From Promethearchaeota archaeon (GTDB taxonomy: Archaea > Asgardarchaeota > Lokiarchaeia > Sigyniarchaeales > SOKP01), in contig JAHPZA010000004.1 in the NCBI GenBank assembly GCA_019058445.1, positions 256,001 to 320,000 of the forward strand: a stretch of DNA of 64,000 nucleotides, in the 5' to 3' direction. The notes beneath the pieces were generated by a model, which saw only the letters and a program-made list of their open reading frames with translations, was not told where the DNA came from and made no database searches. Numbering within the stretch: the stretch's first letter is position 1; every line of letters begins with the position of its first letter. Below, one piece after another: positions 1-64,000 of the stretch. The position numbers were made by a program, and so were the translations under genes.

Positions 1-1620
1 AAAGATGCTATGGAAAACAATATCGCTGCAGCCATTGTGATTGCTGAAGCAGTAAGAACATCACTTGGACCTCGTGGAATGGATAAAATGTTAGTAGATC
101 AATTCGGTGATGTGGTAATTACCAATGATGGAGCTACCATATTAAAAGAAATTGATGTGCAACATCCTGCTGCAAAAATGATGGTTGAAGTCGCGAAAAC
201 TCAAGACTCTGAAGTAGGCGATGGTACTACTACTTCTGTCATCCTCACCGGAGAATTACTCAAGAGGGCTAAAAAGCTCCTTGAACAAAAAATTCATCCA
301 ACAGTCATTACAGAAGGATTCAGAAAAGCTGCTGAAAAAGCAGTAGAAATTCTTGATAACATGTCAATTAAAAGTGGTATTGAGGATAAAGAAGGGCTAA
401 AAAACGCTGCTATGACCTGCATGGGATCGAAAATAGTATCCGAAAGCAAGGATGAGCTTGCTGAATTATGTATTGGCGCCATTGAAGCCATCGCTGAGCA
501 AGTTAATGGTAAATGGACAGCTGACATAGATAAAGTTCAAATCCAAAAGAAAGAAGGAGACAGCATCGATGATACCAAACTCATCAAAGGTATTATCTTA
601 GATAAAGAAGTCGTTAGCCCAGGAATGCCTAAGACCGTAAAAGATGCGAAAATTCTTTTAATCCAGACTGCCTTAGAAATTGAAAAAACTGAATTTGACA
701 CGAAGCTACAAATTACCAGCCCAGAACAAATTCAGCAATTTCTTAACGAGGAAGAACGAATGCTTCGAGTAATGGTCGAGAAAATCGTAAATTCTGGTGC
801 GAATGTGGTCATTTGTCAAAAGGGAATTGATGACATGGCTCAACATTTCTTAACAAAAGCTGGCGTTTTAGCAGTTCGCAGGGTTAAAAAATCTGACCTT
901 GAAAAACTTTCCAAAGCAACAGGTGGAATGATTTACACTGATTTTGATGACATTACCGCAGACAAGCTCGGATATGCGGGCTTGGTAGAAGAACGCAAAA
1001 TCATGAGCGATAGCTGGATATTCATTGAAGAATGCAAAGATCCTAAATCCGTGGTCATCTTAATTAGAGGTGGAACTGAACTCATCATTGATGAGGTAGA
1101 CAGGTCCCTTCATGACGCATTATGCGTAATAAGAGATGTAGTGGAAGATCAAAAGATTGTTGGCGGTGGTGGAGCTCCTGAGCTCGAAACTGCAATTCAA
1201 TTAAGAGAGTATGCCTCAACACTAGGCGGGCGAGAACAGTTAGCCGTAGAAATCTTCGCGGATGCCTTAGATATTATTCCTAAAACTCTCGCAGAAAACG
1301 CAGGATTAGACCAAATTGATATTTTGATGCAGCTAAGAGCAGCACATCAAAAAGGAAATAAATTTGCAGGATTCGATCTCGAAACGGGTCAAGTCGTCAA
1401 TGATATCATGACCATTAAAGTCGTAGAACCTACTGCAGTAAAAGTTCAAGCAGTTAAGAGTTCTGTCGAAGCAGCTTCCATGATTTTACGCATCGATGAC
1501 GTGATCGCAGGAGCTAAATCTGCAATGCCTCCAATGCCTCCAGGAGGGATGCCTCCAGGGATGGGAGGCGGTATGGGGATGCCTCCTGGTATGGGAGGAG
1601 GGATGCCTCCAATGTATTAA
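1..1620 (+). CDS. Thermosome (group II chaperonin) subunit, 5' end truncated by window edge
   Basis: [19 protein letters not shown] and GDGTTT motifs; frame open from base 1 ([11 protein letters not shown]); Gly/Met/Pro-rich C-terminal tail. Confidence 0.97.
1525..1614 (+). repeat. Imperfect atgcctcc/ggagggatg coding repeats (chaperonin MPPG/GGM tail)
   Basis: Several ATGCCTCC units encoding [30 protein letters not shown]. Confidence 0.8.
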
Positions 1621-1660
1621 TTTAATTCTTTTTTTTTATTCTTTTTTATTTATTTTTAAT
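1621..1660 (+). terminator. Oligo-T tract, probable archaeal terminator
   Basis: Long T runs immediately after the chaperonin stop codon. Confidence 0.5.
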
Positions 1661-2258
1661 TTTATAAAAGATTATATTACTAATCTTTGAAGAAATTTTA
1701 GTTTTAAATAAAGAGAAAAAATGTTGATTTAATTTTATATTTTATTTTTAGAAATTTAAATTAATGAACTATGAAAGTCATGTTTCATAGAGGTACAAAA
1801 AACAAGAGGAGTCGTGAATTGGGGGTAATGATAGGAGCTAACTGAGAAGTGATGCTTATTGAACTTTTAATTATCATATAAAATCTTTAATTTGGATATT
1901 TTGTCAATAGAAATATCATAGTTATTATTTAAACTCTTATCAAAAATGGATTGATTATAAGATTTATGACACATTTGGTTTTTCAAACTAGTTTATATTT
2001 TGTCTTAAAGCTTTTTAAAAGTTTCTAAAATAAGAGCTTCTTTAAATATCTTCCTAAAAATAAATTATCAGCTATTATATAAAATTGTGGCAAAAAACTT
2101 AATTGAATAGCGATTTTCTCTGGTCTTTTTTGAGTTTATAGAGATAATGTATGGGCTTTCTCATTAAGTCTTTTACTTATTTGAAAAAAATGTAGGAGAA
2201 TGAGATATTTTTTTACAAAAACATAAAAATTTAAATTAAACCTCAAAAATTAATAATT

Positions 2259-2573
2259 ATGCCATGGAAATTCCAAAAACCACATAATATATTCTACGTA
2301 TTAATTTTAGGAGTAGTTATTGCGTTAATAGGATTTGCGATACCTGATCAAAATGTGACTACTATACTCTATATTATCGCCGCACTTTTTATTGGGGTTG
2401 ATGCAAGAGATACGGAGGGGGAGAACAAGTTACTTGCTATGATTGCGGCAGGGATTATGATTGTTATTTGTGCAGTCTTAAGTCTTTTTTTATATCCGAG
2501 TGATTGGAATAACTTCTATCAATTCTGTATCTTTGCGGGCGAGATTGTTGGAATTGAAACTCCTAAACCCTGA
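2259..2573 (+). CDS. Small membrane protein (about 3 TM), unknown function
   Basis: 104-aa ORF with hydrophobic helices. Confidence 0.65.
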   Translation: MPWKFQKPHNIFYVLILGVVIALIGFAIPDQNVTTILYIIAALFIGVDARDTEGENKLLAMIAAGIMIVICAVLSLFLYPSDWNNFYQFCIFAGEIVGIETPKP

Positions 2574-2764
2574 AAAACCAAATTTAAAAATTTCGTTTTA
2601 TTTTTCTTTATTTCTTTTTTATGATTTAGTAGTGCTAACTAGGTGTATATTTTCCATCCTTAAATCTTCAATTTGAAGAGGAGGGTCAATACAATGAACT
2701 TAAGATTCAAAAATAATTAAATGGGATTAAAAAATTTATTAATAGGTTTAGTGTAGATAATATT

Positions 2765-2929
2765 ATGGCTACTTATGTGAAATGCACCATATGCGGTAAA
2801 ATGTTTGAATCTCGATTAGCAAAAGTTATGAAGTTAGGGGCCAATATCCTTATCGAAGATAACCACGAAGTATGCCCATATTGTCATCAAAGAACTGTAG
2901 TGAGTGAAAAAACCATCGTCAGTAAGTAA
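2765..2929 (+). CDS. 54-aa zinc-ribbon protein (not in ORF track)
   Basis: Manual translation MATYVKCTICGKMFESRLAKVMKLGANILIEDNHEVCPYCHQRTVVSEKTIVSK; two CxxC knuckles. Confidence 0.75.
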   Translation: MATYVKCTICGKMFESRLAKVMKLGANILIEDNHEVCPYCHQRTVVSEKTIVSK

Positions 2930-2950
2930 GCTTCTAAAAAATAAAAAGAT

Positions 2951-3259
2951 TTAAAGTTTTCTATCCGAAATCGATTTATAATCTCTTCTTTTTGTTTTAA
3001 ACGGCTTTTCTGGTCGATTAAAAAAGCACTCTGGACAGTATGGAGAGAGTATGGGATCTTTCCATAGTTCCAGTGCTCTTGTGGTGGTTAGGGAGGGATG
3101 ATTTCTACAGAAATCCTGGAAGGTTAGCACATTACCACAATCAAAGCATTGTCTCGCAGGGATATTTTCATTGTTCACCACTGTTGGTATGAGAGGGATT
3201 TTATGAAGATATCCCTTTACAATAATGTACTCATGAACGTCTTTATTACTATCTTGCAT
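2951..3259 (-). CDS. Small zinc-finger protein (CFDC...CPEC)
   Basis: Two CxxC motifs in 102 aa. Confidence 0.7.
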   Translation of the reverse strand: MQDSNKDVHEYIIVKGYLHKIPLIPTVVNNENIPARQCFDCGNVLTFQDFCRNHPSLTTTRALELWKDPILSPYCPECFFNRPEKPFKTKRRDYKSISDRKL

Positions 3260-3433
3260 GAATCTATGCGAGAGAATTTTAGGTTTTAAGATTCAACAGA
3301 CTCTTAAATTTTAAGTTTTCTTCTTATTCCTTCATGAATATTTGTTTTTTTGGTGGTTGCTTTATTTTTTCTTTTTAAACTTTCAATAAAATTTATACTT
3401 TAAAAAGTAATAGTCTTTAGAGAGAGATTTTCT

Positions 3434-3973
3434 TTGAGTGTAAAACGGGTAAAAAGGGATTTGAGTATAAAAAGAGAAGTTTGGAAAGAATTACACGAAT
3501 TAACGGATTTACAAAAACAAACGACAGAGCAGACTCTTATGCTTTTAACGGAAACCAAGCAGTATCTTGACTTCGAGGCAAATCATGGATTAGATGAGAA
3601 ATCTTATAGAGAGCGATTAAAAATCCTTATTAATATGGGGATTATCTATTACTATGCTTTGTATGAAGGATTCACGAGGTTTGTTTTTAAAAAGATGAGA
3701 GCTTATGAATTAGACATTTCCGAAGATAGAGTTAATGATAGAGATTTTACACTTCACAAAATAATTACATATATGAAGTCCCGGTACAAGATTTATTTAG
3801 AGGAGGAGATGTTCAGTGTTATAATAAAGCTAAAAGAGGCTCGACATGATATTGCCCATGGAGTGGGAGATGCGAAACCGGATTTTGACATTATTCTTAT
3901 ATGCCATTCGCAGATCGTGGAATATTTTGACTTTATCCTGCATGAAATGGCTAAAATTTTGAATTTTATTTAA
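3434..3973 (+). CDS. HEPN-like domain protein
   Basis: Helical protein with YALYEG segment and R-x4-H motif (ARHDIAHG). Confidence 0.6.
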   Translation: MSVKRVKRDLSIKREVWKELHELTDLQKQTTEQTLMLLTETKQYLDFEANHGLDEKSYRERLKILINMGIIYYYALYEGFTRFVFKKMRAYELDISEDRVNDRDFTLHKIITYMKSRYKIYLEEEMFSVIIKLKEARHDIAHGVGDAKPDFDIILICHSQIVEYFDFILHEMAKILNFI

Positions 3974-4067
3974 TGTAATAGAAAAGAATGCGATTTCAGT
4001 TTGATTTATAGAACAATTTAGAGCTACTATAAATAATCGAGGTTTAGAAACTAGAGAGTTTATTAAA

Positions 4068-4439
4068 CTATGAGAATTTATTTTGAAGGAACGTATAGAG
4101 CGTTTCATACACTAATTTAAATAGAGAGGGCAAACTCATATAGAATTCCAATCGTTCTTCTTTCGATTTGAGCAATGTTAAGTTGGTGGTTAACAACCGT
4201 ATCATAATGGATAAAAGCAGTCGTTGTTCCGAGATATTATATCGCGAAACTTCCTTCTTTTCTTGTTTTAATCTATCAATATCTTTGGAAGGGAGCTCGT
4301 GAGCCAGATTATCTATGGTCAAGTCATCTTGATGGATCATTAATAAAATATGTTGAGCTTTATCAATAATATCAAGGGGAACATCAGAGGTATGAAGCAA
4401 TTCATATAATTTTTCAATAATATTGTCTCTAAGGCTCAT
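4068..4439 (-). CDS. Hypothetical helical protein
   Basis: 123-aa ORF with ATG start. Confidence 0.6.
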   Translation of the reverse strand: MSLRDNIIEKLYELLHTSDVPLDIIDKAQHILLMIHQDDLTIDNLAHELPSKDIDRLKQEKKEVSRYNISEQRLLLSIMIRLLTTNLTLLKSKEERLEFYMSLPSLFKLVYETLYTFLQNKFS

Positions 4440-4696
4440 TTTCTCAGGGTATTATCTCTGAGTATTACAATACTAAGTGTATCAATAATTATTACCCAGC
4501 TATTCATTTTATATTTTTTTTTTATTTTTAATTAATAGAAGTAAAGCAGGATTTCAATACTGTTAGCTTTATAAATTTAAATCTATAATTTTTACTAATA
4601 CCTTTTATAGAGCCAAGTATTATTCGTGTTTATTTAAAATAATAAACTGACGAAAAACAAAAAAAAAGTTGTTTGAATTAGTATACTTTAAGAAAG

Positions 4697-5305
4697 GTGA
4701 TTGCTATCGGAGGAGAAAAATACGAGGATATGCTGGAGTATCGCTTAAAACAGCTGGAAAAAAGCAGAAAACCAGCGAGGGAAGCATCAAGTTTCTATAT
4801 TGTGTGGTCCAATATCGATAGGAAAGAAACACGATATTCCTCGTTTGATTCGATTCCCATAGATGTCAAAAATGACGAGATAAACTACGAAATAATGAAG
4901 ATACGTTATGAACGTCAAGAGCGCCGCACTCAAAAAACTGGGATGTTTGCTCCGACAATCGTAGAGCGGTCAGGGTATTCATATTACGAAAAATTGCTGC
5001 ATATTCTGTTAATAAAACGGGATTATAAAGAGAATAAAGACTTTGTGCACCTTTTTCGGTTTGAAAGTCAACCTTATGTTTTGGATTTTGCGTTTGTGAA
5101 AGAAAAATTAGATATTGAATGCGATGGAGAGCCTTGGCATGAAAAATGCAGAAATCGCGAAGAAGACAGGCTACGGGATGAGTATTTAAGAAAAAAGGGG
5201 TGGAAAATATTAAGGTTTAAATTTAAATCTGGTACTATAAAAGATACTTTAATTAATGCCATAAAACAAATCGACCTAGAAATTAAGAAAATGAGAAAAT
5301 CCTAA
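4697..5305 (+). CDS. DUF559/Vsr-like PD-(D/E)XK endonuclease domain protein
   Basis: YVLDFA...IECDGEPWH...DRLRDEYLRKKGWKILRF. Confidence 0.85.
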   Translation: MIAIGGEKYEDMLEYRLKQLEKSRKPAREASSFYIVWSNIDRKETRYSSFDSIPIDVKNDEINYEIMKIRYERQERRTQKTGMFAPTIVERSGYSYYEKLLHILLIKRDYKENKDFVHLFRFESQPYVLDFAFVKEKLDIECDGEPWHEKCRNREEDRLRDEYLRKKGWKILRFKFKSGTIKDTLINAIKQIDLEIKKMRKS

Positions 5306-5335
5306 CACAAATAGTAATTTGATGCTTCCAAAAAT

Positions 5336-5941
5336 CTAATGACCATGACGAATGTTAGAAACGGTTTTTGATTCAATAGAGAAATAAATGAAATCAACAA
5401 TTACACCATTCCCGATTGGACTTGCTGCAGAGAGACCGACTTTAACTTCGGTCGATACAGGTAGATTGAAATATCGTACCATTTTCCATTTAATGCCATC
5501 CAAGGAATAGTGCATTCCAAAAGTATTATTAACCCTTACTATTTGAAGCCATATATCCTCTTGATTAATGTCAACACTATTTGCATCATCTGATAAACCG
5601 TTTGTAATAACACTTACTATAGCATTAGTTCCATAATCAGTTTTTTCAAAAGCTAATTTACACCATTTTTTATCATTTTCTCTTATAATTAGACTACCTT
5701 GATCGTAGACTTGTTTAAAATTAGGTTTTAAATGCAACTTGGTAACGAAATTATTTTTCACATTTATATACAAGAAAGGTGCTGAATCATGGGATGCCAC
5801 TCCAGAAGGATCTCGAAAGAAATCAACCCGTTTTGGTGCAGTAATTCTTAAAATACCATTGTTTATCGTCCATTCCTCTGGGGCATCTAACCAAGATAAT
5901 TTGCCTAAATAATTTCTTTTAATTGCATTGAGTAAGTTCAT
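5336..5941 (-). CDS. DUF1349 (concanavalin-like) protein
   Basis: DFFRDP, YDQGSL, WCKLAFE, SVITNGLSDD, YSLDG..W..VRYF, VGLSAASP. Confidence 0.85.
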   Translation of the reverse strand: MNLLNAIKRNYLGKLSWLDAPEEWTINNGILRITAPKRVDFFRDPSGVASHDSAPFLYINVKNNFVTKLHLKPNFKQVYDQGSLIIRENDKKWCKLAFEKTDYGTNAIVSVITNGLSDDANSVDINQEDIWLQIVRVNNTFGMHYSLDGIKWKMVRYFNLPVSTEVKVGLSAASPIGNGVIVDFIYFSIESKTVSNIRHGH

Positions 5942-6186
5942 AACTAATGGAAAATCTCTTTCTTTAAAAAATATTTTTATATTAATTATGTTATTAATCC
6001 ATTAAAATTGAGTCTATAATGGTCATTTTAGAAAGTCTTACATCCAGAAATTTAAATAAATTGGTAAAAGGGCTAGAATTTCATTTCGATATTTATACTT
6101 TATTTTGTTAGTGTAATTCTTTAAAGAAGGAGTTAATCTAATACTTTATCAATATTAATTATAGATTTAAATTAGAATAAATCTTA

Positions 6187-6999
6187 ATGAGAAATATGAA
6201 GTTTATAGATCTTTCGATCCCGATAATAAATCCCGAGGAGGCCATTTTTGATCCTCCTTTAACCACTCCTAAGATAGAATACAGTGATCATGATACTGGC
6301 GCGGAACAAATGGGATTTGTATTTCCTAAGATAAAGCCAAAAGAACATCTCCCCGATGGGAAAGGTTGGGCTGTAGAGAGTATCACTTTAGGCACTCACA
6401 GCGGAACGCATATGGATGCCCCGTGGCATTTTGCCCCTGTACAAGATAAGGAAATTGGGCAAAGAAAGGCAATGACGATCGATGAATTTCCATTAGAATG
6501 GGGTATAGGTCCCCTTATTGTGCTTGATTGCACAGATTATGAAGAAGGATATGTTATGACCCCAAATGATATCGATAAGAAATTAGACAATATTGGGCAT
6601 AAATTACAGGAAGGAGATATTCTATGTGTTCATACAAATGCTCCAAAACATTATGGGACAAAGGAATATATCAACCACGGGGTAGGAGTAGGAAAAAATG
6701 CTACGCTGCATATAATTAGACAAGGAGTTCACGTAGTAGGGATTGATGCATGGAGTTGGGACGCTCCATTCACGATCACGGCAAAAAAATGGAAAAAATC
6801 AGTAAAGGAAAAACAACCGGACAAATCTATTATCTGGGAGGGGCATTTTGCTGGAATAGAATTAGGATATTTTCAAATGGAAAAAATGCTAAATTTAGAT
6901 AAAGTACCTCCCGTAGGAGCAACAATATATTGCTTTCCTGTAAAAATTGCAAGAGCATCGGCAGGCTGGGTCAGAGCGGTGGCAACGGTACCCGAGTGA
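6187..6999 (+). CDS. Cyclase-family metal-dependent hydrolase (kynurenine formamidase-like)
   Basis: HSGTHMDAPWH motif; VGIDAWSWD; C-terminal WVRAVA. Confidence 0.9.
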   Translation: MRNMKFIDLSIPIINPEEAIFDPPLTTPKIEYSDHDTGAEQMGFVFPKIKPKEHLPDGKGWAVESITLGTHSGTHMDAPWHFAPVQDKEIGQRKAMTIDEFPLEWGIGPLIVLDCTDYEEGYVMTPNDIDKKLDNIGHKLQEGDILCVHTNAPKHYGTKEYINHGVGVGKNATLHIIRQGVHVVGIDAWSWDAPFTITAKKWKKSVKEKQPDKSIIWEGHFAGIELGYFQMEKMLNLDKVPPVGATIYCFPVKIARASAGWVRAVATVPE

Positions 7000-7040
7000 A
7001 ATAGTGATTATTTTAAATAAAATTAAAAAAAAATCCCTTT

Positions 7041-9275
7041 TTATTCTTCTGTGAATATTTCTTCTACAATCAGAGCATCATCCCTAAAGGGAGCGAGCAT
7101 GCCATTCCAGTCAGCTAAGACACTTTTATGCTTCTTTTCGAATCTATTAATAAATTGTATTAATTGTTCTCTAATTTCAGATGTTTGACTTCCTTTTATG
7201 AATAACGCGCCAAAAAAGTTAAATCCGTATTCCAGCAATATAGTAATATCTCCGTGGTCTATGGTCTTTAATAATTCAGAAGATTTCGTGGTCTCTTTAA
7301 TAAAGGACGTAAGAGCAGTGAACATGCCTGAGACAAGACCAGGATCTTGGAGCTGGTCTTTGACAAAGGGATAATTGAGAATATCTCTCCCGTCTTTATA
7401 AATTACGTAAAGCCCTTGCTTCTCTACTTTCGCATACCTATATTTAAATTCAGGTTGCCAGATCTTAATTTTATGAGTCTTGAAAAGTGAGTTCAGCGTA
7501 TAGTAGAGTTGTTTTTTCTCAGCTTCAGCAGAAGGTAAGATTTCCTGTAAGAATTTATCTTGTTCGAGGGTATTTAGTAAACGTTTGAATTCTTCAGTCT
7601 CTTGTTCTATACTCTCTTCAGTAAATTCATGATTTCTCGTAATTAAATACCGGTCAGCTTCATCATTGTATTCTTTATGAGTTAAGAAACCTCCAATCGT
7701 GGTAAATAACGCTTTTTCTACGAATTTATCATCGATAGTTGTTGTTTTTACCTTGAACTCTCTTTGAAAATAATAAATCATTATGCCCCAAAATATCGTC
7801 GCCATTAGATATCTGGTAAAGAGATAGGGTAGAGCCAATATGCCTAATAAAGTAAGCTTCCCTTCAGGAAAAAGGTTGGCGTCAAAAGTTGCCGTTCTAA
7901 AAGTATAGAAAGTAAATCCAAAGGCATCGGTATAGCTTAGTTGTCCTGTCAACCAATATTCAATAGGTGCAAAACTAATTAAGGGATTTGCCCCTAAATA
8001 ATAAAAAATAATAGAAAAAACCATAATAATAGAGAAAAACACAATAATACCTAAAACAATACTTCTCAAGTATTTTAAGCTATATGCAAAGATATAGGCT
8101 GTGATGAAAATAGGAATTATCGTCAATACCACTATATTAAATATGTTCATAAGGTCAAATCTAAATGAATTGCGTAAGGTAGGGTTTTTATAACTGAATT
8201 TAGCTGAGTTTATGATGATACGATGTTCCTCACCAAACATGGCGATAAGAGTATTAAAAACGACAATAGATAAAATGAAAAAAATACCTGTAGCCACTGC
8301 ACTTGCCACGACCATATAAAGCCAATTTGTTGCTTTAAATTTCTGCGCTTTCTCTTTCCTTGTTTTCCAATATTCAATAATTTTCACAAAGATTAAGATC
8401 GAGATGGGTTCAAATAATTTTAGAAATAGCACGAAGATAATCGAAACCATGATAAAATATGCGAAAAAATAAATTATGATGAAGATGGATGCGGTGTATT
8501 GAACAATAAAGAGAATAAGAGATAAAATGGAAATTGGTGCGCCAACACTGTAGAGAGATCTGTAGGTTTGTTTTCGCAGTTTGATACCCCAGTATCGTCC
8601 TTTTATCGCAATTTTACTTGAAAATAACAACTCAATACTAAAAATTAAAGTTGCCAGATATACAAGTAAGATCTCGATAAACCATCCTAAAGCAGACTCC
8701 CCCGTCGTTAATGAGATATTTTGTAACCCGGATATATCTAAAATAGTCTGTAGTAGGTAAAGAGAGATGGGTAATAAGACGATCATCAGTTTTAAGATTT
8801 CTTTCTCACGGGTCCAATCATTTCTAAATAACTCGTTTCGGATTTTATCAAACGGACTTTCATCGAATTCATAAGTTAGATGCTTTAAGTTATCTTCTAT
8901 TGTTCCTTCTTCGCTCCTAAGATGGTTCCATAACAAAATAAAGGAAATAAACGGAGCAACAAGGAATATAAAAGGTAGTGTAACAAGAGGATAAAACGCA
9001 AATAAGGAAAATAGCGATCCTATATGCGCAGCCATGTATCTGATTCCCAATGCAAAGTTCTCACTGCTAGCATCCTCAGTAACTAGTTTATTAGGAGTTT
9101 GCCCTACTTGAAAGATTATTGGAAGAACCCAATATATTAAATAAAAGCTAATTGCCCCGGCGATAATTCGAAAATAATATTTCCCGATGTTCTTCTTCCA
9201 TATGAAAAAGAGAGGAATAATCAAAATAAGAAGTGGTAAACCATTAAGAAAAAATGAGAAGAAAATTTCAATCAT
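7041..9275 (-). CDS. Polytopic membrane protein with C-terminal longin/roadblock-like domain
   Basis: About 500 aa of TM helices, then a soluble domain GLYVIYKDGR...DPGLVSGMFTALTSFIKET...LKTIDHGDITILLE. Confidence 0.75.
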   Translation of the reverse strand: MIEIFFSFFLNGLPLLILIIPLFFIWKKNIGKYYFRIIAGAISFYLIYWVLPIIFQVGQTPNKLVTEDASSENFALGIRYMAAHIGSLFSLFAFYPLVTLPFIFLVAPFISFILLWNHLRSEEGTIEDNLKHLTYEFDESPFDKIRNELFRNDWTREKEILKLMIVLLPISLYLLQTILDISGLQNISLTTGESALGWFIEILLVYLATLIFSIELLFSSKIAIKGRYWGIKLRKQTYRSLYSVGAPISILSLILFIVQYTASIFIIIYFFAYFIMVSIIFVLFLKLFEPISILIFVKIIEYWKTRKEKAQKFKATNWLYMVVASAVATGIFFILSIVVFNTLIAMFGEEHRIIINSAKFSYKNPTLRNSFRFDLMNIFNIVVLTIIPIFITAYIFAYSLKYLRSIVLGIIVFFSIIMVFSIIFYYLGANPLISFAPIEYWLTGQLSYTDAFGFTFYTFRTATFDANLFPEGKLTLLGILALPYLFTRYLMATIFWGIMIYYFQREFKVKTTTIDDKFVEKALFTTIGGFLTHKEYNDEADRYLITRNHEFTEESIEQETEEFKRLLNTLEQDKFLQEILPSAEAEKKQLYYTLNSLFKTHKIKIWQPEFKYRYAKVEKQGLYVIYKDGRDILNYPFVKDQLQDPGLVSGMFTALTSFIKETTKSSELLKTIDHGDITILLEYGFNFFGALFIKGSQTSEIREQLIQFINRFEKKHKSVLADWNGMLAPFRDDALIVEEIFTEE

Positions 9276-9385
9276 GATTTTTAGATCCCAATTTTTTTGC
9301 GTAAGAGTTAAAATCTATTTAAAACAAATGTATATAAATTCTTTTATAATAGATAGGAAATATTAAATATTTTTAATTTTGGATT

Positions 9386-10483
9386 ATGACGGAAGATCAG
9401 AAGATTGGGATTATTATTGATGTAGATTTTGCGAGAAAACACAATCCCCCCTACCAACACCCGATTTTTCTTTCTTATGAAAATCCACTTAGAATAAAAG
9501 CAATTTTGGAATATTTTAAAAAGATAAACTTATGGGAAGACCACAGAATCACTAAACTACAACCCAAGCTAATGAATGAGGAGATTTTGAATTTAGCTCA
9601 TACTAAGTACTATATCGATACAGTAGTGCGGCTTTCCGATTTTGGAAGTGGTATTCTTGATGAGGAAGTGTTCATTACAAAAGACACCTTTTCCTTAGCA
9701 AAAAAAGCAGTAGGCGGAACCATACAGGCTTTAGAAAAGGTGATAAATAAGGAAGTATCTCAATCACTAGCTCTTGTTAGACCTCCTGGGCATCATGCAT
9801 TACGTGAAAAAGGCTCTGGATTATGCATATTCAATAACATCGCCAATAGTATTCTATATCTAAGAAAAAAATTAGGCTACAATAAGAAAATTGCCATAAT
9901 AGATATTGACGATCATTTTGGCGACGGATTGGTTCAATATTTTTACGATGACCCCAATGTGCTTTATTTTTCTGTCCATGAGTTTGATTTCTTAGAGAAT
10001 GACATTGGATTTATAAACGAACTAGGAGAGGGAGAAGGTTTAGGGAAAAACATTAATTTTCCGGTACCTGAGGGAATTACTGACAAGGAATTTTTAGTAT
10101 TTTTTAATATTTTAGAGCCAATTTTAAAAGAATATACTCCAGATCTTATTATTGTGGCTATGGGATTTGATATGTATTTTAATGATCCCATTGGAAATTG
10201 TTTCCTAACAACTATCTCTTACAATAAGTTTGCTAAAAAAATTTTAAGTATAGCAGAAGATCTCTGTGAAGGTAAACTCGCTTTTATATTAGAGGGAGGT
10301 TATAGTCTTATAGGGTTACCATTTTGCGTTCAGGCTGTTTTAAGTAGTCTATTAAAAGAAGAGTATGAGCCACCTTTATTCGAAAAGTTTCTTTTTTCTA
10401 GTGAGTCAAAAATGGAGGAAGTACTTGAAATTAAATTAAAATTAGAGAGTCTCTTAGGTAATTACTGGAATTGTTTAAAATAA
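9386..10483 (+). CDS. Histone deacetylase-family (Zn-dependent) deacylase
   Basis: RPPGHHA, GLCIFNN, DIDDHFGDG, GFD, LEGGY. Confidence 0.93.
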   Translation: MTEDQKIGIIIDVDFARKHNPPYQHPIFLSYENPLRIKAILEYFKKINLWEDHRITKLQPKLMNEEILNLAHTKYYIDTVVRLSDFGSGILDEEVFITKDTFSLAKKAVGGTIQALEKVINKEVSQSLALVRPPGHHALREKGSGLCIFNNIANSILYLRKKLGYNKKIAIIDIDDHFGDGLVQYFYDDPNVLYFSVHEFDFLENDIGFINELGEGEGLGKNINFPVPEGITDKEFLVFFNILEPILKEYTPDLIIVAMGFDMYFNDPIGNCFLTTISYNKFAKKILSIAEDLCEGKLAFILEGGYSLIGLPFCVQAVLSSLLKEEYEPPLFEKFLFSSESKMEEVLEIKLKLESLLGNYWNCLK

Positions 10484-10504
10484 TGAAAAAAAATTATTGA
10501 TTTT

Positions 10505-10909
10505 TTATAAAATCTCTGAAAGTTTCTTAGCATATTCTTGTACTGCGAATAAAGCGTCACGTGGCCCCACTTGAGGATTAATATAGCATACTAATGCGCC
10601 AGTACCTCCAATTGGGACGGGAGCTATAATCAAATGTCCCTTCCCGGTAATATTGGTTCCGATCTTCCTTTCTTCAGTGTTCTCCACAATCATATATTTA
10701 ATCCCGAGTATCGAGATACTAGTCATCCCTTTTTGACCGAGTTCTAATTTTGTTTGAACAAGCTCGTTAATTTGCGCCAAATCCCCGGTAATGTCCCAAT
10801 TATCAGTTTGCGTTAATAAGGTGCCGTCTCGGTTTATGATAGCAATCCCAAAGACGTTTTGTTCCTCATTTAATAAATCATCAATAATAGCTTCGATATT
10901 AGAAGACAT
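10505..10909 (-). CDS. Asgard (Loki-type) profilin
   Basis: 134 aa closely resembling Loki profilins as I recall them (GIAII...TQTDNW...GIKYMIVENTEERKIGTNITGKGH...GPRD). Confidence 0.9.
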   Translation of the reverse strand: MSSNIEAIIDDLLNEEQNVFGIAIINRDGTLLTQTDNWDITGDLAQINELVQTKLELGQKGMTSISILGIKYMIVENTEERKIGTNITGKGHLIIAPVPIGGTGALVCYINPQVGPRDALFAVQEYAKKLSEIL

Positions 10910-11090
10910 TTTACAATCTAATCTTTATCTTTTTTTACTATATAGAAATACTAATAGAAGTTATATTTAAATAATTAGGAAACGTTAAACCGATTATTAT
11001 CTTTTAATAGAGTATACCATTTTAATAGATAGAATTAAGAAAATAGTAAATTAAAAAAGCATCAACTAATAATAGAGAGGTTTATGTATA

Positions 11091-12287
11091 ATGACAATAA
11101 AAGAGGTTGAGCATGTGTTCGTCTATAAGGATAAAAAACTGGCGCATGCGTGCAATCAGGTCAGTCTTGTCGCACTTCGAAATGGGGAAGTCTTCATGGG
11201 ATTCAACGAAGAGAGATGGCCTATCCATGCCGACAGCGGACAATCATGTTTTATCAAATCTACAGACGGGGGAAAGAGTTGGGATCCCTCCACTAAGCAG
11301 GTTATTTGGCCCTACACCAAATTCATGGGTAATTGGGATTGTGCTTTTGCCCAAATATCAAATGGAACGATTTTAATGCACACAAGAGTGTGTAATTTTC
11401 TTGCACCCAGAGGGATCGCTTCAGAAGGTGACCAGATGCTAGGAATGCCTCCCCCAGGATTTCCAGAGCGCCTCAAAAGACAGACAGGGTATGCTATACT
11501 CAAATCCAAGGACGGAGGAAACACTTGGTCTGACCCTATTGAAATCAACACAAGCCCTATCGCCAGCTCATCGTTGAGTGCCTATGCCTGTGGAGGATCG
11601 GGTGCAGGACACATTATTGAGCTTCCTAACAAGGGATTATTAATGCCATTGGCAGGAACGTTATCGATGACAGGGGAATGGTTAGATGGATCCGGAACAG
11701 AATTGGAACGCTGCTTTTTGTTAAGGTCTGATGATGGTGGAAATAATTGGGAATATTGGTCCACTGTTGCTTATGATCCAGCTAGTATTATCAGTTTTGC
11801 AGAGCCTGGCATGGCACGTTTAAGAGATGGTAAACTTGTCTGCTTGATGAGAACAGCTCATAGACCAAAACGGCAAGATAATATGTGGTTCACTTGGTCG
11901 GATGACGATGGGGTTACGTGGAGCCCTCCAAAGAGAACTGCTCTCTGGGGCTACCCAGCAGATGTCATGCAGTTGAAAGATGGAAGAGTCCTAGCGGTCT
12001 ATGGATACAGAAAAACGCCATGGGGTGTGCGTGGCTGCATCTCAGAAGACGGCTTGACATGGGACATTGAAAACGAATTCGTCATTAGAGAAGGAGGAGT
12101 ACCGACGCCAAAGCCAGGCAAAGGTTCCCGTGGTCTTCAAGATATGCTGATCATGAGCCAATACTGGCATATTGGATATCCTAGTGTGACTCAATTGGAA
12201 GATGAAACTGTAATTGTTGGCTATCACGAGTACAGCGACGATGATATGCCCCTCCAATACCTGATGTGCACTCGTTTTAAAGTATAG
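11091..12287 (+). CDS. BNR/Asp-box sialidase-like beta-propeller protein
   Basis: Five Asp-boxes: STDGGKSW, SKDGGNTW, SDDGGNNW, SDDDGVTW, SEDGLTW; GYP motif. Confidence 0.85.
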   Translation: MTIKEVEHVFVYKDKKLAHACNQVSLVALRNGEVFMGFNEERWPIHADSGQSCFIKSTDGGKSWDPSTKQVIWPYTKFMGNWDCAFAQISNGTILMHTRVCNFLAPRGIASEGDQMLGMPPPGFPERLKRQTGYAILKSKDGGNTWSDPIEINTSPIASSSLSAYACGGSGAGHIIELPNKGLLMPLAGTLSMTGEWLDGSGTELERCFLLRSDDGGNNWEYWSTVAYDPASIISFAEPGMARLRDGKLVCLMRTAHRPKRQDNMWFTWSDDDGVTWSPPKRTALWGYPADVMQLKDGRVLAVYGYRKTPWGVRGCISEDGLTWDIENEFVIREGGVPTPKPGKGSRGLQDMLIMSQYWHIGYPSVTQLEDETVIVGYHEYSDDDMPLQYLMCTRFKV

Positions 12288-12511
12288 GCTTGGAGATTTA
12301 AATCTTGAGACAACGTATAACATGAAAATGAAAAAACATTAAAAGTATAAGCTCTGAATTCTGCTCTAGTTTTTCCTTTTTTTATATCTATAAATTTGTT
12401 ATTGATCCACAAATATTTTATTGGTACCATTTTATAATACTAATATTAAAGAAAAAATTAATTCAAAAACACTTCAAAATTTTTTAAAAAAAATATCGGT
12501 GAAATAATAAT

Positions 12512-13060
12512 ATGGCTTTAAGATTATGGAGAAAGGCTATTAAAATGACTCTCCGGGAAAAAAAGATATTTGTAATTTTTACAGGCATATATACAATATT
12601 AATCTTTTTAACAAGTTTTTTTATTGAGACTACCTTAAGTGCGGGAGAGGGATTTTTATCTAATTATTTCATAATGATTTTCTTTATTACAAGCTTAATT
12701 CTCTCTTTACTTTATGCGTGGCTAATTGTCTCGAGAAATAGAAGAATATTTGCCACTTTGAAATGCATTGGTTGGACTAACGGTAATATAAATTCTTTAG
12801 TTACAGGAATTATTATGTTTACAACGATCTCGGGTTTTATTCTTGTAATTGAAGGATTATTTCACTATGCTGCAATTATGGGGTATTTACAGTCTACTGG
12901 TAAAGGATTTGACGCTTATCCCTCAATTTTAATCAGTCTCACTCCAGTTGTTATTACGTTCGCAATGTTTCTATTTGTCCAAATAATTTCGATAATCTTG
13001 GCTAATAGAAAAGTATTAAAAGTAAGACCCGTGATTGCATTAAAACGGGTAGGTCAGTGA
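12512..13060 (+). CDS. FtsX-like ABC permease (4 TM)
   Basis: RRIFATLKCIGWT motif; C-terminal PVIALK; upstream GGTGA SD. Confidence 0.8.
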   Translation: MALRLWRKAIKMTLREKKIFVIFTGIYTILIFLTSFFIETTLSAGEGFLSNYFIMIFFITSLILSLLYAWLIVSRNRRIFATLKCIGWTNGNINSLVTGIIMFTTISGFILVIEGLFHYAAIMGYLQSTGKGFDAYPSILISLTPVVITFAMFLFVQIISIILANRKVLKVRPVIALKRVGQ

Positions 13061-13074
13061 GGTGATGAAAAAAA

Positions 13075-13758
13075 ATGCCAGTAAGTAAAGATGTAATGAT
13101 TGAGTGTATTGATGTAAATAAGGAATACAGGCGTGCTGGGGCTATTATCCGAGCTTTGGTAGATATAAATATTTCTATTAAATCCGGGGATTTTGTTATC
13201 GTTCAAGGTCCGACGGGTTGTGGTAAAAGCACTTTGTTAAATGTTATGTCTGGTTTAGACTTACCAGATTCAGGAAAAATTATATTTGACGGTGAAAATA
13301 TAGCCAGATCCAAAGAGGATAGATTAGCTAAGATTCGTAGACAAAAGGTTGGATTCGTGTTTCAGGATTTTAACCTTGTTAACACGCTAACCGCCATTGA
13401 AAATGTAGAAGCGATGTTATGGCCTACCGTTTTAAGATCAAAAGAAATTGAGAATCGAGCTATTGCTGCATTGCGTGATGTAAACATGCTCGAAAGAAAA
13501 GATCACTTTCCTGTAGAAATGAGTGGTGGGGAAAAACAGCGTGTGGCATTAGCAAGAGCTATTGTAGGAAAACCAAGAGTAGTTTTCGGAGATGAAGTTT
13601 CTGGAAATTTAGATCCTAAATCTGAGAAGGAAGTTATGGAACTCCTAAAGCAAATAAATCAAGATTATGAAACAACGATGATTATCGTAACGCATAGAGA
13701 AACTGTGGCGAAATATGGGGACAATATCATCAAAATGGATAAAGGACGAATTATTTAA
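13075..13758 (+). CDS. ABC transporter ATP-binding protein (LolD/MacB-like)
   Basis: GPTGCGKST, GFVFQDFNL, MSGGEKQRVALARA, DE, VTH. Confidence 0.95.
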   Translation: MPVSKDVMIECIDVNKEYRRAGAIIRALVDINISIKSGDFVIVQGPTGCGKSTLLNVMSGLDLPDSGKIIFDGENIARSKEDRLAKIRRQKVGFVFQDFNLVNTLTAIENVEAMLWPTVLRSKEIENRAIAALRDVNMLERKDHFPVEMSGGEKQRVALARAIVGKPRVVFGDEVSGNLDPKSEKEVMELLKQINQDYETTMIIVTHRETVAKYGDNIIKMDKGRII

Positions 13759-14019
13759 CAAATAACTTTTTTTATTTTATCTTTTTTTATGAAACAAAAT
13801 TCTGAAATAGTATCTTTAATAATTATTTTTTTTAACACTGGGATTCATAATTGAATAAGATTTAGGATGCCGCTCTCTATTTGTATTTTAATATATAATT
13901 AAAGATTGGACTCCTATAATTATAAAAAAAGAAATAAATATAAATAGAAAAACAGTCTTGAAATTATAAATAAAAATAATATAATAATTAAATTTTATAT
14001 ATCAAGGGAGTTAACAACC

Positions 14020-14592
14020 ATGGGATTCAAATTATGGCGATTTATTTGGACGGGAATCGTAGGAATGCTGTTTATGTTACCAACGGCGTATGCAACGTTT
14101 TATGCGTTTGATTTAATTGCTCTTCTTACTGGTGGTTTAATTCAAAATTTTTTCGTTTTAACCAGAACTTTGGGTGGTCCATTAATAGGTTTTTTAATAA
14201 GCGCATTCATTGGAGTTTTTTTAATATGTCTAATTCCAGTTCATTGGGCTCTTCTTAACCAACCTGATAATGTTATGTTAATGCTGGCTTTAGTACTTCC
14301 TTGGATTATTTGTTGTTCACTTATGGCATTATTAACAGCTAGAGATCCTCAAGAGGGAGTATATACAAGTTTCGCTATAGGCCTTGGACTTTTCATAATA
14401 ATGGTAATCATCTATTCTGTTCTAGCAGTATTATTGGCTAGATTTGGAGGAGGAGCGATTCTTGATAGTGCTTCAGTTGGGTTTACTGATTTACCATTTG
14501 TACTAGCAGCTTTTTTGGCAACAATGGAAGGCGCGGGAATTGGGGCTGTATTTGCAGCATTGTTTGGAAGTTTAAAATATGAACCTACGTAA
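14020..14592 (+). CDS. Membrane protein (about 5 TM)
   Basis: Hydrophobic 190-aa ORF. Confidence 0.75.
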   Translation: MGFKLWRFIWTGIVGMLFMLPTAYATFYAFDLIALLTGGLIQNFFVLTRTLGGPLIGFLISAFIGVFLICLIPVHWALLNQPDNVMLMLALVLPWIICCSLMALLTARDPQEGVYTSFAIGLGLFIIMVIIYSVLAVLLARFGGGAILDSASVGFTDLPFVLAAFLATMEGAGIGAVFAALFGSLKYEPT

Positions 14593-14780
14593 AAAATTTT
14601 TTAATATTTCTTTATGTTATTATTTTTTTTATATCATTTCGAAAAAAGTCTGATTTATTTTTCTGTAATAGCCTAAATGGAGTATTAAATTTTTAAGCAT
14701 TGAAAAGAAAGATTTATAATAGAATACAATATAAGTGTATTAAATAACTTTTAATATCAACATTTGGATGATGTATTTAG

Positions 14781-15794
14781 ATGTCTAAACAAATAAAAGG
14801 AATTATAGTTTCACGATTAATTGTAATGATTTCAATCATATTAGTCCCAATAGCAATATTTCTCATCTTCAACTTAGTGGAATTTAGTTTATGGTTTTCA
14901 GATGATCCGGCGTTAAATTTTTGGATTTTAAATGTATTATGTCCGTTAGTATTTAGCGTTTCTTGGTTGTTCTTTTTAATATTATTTGCCAATAGGTTCG
15001 CAGCCACGATTGAGGCTATGGATAAAACAGTGGGAGTTGTACCCTTAAGATTGAGATTTTTTTTCGGACTAAATGCTTTATTCATTTTATTTATTTTTGT
15101 CTTTCCATTAATTACACCAATTGTCTCAATTTTAAGTTTTGCTTCAATGGCGTGGAGATTAACAACCTTTAGAAAAGAAAGCTGGGATGATTCTGAAATC
15201 TCTTTCGGGACTAAATTTCTAATGATTCTTTTCTCAATATTGCCTGTGTTCTGTACCATTGTTATTCTTCCTCAATATATATTACTCTCCATCTTCTTAT
15301 GGGAAAATATCTGGATGCCGTTATTACCAATTATTTTCATTATTTCGGTGTGCTTATGTACGGCATTAGCGATTGGATCATTATTTTATTTAGTGGCAAA
15401 TAAGGGAGTTAGTGAATATGAACAAATTTTCGTTGACACAAGCACTCCAAAATATGTATGGAACATTAGAATTTTAGAGATATTCTTATTCCTGTTTTTC
15501 TTATTCTTAGCATTCGGAAATTTTGCTCTGATTGATTTTTTCTACTATTTAGGATTTGTAATTGTGGCGTTTGTTGCTATTGTTAATTTTATTAATGGGA
15601 AAAGAAGAGATGTAAGTTTTAAGAGCCATTTTCTAGGATATCTCCTTGCAGCTGTATTTATGGGGTCAAATTTTCTTATTTTCAATGCGGACTTAGCATT
15701 AATTATTCAAGAAGTAAGTTTAATCACTTCTGCTATTGTGTTTATCCTTATATTTTTCTATACATTCTTCCGCTTTGACGAATCAGAAATTTAA
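14781..15794 (+). CDS. Polytopic membrane protein
   Basis: 337 aa, mostly TM helices. Confidence 0.75.
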   Translation: MSKQIKGIIVSRLIVMISIILVPIAIFLIFNLVEFSLWFSDDPALNFWILNVLCPLVFSVSWLFFLILFANRFAATIEAMDKTVGVVPLRLRFFFGLNALFILFIFVFPLITPIVSILSFASMAWRLTTFRKESWDDSEISFGTKFLMILFSILPVFCTIVILPQYILLSIFLWENIWMPLLPIIFIISVCLCTALAIGSLFYLVANKGVSEYEQIFVDTSTPKYVWNIRILEIFLFLFFLFLAFGNFALIDFFYYLGFVIVAFVAIVNFINGKRRDVSFKSHFLGYLLAAVFMGSNFLIFNADLALIIQEVSLITSAIVFILIFFYTFFRFDESEI

Positions 15795-16256
15795 AAAAAG
15801 GATTATAGGATTTGGTAAAAAATTACCATTTTTTTTATTAACTCTTATGATTTTAAGTTAAATATTAGAATTAATTTAACAAAAGCTTATAGAATTAGAA
15901 TTTATACACAGATTTAGAATAAAATTCAATTTATTACAAAAATTTTTAAAGATTTCATATCATAGGTTTATTTTTTAGATAATTCTAATCTATCCGAAAA
16001 TCGATACTCATCGCTTCTTCTGATGCTTCTAACAATCCTTATTAACTCTTAATCGTACTCGTATGTATCTTAAAGATTCATTCTAACTTGAATTTTAAAT
16101 TGAATTATAAAGGATTATTGATAAATAAATTACTTTTTTAAAGAAGTTCTATTCCACGCGAAACTAAATTCTTAAAAAGTTGAATTTGAATTATAATTCT
16201 TAGATCTATAATTTTTTTAAAAAAAATTTGAATTAAAAAAAAAAGGACAACTGAAT

Positions 16257-18362
16257 ATGAAATTAATAAATTTCAAAACACTAATGGTATTAGCTTTTCT
16301 CATAACAGCTATGGTAGCTATGCCTGTCATGGTTTTAGGGCAACAAGATGGTGATGACGAAAATTACGACGAGAGTGAACAATACGGTGCGTTTGAAAAC
16401 TTCCATGGAGGTTTTGGAGGTGTTTTTCGTGAAAATATGGGCCCTGGGGGGGATATACTTGGGGTATTATTTGAAATGTTGTTACTTGATGGAGTTGATT
16501 TTAAAGACGACGAGGAGTTAGAGGGAGTTTATGTTTTAAGCGCAGATAAAGAAGAAACATATACTGGAAATTACTCTTTTGCTGATAATAAGGATACTCA
16601 AGAAATCCATTATCTCCCATTTTATAATTCAAGTGGTACTGCGAATCAATATCGAATTGATTCTCTTGATGGTTATGCTTATTGTGTTGTTGACAAAGAA
16701 GGAGGATTTGAGTATAATCTGACTATTGGGGCAGCATTAACTCTAATTATATGGGATTATGATGGTTCCTTTATAGAAGCTGCCGAAAAGGTCCTTGCTT
16801 GGGCGAAAAAATTTCAAGAGGCAGAAGATAAGGATGAAGTGGATGAAGAAATTGTTGCTGAAGGAGTGCAAGTTCTATCTTGGTTATTAATACATATTAA
16901 TGAGATTTTTACAGGAGATGAGTTATTCGTACTAAATCCTATTATATGGCAAACTTTAGATATGAATCCCTGGGATAACTATAATATAAGAAAAAACTGG
17001 TATGATACAGGTATAAATAATGGTATTGAATATGGATTTGGTGATGATATTAATCTTACAGAGACGGAATCAGGGCCTACAGGGCTTCTAGAAGAATGGG
17101 AAGCTGCTGCTAATTTAACAAAAGATAGCTATATGCAATGGCTATTGTCAGATTTTAATACTGATGATCTTGTTGAAACCATTTGGACCCAATTTTCTTT
17201 CGATTTAGCTCAACTATGGGTAAAAGAATTCTACGTTGAACTAGATCTATCAGAATTATCAGACGGGGAGGATGCTGACGTAGATGATATTTTTGAAAGT
17301 GCCGATGTTGAATTTTATTTGTTCACGCACCACTTAGCCGGAGCGTTCTTGTATAATGATGAAGATAACAATAGACAAGTCACAGTTGATTATGATTATG
17401 CTAGAAATGAAACTGGTGATATTATCTATACGAACGGTACTGCTGCAATGGTACCTACGAGTAATGAAGTGACTCACCGCTTAATTTTAGGAACAGTAGG
17501 GAAATTTGATTTCAAGGAACCTGAAGTAGATGAGGACGAAAATACGGTTTCATGGGGTCTACTTTTAGCAGATGTTAACATGTCTGCAGTACCAGTCGGA
17601 GTAGACTTAAATTCATATGTGAATGCGCCAGAGGAGAATCTTGACTACATTTACTTTGGATTAGAATTTGAATCAGAAATGGAGGACCCCAATAAAAAAG
17701 GAGAAATTCAAGCGGAGTCAGATGTAAAATTGGAAACGAGGTTTGCCCCATGGAATGATCCAGATGATCCTTATACAAACCAAGATATTACAGATTTAGA
17801 CATGGCAATTATTTATGTTTCAAGTATTTTGCATTTTGATTTACATATCGAACAGGGAGACGATGATATTGAGCCAGAAGATGATGAAGATTTTACAGAT
17901 CAAGATTACTCATCAAGTTCACACACGTTAAAAGTAGGAGATTACCTTGCGGAAGATAATGATGATAAACTTGACTTTGTGGATATTGCGGGACCTGGAT
18001 ATTATTTAAACAATGGTACCACTCTTGAACGATATGCTGCTAACACTAGTATTATCCCAATTGCCTTATGGGAGGGTGAAGAACATACGAGCGAAACTGA
18101 CGTTGATGATAAAGATGATACTGATAACGATTTTGAAGCAGATGTTGATGCTGTAGCAGAATGGAATATTCTATTATACGCAGTGTGCTATCCAGACTTT
18201 AATGGGACGGGGAATGGTATCTTGCATGATCCTACGTTCTCTGTTTACATGGTTTTTACCCCTGAAGAACCTGGATTCTGGGCGTTAATTTTACTCATAG
18301 CTGGAGTTGGCTTAGCCGGGGTTGCGGCAATTTTAATCAAAAGGAAAAAAGATAAATGGTAA
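16257..18362 (+). CDS. Highly acidic secreted cell-surface glycoprotein with C-terminal membrane anchor
   Basis: N-terminal signal peptide, D/E-rich, many N-x-S/T sequons, terminal TM followed by KRKKDKW. Confidence 0.8.
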   Translation: MKLINFKTLMVLAFLITAMVAMPVMVLGQQDGDDENYDESEQYGAFENFHGGFGGVFRENMGPGGDILGVLFEMLLLDGVDFKDDEELEGVYVLSADKEETYTGNYSFADNKDTQEIHYLPFYNSSGTANQYRIDSLDGYAYCVVDKEGGFEYNLTIGAALTLIIWDYDGSFIEAAEKVLAWAKKFQEAEDKDEVDEEIVAEGVQVLSWLLIHINEIFTGDELFVLNPIIWQTLDMNPWDNYNIRKNWYDTGINNGIEYGFGDDINLTETESGPTGLLEEWEAAANLTKDSYMQWLLSDFNTDDLVETIWTQFSFDLAQLWVKEFYVELDLSELSDGEDADVDDIFESADVEFYLFTHHLAGAFLYNDEDNNRQVTVDYDYARNETGDIIYTNGTAAMVPTSNEVTHRLILGTVGKFDFKEPEVDEDENTVSWGLLLADVNMSAVPVGVDLNSYVNAPEENLDYIYFGLEFESEMEDPNKKGEIQAESDVKLETRFAPWNDPDDPYTNQDITDLDMAIIYVSSILHFDLHIEQGDDDIEPEDDEDFTDQDYSSSSHTLKVGDYLAEDNDDKLDFVDIAGPGYYLNNGTTLERYAANTSIIPIALWEGEEHTSETDVDDKDDTDNDFEADVDAVAEWNILLYAVCYPDFNGTGNGILHDPTFSVYMVFTPEEPGFWALILLIAGVGLAGVAAILIKRKKDKW

Positions 18363-18653
18363 ATGACCATTTAAACTTACATATTTTTATTTACTACTTT
18401 TTTTTTATTTTTCTATTTTTGTATATTTTTTCTTAGAATTTTTAACTAATTCGTTATTTTTTATTAAAAACTTTTTGCAATTAAAGGCAGTATTCTTCTT
18501 TCATTTACGGATTTCTATAATCGAGTCAATTTAATACGAAAAACTTTTAACAAAAGGTACATGATTAATATTGCTATTAAAATATAATTAATAGATTAAA
18601 GATTTTAAAAAGTATAATAGAAAAGACTTAAAGAAAAAGCGAGATGATAATAG

Positions 18654-20438
18654 ATGCCAATAAAGAGTGGAGATAAGTTTCAAGTAAATGAAAATAAAAG
18701 ATGGTTTCAAAAATGGTGGCCAAAGGATGTTCCAAAAAATATTTCCTTACCAGAAATGACCGTCAATGAAATGCTTGAAGAACAAGTTAAGAAATACGCA
18801 GATCATAATATAATGTGGTTTTTAGAAACCTGGATGACATATAAGGAATTTCAAGATCACGTAAACGCACTTGCAACGGCTCTTGATAATTTAGGGATTA
18901 AAAAGGGTGATGTCGTCGCAATGCATTTACCAAATTGCTTCCAATATGTTATAAGTTATTATGCCATTACTAAGATTGGTGCCATCGCTACTGGAGTAAA
19001 TCCAACATATCAACCTATGGAAATTTTGCATCAGTTAGATATTACGAAACCAAAAGTACTTATCGTACTTGATGCTCTATATGAACCGTATATTAAACCC
19101 ATAATCGCTAAATCTAGCATAGAGAAATTAATCTACACAAATGTGGCTGATTTAGCTCATGGATTAGGCTTTAAAAGAATCTTAGGAAAATTATTAAAAA
19201 AAATTCCTACAGGGAAAGTCGATTTTCCTGGAGCACTAAAATTCATGGATCTTTTAAATACTCCATCAGCAGTTCCAAATATAAAAATTGATATCAAAAC
19301 CCATCCAGCAACCTTTATAATGACCGGGGGAACTACCGGCTTGCCCAAAGCAGCAGTTTTAACCCATTTTAATGTGGTGTCTAACGCGAATCAATGTGTT
19401 CAGTGGTTAGGGGGAGAAACGCCCGGTATTGGCGTTGTTGGAGTGCTTCCATTATTCCACAGTTTTGCCCATACTGTGGTAATGAATACGACGATAAAGT
19501 TTGGAGGATGGATGATGTTATTCCCAAGACCCCCCGACACAGAGGATTTGCTTGCTGATATCGTGAAATTGCCGGCACCCGAGGGTTTAGTCTATCCTGG
19601 AGCCGAAATCTTATTTAAAAGATTAGCAGAATTTGAAGATATTAAAAAATATCCCGGAGTGATGGGTAAGCTAAAATTATGTGTCTCTGGAGCAGGACCT
19701 TTACATAGACCTGTGCGCGATGCTTTTGTTGAAAATACTAAAGGGAGAATTGTTGAAGGGTATGGATTGAGCGAAGCCACTCCAGTAGTTAGTGCTGGAA
19801 ATTTATTTGGAGAGAGTCCAATAGGAGTAATAGGTATGCCCTTTCCAGCAACTGAATGGGGAATATGGCCTGTTGATGATTTTAGTCAAGGTCCAATTTG
19901 TTTAGGAAATCCAGATGATACTAATTTCGGAGAAGAGCATACTGGAGAATTATGCGTCCATGGTCCACAGGTTATGTTAGAATATCTAAATAAACCAGAG
20001 GAAACAGAAGAAACTATTAAAGAATTTGATGGTAAACTATGGTTATTAACTGGAGATATCGGATTTATGAACGAGGATGGTACAATTGAACTAAGAGATA
20101 GGAAAAAGCAACTTATTAAATATAAAGGATATTCTGTATACCCTAAAGAAGTAGAAGAGCTTCTTATGAAGCATCCTGAAATTTCAGAAGCTGCAGTTGC
20201 AGGATTGCCTAATGAGGAATTTGGAGAAGCTGTTAAAGCGTGGGTTGAATTAACTCCCGGATCTACTTTGACTCCAGAAGCAATTAAAGAATGGGCTGCC
20301 GAAAATATGACACATTATAAACGCCCGTATTATGTTGAAATTATAGAGGAAGTGCCAAAAAATTTAATTGGAAAAGTTCAAAGGCGTTTACTTCAAGAAG
20401 CAGATCCTATCTGGCAAGAAAAAAATAAACCAGCATAA
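18654..20438 (+). CDS. Long-chain fatty acid-CoA ligase (ANL family)
   Basis: MTGGTTGLPK, EGYGLSE, TGDIG, DRKKQLIK, PKNLIGKV. Confidence 0.93.
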   Translation: MPIKSGDKFQVNENKRWFQKWWPKDVPKNISLPEMTVNEMLEEQVKKYADHNIMWFLETWMTYKEFQDHVNALATALDNLGIKKGDVVAMHLPNCFQYVISYYAITKIGAIATGVNPTYQPMEILHQLDITKPKVLIVLDALYEPYIKPIIAKSSIEKLIYTNVADLAHGLGFKRILGKLLKKIPTGKVDFPGALKFMDLLNTPSAVPNIKIDIKTHPATFIMTGGTTGLPKAAVLTHFNVVSNANQCVQWLGGETPGIGVVGVLPLFHSFAHTVVMNTTIKFGGWMMLFPRPPDTEDLLADIVKLPAPEGLVYPGAEILFKRLAEFEDIKKYPGVMGKLKLCVSGAGPLHRPVRDAFVENTKGRIVEGYGLSEATPVVSAGNLFGESPIGVIGMPFPATEWGIWPVDDFSQGPICLGNPDDTNFGEEHTGELCVHGPQVMLEYLNKPEETEETIKEFDGKLWLLTGDIGFMNEDGTIELRDRKKQLIKYKGYSVYPKEVEELLMKHPEISEAAVAGLPNEEFGEAVKAWVELTPGSTLTPEAIKEWAAENMTHYKRPYYVEIIEEVPKNLIGKVQRRLLQEADPIWQEKNKPA

Positions 20439-20464
20439 TACTTTTTTTTTTCTAAATTTAAAAA

Positions 20465-20986
20465 TTAATAAAACTCAGACTTTTGGAGCATCAATCTGGT
20501 TAATGCCTCAAAAGTCACTTCTACATTTTCGCCCGTTTTTGAGCTGCATTCGATAAAGGCGTTCATATCTCTAGATTCAGCAATCTGAATACCCTCTTCA
20601 CTACTAACTTCACGTTCCTCAAGATCGGCTTTACCACCAACAACAATAACAGGGAACATATCTTCTATCTTTTTGCGTATAACTGTTAACCAATCATCAA
20701 TATGGGCTAAAGAAGAATAGTTTGTTATATCATACATAAAGATACCCCCATTGGCTCCTTTCACATAGGTTGGTAATAAAAATCTAAAACGTTCTTCCCC
20801 ACCAAAGTCCCAAATTTGAAGTTTTACCTTTTTTTCATCAATTTCCAAGCTTTTTACTTCGAAATCAACACCAATTGTCATGGAGGTGTCTGATTTAAAT
20901 AAATTTGTCAAATACCTTTGAGTTAGAGTGGTCTTTCCGCAACCTGCGTCTCCAAATATCACAATTTTATAGGTCGCATCGTACAT
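20465..20986 (-). CDS. Rab-like small GTPase
   Basis: GDAGCGKT, TIGVDF, WDFGGEERF, GKAD, CSSK. Confidence 0.95.
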   Translation of the reverse strand: MYDATYKIVIFGDAGCGKTTLTQRYLTNLFKSDTSMTIGVDFEVKSLEIDEKKVKLQIWDFGGEERFRFLLPTYVKGANGGIFMYDITNYSSLAHIDDWLTVIRKKIEDMFPVIVVGGKADLEEREVSSEEGIQIAESRDMNAFIECSSKTGENVEVTFEALTRLMLQKSEFY

Positions 20987-21137
20987 GTTTCTACAATAGA
21001 CTATTTGTGATTTTTTTTTTATCTCTTAACATTATGATTTCTATTTATTATTAATAAATTTTCGTTTTTAATTAAATCCATATGAATTATCTTATTAACT
21101 ATTAAAAAAAATTAAAAATAAACGTAATTTATTCTAG

Positions 21138-21536
21138 CTATTTGTCTTTAATTAATACTTCTACCGCAGCATCGCATATAATCATTTTATCAGACGTATC
21201 TCCTAATTCTTTGATCATAATACCATGAGCAACAAGCCCTCCTTTTTCCACTTCAAGCGATTTTTCACCAAAGGGAACAGCTTTTAGCACTTTTTTTTCA
21301 TCTATTTTTTCTGGGTATGGTGCACCTATCTTCACATGAACTTTCATCCGTAAAAGATCCTTAGCTTCTTTAAAATTACAGAAATCGGCTATTCCTGTCA
21401 AACAATTGTTAGAAATTGCATTTTTTATAGCTTTTATTGCAGCTCTTGTACAATCATCGTCGTGACCGTGTTGGTCGACACCTTGTCCAATCTGCACGAT
21501 AAATCTTTTATAATTTTGGTTCATTATTATTGCCAT
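21138..21536 (-). CDS. Lin0512-family protein
   Basis: IGQGVDQHG.D.TRAAIKAIKNAI, VPFG, VEKGGL; ATG at 21536 (or 21524) more plausible than the TTG at 21620. Confidence 0.8.
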   Translation of the reverse strand: MAIIMNQNYKRFIVQIGQGVDQHGHDDDCTRAAIKAIKNAISNNCLTGIADFCNFKEAKDLLRMKVHVKIGAPYPEKIDEKKVLKAVPFGEKSLEVEKGGLVAHGIMIKELGDTSDKMIICDAAVEVLIKDK

Positions 21537-21721
21537 TTTTATATTTAATGGTGATGTAATATCTTCAAAAAAGTATTTATCAATCAAAAGGTTATGTTTT
21601 AGGATTAACGCATATAACAAATTTTATGAGCTAATCTTAATATATGTTTACCATACTAGATGGAAAAATAACATTTTCTTCAGAAGTATATGCATAAAAA
21701 TTTGGTGTCTAGAAAGGTACT

Positions 21722-23440
21722 ATGAGGATAATTGATAAAAAAATTGTTGCTGAATATCTAAAAACTTCCGTTAAGAATTTCTCAGTAGAAGAGTTGGAGA
21801 GTCTAATTGAGATTCCCCCTCAAAATATTAATTATTCTTACGCATTTCCCGTCTATCGACTGGCAAAATTCGAGAAAAAATCACCAAATTTAATTGCTAA
21901 AGAGTTGAAAGAAAACTTAGTTTTGCCTGATTTTTTAGATAAAGTAGAAGCAAAAGGTCCGTATTTAAATTTTAGAGTTAACACATACACAGTTTTAAAT
22001 AATATCTATGAATCGAAGCAAGACTATGGAAAAATTAGAGAATTAGTAGAAAAAAATAAATTTACTCCTCTTAGAATTGTCATCGAATATCCTGCTCCGA
22101 ATACGAATAAACCTCTTCATTTAGGACACGTTCGAAATATGCTATTAGGAAATTCGCTGTCTCAAATTTTAAAATATAAGGGTCATCAGGTTTTTCAGGT
22201 CAATTTGAACAACGATAGAGGCATACATATCTGTAAGAGTATGCTCGCATATAAAAAATGGGGAAATAATGAGGCGCCGAAAGAAAAGAAATCAGATCAT
22301 TTCGTAGGAGAGTATTATATTAAGTTTAGTCAAGAAGCAGAAAAAAATGATAAGCTAAATGAAGAAGCTGCATCCATGCTTAAATTATGGGAACAAAACG
22401 ATCCAGATACGAGAGCATTATGGAAAAAAATGAATACATGGGCTCTAGATGGCTTTAAGGAAACATATCGCAAGTTCGATATCTCTTTTGATAAGGAATA
22501 TTATGAGTCTAATTTATATAAGGAAGGAAAGGAAATAATTCTGGATAATCTTGGAAAAGGATTTCTCAACAAAACCGAAGATGGTGCGGTATATGCTAAC
22601 TTGAAAGAAACTTTTAATCTGCCTAATAAAATTTTACTAAGAAGTGATGGAACCTCCATATATATCACTCAAGATATTTATTTGGCATATCTGAAAAAGG
22701 AAGATTTCAAATATGACGAATCAATTTATGTAGTGGGCAATGAACAAGATCTTTATTTTAAACAACTTTTTGCAGTATTAGAGAGGATTGGATTTAAAGA
22801 ACAGAAATATCATTTATCCTATGGGATGATTAGTCTCCCCGAGGGGAAAATGAAAAGCAGAGAGGGTACTGTGGTTGATGCGGATGACATTATTGAAGAA
22901 ATGAATTATCTTGCTTATGAAGAAGTTCATAAAAGATATCCAAAGCTTCCAGAAAAGGAAAAAGCACGAAGAGCAAAAATATTAAGTATGTCAGCTTTGA
23001 GATTCTTCATTTTAAAATTTAATCCAAGATCCGATTTCATTTTTAATCCTAAGGAAAGCATTTCTTTTGAGGGAGAGACGGGACCATACATTCAATATTG
23101 CTATGCGAGAATTGAATCAATATTTAATAAATCTAAGGAAAAAATTGATTTGAATATTAATTTCGAACTCTTATCTCATGAAAAGGAATTAATTTTAATT
23201 AAGCAACTAAATTATTTTCCAGAAGTTATTGAAACCACAGCTACTTCCTATGGCATTCATTTACTTCCTCAATATCTCTTAAGTTTATGCCAAGATTTCA
23301 ATTCCTTTTATGCCAGTTGTCAAGTAATTTCGGAAAATAAAGAATTAGAGAGAGCAAGATTATTATTAATAAAATGTGTTCAAATTATTATCAAAATAGG
23401 ATTAAATCTTCTAGGAATAGAAACTTTAGAAGAAATGTAA
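21722..23440 (+). CDS. argS: Arginyl-tRNA synthetase
   Basis: PNTNKPLHLGH (HIGH), KMKSREG, GETGPYIQY, DALR-type C-terminus. Confidence 0.97.
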   Translation: MRIIDKKIVAEYLKTSVKNFSVEELESLIEIPPQNINYSYAFPVYRLAKFEKKSPNLIAKELKENLVLPDFLDKVEAKGPYLNFRVNTYTVLNNIYESKQDYGKIRELVEKNKFTPLRIVIEYPAPNTNKPLHLGHVRNMLLGNSLSQILKYKGHQVFQVNLNNDRGIHICKSMLAYKKWGNNEAPKEKKSDHFVGEYYIKFSQEAEKNDKLNEEAASMLKLWEQNDPDTRALWKKMNTWALDGFKETYRKFDISFDKEYYESNLYKEGKEIILDNLGKGFLNKTEDGAVYANLKETFNLPNKILLRSDGTSIYITQDIYLAYLKKEDFKYDESIYVVGNEQDLYFKQLFAVLERIGFKEQKYHLSYGMISLPEGKMKSREGTVVDADDIIEEMNYLAYEEVHKRYPKLPEKEKARRAKILSMSALRFFILKFNPRSDFIFNPKESISFEGETGPYIQYCYARIESIFNKSKEKIDLNINFELLSHEKELILIKQLNYFPEVIETTATSYGIHLLPQYLLSLCQDFNSFYASCQVISENKELERARLLLIKCVQIIIKIGLNLLGIETLEEM

Positions 23441-23473
23441 TATAAAATTAACGGGAAAATAGTTTTAGATATT

Positions 23474-24385
23474 ATGAATTTTTTTGATTTTGGTGAGATA
23501 ATCAATAAAGATACCCAATTTGTAATTTTTGGAATACCTTGGGATTATTTAACTTCTATCGAGGGACCTGATTCATCTCTCGCCCCCCAAAAAATACGGA
23601 ATGTAACAGAAAATTTAGCACTCACAACTGAATTAGGATCTGAAATTCCAAATATTAAAGCTGTTGACATTGGAGATGTAGAAATTGAGCCTAAAAATGT
23701 AGATAAAAATCTCAATGAAATAAAGAATTTTATTAATAAGATATATAAACAGAAGAAAGATGCTATTTTAGTTATTATTGGAGGCGATCATTTCTGCTCA
23801 TATCCAGTTGTAAAAACCGTGGGCGATAATAGAGATAATAAGAAAAATTTCGGCATTTTAATATTCGATTCTCATTTAGATCTTTATGAAGAATGGGATA
23901 AGGGAGTATATTCTCATGCTACAATTTCTCATAGAATTTATGATTTAGAATACGTTAATAATAAAAATCTATTAATCGTGGGTTCAAGAGATATTGATAT
24001 TCCAGAGCTAAAAATTGCTAATGCTGAAGAAATTGTTCATTTTGATGCTCATCTAATTGAAGAAATCGGGTTAAAGCAATTTACCGATAAAATTATTAGT
24101 TTTTTCAAAACCTCGGGTATTGAAGATTTATACGTATCGATCGATGTGGATGCGTTGGATCCATCTATCGCTCCCGCCACTGGATTTGCCATTCCCGGCG
24201 GTTTTTCCTATAGAGAATTGTGGAAAATACTAAGAGAGATACCTAACCATTTCGATGTGGTAGGGTTTGATTTAGTTGAGGTCGCCCCGAATTTGGACCT
24301 ACCTAATAATTTAACCAGTAATTTAGCAGCCAAATTGATTGTAGAATTTATGGATTTTATTACAATTAGGAAAAATAGACAATAA
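23474..24385 (+). CDS. speB: Agmatinase (ureohydrolase family)
   Basis: GGDH, DSHLD, SIDVDALDPSIAPATG, DLVEVAP. Confidence 0.88.
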   Translation: MNFFDFGEIINKDTQFVIFGIPWDYLTSIEGPDSSLAPQKIRNVTENLALTTELGSEIPNIKAVDIGDVEIEPKNVDKNLNEIKNFINKIYKQKKDAILVIIGGDHFCSYPVVKTVGDNRDNKKNFGILIFDSHLDLYEEWDKGVYSHATISHRIYDLEYVNNKNLLIVGSRDIDIPELKIANAEEIVHFDAHLIEEIGLKQFTDKIISFFKTSGIEDLYVSIDVDALDPSIAPATGFAIPGGFSYRELWKILREIPNHFDVVGFDLVEVAPNLDLPNNLTSNLAAKLIVEFMDFITIRKNRQ

Positions 24386-24387
24386 AA

Positions 24388-25338
24388 ATGAAAGAAAAAG
24401 AGAGAAAAGAAGTATTTCAAAAGGTCAATCAATTTAAAATAGAGAGAGATACAAATATCGTCGATCTTGTTAATAATCTTAAAGGAACTGGTTTTAATGC
24501 TAAAAGATTGGCTTTAGCATGTGAAATTTACTATAAAATGATCGAAGATAAAGATTGTGTGAAATTTTTCGGATTAGCGGGTGCTATGGTTCCAGTTGGT
24601 ATGCAACAAATAATTCACGATTTCATAGAAGAAGGATTCATTGATGTATTAGTAACCACAGGCGCGAATTTAACTCATGATATCGCGGAAACCTTAGGAT
24701 ATCATCATCTTCAAGGAGAAGTGCATATTGAAAGGTTAGATGATGTAAAGTTATATGAGCGAGAAATGAATAGGATATACGATGTCTTTCTGCCTAATAA
24801 GGTCTATGAAGGTATAGAAAATTTTGTTTCTAAATTGAAAATCCCAGACAATAATATGTCAGTCAGTGAATTTTTAAAATTTTTAGGAGAAAATATACCA
24901 AATAATCCAAAATCGATTTTAAGAATTTGCGCTGAAAAGAATATACCAATCTACTGTCCAGCTTTTACGGATTCTGGTTTAGCCCTACAACTAGGTTTTC
25001 ACCATCAAAAATTAAATCTTAATCATTTTAAGGATATGCTGGAAATGGTGAATTTAGCTTGGGATGCGAAAAAGGCAGGTATTTGTATAGTTGGTGGGGG
25101 AGTACCAAAAAACTTTATCTTCCAATCTATGCAATTTTGCCCTAATTCTGCTGATTATGCTATTCAAATTACAATGGATAGACCAGAACCAGGCGGACTT
25201 TCCGGTGCTACATTAAATGAGGCTATGTCTTGGGGAAAAATTAATAAACATGCGAAGCATTCAACTATTATCTCGGATGCGACGATTGCACTTCCTATAC
25301 TCTTCTGGTATCTGAAAGAATCAAGAGTAGGAAGTTAA
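24388..25338 (+). CDS. dys: Deoxyhypusine synthase
   Basis: TTGANLTHD, CPAFTDS, GGGVPKN, GGLSGATLNEAMSWGK, DATIALP. Confidence 0.95.
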   Translation: MKEKERKEVFQKVNQFKIERDTNIVDLVNNLKGTGFNAKRLALACEIYYKMIEDKDCVKFFGLAGAMVPVGMQQIIHDFIEEGFIDVLVTTGANLTHDIAETLGYHHLQGEVHIERLDDVKLYEREMNRIYDVFLPNKVYEGIENFVSKLKIPDNNMSVSEFLKFLGENIPNNPKSILRICAEKNIPIYCPAFTDSGLALQLGFHHQKLNLNHFKDMLEMVNLAWDAKKAGICIVGGGVPKNFIFQSMQFCPNSADYAIQITMDRPEPGGLSGATLNEAMSWGKINKHAKHSTIISDATIALPILFWYLKESRVGS

Positions 25339-25344
25339 TTGTTT

Positions 25345-25809
25345 TTAAAAAAAAGTACCCTTGAGTTTCTGATCTATCGTTTTAGTTTCAGAGCCAAAGA
25401 TTTTATCAAGTTTTTCTTTAAATGTTTGGAATTGAGAAATTTCTGACAAATTTTTCCCGTTATATTTCGCGATAAACTGCTTCATTATTTCTTTTAATGA
25501 AGGAATAACGACTTTTGAAATGTGTTTGTCAATCTTTTTTTCTTGGTCTAATATGGCATATGCGATTAGCGGTTCAGGTTCAGGACTGTCTTCTGGCTTT
25601 ATTTTATCTTCGATAAATGATATAACAAATTTACGCATCTCAAAATATTCAATAGTGTCCTTAGAAAAAGCACTCTCCGCAAAATTTATAAGAGCGGTTA
25701 ACAGCGCTGATCGTAGATCTTTATCAATTTTATTGTCTGAGGTTTGATGATACGTTGCAAATAATAGCGTAAAACCCCTGAATAATATACCGCTTTCTCG
25801 GATAACCAT
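25345..25809 (-). CDS. Longin-like domain protein
   Basis: DKDLRSALLTALINFAESAF...IEYFEM pattern typical of Asgard longin-like domains. Confidence 0.6.
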   Translation of the reverse strand: MVIRESGILFRGFTLLFATYHQTSDNKIDKDLRSALLTALINFAESAFSKDTIEYFEMRKFVISFIEDKIKPEDSPEPEPLIAYAILDQEKKIDKHISKVVIPSLKEIMKQFIAKYNGKNLSEISQFQTFKEKLDKIFGSETKTIDQKLKGTFF

Positions 25810-25932
25810 AATTAGTGTTTACTTCTGCAATAAGATATTATTTTAAATTCTTAATTTAAATATCGAAATACTAATTATGTTAAATAAACGATTGTGATCT
25901 ATTAAATCTTTTAGATATAGAAGATGGTAAAG

Positions 25933-27390
25933 TTAAAGTTCTTCATACCATTTGTTAAAAAATTTCTTCCATAGTATTAGTTCACTAAATATCTCTCTTT
26001 TTTTCCATGCTTTTAACACTTCAAAATAGTTCTCTTTATACTCTCCAATCAATTGTTTTTTAGTATAAGATTTCGAAGGTTTTTCTGGTACTGAATTTTT
26101 AAATGCGTTAGAAGGCAATTTCCACCATTCCTTTAAAAATTCTGAGCCAAACTCATTCTCATAATATTGCATATTTTTATATACGAACACGTTTGGGTAA
26201 TTGGAAAAAAGTGTTGGACTTATTTGGATATTCTCATGCATGGCATAATTGTTAACAAAGTCTAATGTTTCGTTGAAAGTACTCTGATCCTCTCCTGGAA
26301 ATCCTGCAAGAAGATTTAACCTACAATAAGGGCCATCTGAAAGCTTATATTGATTTAAGATAGATATCATTGTTTCGATGTACTCTCGGGGATTCTCAGT
26401 TTTATGCATCTCGGGTAATAATCTCTTACTTGCTGATTCAAATCCAAATCCGATAATCATTCCACATGTTCTATGCTTTTTAATTAAATTTAGATTATTC
26501 TTAAAAGATTCTACTCTACTCTGACATGAAAAACTAAATTTTTCATTCAATTTATTTTGAATTAAATAATCTACGACTTTATTGCTAATAGACACTCGAT
26601 TGAAAGATTGGTCAGCAAAAGCTATTTTTGGAGCATTATAATTATATTGCTCAACAATTCTACATAATTTTTCAAATTCTTTTTTGAACTTTTGAAAAGT
26701 GAAACTTCTAAAATCATAATTTTGAGCGCAAAAAGCACATTGATAAGGACAACCTCTTGACATGAAATACTCAAATTTGAATTTGTTTTTGTAAGGATAT
26801 TGTTCTAAATATAATTCATAGTCCGGAAAGGGTAGGGTATTTATTTCAATGCAACCGTTTGAATTTAATATTCTTGTTCTCCTACGTGGTTTTAAATTAT
26901 TAGATTTTAATAAATTTAATAGTGATAATTCAGCTTCACCTCTTATTACAAAATCAAAAGGAGATTCTCTAAAAAAGGAATTTCTAAAATCTTTAGGAAC
27001 AGCTGTAGGATGATAACCACCTACAATAATGGGTTTTTTTGGAAATTCCTTTTTTAATATCTTAGCAATTAAGTCCGTTTGAAGATATTGGAAACTCGTA
27101 TAACAATTTATACCTATGTTCTGAAACTCCTGTAAATTTTTTTTTTCCAAACATTTTAGAAGAGAAACTTTGAATAGGTCATTTGGTTCTGTAGAATCTA
27201 AATTTTTATAATTTTCTTGTTCTACTCGTAAATCAATTATCTGAGTTTCAATATTCACCCTTTCTTTAAGAAAGGATGAGAGGTGCAGTGTTCCCAATGG
27301 GATATCATTATAATATAGTGCTTTTTGGTATTCTTCAATATAAAAAAATCCGGGAATAATAAACAGTAACTTATTCTTGTTTGTCGACAT
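25933..27390 (-). CDS. B12-binding radical SAM protein
   Basis: PLG, IIVGGYHPT, RGEAE, SRGCPYQCAFC, GFES, GFPGE. Confidence 0.9.
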   Translation of the reverse strand: MSTNKNKLLFIIPGFFYIEEYQKALYYNDIPLGTLHLSSFLKERVNIETQIIDLRVEQENYKNLDSTEPNDLFKVSLLKCLEKKNLQEFQNIGINCYTSFQYLQTDLIAKILKKEFPKKPIIVGGYHPTAVPKDFRNSFFRESPFDFVIRGEAELSLLNLLKSNNLKPRRRTRILNSNGCIEINTLPFPDYELYLEQYPYKNKFKFEYFMSRGCPYQCAFCAQNYDFRSFTFQKFKKEFEKLCRIVEQYNYNAPKIAFADQSFNRVSISNKVVDYLIQNKLNEKFSFSCQSRVESFKNNLNLIKKHRTCGMIIGFGFESASKRLLPEMHKTENPREYIETMISILNQYKLSDGPYCRLNLLAGFPGEDQSTFNETLDFVNNYAMHENIQISPTLFSNYPNVFVYKNMQYYENEFGSEFLKEWWKLPSNAFKNSVPEKPSKSYTKKQLIGEYKENYFEVLKAWKKREIFSELILWKKFFNKWYEEL

Positions 27391-27467
27391 GTTGAATATA
27401 GCGAATTTTATATTCCTATAATTAAATTAAATCCTAAATTTTATAAACTCATAGTATATATTTTATT

Positions 27468-27947
27468 CTATTCTAAGTAAGTTTCTAAAAACACCAAGAC
27501 TTCTTTTAATACTTTCTTTTTAAAAGTTAATCGGTCAGTTTTAAAAACAAATTTCTTAACAAATGTCTCCTGTACTGTTGAAAAACCGATATAAACTAAA
27601 CCTACAGGTTTTTCGGGGGTTCCACCTGTTGGACCTGCAATACCTGTAATTCCTATCCCAATATCGCAAGGTTTTGAGATAACTCTGACTCCATAGGCCA
27701 TTTTTTCCGCAACTTCCTCTGAAACTGCTCCGAAATTCTCTAGTATTTCGGGATTTACCTTTAGAATATCAATTTTCGCTTGATTTCCATATGAAACTAC
27801 TCCCCTTTCAAAAATTTCTGAGGAACCAGAAATATTAGTTATCATATGAGATACATAACCCCCAGTACACGATTCGGCAATCGCAATTATAAGATTTTTT
27901 TCAGCGAAGTTTTTTATAATCGTTTCAATTCGTTCTAATATTTCCAT
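27468..27947 (-). CDS. CinA C-terminal domain / NMN deamidase (PncC-like)
   Basis: AESCTGG, GAVSEEVA, ITGIAGPTGG...KPVG. Confidence 0.92.
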   Translation of the reverse strand: MEILERIETIIKNFAEKNLIIAIAESCTGGYVSHMITNISGSSEIFERGVVSYGNQAKIDILKVNPEILENFGAVSEEVAEKMAYGVRVISKPCDIGIGITGIAGPTGGTPEKPVGLVYIGFSTVQETFVKKFVFKTDRLTFKKKVLKEVLVFLETYLE

Positions 27948-28047
27948 ATGACGTATCTTTATAGATTTTAATAATTTATATCAAATTACGATATTAAAAT
28001 AATATTCATTACAAATAAAAAAATGTTAATTTAAAAAATTAAAGGAG

Positions 28048-28998
28048 ATGAAAAATTTGATTGTTGATGTTCATTTTCATTCAATTCCCTATTCCATTCC
28101 AAATGAAAGAATCAATATGATGGTAGAGGAATGGCCAATGCGAATAGCGAAAATCATGGGTATTAACCCAAATAAAGAATTGTTCATCCAGAAAGCGCAA
28201 GAATTATGGGGGGATAAAGATGGCTCTAAAATGATTAAAATAATGAATGAAAGCGGGATTGATTTCACCTTAATTTGTAATGTTGATAATTCTGGAATAG
28301 AAGGAGCGACTATTGAAAAGGTTCAAGAAATTAATAAAAGAGTTGGAAATATAGCAAAAAAATATCCTGATAGAGTGATGGCTTTAGCAGGAGTAGACCC
28401 AAGGCGCCCAGAAGCGTTAGACATGTTAAAGGAATGTTTTGAAGAATTTGGTATGAAAGGCCTAAAATATCATAGTGATAATGGTTATTATCCTAATGGC
28501 CCTGAATCTTATAAGTTGCTTAAATATTTAGAAAAAAATAATGGAGTTTTACTTACTCATACTGGTCCCATACCCCCACCTAGCCGTCCAAAATTTGCAG
28601 AACCAATGCAACTCTCTGATATAGGAGTAGATTTTCCCAATCTTAAAATGATCGCAGCACATATGGGATTAATTAACTGGAGACCTTGGGCGGCGCTAGC
28701 CTCTTCTCAACCTAATCTTTATGGAGATTTGGCAATGTGGAGTCCTTATGCCTATGGAAAGTTTGAATTATTTTGCCGAGAATTGCGTGATATAATTGAT
28801 TATGCGGGAGTAGAGAAAGTCCTTTTTGGTTCAGATTTTCCTATTTATGATGTGGCTTTACCTGTAAAGGATTTCATTAAAATAGTTAAAAGTCTGCCAA
28901 AAAAAGCTCCAAAAGGAATAACATTTACTAATGAGGAAATTAATGCTATTCTAGGGGATAATGCTGCTAAAGTTTTAGGATTGAGTAAAGATCATTAA
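28048..28998 (+). CDS. Amidohydrolase_2 family protein
   Basis: DVHFH, GLKYH, HTG, AAHMG, LFGSDFP, LGDNA. Confidence 0.92.
   Translation: MKNLIVDVHFHSIPYSIPNERINMMVEEWPMRIAKIMGINPNKELFIQKAQELWGDKDGSKMIKIMNESGIDFTLICNVDNSGIEGATIEKVQEINKRVGNIAKKYPDRVMALAGVDPRRPEALDMLKECFEEFGMKGLKYHSDNGYYPNGPESYKLLKYLEKNNGVLLTHTGPIPPPSRPKFAEPMQLSDIGVDFPNLKMIAAHMGLINWRPWAALASSQPNLYGDLAMWSPYAYGKFELFCRELRDIIDYAGVEKVLFGSDFPIYDVALPVKDFIKIVKSLPKKAPKGITFTNEEINAILGDNAAKVLGLSKDH
28823..28987 (+). repeat. Degenerate direct repeat, copy 1 (3' end of amidohydrolase)
   Basis: Ungapped match to 33443-33607; 132/165 identical by hand count (about 80%). Confidence 0.85.
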
Positions 28999-29102
28999 AT
29001 AAATTAAATTTTCACAATTTATTTTATTTCTTCAAGTGGAATTTTATATCTTTCATTTGGATTTATTTATCGCTTTAATTAAAATAGCTTGTTAAGTCTA
29101 AT

Positions 29103-29687
29103 CTATTTTTTAAATGCTTCAGGATTTAGTGAGATAATCAAATTTTTAAAATCTGAAAGAGTAGTATCTAATTTAAAATCAATATTAAACACATTTTCTA
29201 AATGTTTTTTGATATAATAACCTTCAAAAAAAACTGATGTGATTTTAGCCATTTTAGTTGGATTTTCAAATCCTAGTTCTTGATATATCGATTTATAAAG
29301 TTCTAAACTTTTATTTTGTACAGAAAGTATATCAAGATTCACTTCTTTACACATTTCTGGTTTGGATAAACCTTGATAAACGATTGAGAATTTATCTTGA
29401 TCGATAATATAATCTCGAATTTCAAATATTATCTCAAACTTTGCGAGTGAAGACATATTGTCAAAATTAGGAAAAAGCTTATTTATTGCGGACTTTATAA
29501 ATGAATCTTCATAAATATTTTCTTCTTTTAATTGAAGAAGAATCTCTTTTTTAGATCTATAATATTTATAAAATGTCCTACGAGAAACCTCAGCTTTTTT
29601 AAGAATATCTTCCACAGTTGTAATATCATATCCCTTTTCAGCAAAAGTTTCTATTGCAGCATCAAATATTTTTGTTTTAGTCGACAT
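29103..29687 (-). CDS. TetR/AcrR-family regulator
   Basis: KIFDAAIETFAEKGY..TTVEDILKKAEVSRRTFYKYY..K. Confidence 0.92.
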   Translation of the reverse strand: MSTKTKIFDAAIETFAEKGYDITTVEDILKKAEVSRRTFYKYYRSKKEILLQLKEENIYEDSFIKSAINKLFPNFDNMSSLAKFEIIFEIRDYIIDQDKFSIVYQGLSKPEMCKEVNLDILSVQNKSLELYKSIYQELGFENPTKMAKITSVFFEGYYIKKHLENVFNIDFKLDTTLSDFKNLIISLNPEAFKK

Positions 29688-29798
29688 GTTCTCATTTTTT
29701 TGTGAACTTTCAGCTTTCTATAATTATCTCAACTTTAGAAATCTTTATATATATAATAAAGATTGATAATATATTAGTATGTATACTTTGTAAATATA

Positions 29799-29812
29799 TA
29801 TGTATATACATA
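29799..29812. promoter_or_regulatory. 14-bp perfect palindrome TATGTATATACATA, candidate TetR operator
   Basis: Lies between the divergent tetR and MFS genes; low complexity weakens the call. Confidence 0.35.
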
Positions 29813-29857
29813 ACAAAAATAAAAAATAAAATCTATTACACAAATAGATATTTTAGG

Positions 29858-31306
29858 GTGAAAATCATATCCAATAAAAATTTAAAACTTGAAGACATAA
29901 ATAATCAGCCTGATTCAGATTTAAATGTAAAAAAATATTCTCTTTGGATTTTAATTTCATTTCAGTTTGGACAATTGGTAAGTAATATGTTTGCATATAC
30001 ATTCACAGCCCAGATGCAGTATTATTATGAAAAAATAGTCCTTCTGCAAATCGGTTTATTTACCCTCGCTTTTATTATATATACTATATGGAATATGTTT
30101 AATGATCCGGTAATAGGTTATTTATGTGATAGTTCTACAAGATTAACAAAGAGATGGGGAAAGAGGTTTCCATTTATTGTGATATTTGGCATTCCTTGGT
30201 GTATAAGCTTTATGTTTTTATTCATGGCTCCCTCAACAGAGAAATATGGTCAATTAATAGTTTTTTTTTGGCTTTTAACTATGATTTGTGTATTTGATAC
30301 TCTTGCTTCAGGATGGCAGATCAATCATATGAGCCTTTTTCCAGATAAATTTCGCGATGATATTCAACGTAAACAGTCTGGTAGTATATTTGCTATTTTA
30401 TCTACTATTGGATTAATGCTTGGAGCAATTATTCCTGGAATCGTTGTTTCAATGTTTGATACAAAATTAGGATATGTACTTATGGCATTAGTTTTAGGAT
30501 TAATAGGATTAATATTCATGATAGGTTCAATTCCGGGGAGTCGAGAAAATATAGAAATTCGTGAACGTAGAACTCTGCTGGATACTCAAGAGAGAACACA
30601 ATTTTTTCGAAGTATGAGAACCGTCTTAAAACAGAGAAATTTTAGGGCATATCTAATATATTCACTACTATATTCTGCATTTTATGCGATTGGTGTTGCT
30701 TCAATACCATTTTGGGTGGATGATATGTTAGGATTACCAAAAATAATGGAAATTTTTTTAATGCTTGGATTAATAATAAGTCAACCCTTAACTGCTCCAT
30801 TTTGGTATAAATTAACATTAAAAATTGGTTCTAGAAAAGTCTTAGTCATAGGAACCTTAATGGCAGGATTAGGATTAATCCCCCTTATTTTTGTATCAAG
30901 AGGATCTGTGGGTATTATACTAACAATGATATCAATGATATTAGTTGGAATAGGCGGAGGAGGGCGATTGGTCGCAGCATTTCCAATTTGGAGTGACATT
31001 ATTGATGAAGCGACAGTAATTAATCAAGAAAGGCAAGAAGGATTATATCAGGGAATAAATACATTCTTTTATAGATTAGCAATAGCAATTCAAGTTATAA
31101 TATTTTTCATTATACATACTTTAAGTGGATATGATCCTGAAGCTCAACAACAAAGTGAAATAGCTCTCGTTGGTCTAAAAATTCAAGCAGCTATAATTCC
31201 GATGCTGATCCTAATATCTGCAGCGTTAATATTTTGGATAATATATGATCTTACTCCTGAAAAAGTAAATAATTTAAAAATTCAACTAAACCAAATAAAA
31301 TTATAA
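29858..31306 (+). CDS. GPH-family (MFS_2) sugar/glycoside:cation symporter
   Basis: WNMFNDPVIG, RWGKRFPF, SDIIDE...RQEGLY; start reassigned to about 29858. Confidence 0.9.
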   Translation: MKIISNKNLKLEDINNQPDSDLNVKKYSLWILISFQFGQLVSNMFAYTFTAQMQYYYEKIVLLQIGLFTLAFIIYTIWNMFNDPVIGYLCDSSTRLTKRWGKRFPFIVIFGIPWCISFMFLFMAPSTEKYGQLIVFFWLLTMICVFDTLASGWQINHMSLFPDKFRDDIQRKQSGSIFAILSTIGLMLGAIIPGIVVSMFDTKLGYVLMALVLGLIGLIFMIGSIPGSRENIEIRERRTLLDTQERTQFFRSMRTVLKQRNFRAYLIYSLLYSAFYAIGVASIPFWVDDMLGLPKIMEIFLMLGLIISQPLTAPFWYKLTLKIGSRKVLVIGTLMAGLGLIPLIFVSRGSVGIILTMISMILVGIGGGGRLVAAFPIWSDIIDEATVINQERQEGLYQGINTFFYRLAIAIQVIIFFIIHTLSGYDPEAQQQSEIALVGLKIQAAIIPMLILISAALIFWIIYDLTPEKVNNLKIQLNQIKL

Positions 31307-31338
31307 ATGATAAATAAATTAAGCGAGATTTAAAAAAA

Positions 31339-31989
31339 ATGGTTGAGAATATTAGTAAACTTTTATCTGATTTGGAAGAAAACAGAGTTTTAGAGTTAGT
31401 AAAAGAATTAATTCAAAAGGGAGAGAATCCCAATAAAATACTAGAAGCCGTTGGAAATGGGATGCGCTTAATTGGAGAAAGATGGAAATCCAAAGAATAC
31501 TTCACTCCAGAAGTTATTTTTGGAGCAGAAATTTCTCATGAAATTACAGAAATATTAAATCCCATATTAGAAAATAATATTAATAATGAGGAAAAAAAGC
31601 CTATCATCCTTATTGGTACGGTTAAAGGAGATATCCATGATATTGGGAAAAATATTATAATATCACTATTAAGAGCAGAAAAATTTGGGATTTATGATCT
31701 TGGTGTAGATCTCCCACCGGAGGTTTTTATTGAAAAAATTAAAGAACTTAAACCTAATATTTTAGGACTTAGTGGATTACTTACTTTAGCGGTTGATTCA
31801 ATGAAAGAACTTATTGATAAAATTTCTGAGGAGGGATTAAGGGAGAATATTAAAATCATAATAGGAGGACCTTTTTTGAGTGAGAAAACGTGCAATTATG
31901 TTGGCGCAGATGCATATACTAATAATGGAGATGATGGAATTGAGATTATTAAAAATTGGATGGTGAATTATAATGGCAAAGGTTGTTAA
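31339..31989 (+). CDS. Corrinoid (B12-binding) methyl-acceptor protein
   Basis: Cap domain plus GTVKGDIHDIGKN (DxHxxG), LSGLLT, IIGG, GADAY. Confidence 0.93.
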   Translation: MVENISKLLSDLEENRVLELVKELIQKGENPNKILEAVGNGMRLIGERWKSKEYFTPEVIFGAEISHEITEILNPILENNINNEEKKPIILIGTVKGDIHDIGKNIIISLLRAEKFGIYDLGVDLPPEVFIEKIKELKPNILGLSGLLTLAVDSMKELIDKISEEGLRENIKIIIGGPFLSEKTCNYVGADAYTNNGDDGIEIIKNWMVNYNGKGC

Positions 31990-41037: not shown

Positions 41038-41436
41038 ATTTCGTCATCATACGAGCCACAAGAATTCAAAAAATATATTAGCAGATGTCCTATTTGTAAA
41101 AGAGAATATTATAAGCAGGATATGGTAAAATGTGATCAATGTGGTTTAATTATTTGTTTAAGATGTACCATTATTTCGGGTAAGTACGGAAACTATTGTA
41201 AAAATTGCTTTACAAAATTATCCCATGAGAAAAAGAATCAAATTAGTAAAGCAGCAAAAAAGATGCAATTTTGGGCGAATTATGGCTATTATTTGTTTAT
41301 AATATTACTGGGATGCACCATTTTTTCGTTTAGTCTGTTTTTTCTAAGCTATGTATTTTTTATTACTGGCCTCATTTTTGGGATATCCACAGCAATTTAT
41401 GGCTATGTTCTCCTTCGATTTTTATCTCGATCATAA
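41038..41436 (+). CDS. 8-Cys zinc-finger (FYVE-like spacing) protein with C-terminal TM hairpin
   Basis: Frame stays open upstream of ATG 41122 and adds CPIC, giving CPIC-x11-CDQC-x4-CLRC-x10-CKNC; start provisional (ATT 41038). Confidence 0.65.
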   Translation: MSSSYEPQEFKKYISRCPICKREYYKQDMVKCDQCGLIICLRCTIISGKYGNYCKNCFTKLSHEKKNQISKAAKKMQFWANYGYYLFIILLGCTIFSFSLFFLSYVFFITGLIFGISTAIYGYVLLRFLSRS

Positions 41437-41604
41437 TAATTAACCATGAAAAGACCAGGAGGCCTAAGAATATAATATATTATTGGTTAAATTCAGAAAA
41501 AAAAATTATCTAAAAATAGGTAATTGCCAGTTAAGAAGAAAATTATTAAAAAGAATGAATTTTATTATTATGAAAAAGAAAATAATACTTTTGATTGATT
41601 TACA

Positions 41605-42135
41605 ATGACTGATCAGATTGATTATATTGTAAAAATCTGTTTACTTGGAGAGGCTGCTGTGGGAAAGACTTCATTAGTGTACAGGTTTATCGAGAATAAA
41701 TTCAGAGATAACTATAAAAGCACTCTTGGAGTAAATTTACTTAAAAAAGACATGGTCATAGATGGGTACGGAGGAGTTAGTGCCCAGATTTGGGATTTAG
41801 GTGGTCAAGAGTCCTTTAAAAGTTTAAGGAAACTTTATCTAGAGGGTGCGAACGGTGCGTTTGTAATTTTTGATACCACTAAAAGAAATACCTATGATAA
41901 GCTTGATGATTGGATCCTAAGTTTCAAGGAATCACGCGGAGAGAGACCTTTATTACTCATTGGTAATAAAATTGACTTGAGTGATAAAATAAAAGTAGAA
42001 GAATCAGAAGCAAAAGAGTATGCAGAAAAAAATGCAATGCAATTTATTTATACTTCTGCGAAAACTGGCGAAAATGTAGAAAAAGCTTTTAAGGAACTAG
42101 TTAAAACGATTTTAGATGAGGTTTCTAAAGAATAA
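41605..42135 (+). CDS. Rab-like small GTPase
   Basis: GEAAVGKT, WDLGGQ, NKID, TSAK. Confidence 0.95.
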   Translation: MTDQIDYIVKICLLGEAAVGKTSLVYRFIENKFRDNYKSTLGVNLLKKDMVIDGYGGVSAQIWDLGGQESFKSLRKLYLEGANGAFVIFDTTKRNTYDKLDDWILSFKESRGERPLLLIGNKIDLSDKIKVEESEAKEYAEKNAMQFIYTSAKTGENVEKAFKELVKTILDEVSKE

Positions 42136-42407
42136 AATAAGTTAAAACCATATTTTTCTATATTATTCACTTTCTTTTGAGAATTTTTAAACTAAAAATG
42201 TGCATTCCCTAAAATCTTTGGATCACTCTAAAAATTTGGGGTTTTAAGGTACATTTATTTTTAAATATTACATACGAAAATAATATATTTATAAAACCTT
42301 TATAAATGAAGAGGTATTTAAATAAAGTACAAAAAAATTGATCATTTAAAATTACCCTTATTTTAAATTTTAATTTAAAATCATAATAATCACCTTTAGA
42401 TGTTAAA

Positions 42408-43070
42408 ATGTCAGAAGAAGAAGAATTTGATGAAGAAGATTTAGACGAGGAAGAAGAAGAGGGAGAATACGATTACGAAACTGAATTAGATTATAAGATC
42501 GAGAATGTAGTCGCAACGGTAAGCGTGGAAATAACAGAGAAGATTGATCTTAATCAAATTGCTCGAAAACACGCTGAAGTTGAGTATAATCCTGAGCGTT
42601 TTCCCGGTCTTGTAATGAGAATTGAAAAACCTCGAGCAACAATATTAATTTTTTCTACGGGTAAAATGGTAGTCACTGGCTTAAGAAAAGCCGCTGAGGC
42701 ACCTCGAGTAGTTGAAAAAGTGGTAAAAAACATAAGAAAAGCGGGTATTAAATTATCTAATCCAGAAATTACTATTCAAAATATTGTAGCTTCTGGAGAT
42801 CTCCATACGAATATCGATCTGAATATGGCAGCAATCGTAATGGAATATGCGATGTACGAACCTGAAGTCTTTCCGGGCTTAATTTATCGTATGCAGGATC
42901 CAAAAACGGTGTTTTTAATTTTCTCTACTGGAAGGATAGTTTGTACCGGTGCTAAACAAAAAGAAATTGTTCGAGATGCCGTGTTGAAATTAAATCAACA
43001 AGTAAGAGAACTAGGCGTCGCAAAAAAGGATATTGGAGACACTGAATATCAAGATATAACTTTTATTTAA
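42408..43070 (+). CDS. tbp: TATA-box binding protein
   Basis: Two repeats: NVVA...YNPERFPGL...IFSTGK and NIVA...YEPEVFPGL...IFSTGR. Confidence 0.98.
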   Translation: MSEEEEFDEEDLDEEEEEGEYDYETELDYKIENVVATVSVEITEKIDLNQIARKHAEVEYNPERFPGLVMRIEKPRATILIFSTGKMVVTGLRKAAEAPRVVEKVVKNIRKAGIKLSNPEITIQNIVASGDLHTNIDLNMAAIVMEYAMYEPEVFPGLIYRMQDPKTVFLIFSTGRIVCTGAKQKEIVRDAVLKLNQQVRELGVAKKDIGDTEYQDITFI

Positions 43071-43176
43071 TTTTTTTTTAATTTTCTTTCATACTTTTTT
43101 CCAGATCTAAGCTAGGCTAATCTTTAGTATTAATTCAATTTTGTTCTAAATATTCCTATAAAAAAAAATTCAGGAA

Positions 43177-43536
43177 TTAAATTTGAATATGCGGTTCATT
43201 AAATTCTTTTTTCTCGCTAATAGCTTTTATTGAATTTAAGTATTCATCGTATAAAGCCTTCAACAAATTATATTCTCTTGCCTTATTGAATGCTAAAAGA
43301 AATAACTGTGTTAGAGTTTTCTCATTGTTTTTAATATAGATGTTTTCATGTTCTTGTAGCAGATCACTATATTTATCCAGAAAATTACAGAGAATATATC
43401 GATTTTCATTTCTTAAGTTCAATTTATTGAGAGCTCCATACATCTTTAGGATTAAAGGCCCTTGGAATTTTATTGAATTATGATGTATCGCTTGAAAAGC
43501 TTGAAGATATTTGTTTCTTTTAATAACAACAGTCAT
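43177..43536 (-). CDS. Hypothetical protein
   Basis: 119-aa ORF with ATG start. Confidence 0.6.
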   Translation of the reverse strand: MTVVIKRNKYLQAFQAIHHNSIKFQGPLILKMYGALNKLNLRNENRYILCNFLDKYSDLLQEHENIYIKNNEKTLTQLFLLAFNKAREYNLLKALYDEYLNSIKAISEKKEFNEPHIQI

Positions 43537-43688
43537 GTGGGAATAATTTTTCGAATCATTATAATATGATAGTAATACCCAGATATTACTGAACTTGTAT
43601 TTATTACAGTTCTCGTAGTTTTAAAAATTAGCAAACTAGATTATTTGATAAAATAAAATTATATAAAAAAAAACAGTGGAAAAAAAAA

Positions 43689-45035
43689 CTATTTTGGATG
43701 TTCATTCTTGATAATTGCGCCGGCTCCCATTCCAAGGCCTACACACATAGACGAGACGGCATATTTTTTGCCCGATTGCTCTAATTGTTGTAGATTTGTA
43801 CCTATTAATCTACAGCCTGTTGCACCTGTTGGATGTCCTAAGGCAATGGCTCCGCCCCAAGGATTAAATCGCTCGTCTCTCCAATCTAAGCCTAATTCGT
43901 AACAACTTGCATAAACCACAGGACTAAAAGCTTCATTAATTTCTATGAAATCCATATCATCTAAAGTCATATTTGCTCGTTTTAATGCTTCCGGAATTGC
44001 TTCTATAGGTCCTGTAAGCATGAGTACAGGATCTGTTCCCACAACTGAGAAATTTAATAGTGTTGCTCGAATTCTAAATCCATACTCTTCTGCTAACTCA
44101 CGGGTCATCCATAATTGTGCGGCAGCACCATCACTTGTCGGACAGCTATTTCCTGCAGTTAGAAATGCCGTACTTTTTCTTCCTGTAATCGTTCTAAGAG
44201 TAGATAACTTTTCCATGGTTGATCCAGGACGTGGAGTTTCATCCCGCTCGGTTAAAACTGAAAGACTAGAATCTTTAGCCACTTCATTATTATCATCCAA
44301 CATTACTTTTCCATTCTCATCTAATTTTGGACACCAAATTGGTTCAATTTCTTTCCCTCTCTGGTCCCAAGTTTTATCGGCTTTTTGATGGGAATATAAT
44401 GATAAACTATCCATTTCAGTTCTAAATTCTTGAAGGCTTAATCCTGCTTTTTTCATCCAAAATACGCCCATGGCATGAGCGGAAGGGATTTGCCCTGCAA
44501 AGGGTGCTTTATATTCTTTCATTTTTTGAGCAACTTCGGGATGAGTCACGATTTTTCCATTTGGGTTTACCATGATTCGCTTATTCTGCTCACTATCCCA
44601 AATATAAGCATCTTCCATAATTGGATATCGATTTTGGACTTCGACCCCCCCACAAATGACACAATCATGTAATCCTGAAGCAATTGCCTGCCAAGCGCTA
44701 AAGACCACCTGTGAACCGCTGGCGCACTGACGATTTATGGACATTCCAGGTATAGAAACGGGTAAATGAGCTGCTAATGCCGCAGTTCTCCCTATATCCA
44801 ATGCACAATCTCCAATTTGACTATTGCAAGACACGATTGAATCTCCAATTATTTTGGGATCAATTTTTATGCGATTTAAGATGGTTTTATAGCAATGAAC
44901 AACTAAATCATCTCCTCTATGTAGCCCTACCGTCCCTCTTTTTTTTCCGACGGGTGTTCTTACATAATCAACTAGTACTGGTTCTCTTTTAGGGTCCTTA
45001 AAATATTTATCATATAAACTAACGGGTTCTGGCAT
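43689..45035 (-). CDS. Thiolase (acetyl-CoA C-acyltransferase)
   Basis: NRQCASG, TAGNS, NEAF, GGAIALGHP, MCVGLGMG. Confidence 0.95.
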   Translation of the reverse strand: MPEPVSLYDKYFKDPKREPVLVDYVRTPVGKKRGTVGLHRGDDLVVHCYKTILNRIKIDPKIIGDSIVSCNSQIGDCALDIGRTAALAAHLPVSIPGMSINRQCASGSQVVFSAWQAIASGLHDCVICGGVEVQNRYPIMEDAYIWDSEQNKRIMVNPNGKIVTHPEVAQKMKEYKAPFAGQIPSAHAMGVFWMKKAGLSLQEFRTEMDSLSLYSHQKADKTWDQRGKEIEPIWCPKLDENGKVMLDDNNEVAKDSSLSVLTERDETPRPGSTMEKLSTLRTITGRKSTAFLTAGNSCPTSDGAAAQLWMTRELAEEYGFRIRATLLNFSVVGTDPVLMLTGPIEAIPEALKRANMTLDDMDFIEINEAFSPVVYASCYELGLDWRDERFNPWGGAIALGHPTGATGCRLIGTNLQQLEQSGKKYAVSSMCVGLGMGAGAIIKNEHPK

Positions 45036-45180
45036 ACCTTTTCACATCTTTTTTGTTTAATAAAATTTATTTTTTTTTGAATAATTATTACTTTTCAGCA
45101 TGATGATGCTTAATCTTAATTAAACTAGTGGAAATTTAGTAGAATTCTCTGAGATCTTACATTAATAAACTCGATTCAGT

Positions 45181-45453
45181 TTAAAAATCGTAATCAAATC
45201 CCTTATATTTATGTTCGGGCTCTTTAAACTCGTACGAAACATTTTCAACTGTTGCATATTTGGGCCCTTTTTTAGAGAACGTTAACAACTCATCTAATTT
45301 TTCTTCAGGACCCTCCGCCTCAATAAAAACGCTCCCATCAGGCATATTTTTAACAATACCAGTTAAACCTAACTTTCTACCTACTTTTCTGGTAGTATAG
45401 CGAAAAAATACGCCTTGAACATGCCCATAAACATGAATTATAATTCTTTTCAT
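45181..45453 (-). CDS. acyP: Acylphosphatase
   Basis: GHVQGVFFR, GIVKNMPDGSV, GP. Confidence 0.95.
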   Translation of the reverse strand: MKRIIIHVYGHVQGVFFRYTTRKVGRKLGLTGIVKNMPDGSVFIEAEGPEEKLDELLTFSKKGPKYATVENVSYEFKEPEHKYKGFDYDF

Positions 45454-45477
45454 AAGGAAATTAAGATAGTTTGTGTT

Positions 45478-46611
45478 TTATTTACTTGCGAGATTTTTCA
45501 TAATGCGGATATTATCATCCAATTCCTCTTTAGAAATTCCGGGAAAGATATCTAAAGCAAAAATTTCTTTGGTAACTTTTTCCACAACGGGAAGTTTTAT
45601 TTTTGAGTAGTCAATATCCTTTCCATAAAAAGGGCAGGACCAAGGACAACCTCTAGGATATCCAATCTTTTTCTGAAATAATTTAGTCTCATATAGAGGT
45701 TTCGGATATAAAATTTTACTATTGGGAAATTTGGAGATAAACTGATCTTTGTCTAATCCAATAATATCAGGATGAATCCTCCCAATCCAATAATTATACG
45801 CTGGTTCGCAATACTCTGGGATGTAGGGTGGATCGATTCCTACAATACCGTTTAAAGCATCAGTCATGTATTGAGCATTTTCATTTCTTACGCCAATATA
45901 TTTATCTAATTTTTTTAGCTGTATCCGGCCTATGGCTCCTTGAATTTCGGTCATTCGATAATTCCATCCTAAACGATTATAAGCATACCAGTAAGGTTCA
46001 CCATGGTGTCTTAGTAATCGACATTGTCTTGCCAGTTTAGTACTATTTGTTGTTACAATTCCTCCTTCTCCGGTTGTCATATTCTTGGAAGGGTAAAAAC
46101 TAAAAGTCCCTAAATCTCCAATTGAACCGACCCGTTTACCATTAAATTTTGCTCCATGAGATTGACAAGCATCTTCAATTAAATATAGGTTGTGTTCTTT
46201 TGCAATATCTAAAAGAGGACCCATATTTGCAGTTACTCCTGCTAAATGTACAGGCATTATAGCTTTTGTTTTTCTAGTGATTTTTTTCTTTACTGATTCA
46301 GGATCTAAAGTATAAGATCGGTTATCTATATCTGCAAATATCGGAATTGCATTGTTATGCAAAAGAGAGCTTGCCGTAGCAATAAAAGTGAATGGAGGAA
46401 TAATTACCTCATCTCCAGGCCCTATATCTAACGAAGCTATAGAAATATGTAAAGCAGCAGTCCCGGAATTCACTGCAATCGCATACTTAACACCTATATA
46501 TTCAGCGAATTCTTTTTCAAAATTTTCAACTTCCTTTCCCGCTAAAGATGAGAGGAGTTGAGACTCCATTACTTTCATAACGGCTGCTTTCTCTTCCTCT
46601 GAAATATCCAT
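45478..46611 (-). CDS. DegT/DnrJ/EryC1/StrS PLP aminotransferase
   Basis: NSGTAAL, EDACQSHG, SFYPSKNMTTGEGG, NYRM. Confidence 0.95.
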   Translation of the reverse strand: MDISEEEKAAVMKVMESQLLSSLAGKEVENFEKEFAEYIGVKYAIAVNSGTAALHISIASLDIGPGDEVIIPPFTFIATASSLLHNNAIPIFADIDNRSYTLDPESVKKKITRKTKAIMPVHLAGVTANMGPLLDIAKEHNLYLIEDACQSHGAKFNGKRVGSIGDLGTFSFYPSKNMTTGEGGIVTTNSTKLARQCRLLRHHGEPYWYAYNRLGWNYRMTEIQGAIGRIQLKKLDKYIGVRNENAQYMTDALNGIVGIDPPYIPEYCEPAYNYWIGRIHPDIIGLDKDQFISKFPNSKILYPKPLYETKLFQKKIGYPRGCPWSCPFYGKDIDYSKIKLPVVEKVTKEIFALDIFPGISKEELDDNIRIMKNLASK

Positions 46612-46716
46612 GGTTAACTCAAGAATTTATATTTATTGAATTTAAAAATTTATAATATAACACTAGATTGTAAATCTTAAGAAGATGATGATTGCAAAAA
46701 ATTAATATTAAACTAT

Positions 46717-47352
46717 TTAAAAATTGAGAAAATAAGTATTATTAGTACTGTCGTATTCCACAATTTTATTTTTCACAAGATTTTCAAGAACGCCTTCTAG
46801 CCAACGTTTACTTGTTTTGACCTGCTTTTTTATCTCATTAAAAGTCAAGTCATCATGCATCGCGAGTAAAAATAGAATTCTACTTTTTACTTTTAGATGA
46901 TCTGAATTAATAGCTCTTTCAAACTTTTTCTCTAAATCATATACTTTCATTTTCAAATGGGCTACTTCGTTGCTTAATTTCGCAATAACTTCATCTCTCG
47001 TCCTAAAGACGTTTAAACTGAATTGGAAAATCCGCTCTAATTGAACTTTCAAGTCTTCTTCATTTGGATATTTATATAGTTCTCTATTGAATTCTGCGAG
47101 GACGATTAAATAATCATTACCCTCATCATATTTATCTAACACTAATACAATGACTATTTCTTTCTCAGCATTATAAAATGACACAGAATTCCAATCTTTT
47201 TCTTCTGTTATGATGTAAGATTCAGAGAAATTATGAGAAATTTGAATTTGTTGAATAATATTTTCTGGAATTTCTAAATCTTCGGGATACTTAAGGTAAA
47301 CTGTACCACCGATCACTTGATCCCATTTAATTAAGAATATACCCGTAGGAAT
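46717..47352 (-). CDS. Longin/uDENN-like domain + coiled coil + winged-helix protein; probable ATT start
   Basis: In-frame (M)PTGIFLIKWDQVIGGTVYLKYP; GGTGA SD 6 nt upstream of ATT 47352; C-terminal HTH. Confidence 0.7.
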   Translation of the reverse strand: MPTGIFLIKWDQVIGGTVYLKYPEDLEIPENIIQQIQISHNFSESYIITEEKDWNSVSFYNAEKEIVIVLVLDKYDEGNDYLIVLAEFNRELYKYPNEEDLKVQLERIFQFSLNVFRTRDEVIAKLSNEVAHLKMKVYDLEKKFERAINSDHLKVKSRILFLLAMHDDLTFNEIKKQVKTSKRWLEGVLENLVKNKIVEYDSTNNTYFLNF

Positions 47353-47555
47353 CTTACTTCACCGAAAATCTAATCGTACTGAATTAAAATAAAATTTCAT
47401 ACTAATAATAAATTCAGTTTATATATACTTAATTAAGCCATCGTATTATCATATATTTTTTTTAATGAATTTTAACTACGATGAAATTTCTAATTAGAAA
47501 GATCTTCTAAAAAAATAAATATAATAAAGATGATTTTTTAAATAGTGGATAATGT

Positions 47556-47819
47556 ATGTCTATTTTTTACGTTTATATTTTAGAAGTGAGTAGTAAGAGA
47601 GGAAAAAAAAGCTATTATACGGGATATACTAATAATCTTCATAGGAGATTGAGCGAACATAGAAATGGGACAGGTGCAAAATTCTGTCGCAGTAAAAAAA
47701 TCGAATTAAAATATTATGAAACCTTTACAGATCGAAAATCTGCTATGAGAAGAGAAATAGAAATAAAATCATTCACAAAACAGAAAAAAAAAGAATTAAT
47801 TACCGCATCGGCTGAATAA
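47556..47819 (+). CDS. GIY-YIG nuclease (UPF0213/YhbQ-like)
   Basis: YVYIL...YYTGYTNNLHRRLSEH..G.GAKF...AMRRE. Confidence 0.9.
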   Translation: MSIFYVYILEVSSKRGKKSYYTGYTNNLHRRLSEHRNGTGAKFCRSKKIELKYYETFTDRKSAMRREIEIKSFTKQKKKELITASAE

Positions 47820-47823
47820 ATAG

Positions 47824-48624
47824 TTGCTGAAACCAAACTTTTTAATTTGTTTAGTAGGATTACCAGCATCAGGCAAAACCACTTTTGCTAAAAAGCTTAA
47901 AAAATTTCTTGAGCAAAATCGGGAGTATCCTAAAGTAAAAATCATTGACCCGGACATAATTCGAAATGCTCTAACTCCAGATCAATTTGATTACCAACAA
48001 GAGCAATTGGTCAGAAAATATAATTTAGACGAAGTGAAGAAAGGTCTAAAAGAGGGGTATATCGTAATTTCTGATGATTTAAACTATTATTCTAGCATGA
48101 GACATGATTTAAAGCTTATATCTGAAGAATATGATCTCAGTTTTTTTATAATCCACATCTCAACCCCCCTTGAAATTTGCTTAAAATGGAATGAAAAAAG
48201 AGGTGGTTTATTGCCAGAAAGTGTAATTAAAAGTATTGCTCGTAAATTTGATATTTTTGATAAATACAAATGGGATTATCCCATGGCATCAATTAACTTA
48301 TCTGAAGTAAAAAGCCTTACTGAAGTCTTTGAGGAGTTAATGAGCCAGATCATATATAAAATAGAGGATAGCTATAAACGGGAAAATGAGGGGGATAAAT
48401 TACACCCTTCTTCAGAACTGTATAATGAGATGTTAGATAAACAAACAAGAACTATAGTAGGGGAAATATTGAAGAATTCTGAATTCAATCTCTTAAAAAA
48501 CCAAATTCTCAAATACAGAAAGTTGTATATAAAATTAAATCGTAACAAATCTTTAGAGGGGTCATTCATCTCAAAGGATTTCAAGGACTATTTAGCGAAG
48601 AATTTACATATACAACTATCATAA
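47824..48624 (+). CDS. pstK: O-phosphoseryl-tRNA(Sec) kinase / KTI12-family P-loop kinase
   Basis: GLPASGKT, D.IR, VISDDLNYYSSMR, WNEKR, YKWDYP, C-terminal helical domain. Confidence 0.8.
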   Translation: MLKPNFLICLVGLPASGKTTFAKKLKKFLEQNREYPKVKIIDPDIIRNALTPDQFDYQQEQLVRKYNLDEVKKGLKEGYIVISDDLNYYSSMRHDLKLISEEYDLSFFIIHISTPLEICLKWNEKRGGLLPESVIKSIARKFDIFDKYKWDYPMASINLSEVKSLTEVFEELMSQIIYKIEDSYKRENEGDKLHPSSELYNEMLDKQTRTIVGEILKNSEFNLLKNQILKYRKLYIKLNRNKSLEGSFISKDFKDYLAKNLHIQLS

Positions 48625-48696
48625 ACATTCTTGGAAACATTAATAATAAAAAATAAAGAAAAAGAAAATAAACCAGTATTTACTTATTTATTTTGA

Positions 48697-51030
<2,334 letters not shown>

Positions 51031-51119
51031 TTAAATGAAACAATTATTTTCCACTTTTTTAGCTAATCTAATTATTTTAATAATTTCTTATTGCCATACA
51101 TCGATAATATATCACAGTG

Positions 51120-52151
51120 TTATTGCTTTAAAGCAATAATGATATCAATCCCTTCAAACGTAGTTCGTTGAATATCCTTAAAACCTGCGTTAGCGAGCAT
51201 TTCATTTTGTTCTTGTGCGTTAAGGTGTTTAATACCTAAACAAGTTTCAACGAATTGATCTTTTATTCCGAGTTCATAATTTGGGTTTCTGAAATCTTCT
51301 AATTTTTCTGGAAATGAAAGATCAAAAATCAGAAGTCGACCATTACTTTTTAATGCTTGATAAGCTTTTTCTAAGATATTAAATCGAACATCAGGAAGGA
51401 TTTCATGTAAAGTCACAACCATACTAATTATATAAAACTCATCATTATATGGGATTTCTTCACCCCTTAAACATTTCACAGAAACCCGTCCCTCTAATTC
51501 CAATTCTAAAATTTTTTTTTTAGCCATTTCTATTCCATGATTAACAATATCTATTCCTGCAAATCTGCTATTCTGAAAAATTTGCGCTAACTGAATGATA
51601 AAACGTCCTGTTCCACATCCAATATCTAAGAATTTAATACCCTGCTCTAGCATTTGCTTTATGGGATCATCATTTCGAAGGTGTGTAAAATAATTTTTTA
51701 AGAAGATAAACATAGGCTTTGTTGCTTCTGCTACGAGTTCAGAACGTTTAGGTGAATAACCATCTATAATTCCTCCTATCTTATAATACTCAGGAGAAAT
51801 CCTCAACCTTTCTCCTATAACATTAACATTTATATTAAAAGATGCTAAGACATTTCTAAAGTTTGATTTATCACCCAAGATCTTATCCAAGAAAGGTTGA
51901 AATTTAAATCGACCTTCACTATCACAATCTAAGATTTCAAAAAAGTAGGCTGTTTGACACCAAATTTCCAAATATGGTTCATAAAGTCCTAATTTCGCAG
52001 CAATATCTGGAATAGTTAATCCCTTTTTGCTATTTTTTAAGGTTTCAAAGATCCCGATTTCGTTTCCAATATTAATCAGGTGAGTTGCAATATATCCTTT
52101 ATTAAATTCATTTATCCTTGCCACTTGGCTTTTTATGTTTATTTTTTTCAT
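51120..52151 (-). CDS. Class I SAM-dependent methyltransferase with N-terminal winged helix
   Basis: LDIGCGTG, GID, LHE; N-terminal HTH; ATG at 52151. Confidence 0.88.
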   Translation of the reverse strand: MKKINIKSQVARINEFNKGYIATHLINIGNEIGIFETLKNSKKGLTIPDIAAKLGLYEPYLEIWCQTAYFFEILDCDSEGRFKFQPFLDKILGDKSNFRNVLASFNINVNVIGERLRISPEYYKIGGIIDGYSPKRSELVAEATKPMFIFLKNYFTHLRNDDPIKQMLEQGIKFLDIGCGTGRFIIQLAQIFQNSRFAGIDIVNHGIEMAKKKILELELEGRVSVKCLRGEEIPYNDEFYIISMVVTLHEILPDVRFNILEKAYQALKSNGRLLIFDLSFPEKLEDFRNPNYELGIKDQFVETCLGIKHLNAQEQNEMLANAGFKDIQRTTFEGIDIIIALKQ

Positions 52152-52320
52152 AGTTTTTAGCAAGATGGAATTTCATGTATAATGATACTTATACAAAAAA
52201 AAAAGGATATATTCTTTTTTTTAATTTCTATTTATTAAAGAATAGGAAAGGCTTTATTTAGAAAACCTCTTATAAAATTCATAATAAATTGAAATTATCA
52301 ACCGAAAAGAGTAATTTTAA

Positions 52321-53526
52321 ATGAGTGATATTAAAATAAATTGGGATGGGCATATTGAAAAATATCAAAACGCGATGGAAGAACTCAACCTTGATTTTTG
52401 CGTTCTTACCCGTGTGAAATCAATTACATACCTCACTGGCTGTTTCGTACCTTGGAAAAGTTATATTTTGCTTCCGAAAAAAGGGATGGGAAATCCAACT
52501 TTATTTACTGTACTCTTAGATGTAGAGCGGATTAGAGCCGAAGCTCAGTCTAGTATTGATGTACAAGGATGGGGGCCTATGAAAGGGTTTTTTTGGGAGA
52601 AAAAAACGCAATCCGCAGCGAAAAAGGCAGGAGTATATAATCCAAAAGGCAGGCCGCCGAGAATAGGAGTCGAATTAGGAATTGATATTTGCGTCACTGG
52701 GCAAATGCTTTCTTATACGGAAGCAGAATATTTGAAAAGAATATTTCCAGGGTGTGAGCTAGTAGATTTTAACGAGAAGACAGAACGAATACAATTCATT
52801 AAAGAGCCAGAAGAGATTTCTATGCTGCGTAAGGCAAGTGAAATCACAGATATTGGTCAAATTGCAGTTAAAAAAGAGCTAATTGAGCGCCCACCGGGAA
52901 AAATTTTTACAGAAAATGAAATTGCAGGGATAGGAACCCTTGCCATGAGAAAAGCAGGGAGTAACTATGAATGGACGTTTACTGGAAATGAAGAAATTGG
53001 ATCGGGATATCGTGCAAGTTGGACATTTAACGGGTGCACTCCTGCGACAAATAAAGAAGTACAGGAAGGAGAATCACTTTTAGTCGATTTACATAGTGAA
53101 GTAGGATGTTATTTAGGCGATCTTAGTCATAATTATGTGCTAGGAACATGCCCTCCTGAATTAAAGAAATTTAATGATGTCTATGAACAACTCTGCTATA
53201 CCCTTATCGATCATATGAAACCAGGTATCACGTTCGATGAATGTTACGAGGCAGTTCATAAAGTTGCGGAGAAAGAAGGGTATGGAAATGATTTATTTTT
53301 CGGAATAGGGCATGGGATTGGACTTATTGGGAATGAATCCTGGCCCGTAATAGTTCCAGGGAAAGAATGGGGGCCAATGGTGTTTGAAGAAAATATGGTG
53401 GAAATTGCCGCAATTGTCTTTAATAGACCAGGGCTTGGAGGGTTACGATTGGAATCTCCTACGTTAGTAACCAGTAAAGGTGCAGAAGTTCTTCCCAAAA
53501 CCCGGTTTGAAGTAGATTATGTCTAA
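52321..53526 (+). CDS. M24 family (Xaa-Pro peptidase/creatinase-like) protein
   Basis: Creatinase_N-like domain; IKEPEEI, YLGDLS, GHGIGL, GLRLE. Confidence 0.85.
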   Translation: MSDIKINWDGHIEKYQNAMEELNLDFCVLTRVKSITYLTGCFVPWKSYILLPKKGMGNPTLFTVLLDVERIRAEAQSSIDVQGWGPMKGFFWEKKTQSAAKKAGVYNPKGRPPRIGVELGIDICVTGQMLSYTEAEYLKRIFPGCELVDFNEKTERIQFIKEPEEISMLRKASEITDIGQIAVKKELIERPPGKIFTENEIAGIGTLAMRKAGSNYEWTFTGNEEIGSGYRASWTFNGCTPATNKEVQEGESLLVDLHSEVGCYLGDLSHNYVLGTCPPELKKFNDVYEQLCYTLIDHMKPGITFDECYEAVHKVAEKEGYGNDLFFGIGHGIGLIGNESWPVIVPGKEWGPMVFEENMVEIAAIVFNRPGLGGLRLESPTLVTSKGAEVLPKTRFEVDYV

Positions 53527-53595
53527 ATTTTTTAGACTCTTTTTTTTACTTTTACAAAAAATAAAGGTTAAGGATTGAACATTGATTAGAGTACT

Positions 53596-54747
53596 TCAAA
53601 TCGTTTTGACAAAATCTTCGATTCTATCCATGGCTTCCTTAAGTTTTCCAAATTCAGTTGCATAAGAGATCCTCAATTTATCATTTGAGTAAGATCCGAA
53701 AATATCACCTGGTACAATTGCCACTCCCTTGCTTTTTATAATTTCTCTGGAAAATTCTGTGCCCGTCATATTAAAGTTTTTAGCGGAGGGCATGATGTAA
53801 AATGAGCCTTTAGGTTTTACGACATCAAAACCCATTCCCTTTAATCGGTTGTAGACAAGCAATCTTCTCTCATCAAATTGCCTCAAAATATCAATAAAAA
53901 AACGGGTATCCATCTTTAGCGCTTCTATAAATCCGTATTGAGCTGCATGGTTGGTGCCTGCAACCGTGTAAGTGGTATAAACAGACATTAAATCAATAAT
54001 TTCCTTACTCGCAACAACGTAACCTAATCTGAATCCTGTAGCCGAAAAAAGCTTTGACATAGCATTTAATGTTATAGTACGCTCAAACATTCCGTTTAAA
54101 GAGGCGGGACTAACTTGCTTTAAGCCATCATACACATAATTCTCGTAGACCTCGTCACTTATCAAATATAAATCATTTTCTATTACAATGTCCACTAATT
54201 CTTCTAATTCTTTCCTTTCTAATGCGTAACCAGTGGGATTATTTGGAGAATTTATGAGGATTGCTTTAGTTTTATCGGTTACTGCGTTTTTTATTTTTTC
54301 GATATTTGGGCTAAAGTCGTTATTTCTCTCAATTTCAATTACTTTCACTCCAAAAAATATGCCACAATAATAATAGGACACAAAATTTGGGGAAGAAATG
54401 ATTAATTCATCACCAGGATTGAATATTGAAGCATATGCAAGAGTTATTGCTCCTGATCCGCCATTGGTAAGGATAATATTATCTTCCCAGCTCGCTTGAA
54501 TCTCATTAACCTTAGTTAATTTGCTTTCTAGCAATTGTAATAATTCGGGAACACCTCTAGTTGGGGCATATGTTGTAATATTTTTGTTTAAGGCCTCAAT
54601 ATTTCCTTGTATCGCCGGTTGAGGTGTTAGGAAATCGGGTTGTCCTATCCCAAGGCTAATAACGTCAGATCTCCCCGAAGCTAGATCAAATAGCTCTCGA
54701 ATTTTTGACTTAGGGGCTTGAGTCACTTTCTGAGATAATTCTTTCAT
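53596..54747 (-). CDS. Class I/II PLP aminotransferase (aspartate aminotransferase-like)
   Basis: GQPDF, NSPNNPTG, SDEVY, SKLFSATGFRLG, LRISYA. Confidence 0.93.
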   Translation of the reverse strand: MKELSQKVTQAPKSKIRELFDLASGRSDVISLGIGQPDFLTPQPAIQGNIEALNKNITTYAPTRGVPELLQLLESKLTKVNEIQASWEDNIILTNGGSGAITLAYASIFNPGDELIISSPNFVSYYYCGIFFGVKVIEIERNNDFSPNIEKIKNAVTDKTKAILINSPNNPTGYALERKELEELVDIVIENDLYLISDEVYENYVYDGLKQVSPASLNGMFERTITLNAMSKLFSATGFRLGYVVASKEIIDLMSVYTTYTVAGTNHAAQYGFIEALKMDTRFFIDILRQFDERRLLVYNRLKGMGFDVVKPKGSFYIMPSAKNFNMTGTEFSREIIKSKGVAIVPGDIFGSYSNDKLRISYATEFGKLKEAMDRIEDFVKTI

Positions 54748-54836
54748 AATTAAGTTAACATTAACTTACCTATATTTAAAAAACTTTTTCATTATAGTGG
54801 TAAAAAATGAGAGATCTTGAATATTATAATGAACTT

Positions 54837-55385
54837 TTACTTAATTTCGCCTAATTTTCTTAAAATTTGATTTACTAAATTACTAAATGCTTGTTCTACA
54901 TTCTCACCGTATTTTGCACTGGTTTCTATAAAATCGCTGGCATCAATCTCTTTAGCATATTTCTCGCCATCTTCAGTAGATACAACGCGATCATCTTTTA
55001 AATCAATTTTATTGCCTATAAGTATATATGTACCCTCTTTTTTAACATATTTCTTAAAATCTTTCAACCATTTTGAATCTATTGTCTCAAATGTATTATG
55101 CCGTGTAACATCATAAACTAAAAGAGCACCAACACATCCTTGAAAATACATGGATCGTATGACATTATATTTTTCTTGGCCAGCTAGGTCCCACATAATT
55201 AGTCGAACGCTTGCATTGATCTCATCTACGTGGACGTCCTTCCGTATTATATTTGCGCCAAGCGTGGGCTTATAATCTTCTGAAAAACTTTGCTCAATGT
55301 ACATATTTATCAAACTAGTCTTACCTACTGCGGCATCTCCAAGGACAACAATTTTAAAGACAAACTCTTTTACATCTTCCGACAT
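54837..55385 (-). CDS. Rab-like small GTPase
   Basis: GDAAVGKT, WDLAGQ, NKID, TSAK. Confidence 0.95.
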   Translation of the reverse strand: MSEDVKEFVFKIVVLGDAAVGKTSLINMYIEQSFSEDYKPTLGANIIRKDVHVDEINASVRLIMWDLAGQEKYNVIRSMYFQGCVGALLVYDVTRHNTFETIDSKWLKDFKKYVKKEGTYILIGNKIDLKDDRVVSTEDGEKYAKEIDASDFIETSAKYGENVEQAFSNLVNQILRKLGEIK

Positions 55386-55441
55386 TTTTCAAATTCCTAA
55401 GCTTGTGATTTATAATATTGTTTTATGCTATATTTAATTTT

Positions 55442-56020
55442 TTACTTTTTTTTTGATATTAATTTTAAGATAAAACTACTATGAGTGGGATCATGAGGAT
55501 CCCTTAATCCTGAGTAAGTGATTTCTCTATTGGATGGCAATGACTTTTCCAAACTGTGAACTAAGAATCCAACGATAAAATTGCACGGAACTCCAACTTC
55601 GGAGCAAAATATGCAATTTTTAATTTCAAGAGTTATAGATTCTAGTTCATTAGTCATATAATTTTCGTGTTTTTCTAAAATTTTAATATGCCAGGTAGTT
55701 CTTATTAAAGTATTTAATTCCTTGATAACCTCTTCAAAGTTTTTTCCGTAGGGAAATAAATAAAAGGAAAACTTTTTACCAATCTCAAATAATAAATTAT
55801 AACATCCAAATAGCAAACAATTTTGGGCAGAAATAATTTTCTTAAAGGAGAAAAAATCTATGAACTTAGAAGAATCAATATCTCTTATATCCTTCAATTC
55901 TAACAGTTCTGCTTCTCTCAATATAGATTTAAGCCCATCATAGTCTAAAACATCAAGATAAGCTTGCATTAATGCTGTAAGAACCTTATTATTTACTTCT
56001 CCTTTATAATCTCCAATCAT
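55442..56020 (-). CDS. V4R/HNOX-like domain protein
   Basis: GLKSILREA, LLFEIGK, IKNCIFC...PCNFIVGFL. Confidence 0.7.
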   Translation of the reverse strand: MIGDYKGEVNNKVLTALMQAYLDVLDYDGLKSILREAELLELKDIRDIDSSKFIDFFSFKKIISAQNCLLFGCYNLLFEIGKKFSFYLFPYGKNFEEVIKELNTLIRTTWHIKILEKHENYMTNELESITLEIKNCIFCSEVGVPCNFIVGFLVHSLEKSLPSNREITYSGLRDPHDPTHSSFILKLISKKK

Positions 56021-56067
56021 ATCCGCTCTAAATTCTTAAATTTTGATTGTTCAGTTATTATCCTCAA

Positions 56068-56628
56068 TTACTCAATTTTAAAATCTACTCCATATTGGCT
56101 TAAGATACGTTGGATAAGTCTTAAAAAAGCTTTATCCACATTTTCGCCATTTAAAGCACTTGTCTCTAAAAAATCAATTGCATTGATTTTATTTGCCAAT
56201 CTTTCACCTTCTTCATATTTTACTACTCTATTTTCTTTTAAATCTATTTTATTTCCTAATAAGAGGAAATCACATTTTTTTTTGATATTATTTAGAAGAT
56301 CCTTAAGCCATTTTGATTCAATATTTATAAACGTATCGTGTCTTGTAATATCATATACAAATAACACTCCAGAACACCCCTCATAATATGCTTGTCGACA
56401 ATTTTCATACTTTTCTTGTCCCGCGATATCCCAAAAGATCAAACGAATTAAAGATCCAATCTGTTCAATTTCAATATCTTTCGATATAATATTTACTCCA
56501 AGCGTTGGTCGATAGTCTTCTAAAAAGGTATGTTCAATATATTGATTAATTAATGAAGTTTTTCCTACTGCCATGTCCCCTAAAACTAATATCTTAAATG
56601 TCCATTGCTTTATTTGACCGTTCGCCAT
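56068..56628 (-). CDS. Rab-like small GTPase
   Basis: GDMAVGKT, WDIAGQ, NKID, TSAL. Confidence 0.95.
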   Translation of the reverse strand: MANGQIKQWTFKILVLGDMAVGKTSLINQYIEHTFLEDYRPTLGVNIISKDIEIEQIGSLIRLIFWDIAGQEKYENCRQAYYEGCSGVLFVYDITRHDTFINIESKWLKDLLNNIKKKCDFLLLGNKIDLKENRVVKYEEGERLANKINAIDFLETSALNGENVDKAFLRLIQRILSQYGVDFKIE

Positions 56629-56643
56629 AATTGTTTCTCCATT

Positions 56644-57072
56644 TTATAAATCTAATAAAGATAGATCAAACTGTGGATCATTCGCTCGAGTAATAGTTTG
56701 AGTTATTTCATAGACGTAAACTTCGGCAGTAACAGAAACTATACTTGGCTGACTTAAATGTCCTCCAATAATGCTATAATCTTCCTTACCGACTGATACA
56801 TGTAAATGAATTATTGGTTCATTATCTTTAAATGCAATATTGCCCATACAAGATATTAATTCTATATCTTCATCAAAAGTTTTAAAATTGTACTCTTTTG
56901 TTTCAATATCAAAATATCCAATTGTAAATTGTTTTAAAGCACCGATAACATTTAGGAGTCCTGATTTTATATTATGTTTCTTAATAAGTTCTTTAATGGC
57001 ATCAACAATATCTTCATTTGGTTCTATTTTTGCAACAATTACGCGCCCAACTGTTGTTTCTTTGCTTTTCAA
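56644..57072 (-). CDS. PPC/DUF296 domain protein
   Basis: IGAL, ELISCMGNI, HLH, GGHL. Confidence 0.9.
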   Translation of the reverse strand: MKSKETTVGRVIVAKIEPNEDIVDAIKELIKKHNIKSGLLNVIGALKQFTIGYFDIETKEYNFKTFDEDIELISCMGNIAFKDNEPIIHLHVSVGKEDYSIIGGHLSQPSIVSVTAEVYVYEITQTITRANDPQFDLSLLDL

Positions 57073-57275
57073 TGTTTTCCTCTTCTTATTTTTTCAAACA
57101 ATCTTATGGATTTAAAAATTAATAGAATATGTTAAATTGTTATATTCTTATACTTTTAAAATTATAGAATTTTTAAACCTTTTTATTCTTTTTTTTAGCT
57201 ATGATAATTAGTAAGGATGACTTACTTAATTGAGAAGTAATTATTCTCTTAAAAATTGAATCCTATTCAACATTT

Positions 57276-57815
57276 TTAATCATTTAATATAATTTGGTTA
57301 ATTAATTTTTGAAAAGCAAATTCAACATTTTCTCCATATTTAGCACTAGTTTCAATAAACTCAATTGCGTTCATCTTATCGGCTAATTGTTTTCCTCTAT
57401 CTTTATCAACATATCTCAAATCTTTCAAATCTTTCTTGTTTCCAATTAAAATGACTTCAGATTCTCTTTTTCCAAATTTTTGAAAGTCATGCACCCATTT
57501 ATTGTAGATATGGTCAAAAGTTGATTCTCGCGTAATATCGTAGACAAATAAGGCTCCAGAACATCCCTGAAAAAACATTTTTCGTGATAAATCATAAATT
57601 TTTTGGCCTGCTATATCCCAAATAATTAATTTGGCAGAAGTATTTGGATTATCCATCTTTATTTCTTTAGCTATGATATTTGCTCCTAATGTTGGTCGAT
57701 AATCTGTTTCAAACGTATGATCGACATATTGATTAATTAAAGATGTTTTTCCAACTGCTGGGTCTCCCAATAAAACAAGCTTTAAAATGTATTCATGTAC
57801 ATTTTCATCTGACAT
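57276..57815 (-). CDS. Rab-like small GTPase
   Basis: GDPAVGKT, WDIAGQ, NKKD, TSAK. Confidence 0.95.
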   Translation of the reverse strand: MSDENVHEYILKLVLLGDPAVGKTSLINQYVDHTFETDYRPTLGANIIAKEIKMDNPNTSAKLIIWDIAGQKIYDLSRKMFFQGCSGALFVYDITRESTFDHIYNKWVHDFQKFGKRESEVILIGNKKDLKDLRYVDKDRGKQLADKMNAIEFIETSAKYGENVEFAFQKLINQIILND

Positions 57816-58009
57816 TTTTGTAATATCTATCTTTATTAACTCTTATACTATTTTAGTTGCTCAAATTTTTATATTTAAGTTAAACAAAGAATGTCTATGT
57901 TAATATTACACACAATTAATTTTACATTTATATGGAAAAGAAAACTATATTATAACGATTTTTCATTATTTGAATATAAACTAATGAAGAACAAATCCTC
58001 ACTGATTTT

Positions 58010-58900
58010 ATGACCAAAAAAATAATGATTTCTGATGTTGAATTAATACTTTCAGAACCTGCCGATGTTGATATGCTATGGGTTGGTAATGAAGATATTA
58101 TCAATGAATTAAAAGCAGCTTGGATGATTGTAGATAAAAATGATCTTCCTTTAAATCCCAGGATTTTAGGTAAGCCTGGTGTTGGAAAAACGACTTTAGC
58201 TTATGCGACCGGTAAAATGTTAAAAAAGCCCGTATATATCTTTCAATGTACTATGGATACCCGCCCTGAAGATTTATTAATAAGTCCTGTAATTTCTTCT
58301 GATAACAAAATAGCTTATGTTGCTAGCTCTTTAGTATCGGCGATGATAGAAGGAGGGGTTTGTTTATTAGATGAGGGAAATCGAATGTCTGAGAAGAGTT
58401 GGGCATCTTTAGCACCATTAATGGATAAAAGACGATATGTTGATTCAATAATAGCCGGTATAAGAATCTATGCTCATAAAGATTTTCGCTTATGTGTAAC
58501 AATGAACAGCGATAGCAGTACTTATGAAATACCGGAGTATATTTCTTCTCGTTTACAACCTAAGATTTATGTCGAATTTCCCAATAGAGCTGATGAAATG
58601 AATATTTTGTCATATAACGTTCCTTTTTCATCAGAAGAGATATTGGAATATTGTGCGGATTTTTTGCAAAATGCTCACGTTCATGATGAATATACTGTAA
58701 GAGATGGCATCAATATCATTAGATATTACATGAAATCAAGAGCCTTGAATGGAAAAGATATCCATAGATTAAATAAAAAAGAATTTAAAAACGCGATTAA
58801 ACATGTTTTAGAAAACTATGCTGTTAAGTACTGTCCTGATGAATATGAAAAATTTATGGACGAAAAAGAAGGCAGAAACCAAGGAGAGAGCTTATTTTAA
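58010..58900 (+). CDS. MoxR/AAA_5-type AAA+ ATPase
   Basis: GKPGVGKT, LLDEGNR, FRLCVTMN, SRL. Confidence 0.88.
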   Translation: MTKKIMISDVELILSEPADVDMLWVGNEDIINELKAAWMIVDKNDLPLNPRILGKPGVGKTTLAYATGKMLKKPVYIFQCTMDTRPEDLLISPVISSDNKIAYVASSLVSAMIEGGVCLLDEGNRMSEKSWASLAPLMDKRRYVDSIIAGIRIYAHKDFRLCVTMNSDSSTYEIPEYISSRLQPKIYVEFPNRADEMNILSYNVPFSSEEILEYCADFLQNAHVHDEYTVRDGINIIRYYMKSRALNGKDIHRLNKKEFKNAIKHVLENYAVKYCPDEYEKFMDEKEGRNQGESLF

Positions 58901-59004
58901 TCTTTTTTAATACATTTTCATAAATATTAGATCACTCATTTTCGTTTACTTTAATGGATTAGAGGTGAGGTGTATTTATAAAGAAGGAACGTCATTATCT
59001 ACTC

Positions 59005-60894
59005 ATGGCAAATTTATCCACTAAATCTGTAGCCAAGGTAAAGAGAGTTAGCAAAAAAGAGATACAAAAATTAAAAAAAGAAGGATATATCATTTTTTCT
59101 TCTCATAATCACACTAATTTTTCTGACGGCGTTGATTATCGTGAGGTTATTGATACTCTTGTTAAAATTGGAGTAAATCTAATTGCACTCACTGATCATA
59201 ACAATATGCGAGTAGCGGAATATGCAAAAACCTATATCGAAGATAAATACCCCGACTGTGGTTATTTATGCGCTGAAGAAGTTGATAGTCATTATGGTTG
59301 TGTTCTCGGTTATGGTTTACAAACAGAGATTCTTTTTGAAGGTGAGGAAAAACCCCCTATTAAATCAATTATTGAAGATATCCATGAACAAGGTGGTTTA
59401 GCTGTTGTTGCTCATCCATTCCATCCTTTAGAAGGGATCTTTAGACCTTTTGGGGGATTAAGAATATCAGAAATCACTAAATTGAACTTTGATGGAATCG
59501 AATTTTTTCATGCAGATCTTCCCCCATTCCTCAATAATATGTGTTCTACTCTTGTGAAATTGCGACCACAAATGTTTCTTTTAGGAGGGGATGATGCCCA
59601 TACAATTCATCATATAGGAAGATATTTGAATTTAGTTGGACCAGATATTGATGATGTAAATAATCTTGATGACATTTTAAAGGCTCTAAATAAGCGAAAA
59701 ACAACTGTTCTCGAATTAAGAGGATGGGTTACTCGACCTTTTCAGACGTTGCCAGGGTTTAAAGATATTTTTATTAACAAGGGATTAAAACGAATTAATG
59801 CTTTTGCGGGAATTTATGGTCTTTTTAAAGGTATACATTTTCAGCATGAATCAATGGGGTGGATTCCAAGAACAGTTCAGGAATTCAAAGCGGAACTTCT
59901 GCAAGTTATCCAGACTATGAACATTAACACTATCCGGCTTGATGCTATGCGAACCGAGAGTAGAGCATATGAATTTGCATCATTGGGAAAGGAACTGGGA
60001 TTAAATGTAATACTTTCTCCTAAATATGTTTATCCTAGGGGGCTATCCAAACCTCAGTTAGATGAATCTTTGACTTATGATGAATTTGAAGATTTTTGCT
60101 TGGAACATGCTCAAAGAGCACAAAAAGCGGGGGTGGATATTTTTTGTGTGGGAAATGAACTCACTCTAGAGCTAAGTGATGATAAATCAGGTCATTTAGA
60201 AAGGCTGCATGATGACTTTTTCTCACAATTTGCCCCTTCTAGTTTAGAGATGATCCCGGGTCTGGGTGCTACTTCCATTGCCAAGCTGGGGAAGCTTAGA
60301 AAAAAGAAGTTTAGACTCACTACATATTTGGAAAATTTATCTAAAAAAGTGAGGAATTATTATAATGGGATGGTTTCCTATGCTGCTGGCTCATGGGAAA
60401 TAAGAGACGTCCCTTGGAAGCATTTTGATCTTATATGTTGCAATCTATTTTACAGCGATTTATTTTTAAAGTACGTTGAGGTTTTACCAGGTCTGAAGAT
60501 TATAATTCCAAAAGGTAGCCCGTCCGTACGAGCCTCTCACTTATTTCGTCAAAACATACAATATCTCAAAACCTTTAAAAAACCAGTCATTATTTCGGAA
60601 TTGGGTTTTCAGACAGTCACTGATGCGATACAAGTTGGTCCAATACCCATTCACCATCATAAGAATTTCGAACAATTCAAATACGATGAAAATGCACAAT
60701 CAAAAGCTTTTTCAGAAGTCTTTAATTTGTTGGAAAAGGATATCTTTGTTAATGGAGTGATCATTCATAAATGGAGAGATCTAAAAGAAGAGGGTTTCGG
60801 TTTAATACACGCTAATGGTATCTATAAACCAGCATGCAAAAATATATCAGATTTTTTTAAAACGTGGACTATCTCATATTCCAATAATAAATAA
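59005..60894 (+). CDS. PHP metallophosphoesterase fused to a TIM-barrel glycoside hydrolase-like domain
   Basis: HNHT.FSDG, TDHN, AHP, DDAH; then VGNE and ISELG clan-A-like glutamates. Confidence 0.75.
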   Translation: MANLSTKSVAKVKRVSKKEIQKLKKEGYIIFSSHNHTNFSDGVDYREVIDTLVKIGVNLIALTDHNNMRVAEYAKTYIEDKYPDCGYLCAEEVDSHYGCVLGYGLQTEILFEGEEKPPIKSIIEDIHEQGGLAVVAHPFHPLEGIFRPFGGLRISEITKLNFDGIEFFHADLPPFLNNMCSTLVKLRPQMFLLGGDDAHTIHHIGRYLNLVGPDIDDVNNLDDILKALNKRKTTVLELRGWVTRPFQTLPGFKDIFINKGLKRINAFAGIYGLFKGIHFQHESMGWIPRTVQEFKAELLQVIQTMNINTIRLDAMRTESRAYEFASLGKELGLNVILSPKYVYPRGLSKPQLDESLTYDEFEDFCLEHAQRAQKAGVDIFCVGNELTLELSDDKSGHLERLHDDFFSQFAPSSLEMIPGLGATSIAKLGKLRKKKFRLTTYLENLSKKVRNYYNGMVSYAAGSWEIRDVPWKHFDLICCNLFYSDLFLKYVEVLPGLKIIIPKGSPSVRASHLFRQNIQYLKTFKKPVIISELGFQTVTDAIQVGPIPIHHHKNFEQFKYDENAQSKAFSEVFNLLEKDIFVNGVIIHKWRDLKEEGFGLIHANGIYKPACKNISDFFKTWTISYSNNK

Positions 60895-60919
60895 AAAATT
60901 AAAAATTAAAAAAAAACGT

Positions 60920-62338
60920 TTATTTGTCCAAAAGTCCAAATTTTTTGAGTCCTTGCCTCATATCGGGTTGAAACGGTCCTGGAGTCCCCTCTATAAACGC
61001 TTCAATAATATCTTGATTATTGACTTCGTGTGACTCTCTTTTTTTCGCTTTTTCTTCCGCGAGTGATGTTATTGCCATTCTTGCCATTGATTGAAATTGA
61101 GGGGGAGATAATTTGATTAATTCATTGAAGATTTTTTCAGTTTCAGGATCCCATATCAGCTCTGATTTTCTCTCTTTCTTGGTTTTCGTTGAATCTACTC
61201 CAAATTCACGGCTTGTCACAATATCATTTAGATAATCCTTTAAAGATTCAACATATCGGGTAGATTCTTCTTCATCAAGGAATACTGCCTTTTTTGCCCA
61301 ATCCTCGCAATAGGTACATTCACCGCACATAGCCACACAATTTTGTTTTTTAAAGAAATCTATAAATCCGTCAAGTTTCGTATTGTCTATAATTAGTTTA
61401 GATTTAGATTCTTTTCCTAGGGTTTCACTTATTTTTGCATTAGGATCCTTTTGTTCCAGACCTCCGAATGACATCGAAAATCCTTGAATAATATCCACAA
61501 GATTTCCATGATATTCACGGGAAGCAAATGCTTTTACTGCTCTGACAATCCATTCAGTTGACATGCGTCGCCCTGCGATTTTAAAATCATCAATTCCAAT
61601 CGCTTCATAGTGGGAAAGGTCTTCAGGTCGAATCCATCGTGCTTTTATAACTTCCGTTGGATCAGAAAATTTAATAATACTACAATTTAAAATGCATGTA
61701 TCGATATAATTACGCTCGAATTGTTGATGGGTCTGAGAGGCATGTCCAAGTATATTATAATGATAATATCTAAATGGACATTGATAAAGACACCCATCAG
61801 TTAAAAGTAACACGATTTTGCAATTAGTTGCTTCCTTGATTTTTTCTAAAGTCTGGAAATCTCGGTTTATCATTACATCAGGAGTTATCTCATCCGCGCC
61901 TAGCATTTCATATAATTTTGCCCGATTCACACTATTAATATGGGCAATAGTAGATACACGAATTTTTAGTTTAGGAAATTGTTCCTTAATAAGCTGTATT
62001 AGAAAAGGAATAGTAACAATTACATTATCAGTTCCTATATCACTAATCCATTGAATGTATTTAAGCAGTTCTTTATGATATTGCGAATTATATTCCATAT
62101 TATTCATGCAAGGGGCATTCAATAAATAAGAAAATTCCATTTTATTCTCATGAACCTTTTTGATGTACTCAGCAATTTGCTCTTCTTGTATTGTTTTTAA
62201 TAAGAATGAGGGACGACCTCCTCCGACAAGTGTGTGATCAGCAACCCCATACAAACTAGCAACCGGATATTTTGCCAGTTCTTCTATAAGGTTAAAATCC
62301 CAATTCGTTGCTACATGAAATTGAATTTTTTTCACCAT
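60920..62338 (-). CDS. Peptidase U32-family Fe-S protein with C-terminal PCP_red/DUF2621-like domain
   Basis: GGGR, YLLNAPC, VSTIAHI, INRDF, GCLYQC...CILNC, WIRPEDL, FKIAGR; extra CVAMCGECTYC. Confidence 0.88.
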   Translation of the reverse strand: MVKKIQFHVATNWDFNLIEELAKYPVASLYGVADHTLVGGGRPSFLLKTIQEEQIAEYIKKVHENKMEFSYLLNAPCMNNMEYNSQYHKELLKYIQWISDIGTDNVIVTIPFLIQLIKEQFPKLKIRVSTIAHINSVNRAKLYEMLGADEITPDVMINRDFQTLEKIKEATNCKIVLLLTDGCLYQCPFRYYHYNILGHASQTHQQFERNYIDTCILNCSIIKFSDPTEVIKARWIRPEDLSHYEAIGIDDFKIAGRRMSTEWIVRAVKAFASREYHGNLVDIIQGFSMSFGGLEQKDPNAKISETLGKESKSKLIIDNTKLDGFIDFFKKQNCVAMCGECTYCEDWAKKAVFLDEEESTRYVESLKDYLNDIVTSREFGVDSTKTKKERKSELIWDPETEKIFNELIKLSPPQFQSMARMAITSLAEEKAKKRESHEVNNQDIIEAFIEGTPGPFQPDMRQGLKKFGLLDK

Positions 62339-62371
62339 TTTATATGTTTAAAATATTTCTCAATTTTATTA

Positions 62372-62758
62372 CTACTTAACTGCTTTAGCATGGGCTTTTG
62401 CATTAAGTGGTAATAACGGAGCGCATGCCATGAGTTTAGTGACGTCCCCTTCTACAACATATGTTCCGGACATTGTTGCTTGAATTGGATCAGACTCACC
62501 TGAATTTACTTTTTTAATTGTCTCAAAATCCGTTTTGTGGATTACCTTTGGAGCATCTGGTCCTTTATATTCACCCATTCCCCAATTCATCTTGTCATTT
62601 TCAATATATTGCCAATAATTCATCTCTGGCTTGTCAGTTATGATATATTGAAAAATTAACGGAGCTATCGGCTCTAATAACTGCGTTAAATCAGGTAACT
62701 CATTATAAGCTTTCATGAAGCGTGTTAAATACGCTTTCCATTCTTCATTTTCATCCAT
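62372..62758 (-). CDS. SCP2 sterol/lipid-binding domain protein
   Basis: TDFETIKKVNSGESDPIQATMSGTYVVEGD SCP2 signature. Confidence 0.85.
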   Translation of the reverse strand: MDENEEWKAYLTRFMKAYNELPDLTQLLEPIAPLIFQYIITDKPEMNYWQYIENDKMNWGMGEYKGPDAPKVIHKTDFETIKKVNSGESDPIQATMSGTYVVEGDVTKLMACAPLLPLNAKAHAKAVK

Positions 62759-62858
62759 TTTTATTCAATCTTTTTAGTTTTTTAATTTTTTCGAATTTTT
62801 TTTAAAATTTAATCAAATTTGATATTTCTTTAACCTTCAGGGATAAAATTCCTTACTA

Positions 62859-64000
62859 TCATTTATAAGAATCAATTCCCGCTTTAGCACCCATAAACAA
62901 GAAATCTACCATAGTCCCATTATAGTCATTTTCGATTTTATAATAGAGACCGTTGGGCGTGAAAGTAATGCCATAGATAAACTTTCTCATTTCACTCTGG
63001 AATGGGGATTCTTCAACATATTTTTTTATGAGGGGATGAAAGTGCGTCGGAACTTGTTTTGAATCATGACATGCTATACCAAAACATAGGCGCTCAATTC
63101 TAGACGAATCCCAGCTAAAAGTATAATTAAGATGGGCAGCTTGACAACATCTTTCCATTATTTCTTCAGATGCAATCTCAAAACCTATGTCTTTCACGAG
63201 CGCTTTGCATTTCTCAGGTGTCGCTGTGGAAGGATCTCTTAGCATAAAATAGATATTTGTTGTCTCATGTAAAAAATCAAAGGCAAAAACAGCAAAAACA
63301 AATAATTTATGTTTTTTGAAGTATTCTTCATAGGTTTTCATGCTTTGTGGAATATATTTCATTGAAAAAATGGAATCAATAGGACCGGGGACGATAAACG
63401 GCCAGATCTTTGATAATCCATTCCTTGCATCCAAATCAACACCATAACCCAAAATATCAAACGTATCAAATACTTCTAATATCATTTTGTGAATAGCGTG
63501 CCCATTTTTTTCGATTAACCCTTCATTTATAGCAACTGTATATGGATCTGGATCATGGACTATCATCATTTCCACATATCTGACAGAGACATCCCTATTT
63601 TCAACTGGCTTAGTAGTAGTTCTAATTGATACTGGAGAACCTGAGAAAAATTTCTTATAGGCATTGAGTCCCTTCCAAATAGCATCTTCATTACATTTTA
63701 CTCCTGTAAGTACCCCAAGCTTTAAAATATCTTTTACCATTTGATTTAGATCATTATTACATTTAAAATCAGATTTGATTTTGGGTAAATATAGTTCATA
63801 TTCGACACCTAAAGCTAATAAATCTTCTATCATAGTTGGTTGAAAAGCGGGGGGTGTCACTTCAAACAAAGCGATTATAAGATCTATTTCTGCGACATTT
63901 TTCCCATTTCTTTCTATACATTTCTTTTCTGCGTTCTCAAAGAGCATAGGTTTTATGACAGGTCTTACCATTTCTGGAATTTTTAAAACTAAGTTATTAT
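62859..64000 (-). CDS. ABBA aromatic prenyltransferase (NphB/CloQ-like) with N-terminal PCP_red/DUF2621-like domain; 5' end beyond window
   Basis: YGVDLD..GLSKIW, FDF...TNIYF, YTFSWDS.RIERLCF, IYGITFTP..YYKIE.DY; frame open to base 64000. Confidence 0.82.
   Translation of the reverse strand, partial: NNLVLKIPEMVRPVIKPMLFENAEKKCIERNGKNVAEIDLIIALFEVTPPAFQPTMIEDLLALGVEYELYLPKIKSDFKCNNDLNQMVKDILKLGVLTGVKCNEDAIWKGLNAYKKFFSGSPVSIRTTTKPVENRDVSVRYVEMMIVHDPDPYTVAINEGLIEKNGHAIHKMILEVFDTFDILGYGVDLDARNGLSKIWPFIVPGPIDSIFSMKYIPQSMKTYEEYFKKHKLFVFAVFAFDFLHETTNIYFMLRDPSTATPEKCKALVKDIGFEIASEEIMERCCQAAHLNYTFSWDSSRIERLCFGIACHDSKQVPTHFHPLIKKYVEESPFQSEMRKFIYGITFTPNGLYYKIENDYNGTMVDFLFMGAKAGIDSYK

What the first reader, a model, noticed from the sequence alone, without database searches (positions are those of the whole stretch)
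60920..64000. ABBA prenyltransferase + SCP2 + U32 Fe-S operon: candidate anaerobic pathway for a prenylated, hydroxylated aromatic (quinone-like) in an Asgard archaeon
Seen: three co-oriented genes separated by 100 and 33 bp. They encode an NphB/CloQ-type soluble prenyltransferase (YTFSWDSSRIERLCF, IYGITFTPNGLYYKIENDY), an SCP2 protein, and a Cys-rich U32 protein. Established: U32 proteins (UbiU/UbiV, TrhP, RlhA) are Fe-S enzymes for prephenate-dependent, O2-independent hydroxylation; in anaerobic ubiquinone synthesis UbiU/V work with the SCP2 protein UbiT. ABBA prenyltransferases (NphB, CloQ, EpzP) prenylate naphthols, 4-hydroxyphenylpyruvate or dihydrophenazines and are known mainly from actinomycetes and fungi. 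Inference: a UbiUVT-like module in which a soluble ABBA enzyme replaces membrane-bound UbiA, making a lipophilic electron carrier or secondary metabolite. I know of no description of this combination.
Basis: partly seen in the sequence, partly recalled or inferred. Interest (0 to 1): 0.9.

Follow-up and report, generated by a model that had tools for sequence, protein, structure and literature searches.

The report
Asgard oxygen-free prenyl-lipid tailoring operon
The three genes are real and work together, but they are the tail of a larger, undescribed operon found patchily in Asgard archaea, which most likely builds or decorates an unknown greasy, prenylated (probably aromatic) molecule without oxygen and is probably not a classical respiratory quinone pathway.

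Summary
Observation confirmed. Three co-oriented minus-strand genes, with 100-bp and 33-bp gaps, encode an ABBA prenyltransferase (PT), an SCP2 protein and a divergent U32 Fe-S protein.

- **PT:** PF11468 at 170 bits. The model matches AmbP3 at TM 0.92. The true start lies 31 nt past the window end (390 aa, not 370).
- **Larger unit:** the trio is the 3' end of a 7-gene operon: membrane ORF, two rSAM/SPASM, one B12-rSAM, PT, SCP2, U32. Gene order is conserved in 17 loci.
- **SCP2 fusions:** SCP2 is found fused to PT, to U32 and to SPASM enzymes. All three therefore probably act on an SCP2-held lipophilic substrate.
- **Shared module:** PT, U32 and both SPASM enzymes carry the same mobile DUF2621-like module of about 84 aa.
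- **U32 identity:** it is neither UbiU/V nor TrhP (13 and 30 bits). It has ten invariant cysteines.
- **No quinone users found:** the genome (92.6% complete) shows no NuoH, NrfD, NarI/HdrE, cytochrome bd or MqnA. A respiratory quinone is therefore unlikely.
- **Lipid neighbours:** the cluster sits beside a CDP-alcohol transferase, a GT2 and further B12-rSAMs.

The product remains unknown. No literature was found. This scan met the same cluster earlier in other Asgard genomes.

The parts
62859..64000 (-). ABBA (PTase_Orf2) soluble prenyltransferase gene. It is 390 aa long, and its first 10 codons lie beyond the window end (true start at L006:4032, which is window-equivalent position 64031).
   Evidence: PF11468 scores 170 bits. 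PDB sequence hits are AmbP3/FamD1/AmbP1 at 142-144 bits, EpzP at 119 and NphB at 86. The AF2 model has pLDDT 92 and matches AmbP3 5y7c at TM 0.92 and rmsd 2.2 A. About 120 homologues of 388-391 aa are listed.
63780..64000 (-). N-terminal DUF2621-like module of the PT (residues 1-84). The window cuts off its first residues.
   Evidence: An HMM built from the four in-genome copies hits PT residues 1-84 at 139 bits. Pfam DUF2621 gives 17.4 bits, below the cut-off. The model shows four helices before the barrel. In the variant PTs of L020 and L022 the module is C-terminal instead.
62892..63749 (-). PT-barrel catalytic domain (residues ~95-380).
   Evidence: The model has ten beta-strands in alpha-alpha-beta-beta repeats. 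Foldseek returns ABBA prenyltransferases as its first 41 hits. Conserved residues are K208, N259, Y261, R314, Y363, K365, R146, R151, E186, D252, W307 and Y370.
62372..62758 (-). SCP2 lipid-binding protein (128 aa).
   Evidence: PF02036 scores 23.0 bits against a cut-off of 21.3. The ESM Atlas gives 0.93, with 88 of 100 hits in the SCP2 family set. It aligns at 45-80% identity with free SCP2 genes and with SCP2 domains fused to SPASM enzymes, and at 48-76% with SCP2 domains fused to U32-680 and to PT.
60920..62338 (-). Divergent U32-family Fe-S protein (472 aa; the '470-aa type').
   Evidence: PF01136 scores 49.7 bits over profile positions 2-65 only. TrhP scores 30 bits and UbiU 12.7 bits, far below their cut-offs. 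The AF2 model has pLDDT 83, and its only specific PDB match is the U32 protein Mk0906 (5d88; E 4.9e-9; TM 0.72). The subfamily is 52-94% identical across Asgard MAGs.
61682..61792 (-). Invariant cysteines C183, C187, C215 and C219 (with C77 and C173 elsewhere), at the position of the U32 [4Fe-4S] site.
   Evidence: All are invariant in 8 of 8 locus homologues, and all but C173 and C215 in 27 of 27 database homologues. The spacing is CX3C-X27-CX3C, against CX6CX6CX11CX3C in the genome's canonical paralogues and CX6CX15CX3/4C in most U32 families (PMC6747719). pLDDT is low here, as might be expected of a cofactor-binding loop modelled without its cofactor.
61307..61339 (-). Extra invariant motif C334-X3-C338-X2-C341-X2-C344, a candidate second metal or Fe-S site.
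   Evidence: It is invariant in 27 of 27 sequences. An equivalent CX3CX3CX2C motif is present in the 680-aa U32 paralogues. The canonical paralogues L003 and L004 lack it.
60923..61162 (-). C-terminal DUF2621-like module of the U32 (residues 393-472).
   Evidence: The module HMM scores 121 bits. Pfam DUF2621 scores 26.7 bits against a cut-off of 27.7. The module is helical and is joined to the core by a low-confidence linker at residues 385-392.

Best explanation
The three genes are the 3' end of one operon. Its gene order, in L006 coordinates on the minus strand, is: a 260-aa two-TM membrane protein (9154-8372), rSAM/SPASM 1 (8347-6971), rSAM/SPASM 2 (6999-5539), a B12-binding rSAM (5526-4096), the ABBA prenyltransferase, SCP2 and U32.

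Proposed mechanism:
- A lipophilic substrate is held in the SCP2 cavity.
- The soluble PT transfers a prenyl group from a prenyl diphosphate to it. The acceptor is most probably aromatic, as for every characterised ABBA enzyme.
- The U32 Fe-S protein performs an O2-independent oxidation or hydroxylation, by analogy with UbiU/V; prephenate is available in this genome.
- The B12-rSAM methylates, or otherwise functionalises, an unactivated carbon.
- The two SPASM rSAMs carry out further radical chemistry such as C-C bond formation or oxidative decarboxylation.
- The ~84-aa DUF2621-like module shared by PT, U32 and both SPASM enzymes is an adaptor or lid that brings them to the same partner or substrate.
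- The product is more likely a specialised membrane-associated lipid than a respiratory quinone. It may be elaborated further by the adjacent CDP-alcohol transferase, GT2 and B12-rSAM genes.

Shown here: the family identities, the folds, the synteny, the co-occurrence, the fusions and the mobility of the module. Inferred: every chemical step, the nature of the substrate and the role of the module.
For: - **Families and folds:**
- **Gene order:** it is conserved in 17 loci from different genera.
- **Co-occurrence:** 13 of 14 PT-bearing genomes among 61 relatives also have SPASM1, and all 14 have a cluster-type U32.
- **Rosetta-stone fusions:** SCP2-module-PT occurs in three 536-aa clusters holding 4-48 member sequences, and one is verified as a single open frame at L045:1887-3497. 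Module-PT-SCP2 (530 aa), SPASM-SCP2 and U32-module-SCP2 (680 aa) also occur.
- **Precedent:** UbiT (SCP2) acts with UbiU/V, and a UbiT-UbiU fusion is known (PMC6747719).
- **Module:** it sits on four enzymes of three unrelated families and changes position, being N-terminal or C-terminal on PT and internal in U32-680. Only 296 representatives among 1.84 billion proteins carry it.
- **PT residues:** basic and aromatic residues on the barrel strands are conserved.
- **Prephenate supply:** the genome encodes a fused chorismate mutase-prephenate dehydratase.
- **Distant contexts of the toolkit are terpenoid or aromatic-polyketide:** one cluster combines U32+module, a second U32, a B12-rSAM, two SPASM enzymes, a squalene-hopene-cyclase-like gene and a polyprenyl synthase. 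A stand-alone module lies in a type II PKS plus isoprenoid cluster.
Against: - No enzyme that would make an aromatic acceptor is recognisable in the cluster.
- The 470-aa U32 with free SCP2 also occurs in genomes and loci without the PT, so this U32 need not act on the PT's product.
- One PT locus has no adjacent U32; there the U32 lies on another contig.
- The U32 lacks the canonical Cys spacing and most of the Pfam U32 profile, so hydroxylase chemistry rests on analogy alone.
- SCP2 is only just above the Pfam cut-off.
- Distribution is patchy: 19 of 301 phylum genomes, almost all in one family. The pathway is therefore accessory.
- No expression data were found.
Confidence: 0.55

Rival explanations
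1. The operon tailors archaeal membrane ether lipids (archaeol or GDGT) or polyprenyl-phosphate carriers, and no aromatic molecule is involved. SCP2 would extract the lipid. U32, the B12-rSAM and the SPASM enzymes would hydroxylate, methylate and cross-link isoprenoid chains. The PT barrel would have been recruited for a non-canonical acceptor.
For: - A divergent CDP-alcohol phosphatidyltransferase, a GT2 or both lie next to the cluster in 10 of about 17 independent loci, and a Ta0216-type B12-rSAM lies next to it in most loci.
- Six of the genome's ten B12-rSAM hits lie within about 28 kb of the cluster, together with envelope genes.
- B12-rSAMs (Grs, Gmm, Cgm, Ted) and rSAMs (Tes, Gms) are the known anaerobic tailoring enzymes for archaeal lipid tails, and Ted homologues occur in Asgard (bioRxiv 10.1101/2025.10.20.683597).
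- The cluster's B12-rSAM scores best to the 'lipid biosynthesis B12-binding/radical SAM' family TIGR04072, at 279 bits.
- The U32 + SCP2 pair persists without the PT.
- A distant homologous toolkit sits with a squalene-hopene-cyclase-like gene.
Against: - Every characterised ABBA enzyme among the structural matches prenylates an aromatic ring.
- The barrel's aromatic and basic residues are conserved as in those enzymes.
- The scores to TIGR04072, TIGR04190 and Tes are all below their cut-offs.
- The TIGR04190 control test was uninformative.
Confidence: 0.25
2. The product is a quinone-like membrane electron carrier, made by a UbiUVT-like route in which the ABBA enzyme replaces UbiA.
For: - SCP2 + U32 adjacency and fusions mirror UbiT/UbiU/V (PMC6747719).
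- Prenylation, hydroxylation and C-methylation are the steps needed to build a quinone.
- Prephenate and aromatic keto-acids are available.
Against: - No NuoH-type, NrfD-type, NarI/HdrE-type or cytochrome bd protein and no MqnA/D were found in this 92.6%-complete genome, while the controls rang as expected.
- The cluster is present in only about a quarter of genomes in its own family, and not in all species of the genus. That is unusual for a core respiratory cofactor.
- The U32 is far from UbiU/V.
- No O-methyltransferase or decarboxylase is present in the cluster.
Confidence: 0.1
3. The operon is a RiPP-type peptide pathway. SPASM rSAMs, a B12-rSAM C-methyltransferase and a prenyltransferase would modify a ribosomal precursor. 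The shared module would be a leader-recognition domain. The leading 260-aa ORF, with its conserved N-terminus and hypervariable remainder, would be the precursor.
For: - SPASM + B12-rSAM + PT is a typical RiPP enzyme set, and NCBIfam hits to peptide maturases reach 70-110 bits.
- One recognition module shared by several tailoring enzymes fits RiPP logic.
- The leading ORF has a constrained N-terminal ~105 aa and a hypervariable middle.
Against: - SCP2, a lipid-binding fold, is fused to PT, U32 and SPASM enzymes.
- No PqqD-like recognition element, protease or exporter is present in the operon.
- The supposed 'leader' consists of two transmembrane helices.
- U32 enzymes are not known from RiPP pathways.
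Confidence: 0.07
4. The adjacency is coincidental. The U32 is a housekeeping tRNA/rRNA hydroxylase, and SCP2 is unrelated to the PT.
For: TrhP is the best NCBIfam hit of the U32, though at only 30 bits.
Against: - Two canonical U32 paralogues elsewhere in the genome score 193-215 bits to TrhP.
- The cluster's U32 carries the same module as the PT and the SPASM enzymes.
- Synteny holds in many loci.
- The SCP2 fusions argue for a shared function.
Confidence: 0.03

Closest known systems
UbiT / UbiU / UbiV, the O2-independent ubiquinone hydroxylation system of Proteobacteria (PMC6747719)
   Same: An SCP2 lipid-binding protein is encoded next to U32-family Fe-S proteins. SCP2-U32 gene fusions exist in both systems. 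Both act in an anaerobic setting on a prenylated lipophilic substrate. In many sister loci two different U32 proteins (383 and 680 aa) sit side by side, like UbiU and UbiV.
   Different: The sequences are very distant: UbiU 12.7 bits against a cut-off of 440. The Cys spacing is CX3C...CX3C plus an extra CX3CX2CX2C motif. This locus has a single U32. A DUF2621-like module is present. The partners are an ABBA PT and three rSAM enzymes, not UbiA/D/X/E/G. No quinone-using enzymes were found in the genome.
AmbP3/FamD1 and AmbP1 (cyanobacterial hapalindole/ambiguine indole prenyltransferases), then EpzP, NphB/Orf2 and CloQ
   Same: The PT-barrel fold matches (TM 0.92, rmsd 2.2 A, 28-30% identity). 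The enzyme belongs to Pfam PTase_Orf2 and is soluble. Strand residues are conserved.
   Different: The host is archaeal. An extra ~84-aa helical module is fused to the barrel, and in some relatives SCP2 is fused as well. The enzyme sits in a radical-SAM/U32 operon, not a secondary-metabolite cluster with a recognisable aromatic scaffold pathway. Donor and acceptor are unknown.
Radical-SAM tailoring enzymes of archaeal tetraether lipids (Tes, Grs, Gms, Gmm/Cgm, Ted; PMC8941075, PMC11214058, bioRxiv 10.1101/2025.10.20.683597)
   Same: These are O2-independent rSAM and B12-rSAM enzymes that modify lipid substrates in anaerobic archaea. Several B12-rSAM genes flank the cluster.
   Different: No member of this cluster reaches the cut-off of any named lipid rSAM family. 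None of the published systems includes an ABBA PT, a U32 protein, SCP2 or the module.
Pfam DUF2621 (PF11084), with a weak resemblance to PCP_red (PF08369, the C-terminal helical domain of the DPOR BchB subunit)
   Same: The module aligns with DUF2621 profile positions ~56-137 of 139. One of the four in-genome copies passes the gathering score, at 30.3 bits against 27.7.
   Different: The other three copies fall below the cut-off, and the PCP_red match is only 14.8 bits. No function is known for DUF2621, and no paper mentions it. Here it is a mobile appendage on PT, U32 and SPASM enzymes.

Membership tests
ABBA / PTase_Orf2 aromatic prenyltransferases | Sequence membership: Pfam PF11468 above the gathering score over the whole domain. 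| tested here: met
   The score is 170.3 bits against a cut-off of 22, covering profile positions 3-283 of 287.
ABBA / PTase_Orf2 aromatic prenyltransferases | PT-barrel fold: ten antiparallel strands in alpha-alpha-beta-beta repeats. | tested here: met
   The AF2 model has pLDDT 92 and ten strands. Foldseek gives AmbP3 at TM 0.92 and rmsd 2.2 A, and its top 41 hits are all ABBA PTs.
ABBA / PTase_Orf2 aromatic prenyltransferases | Diphosphate-binding Lys/Arg/Asn/Tyr residues on the barrel strands. | tested here: inconclusive
   K208, N259, Y261, R314, Y363 and K365 are conserved in 17-21 of 24 sequences. Their spacing matches what I recall for NphB, but the residue-by-residue equivalence rests on memory and was not tested by superposition.
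ABBA / PTase_Orf2 aromatic prenyltransferases | Prenyl transfer to an aromatic acceptor. | not testable with these tools
   This needs an enzyme assay.
Peptidase_U32 superfamily (Fe-S, O2-independent hydroxylases) | Pfam PF01136 match and the U32 TIM-barrel fold. | tested here: met
   The score is 49.7 bits against a cut-off of 22.4, but only over profile positions 2-65 of 233. The model's only specific PDB match is the U32 protein Mk0906, 5d88, at E 4.9e-9 and TM 0.72.
Peptidase_U32 superfamily (Fe-S, O2-independent hydroxylases) | Four conserved cysteines in a CX6CX15CX3/4C-type motif that binds a [4Fe-4S] cluster (PMC6747719). | tested here: inconclusive
   Invariant cysteines lie at the equivalent region, but with CX3C-X27-CX3C spacing, plus C77 and C173 and an extra CX3CX2CX2C motif. 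Metal binding was not tested.
UbiU / UbiV (anaerobic ubiquinone hydroxylase) | Equivalog-level sequence match (NF047963 / NF047965). | tested here: not met
   UbiU scores 12.7 bits against a cut-off of 440, and UbiV gives no hit. The genome's canonical paralogues score 146-157 bits.
UbiU / UbiV (anaerobic ubiquinone hydroxylase) | Genomic partnership with an SCP2 protein (UbiT). | tested here: met
   SCP2 lies 33 bp upstream. The adjacency is conserved in L029, L030, L035 and L040, and a U32-module-SCP2 fusion exists.
TrhP / RlhA RNA hydroxylases | Equivalog-level match to NF011996 (TrhP). | tested here: not met
   The score is 30.1 bits against a cut-off of 534. The two canonical paralogues score 193-215 bits.
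SCP2 sterol/lipid carrier family | Pfam PF02036 above the gathering score. | tested here: met
   The score is 23.0 bits against 21.3. An independent embedding search gives 0.93, with 88 of 100 hits in the SCP2 family set.
RiPP biosynthetic cluster | A PqqD-like recognition element, a short precursor peptide, and a protease or exporter. | tested here: not met
   The operon has no PqqD, protease or transporter domain. The N-terminal domains of the SPASM enzymes are DUF2621-like.
DUF2621 (PF11084), for the shared module | Pfam gathering score of 27.7 bits. | tested here: inconclusive
   The four copies score 30.3, 26.7, 22.4 and 17.4 bits.

The most novel reading that the evidence does not exclude
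Asgard archaea carry a previously unknown kind of oxygen-independent, carrier-based lipid assembly line. An SCP2 protein, free or fused, presents a greasy intermediate in turn to a soluble ABBA prenyltransferase, to new two-metal-site U32 enzymes and to radical SAM enzymes. A new ~84-aa docking module recruits these enzymes. The product is a new class of prenylated aromatic (phospho/glyco)lipid of the archaeal membrane.
Probability: 0.3. Interest if true: 0.85.

Novelty: new variant of a known kind. Interest (0 to 1): 0.7.

Why it matters
- **ABBA prenyltransferases** have been characterised only from bacteria and fungi. This would place them in archaea, inside a conserved operon.
- **U32 enzymes** are a young family of O2-independent hydroxylases with very few assigned substrates. 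These subfamilies have new cysteine patterns and SCP2 fusions, and would add a lipid-directed branch outside Proteobacteria.
- **A new adaptor domain:** a small module shared by three unrelated enzyme families, together with SCP2 fused to each of them, points to a carrier-and-adaptor organisation of lipid tailoring that has not been described.
- **Asgard biology:** the membrane chemistry of the closest archaeal relatives of eukaryotes is an open question. An unknown, patchily distributed prenyl-lipid pathway offers a concrete target for lipidomics and heterologous expression.

Tried and rejected
- **Complex prediction:** SCP2 (A3) with the module (A1) gave a score of 0.00 and no verdict. This is evidence neither for nor against docking.
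- **Expression:** no RNA holder is listed for the stretch. DNA holders are sediment and soil metagenomes only.
- **Rfam:** no RNA family was found in L006:1-10000.
- **TIGR04190 control test:** meant to tie the flanking B12-rSAM to GDGT ring synthases. It rang below the cut-off in six unrelated controls, so it is uninformative.
- **ESM Atlas on the 260-aa membrane ORF:** no usable hit. Pfam also found nothing.
- **A reading I withdrew:** I first took the 135-159-aa ORFs upstream of the U32 in L035 and L040 for deletion scars of the 680-aa U32. They are free SCP2 genes that resemble that protein's C-terminal SCP2 domain.
- **Multi-repeat hits:** 1000-1900-aa hits of the module profile include the Myroides repeat protein family of P0254, which looks like low-complexity noise; I disregarded them all, having checked only P0254.
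- **Literature searches that returned nothing relevant:** aromatic prenyltransferase + Asgard; ABBA + archaea; U32 + SCP2 + radical SAM + archaea; Asgard + quinone biosynthesis; DUF2621; Lokiarchae + lipidom + quinone.
- **Tetrapyrrole idea:** raised by the AhbD/NirJ/BchE-like best hits and the PCP_red echo, then set aside. Those scores (120-160 bits against cut-offs of 480-650) are generic for SPASM and B12-rSAM enzymes, and SCP2 fusions point to a lipid.

Full report
**1. Observation.**
- One search shows three minus-strand ORFs at window 62859-63971, 62372-62758 and 60920-62338. The gaps between them are 100 and 33 bp, and the first ORF contains both quoted peptide strings.
- Pfam gives three family calls:
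  - PTase_Orf2 at 170 bits, over residues 75-358.
  - SCP2 at 23.0 bits, against a cut-off of 21.3.
  - Peptidase_U32 at 49.7 bits, matching only the first 64 profile positions, plus a sub-threshold DUF2621 match at the C-terminus.
- The window is G000:C4:256001-320000. Reading on into the contig (L006) shows that the PT starts at MEWQPE..., 31 nt past the window end, and is 390 aa long. Nearly all of its ~120 listed homologues have that length.

**2. The real unit is larger.**
- Four more genes lie upstream on the same strand:
  - a B12-binding radical SAM enzyme, best to the 'lipid biosynthesis B12/rSAM' family TIGR04072 at 279 bits and to BzaD at 202 bits, both below their cut-offs;
  - two paralogous rSAM/SPASM enzymes;
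  - a 260-aa ORF with no family.
- Across the divergent intergenic region lie two further B12-rSAMs (HpnR/BchE-like and Ta0216-like), a divergent CDP-alcohol phosphatidyltransferase, a second copy of the 260-aa ORF and a GT2.
- Six of the genome's ten B12-rSAM hits lie within about 28 kb. The island continues with envelope-type genes.

**3. Conservation.**
- I compared the cluster proteins by BLASTP with the ORFs of 17 loci fetched from relatives and from metagenome contigs.
- The recurring order is: membrane ORF, SPASM1, SPASM2, (B12-rSAM), (SCP2), PT.
- After the PT come either SCP2 plus the 470-aa U32, as here, or a 383-aa plus a 680-aa U32-like pair, often followed by the 470-aa type.
- Co-occurrence among 61 relatives:
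  - The PT is present in 14 genomes.
  - 13 of those 14 also have SPASM1.
  - All 14 have a cluster-type U32.
- Across 301 genomes of the phylum that are at least 70% complete, the PT is in 19. Seventeen of these are among the 68 sampled genomes of the window's own family, one is in a sister family, and none is in the 28 other families sampled. Submitter labels on homologues name Loki/Promethearchaeota, Thor-, Hod-, Hermod- and Odinarchaeota, but I could not verify those labels. The cluster is therefore an accessory trait.

**4. Functional linkage of the trio.**
- SCP2 is fused to each enzyme class:

| Fusion | Length |
|---|---|
| SCP2-module-PT (three clusters, 4-48 member sequences; one confirmed as a single frame at L045:1887-3497) | 536 aa |
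| module-PT-SCP2 | 530 aa |
| SPASM-SCP2 | about 500-525 aa |
| U32 core-module-SCP2 | 680 aa |

- This is the same logic as the UbiT-UbiU fusion that supported the UbiTUV assignment (PMC6747719).
- It argues that PT, U32 and the SPASM enzymes all work on an SCP2-bound lipophilic molecule. It also argues against a peptide substrate.

**5. The shared module.**
- PT (N-terminus), both SPASM enzymes (N-terminus) and the U32 (C-terminus) carry the same ~84-aa helical module.
- The module changes position: it is C-terminal in a variant PT (L020, L022) and internal in the 680-aa U32.
- It is DUF2621-like. One of the four copies passes the Pfam cut-off, and there is a weak PCP_red echo.
- A profile search of 1.84 billion representatives finds only 296 carriers. 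They include:
  - many stand-alone proteins of 80-100 aa;
  - divergent module-PT proteins in 'Deltaproteobacteria' MAGs;
  - a stand-alone copy inside a type II polyketide plus isoprenoid cluster;
  - a distant U32+module in a cluster with a second U32, a B12-rSAM, two SPASM enzymes, a squalene-hopene-cyclase-like gene and a polyprenyl synthase.
- I read it as an adaptor or lid domain. Its partner is unknown.

**6. The PT.**
- The model has pLDDT 92 and pTM 0.87. It superposes on AmbP3 at TM 0.92 and rmsd 2.2 A.
- FamD1, AmbP1, EpzP, NphB and CloQ follow in the hit list.
- Basic and aromatic strand residues are conserved.

**7. The U32.**
- The model has pLDDT 83. Its only specific structural match is the archaeal U32 protein Mk0906.
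- The protein scores 30 bits to TrhP and 13 bits to UbiU. The genome's two canonical U32 paralogues score 193-215 and 146-157 bits. The cluster's U32 is therefore a separate lineage, and the canonical paralogues are the better candidates for RNA hydroxylases.
- All ten cysteines are invariant in the 8 locus homologues, and eight of them in all 27 aligned homologues. They form CX3C...CX3C at the usual Fe-S position plus an extra CX3CX2CX2C motif.
- The subfamily is 52-94% identical across Asgard MAGs and is more widespread than the PT.
- In loci without the PT it still sits with a free SCP2, the membrane ORF, the CDP-alcohol transferase, the GT2 and B12-rSAMs.

**8. What the product is not likely to be.**
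- This genome is 92.6% complete. Searches found no NrfD, NuoH-type, NarI/HdrE-type or cytochrome bd protein and no MqnA/D, while the control genomes rang as expected.
- Two UbiA-family genes exist elsewhere in the genome.
- Together with the patchy distribution, this makes a core respiratory quinone unlikely.
- Prephenate is available, because the genome encodes a fused chorismate mutase-prephenate dehydratase. U32-type chemistry and aromatic keto-acid acceptors are therefore feasible.

**9. Reading.**
- Best (0.55): an O2-independent, SCP2-carried tailoring pathway in which the PT prenylates a probably aromatic acceptor, and the U32, B12-rSAM and SPASM enzymes modify it further. The product would be a specialised membrane-associated lipid, possibly elaborated by the neighbouring head-group genes.
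- Main rival (0.25): tailoring of archaeal ether lipids or polyprenyl carriers with no aromatic moiety. The lipid-gene neighbourhood and published rSAM lipid enzymology support it.
- Lesser rivals: a respiratory quinone (0.10), a RiPP pathway (0.07) and coincidental adjacency (0.03).

**10. Novelty.**
- No paper in the searchable library connects ABBA prenyltransferases, U32, SCP2 and rSAM enzymes in archaea.
- Database names are only 'aromatic prenyltransferase', 'U32 family peptidase' or 'hypothetical'.
- This scan has already met the same cluster in at least four other Asgard genomes, with follow-ups reaching a similar general reading.
  - PT-SCP2 fusions in both orders;
  - no recognisable quinone-using enzymes in the genome;
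  - persistence of the U32+SCP2 pair without the PT;
  - the conserved lipid head-group and B12-rSAM neighbourhood;
  - the contexts in which the module occurs outside Asgard archaea.

Noticed in passing
L006:8227-9394 and L006:13864-15033 (beyond the window end; G000:C4 about 324.2-331.0 kb): A 1,174-bp inverted duplication at 83% identity. Each copy carries the 260-aa membrane ORF, its upstream region and about 120-146 bp beyond the ORF's stop. One copy heads the PT operon and the other heads a GT2 + B12-rSAM pair. The ORF's N-terminal ~105 codons are constrained, while the middle is hypervariable (34 synonymous against 83 non-synonymous differences overall).
   Followed up: partly
G000:C4 320-345 kb (L006 and L044): A radical-SAM island: six of the genome's ten B12-binding rSAM hits lie within about 28 kb. 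They are interspersed with a CDP-alcohol transferase, two GT2s, a hexapeptide acyltransferase, a LuxE-type acyl-protein synthetase, an alpha/beta-hydrolase, a polysaccharide deacetylase and a sulfotransferase.
   Followed up: partly
L043 (Logan SRR29054610 contig), 5290-16729: A distant cluster in an unidentified organism. It holds U32+module (34% identical), a second U32, a B12-rSAM, two SPASM rSAMs, a squalene-hopene-cyclase-like gene, a DUF116-polyprenyl synthase fusion, and PNP_UDP_1/IF-2B genes that may salvage 5'-deoxyadenosine. It looks like an anaerobic terpenoid-tailoring cluster.
   Followed up: no
L042 (Logan SRR12133403 contig), 8001-8273: A stand-alone 90-aa copy of the module. 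It sits inside a type II polyketide cluster (KS-alpha, KS-beta, ACP, cyclases, KR) next to phytoene/squalene synthase, lycopene cyclase, polyprenyl synthase and a B12-rSAM.
   Followed up: no
L041 (GCA_016935665.1, 'Deltaproteobacteria bacterium'), 10001-12512: Two tandem module-PT genes (386 and 385 aa; one is 26% identical to the Asgard PT, and both match PF11468). No rSAM or U32 genes lie nearby, and a ceramidase-like gene lies upstream.
   Followed up: no
window 59005-60894 (+): A 629-aa protein convergent with the U32 gene. It combines an N-terminal PHP/CehA-McbA-type metallohydrolase domain with a C-terminal GH113-like glycoside hydrolase region, which is an unusual fusion.
   Followed up: no
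window 56068-56628 (-), 57276-57815 (-), 58010-58900 (+): Two Ras/Rab-like small GTPase ORFs and an AAA_5 (MoxR/dynein-related) ATPase lie just upstream of the cluster region. This fits an Asgard host.
   Followed up: no
L018:17792-20355 (Thor-labelled contig): In this sister locus the cluster is extended by a third SPASM enzyme with the module, a second SCP2, and a FAD_binding_4 + Fer4_8/CCG (GlcD/GlcF-like) oxidoreductase pair.
   Followed up: no

Follow-up and report, generated by a model that had tools for sequence, protein, structure and literature searches.

The window, by which we mean the whole stretch of 64,000 nucleotides of Lokiarchaeal DNA that was analysed, ends in a tightly packed operon, and the genes and domains of this operon that fall within the window are collected in Table 1. 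They include two copies of a small domain, referred to here as the tag. The prenyltransferase gene is cut by the window end; its reading frame (ORF 2859-4031, minus strand, of L005) starts at window position 64031, 31 nt past that end, with residues 1-10 and the start codon at 64001-64031. Cys77, Cys183, Cys187 and Cys219 of the U32 protein are retained by 15-16 of 17 relatives, and a second motif, C-x3-C-x2-C-x2-C, spans residues 334-344 and is followed by a linker of about 46 aa and then by the tag. Just outside the window lie two radical-SAM/SPASM enzymes with the same domain at their N-termini, and B12-rSAM genes adjoin them. The tag carriers in this cluster therefore number at least four (U32, prenyltransferase and two radical-SAM/SPASM enzymes); an earlier note on this DNA had correctly placed the tag on the first two but had overlooked the radical-SAM/SPASM pair. 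All six copies of the tag in the genome are found inside about 15 kb, in this single cluster, which also holds the only cluster-type U32 gene of the genome. The sole non-enzyme gene encodes a membrane protein of about 250 aa that heads the operon and whose conservation is confined to the transmembrane N-terminus, some 110 residues long.

Table 1. Genes and tag copies of the cluster inside the window, in window positions
Feature	Position	Strand	Evidence
U32-family gene, divergent, 472 aa	60920-62338	(-)	PF01136 E 3.8e-13, profile positions 2-65 only
Tag copy at U32 C-terminus, residues 391-469	60932..61168	(-)	Profile match E 1.1e-35; hmmsearch envelope 391-469
SCP2 lipid-binding protein, free-standing, 128 aa	62372..62758	(-)	PF02036 23.0 bits vs cut-off 21.3
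ABBA (PTase_Orf2) aromatic prenyltransferase, 390 aa	62859..64000, cut at window end	(-)	PF11468 E 9.6e-50, residues 95-378
Tag copy at prenyltransferase N-terminus	63786..64000 (residues 11-82)	(-)	Profile match E 1.3e-38; envelope 1-82

The gene positions given in the earlier note were confirmed. The note had also claimed that the C-terminal end of U32 and the N-terminal end of the prenyltransferase are the same domain and align without gaps, and this was borne out. In BLASTP the two segments gave a gapless alignment with 20 of 65 residues identical (31%, 32.7 bits, E 2e-8), and the pairwise statistics were significant as judged by Smith-Waterman scores (110 for the real pair against 25.1 +/- 4.6 for 2000 shuffles, none of which reached 110; z 18.5). 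Moreover, a profile made from five copies recovered each copy in the genome with E-values from 1e-33 to 1e-41. These comparisons show that one and the same domain, about 78 aa long, is present in U32 and in the prenyltransferase. The domain had previously been put at about 70 aa; it is present as described, but its true start lies 11 residues upstream of the alignment marked at that time, at a W-x-P-E-type sequence whose Trp is invariant in 5 of 5 copies of this genome, and its length is about 76-80 aa.

With regard to family membership, the tag was compared with the Pfam models PF11084 (DUF2621) and PF08369 (PCP_red) at their curated cut-offs. At E <= 0.01, DUF2621 was matched by 42 of the 53 aligned members of the tag family (best 3.4e-12) and PCP_red by 20 of them (best 1.2e-7), whereas the window copies reached 24.7-26.5 bits against the DUF2621 cut-off of 27.7. 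The previously suggested resemblance to PCP_red/DUF2621 is thus supported as superfamily membership at the level of the family, but is weak for the window copies themselves: the U32 copy stays at 26.5 bits, and the prenyltransferase head alone had no Pfam match to either model. The tag also displays the motif series of the superfamily, namely an N-terminal Trp, Pro-x3-Arg opening helix 2, an Ala in helix 2 and Thr-Pro-x2-Phe between helices 3 and 4. W3, P19, A34 and P60 are invariant or near-invariant in both alignments (A1 and A2), and R23 is present in at least 90% of A2, being Gln in the U32 copy. Judged by these profiles and motifs, the shared domain appears to be a diverged lineage within the PCP_red/DUF2621 superfamily, examples of which are the C-terminal domain of BchB/ChlB (PDB 2kru) and Nostoc Asr4154 (PDB 2l09). 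The defining hosts of that superfamily are nitrogenase-like or membrane-anchored, whereas the hosts found here are U32, ABBA prenyltransferase, rSAM-SPASM and SCP2 proteins.

The AF2 model of the U32 tag copy consists of four helices with a two-residue bridge (pLDDT 88.7). This predicted four-helix domain resembles the lid of AAA+ proteins, and the C-terminal lid domains of, for example, BchI Mg-chelatase (1g8p), MCM and Rpt3 are among the known folds closest to it. A sequence-profile search of the PDB gave nothing significant, the best hits being histone-fold proteins at E 0.013-0.19, with 2kru and 2l09 at E 0.6-0.8. Since, to our knowledge, a function has been established for no PCP_red or DUF2621 domain, the family gives no guidance on the role of the tag.

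Among 1.84 billion representatives, 193 matched the tag profile at E <= 0.001, TPR false positives included. The latter comprise large "multi-repeat" matches (850-1600 aa, 4-9 stretches) that were considered as many-tag scaffolds and rejected, as Pfam identified them as TPR_10/TPR_12 and hence as false positives of a helical profile. True members of the tag family number about 170. Within the best 150 matches, the partners were U32 (23), PTase_Orf2 (18), rSAM-SPASM (11) and SCP2 (3), and rarer fusions involved class I methyltransferase, HpaB-like hydroxylase, PNPOx-like, VOC, LuxC and 2Fe-2S ferredoxin proteins. The partners largely make up a toolkit for the modification of aromatic or lipid substrates.

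In the Asgard phylum, 26 of 301 genomes contain the tag and 19 contain PTase_Orf2, all 19 being among those 26; every PTase_Orf2 gene found in the 301 genomes has an in-frame tag match, except one truncated ORF. Relatives contain the cluster too, and there it is again these enzymes that bear the tag. The position of the tag is not fixed: it is N-terminal or C-terminal to the prenyltransferase (as seen from P0005 and G294) and C-terminal or internal in U32 proteins, and in relatives a single protein of about 685 aa has it inserted between the U32 and SCP2 parts. The free-standing SCP2 protein of the window has an orthologue in related genera that forms the C-terminal part of such a U32-tag-SCP2 protein; it shares 79-80% identity with the C-terminal end of ORFs of 687 and 698 aa in G113 and G030. 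Natural fusions that tie the tag to the lipid carrier occur as U32-tag-SCP2, SCP2-tag and U32-tag-SCP2-SCP2-tag; in one relative some SPASM enzymes bear SCP2 in place of the tag, and some cluster variants (L026) lack SCP2. Across genomes the tag copies cluster by partner enzyme with SH-aLRT values of 96-100. Between orthologues, conservation of the tag is similar to that of the catalytic parts, the two lying within a few points of each other (about 70-83%) for U32, the prenyltransferase and SPASM1, while for SPASM2 the tag is at 77-78% and the catalytic part at 89%.

The earlier note had further held that the genes are functionally coupled, and our results support this. Good evidence that the genes belong together is that all six genomic copies of the tag lie in one cluster that recurs with the same tagged enzymes, and that every genome with PTase_Orf2 among the 301 also has the tag. 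The tag is an accessory domain on a loose tether, and the enzymes it marks are those of a putative oxygen-free prenyl-aromatic gene cluster not described before. Docking of U32 to the prenyltransferase by means of the tag, the role proposed in the earlier note, is no more than plausible. The linkers beside the tag are variable and of low complexity, and the one modelled is predicted to be disordered: in the AF2 model of the natural tag-linker-SCP2 segment, both domains were folded (pLDDT 80-90) while the linker had a pLDDT below 50. As pTM was 0.48 in this natural fusion, no fixed contact between tag and SCP2 is predicted, a result that speaks neither for nor against transient binding. The tag copies did not have complementary net charge, which was sought as a pairing hint. 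It should be underlined that the tag is found on two or more different pathway enzymes in the Asgard clusters, but not in one Myxococcota genome, nor in three of the five further bacterial genomes searched. The former has two tags, both on tandem prenyltransferase paralogues, and no tagged U32 or rSAM; each of the latter three has a single copy, hosted by a VOC enzyme or a nitrogenase-like protein. Because these bacterial genomes bear the tag on one enzyme type only, docking of different tagged enzymes to one another cannot be its general or ancestral role.

The tag is an independently folding four-helix domain of about 78 aa on flexible linkers. The best explanation overall, which we put forward tentatively and at somewhat less than an even chance, is that it serves the tagged enzymes as an adaptor for recruitment or hand-off. 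We infer that the tag lies outside every active site and that it most likely serves to bring each tagged enzyme to one partner common to all. The best candidate for this partner would be a greasy intermediate held by SCP2, or the SCP2 protein itself; a shared scaffold or other tag copies would be alternatives. Prenylation, O2-independent hydroxylation and radical modification could then take place in succession on one sequestered lipophilic aromatic substrate. A more far-reaching version, possible but clearly less probable, is that the tag is a new kind of address label for small-molecule pathways, a portable module of about 78 aa that recruits unrelated enzymes to an SCP2 carrier, forming an archaeal metabolon for an O2-free prenylated aromatic lipid and a lipophilic-metabolite counterpart of the RRE. 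The enzymes so recruited would be the soluble prenyltransferase, the U32 hydroxylase and the radical-SAM enzymes here, while methyltransferases and flavin hydroxylases would be recruited in other settings.

It is also conceivable, though on balance unlikely, that the tag is a substrate cap or ligand-binding domain that helps its own enzyme to grip a common hydrophobic aromatic or prenylated substrate by closing over the active site, either in cis or in trans, and that takes no part in bringing different enzymes together. The occurrence of the bacterial tags on single enzymes fits such a cap, as does the fact that all partners handle aromatic, lipophilic or tetrapyrrole-type substrates, and MFS/BT1 transporters adjoin the free-standing bacterial relatives of the tag in four of seven loci. 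The founding member of the superfamily is the C-terminal domain of BchB, and in that enzyme the C-terminal helices of one BchB extend in trans to the substrate bound in the other half (PMC12022308); however, the BchB helix in that work (residues 398-420) is not equated there with the PCP_red domain. A tag placed at either end of the prenyltransferase on long disordered linkers would be odd for a lid of fixed geometry, and the conserved Trp, the two Pro, the Ala and the Arg look structural, with no evident pocket-like motif. Considerably less probable is that the tag is a self-association module through which the host enzyme forms dimers or oligomers, in which case mixed complexes in the Asgard clusters would be a by-product.

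Recruitment of an electron partner, with the tag binding a ferredoxin-type donor for Fe-S enzymes, is very improbable. Hosts of the U32, rSAM-SPASM and BchB-like types belong to the Fe-S redox enzymes, and the tag is fused to thioredoxin-like 2Fe-2S ferredoxins in P0047, P0122 and P0127, but the prenyltransferase, SCP2, methyltransferase and VOC hosts require no electrons and no ferredoxin gene was found in the cluster. Least credible of all is that the cluster product is a modified peptide whose leader is recognised by the tag in the role of a PqqD-like RRE domain: RRE domains in RiPP clusters do show the pattern of a single small domain shared by unrelated tailoring enzymes within a cluster, among them rSAM-SPASM enzymes, which carry it at the N-terminus as they do the tag here, and rSAM-SPASM and adjoining B12-rSAM genes are both common in such clusters, but the tag is an all-helical four-helix fold, unlike the winged helix and three-stranded sheet of RRE domains, it has no sequence relation to the RRE, Pfam scans of the tagged enzymes gave no PqqD match, the operon contains no precursor peptide gene and leaves no room for a short one, and the SCP2, LuxC and PTase_Orf2 types indicate small lipophilic substrates.

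The recruitment or hand-off reading has a parallel in ubiquinone synthesis, in which the SCP2 proteins UbiJ and UbiT bind quinone intermediates and organise the Ubi enzymes, a hand-off arrangement having been proposed (PMC6747719). As with UbiT/UbiJ and the U32 Fe-S hydroxylases UbiU-UbiV of O2-independent ubiquinone synthesis (PMC6747719), a U32 protein with four conserved cysteines is found here beside an SCP2 domain, or fused to it, and in both cases an accessory protein is proposed to keep a greasy intermediate available to several enzymes. The four conserved cysteines, which in UbiU-UbiV serve a 4Fe-4S cluster, are present in the U32 sequence and may have the same role, but their spacing differs, being C-x105-C-x3-C-x31-C plus the extra C-x3-C-x2-C-x2-C here and C-x6-C-x15-C-x3/4-C in UbiU-UbiV (PMC6747719). 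UbiU-UbiV are two U32 paralogues that form a heterodimer, accompanied by SCP2; this genome has SCP2 and one cluster-type U32, whereas a U32 paralogue pair resembling UbiU and UbiV (383 aa and ~685 aa) occurs in relatives. Furthermore, the Ubi proteins lack a tag domain, and prenylation is carried out by UbiA in the Ubi system but by a soluble ABBA enzyme here.

In the literature collection searched, no paper deals with the shared domain, and none reports ABBA prenyltransferases from Asgard archaea or U32+SCP2+rSAM clusters in them. Asgard archaea are not known to synthesise classical quinones. What the present analysis adds is a branch of PCP_red/DUF2621 that is attached, at any position and on floppy linkers, to at least four unrelated enzymes of one conserved cluster, together with SCP2. 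This placement yields the concrete hypothesis that the tag is a recruitment or hand-off module, and it makes the tag a practical search marker for an undescribed, putatively O2-independent prenyl-aromatic pathway in Lokiarchaeia and for bacterial enzyme sets related to it. Should the tag indeed assemble enzymes, it would represent a simple and portable way of building metabolons, and would be relevant to the handling of greasy redox-type metabolites by Asgard archaea.

The tail of the U32-family protein aligned without gaps to the head of the prenyltransferase (20 of 65 positions identical, 32.7 bits, E 2e-8), and the Smith-Waterman score of the pair was 110 compared with 25.1 ± 4.6 for 2000 shuffles (z 18.5). 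The similarity noticed in the earlier note is real. The extent of ~70 aa given there, however, has to be revised, as the shared domain (hereafter the tag) starts 11 residues earlier, at an invariant Trp, and spans ~76-80 residues. The full length and start of the prenyltransferase ORF were read from the contig sequence past the window end (see the table). Tagged U32 proteins also contain a second conserved Cys motif, C-x3-C-x2-C-x2-C, placed after the U32 core and ahead of the tag (residues 334-344 here, window 61307-61339, minus strand; 15 of 17 relatives). This motif suggests an extra Fe-S cluster, which is not described for either UbiU or UbiV.

Coordinates of the tagged genes and their neighbours (L005, stretch of the window's contig overlapping and passing the window end; L024, L025 and L026, cluster loci in relatives; L029, Myxococcota MAG locus)
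Feature	Locus	Coordinates	Strand	Remarks
U32-family gene	window	60920-62338	-	472 aa, PF01136 E 3.8e-13
SCP2 gene	window	62372-62758	-	128 aa, PF02036 23.0 bits vs cut-off 21.3
PTase_Orf2 aromatic prenyltransferase	window	62859 to beyond window end	-	390 aa, start at window position 64031
Tagged radical-SAM/SPASM enzyme	L005	5538-6998	-	tag at N-terminus, just past window
Tagged radical-SAM/SPASM enzyme	L005	6970-8346	-	tag at N-terminus; tandem with 5538-6998 gene
Operon-head membrane protein	L005	8371-9153	-	~260 aa
Free-standing tag ORF	L005	13604-13831	+	75 aa
Second copy of membrane gene	L005	14104-14886	+	68% identical, in inverted duplicate
Tag fragment	L005	about 14921-15040	+	40 residues
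Operon-head membrane protein in relatives	L024; L025; L026	4613-5305; 4286-5017; 12197-12943		
~685-aa U32-tag-SCP2 protein	L024; L025; L026	12047-14098; 14923-16992; 6255-8261	+; +; -	
Radical-SAM/SPASM with C-terminal SCP2, a relative's pair	L025	9397-10974 and 11006-12514	+	SCP2 50-54% identical to window's
Two tandem tagged ABBA prenyltransferases	L029, JAFGQN010000134.1	9971-12512	+	25-30% identical to archaeal enzyme

The resemblance to PCP_red/DUF2621 domains that had been suggested was supported by a 53-member alignment of five local copies and 48 free-standing database relatives: 42 of the 53 members matched DUF2621 (best E 3.4e-12) and 20 matched PCP_red (best E 1.2e-7), indicating that the tag is probably a divergent branch of this known superfamily. 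The window copies scored 24.7-26.5 bits against DUF2621, just below the cut-off of 27.7. AlphaFold2 modelled the U32 copy as four helices with a short strand bridge (pLDDT 88.7). Foldseek gave no match to the tag model at E <= 0.001, and above this threshold it listed Asr4154 (2l09, prob 0.98) and the PCP_red domain of BchB (2kru, prob 0.72). Across the alignment Trp, two Pro and Ala are conserved, as is Arg in most members; with no conserved Cys or His, a metal site is unlikely.

A profile search of the 4.6-Mb genome placed the tag at exactly six places, all inside ~15 kb. In order of transcription, the operon encodes a membrane protein, the tandem SPASM enzymes SPASM-2 and SPASM-1 (both tagged), a B12 radical-SAM protein, the prenyltransferase (tagged), SCP2 and U32 (tagged), and next to it are further B12 radical-SAM genes together with genes for a CDP-alcohol phosphatidyltransferase and a GT2 glycosyltransferase. 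The U32 copy of the tag is the most divergent in this genome (25-31% identity with the other three copies; those three share 41-45% mutually). The 75-aa tag ORF and the 40-residue fragment belong to an inverted second copy of the operon's head, which has diverged, and are probably leftovers of a duplicated SPASM gene start. A membrane protein of ~230-260 aa heads every version of the operon; its first ~110 residues (the transmembrane part) alone are conserved, the remainder being variable and Asn/Lys/Tyr-rich, and it could be a membrane anchor or partner of the tagged enzymes. The genome has two more canonical U32 genes (C6:581885-583291 and C10:105290-105970; PF01136, 261-269 bits), one of which adjoins a weak SCP2-like ORF (E 4.9e-4), so that U32 and SCP2 are paired a second time, away from the cluster. 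Upstream of the cluster, and unrelated to the tag, a 142-aa ORF lies between two genes for small Ras/Rab-like GTPases of 186 and 179 aa, assigned by motifs (window 56068-57815, minus strand); such GTPase genes are typical of Asgard genomes.

The tag family is small, as 193 of 1.84 billion representative proteins matched the profile at E <= 0.001. Long multi-stretch matches among these were rejected as TPR false positives. The best 150 of the 193 matches included U32 (23), PTase_Orf2 (18), rSAM-SPASM (11) and SCP2 (3) as catalytic partners, and ~50 free-standing proteins of 75-105 aa. Rarer partners were a class I SAM methyltransferase, an HpaB hydroxylase C-terminal domain, a PNPOx-like flavoprotein, VOC/glyoxalase, LuxC with rSAM-SPASM, a nitrogenase-like BchB-type protein and a thioredoxin-like 2Fe-2S ferredoxin. 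By record name, close relatives come from Candidatus Lokiarchaeota MAGs, and a Hodarchaeota MAG is the source of one SCP2-tag fusion. Of 301 genomes from the window's phylum, 26 carry the tag, with the copies clustered in every case; 22 of these 26 belong to the window's own family (68 genomes), where the distribution is patchy inside genera. PTase_Orf2 is present in 19 of these 301, each of which also has the tag, and every PTase_Orf2 ORF has a same-frame tag match except a truncated one of 339 aa (genome G195), which has a tag fragment only. In genome G294 the prenyltransferase tag is C-terminal, not N-terminal.

In two relatives, G113 and G030, this operon is accompanied by two additional U32 paralogues, of 383 aa (untagged) and ~685 aa (tag mid-protein), the shorter preceding the longer in related genera. 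The window's free-standing SCP2 is orthologous to the C-terminus of the ~685-aa protein (79-80% identity), which therefore has the architecture U32 - tag - linker - SCP2, with a variable, low-complexity linker of 35-50 residues. The 383/685 pair is absent from the window's genome, so its SCP2 stands alone, either because a deletion removed the rest or because the ancestral, unfused arrangement was retained. Moreover, in G030 two SPASM enzymes carry a C-terminal SCP2 in place of the N-terminal tag. A quick, only partly resolved tree of 147 tag copies grouped the Asgard tags by partner across genomes (SH-aLRT: PTase 99, SPASM-1 96, SPASM-2 97, C-terminal U32 99, internal U32 100), with no sign of homogenisation within genomes. 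Measured against the orthologous clusters of G113 and G030 (contig C15), the tag and the catalytic part of U32, PTase and SPASM-1 differed by no more than a few points (both about 70-83% identity), whereas the SPASM-2 tag was less conserved (77-78% vs 89%). The tag fusions are old and under selection.

The earlier note had interpreted the tag as a docking module. Docking between tagged enzymes appears a reasonable candidate interpretation for the Asgard cluster, given that the tag is confined to one cluster, that its position is free and the tethers disordered, and that it has repeatedly been fused to the lipid carrier SCP2. A precedent exists in the SCP2 proteins UbiJ/UbiT, which bind quinone intermediates and arrange the Ubi enzymes beside the U32 hydroxylases UbiU-UbiV (PMC6747719). 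On the other hand, AlphaFold2 of the natural tag-linker-SCP2 segment (both domains pLDDT 80-90, linker below 50, pTM 0.48) predicted no fixed tag-SCP2 contact, and no charge complementarity was found between tag copies. The whole 8.2-Mb Myxococcota MAG has only two tag copies, both on tandem prenyltransferase paralogues whose neighbours are unrelated (among them genes for a ceramidase-family protein, a sigma-54 activator and an OPT transporter), and no tagged U32 or rSAM; in other members of that phylum a lone copy is attached to a VOC or nitrogenase-like protein. In 4 of 7 metagenome loci (L041, L043, L046 and L049), a free-standing bacterial relative of 85 aa directly precedes a gene for an MFS/BT1-family transporter. 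Docking between different tagged enzymes is thereby ruled out as the family-wide role. At another metagenome locus, L050, a free-standing relative adjoins a chorismate-binding enzyme.

Among the readings of the tag, a recruitment or hand-off module is the one we favour, tentatively; a substrate cap acting per enzyme seems less likely. Self-association and recruitment of an electron partner are less probable than either, as is RRE-like leader recognition: in distribution the tag is closest to RRE or docking domains, but it failed the RRE fold test.

No account of one tag shared by U32, ABBA prenyltransferase, SPASM and SCP2 proteins turned up in the papers searched.
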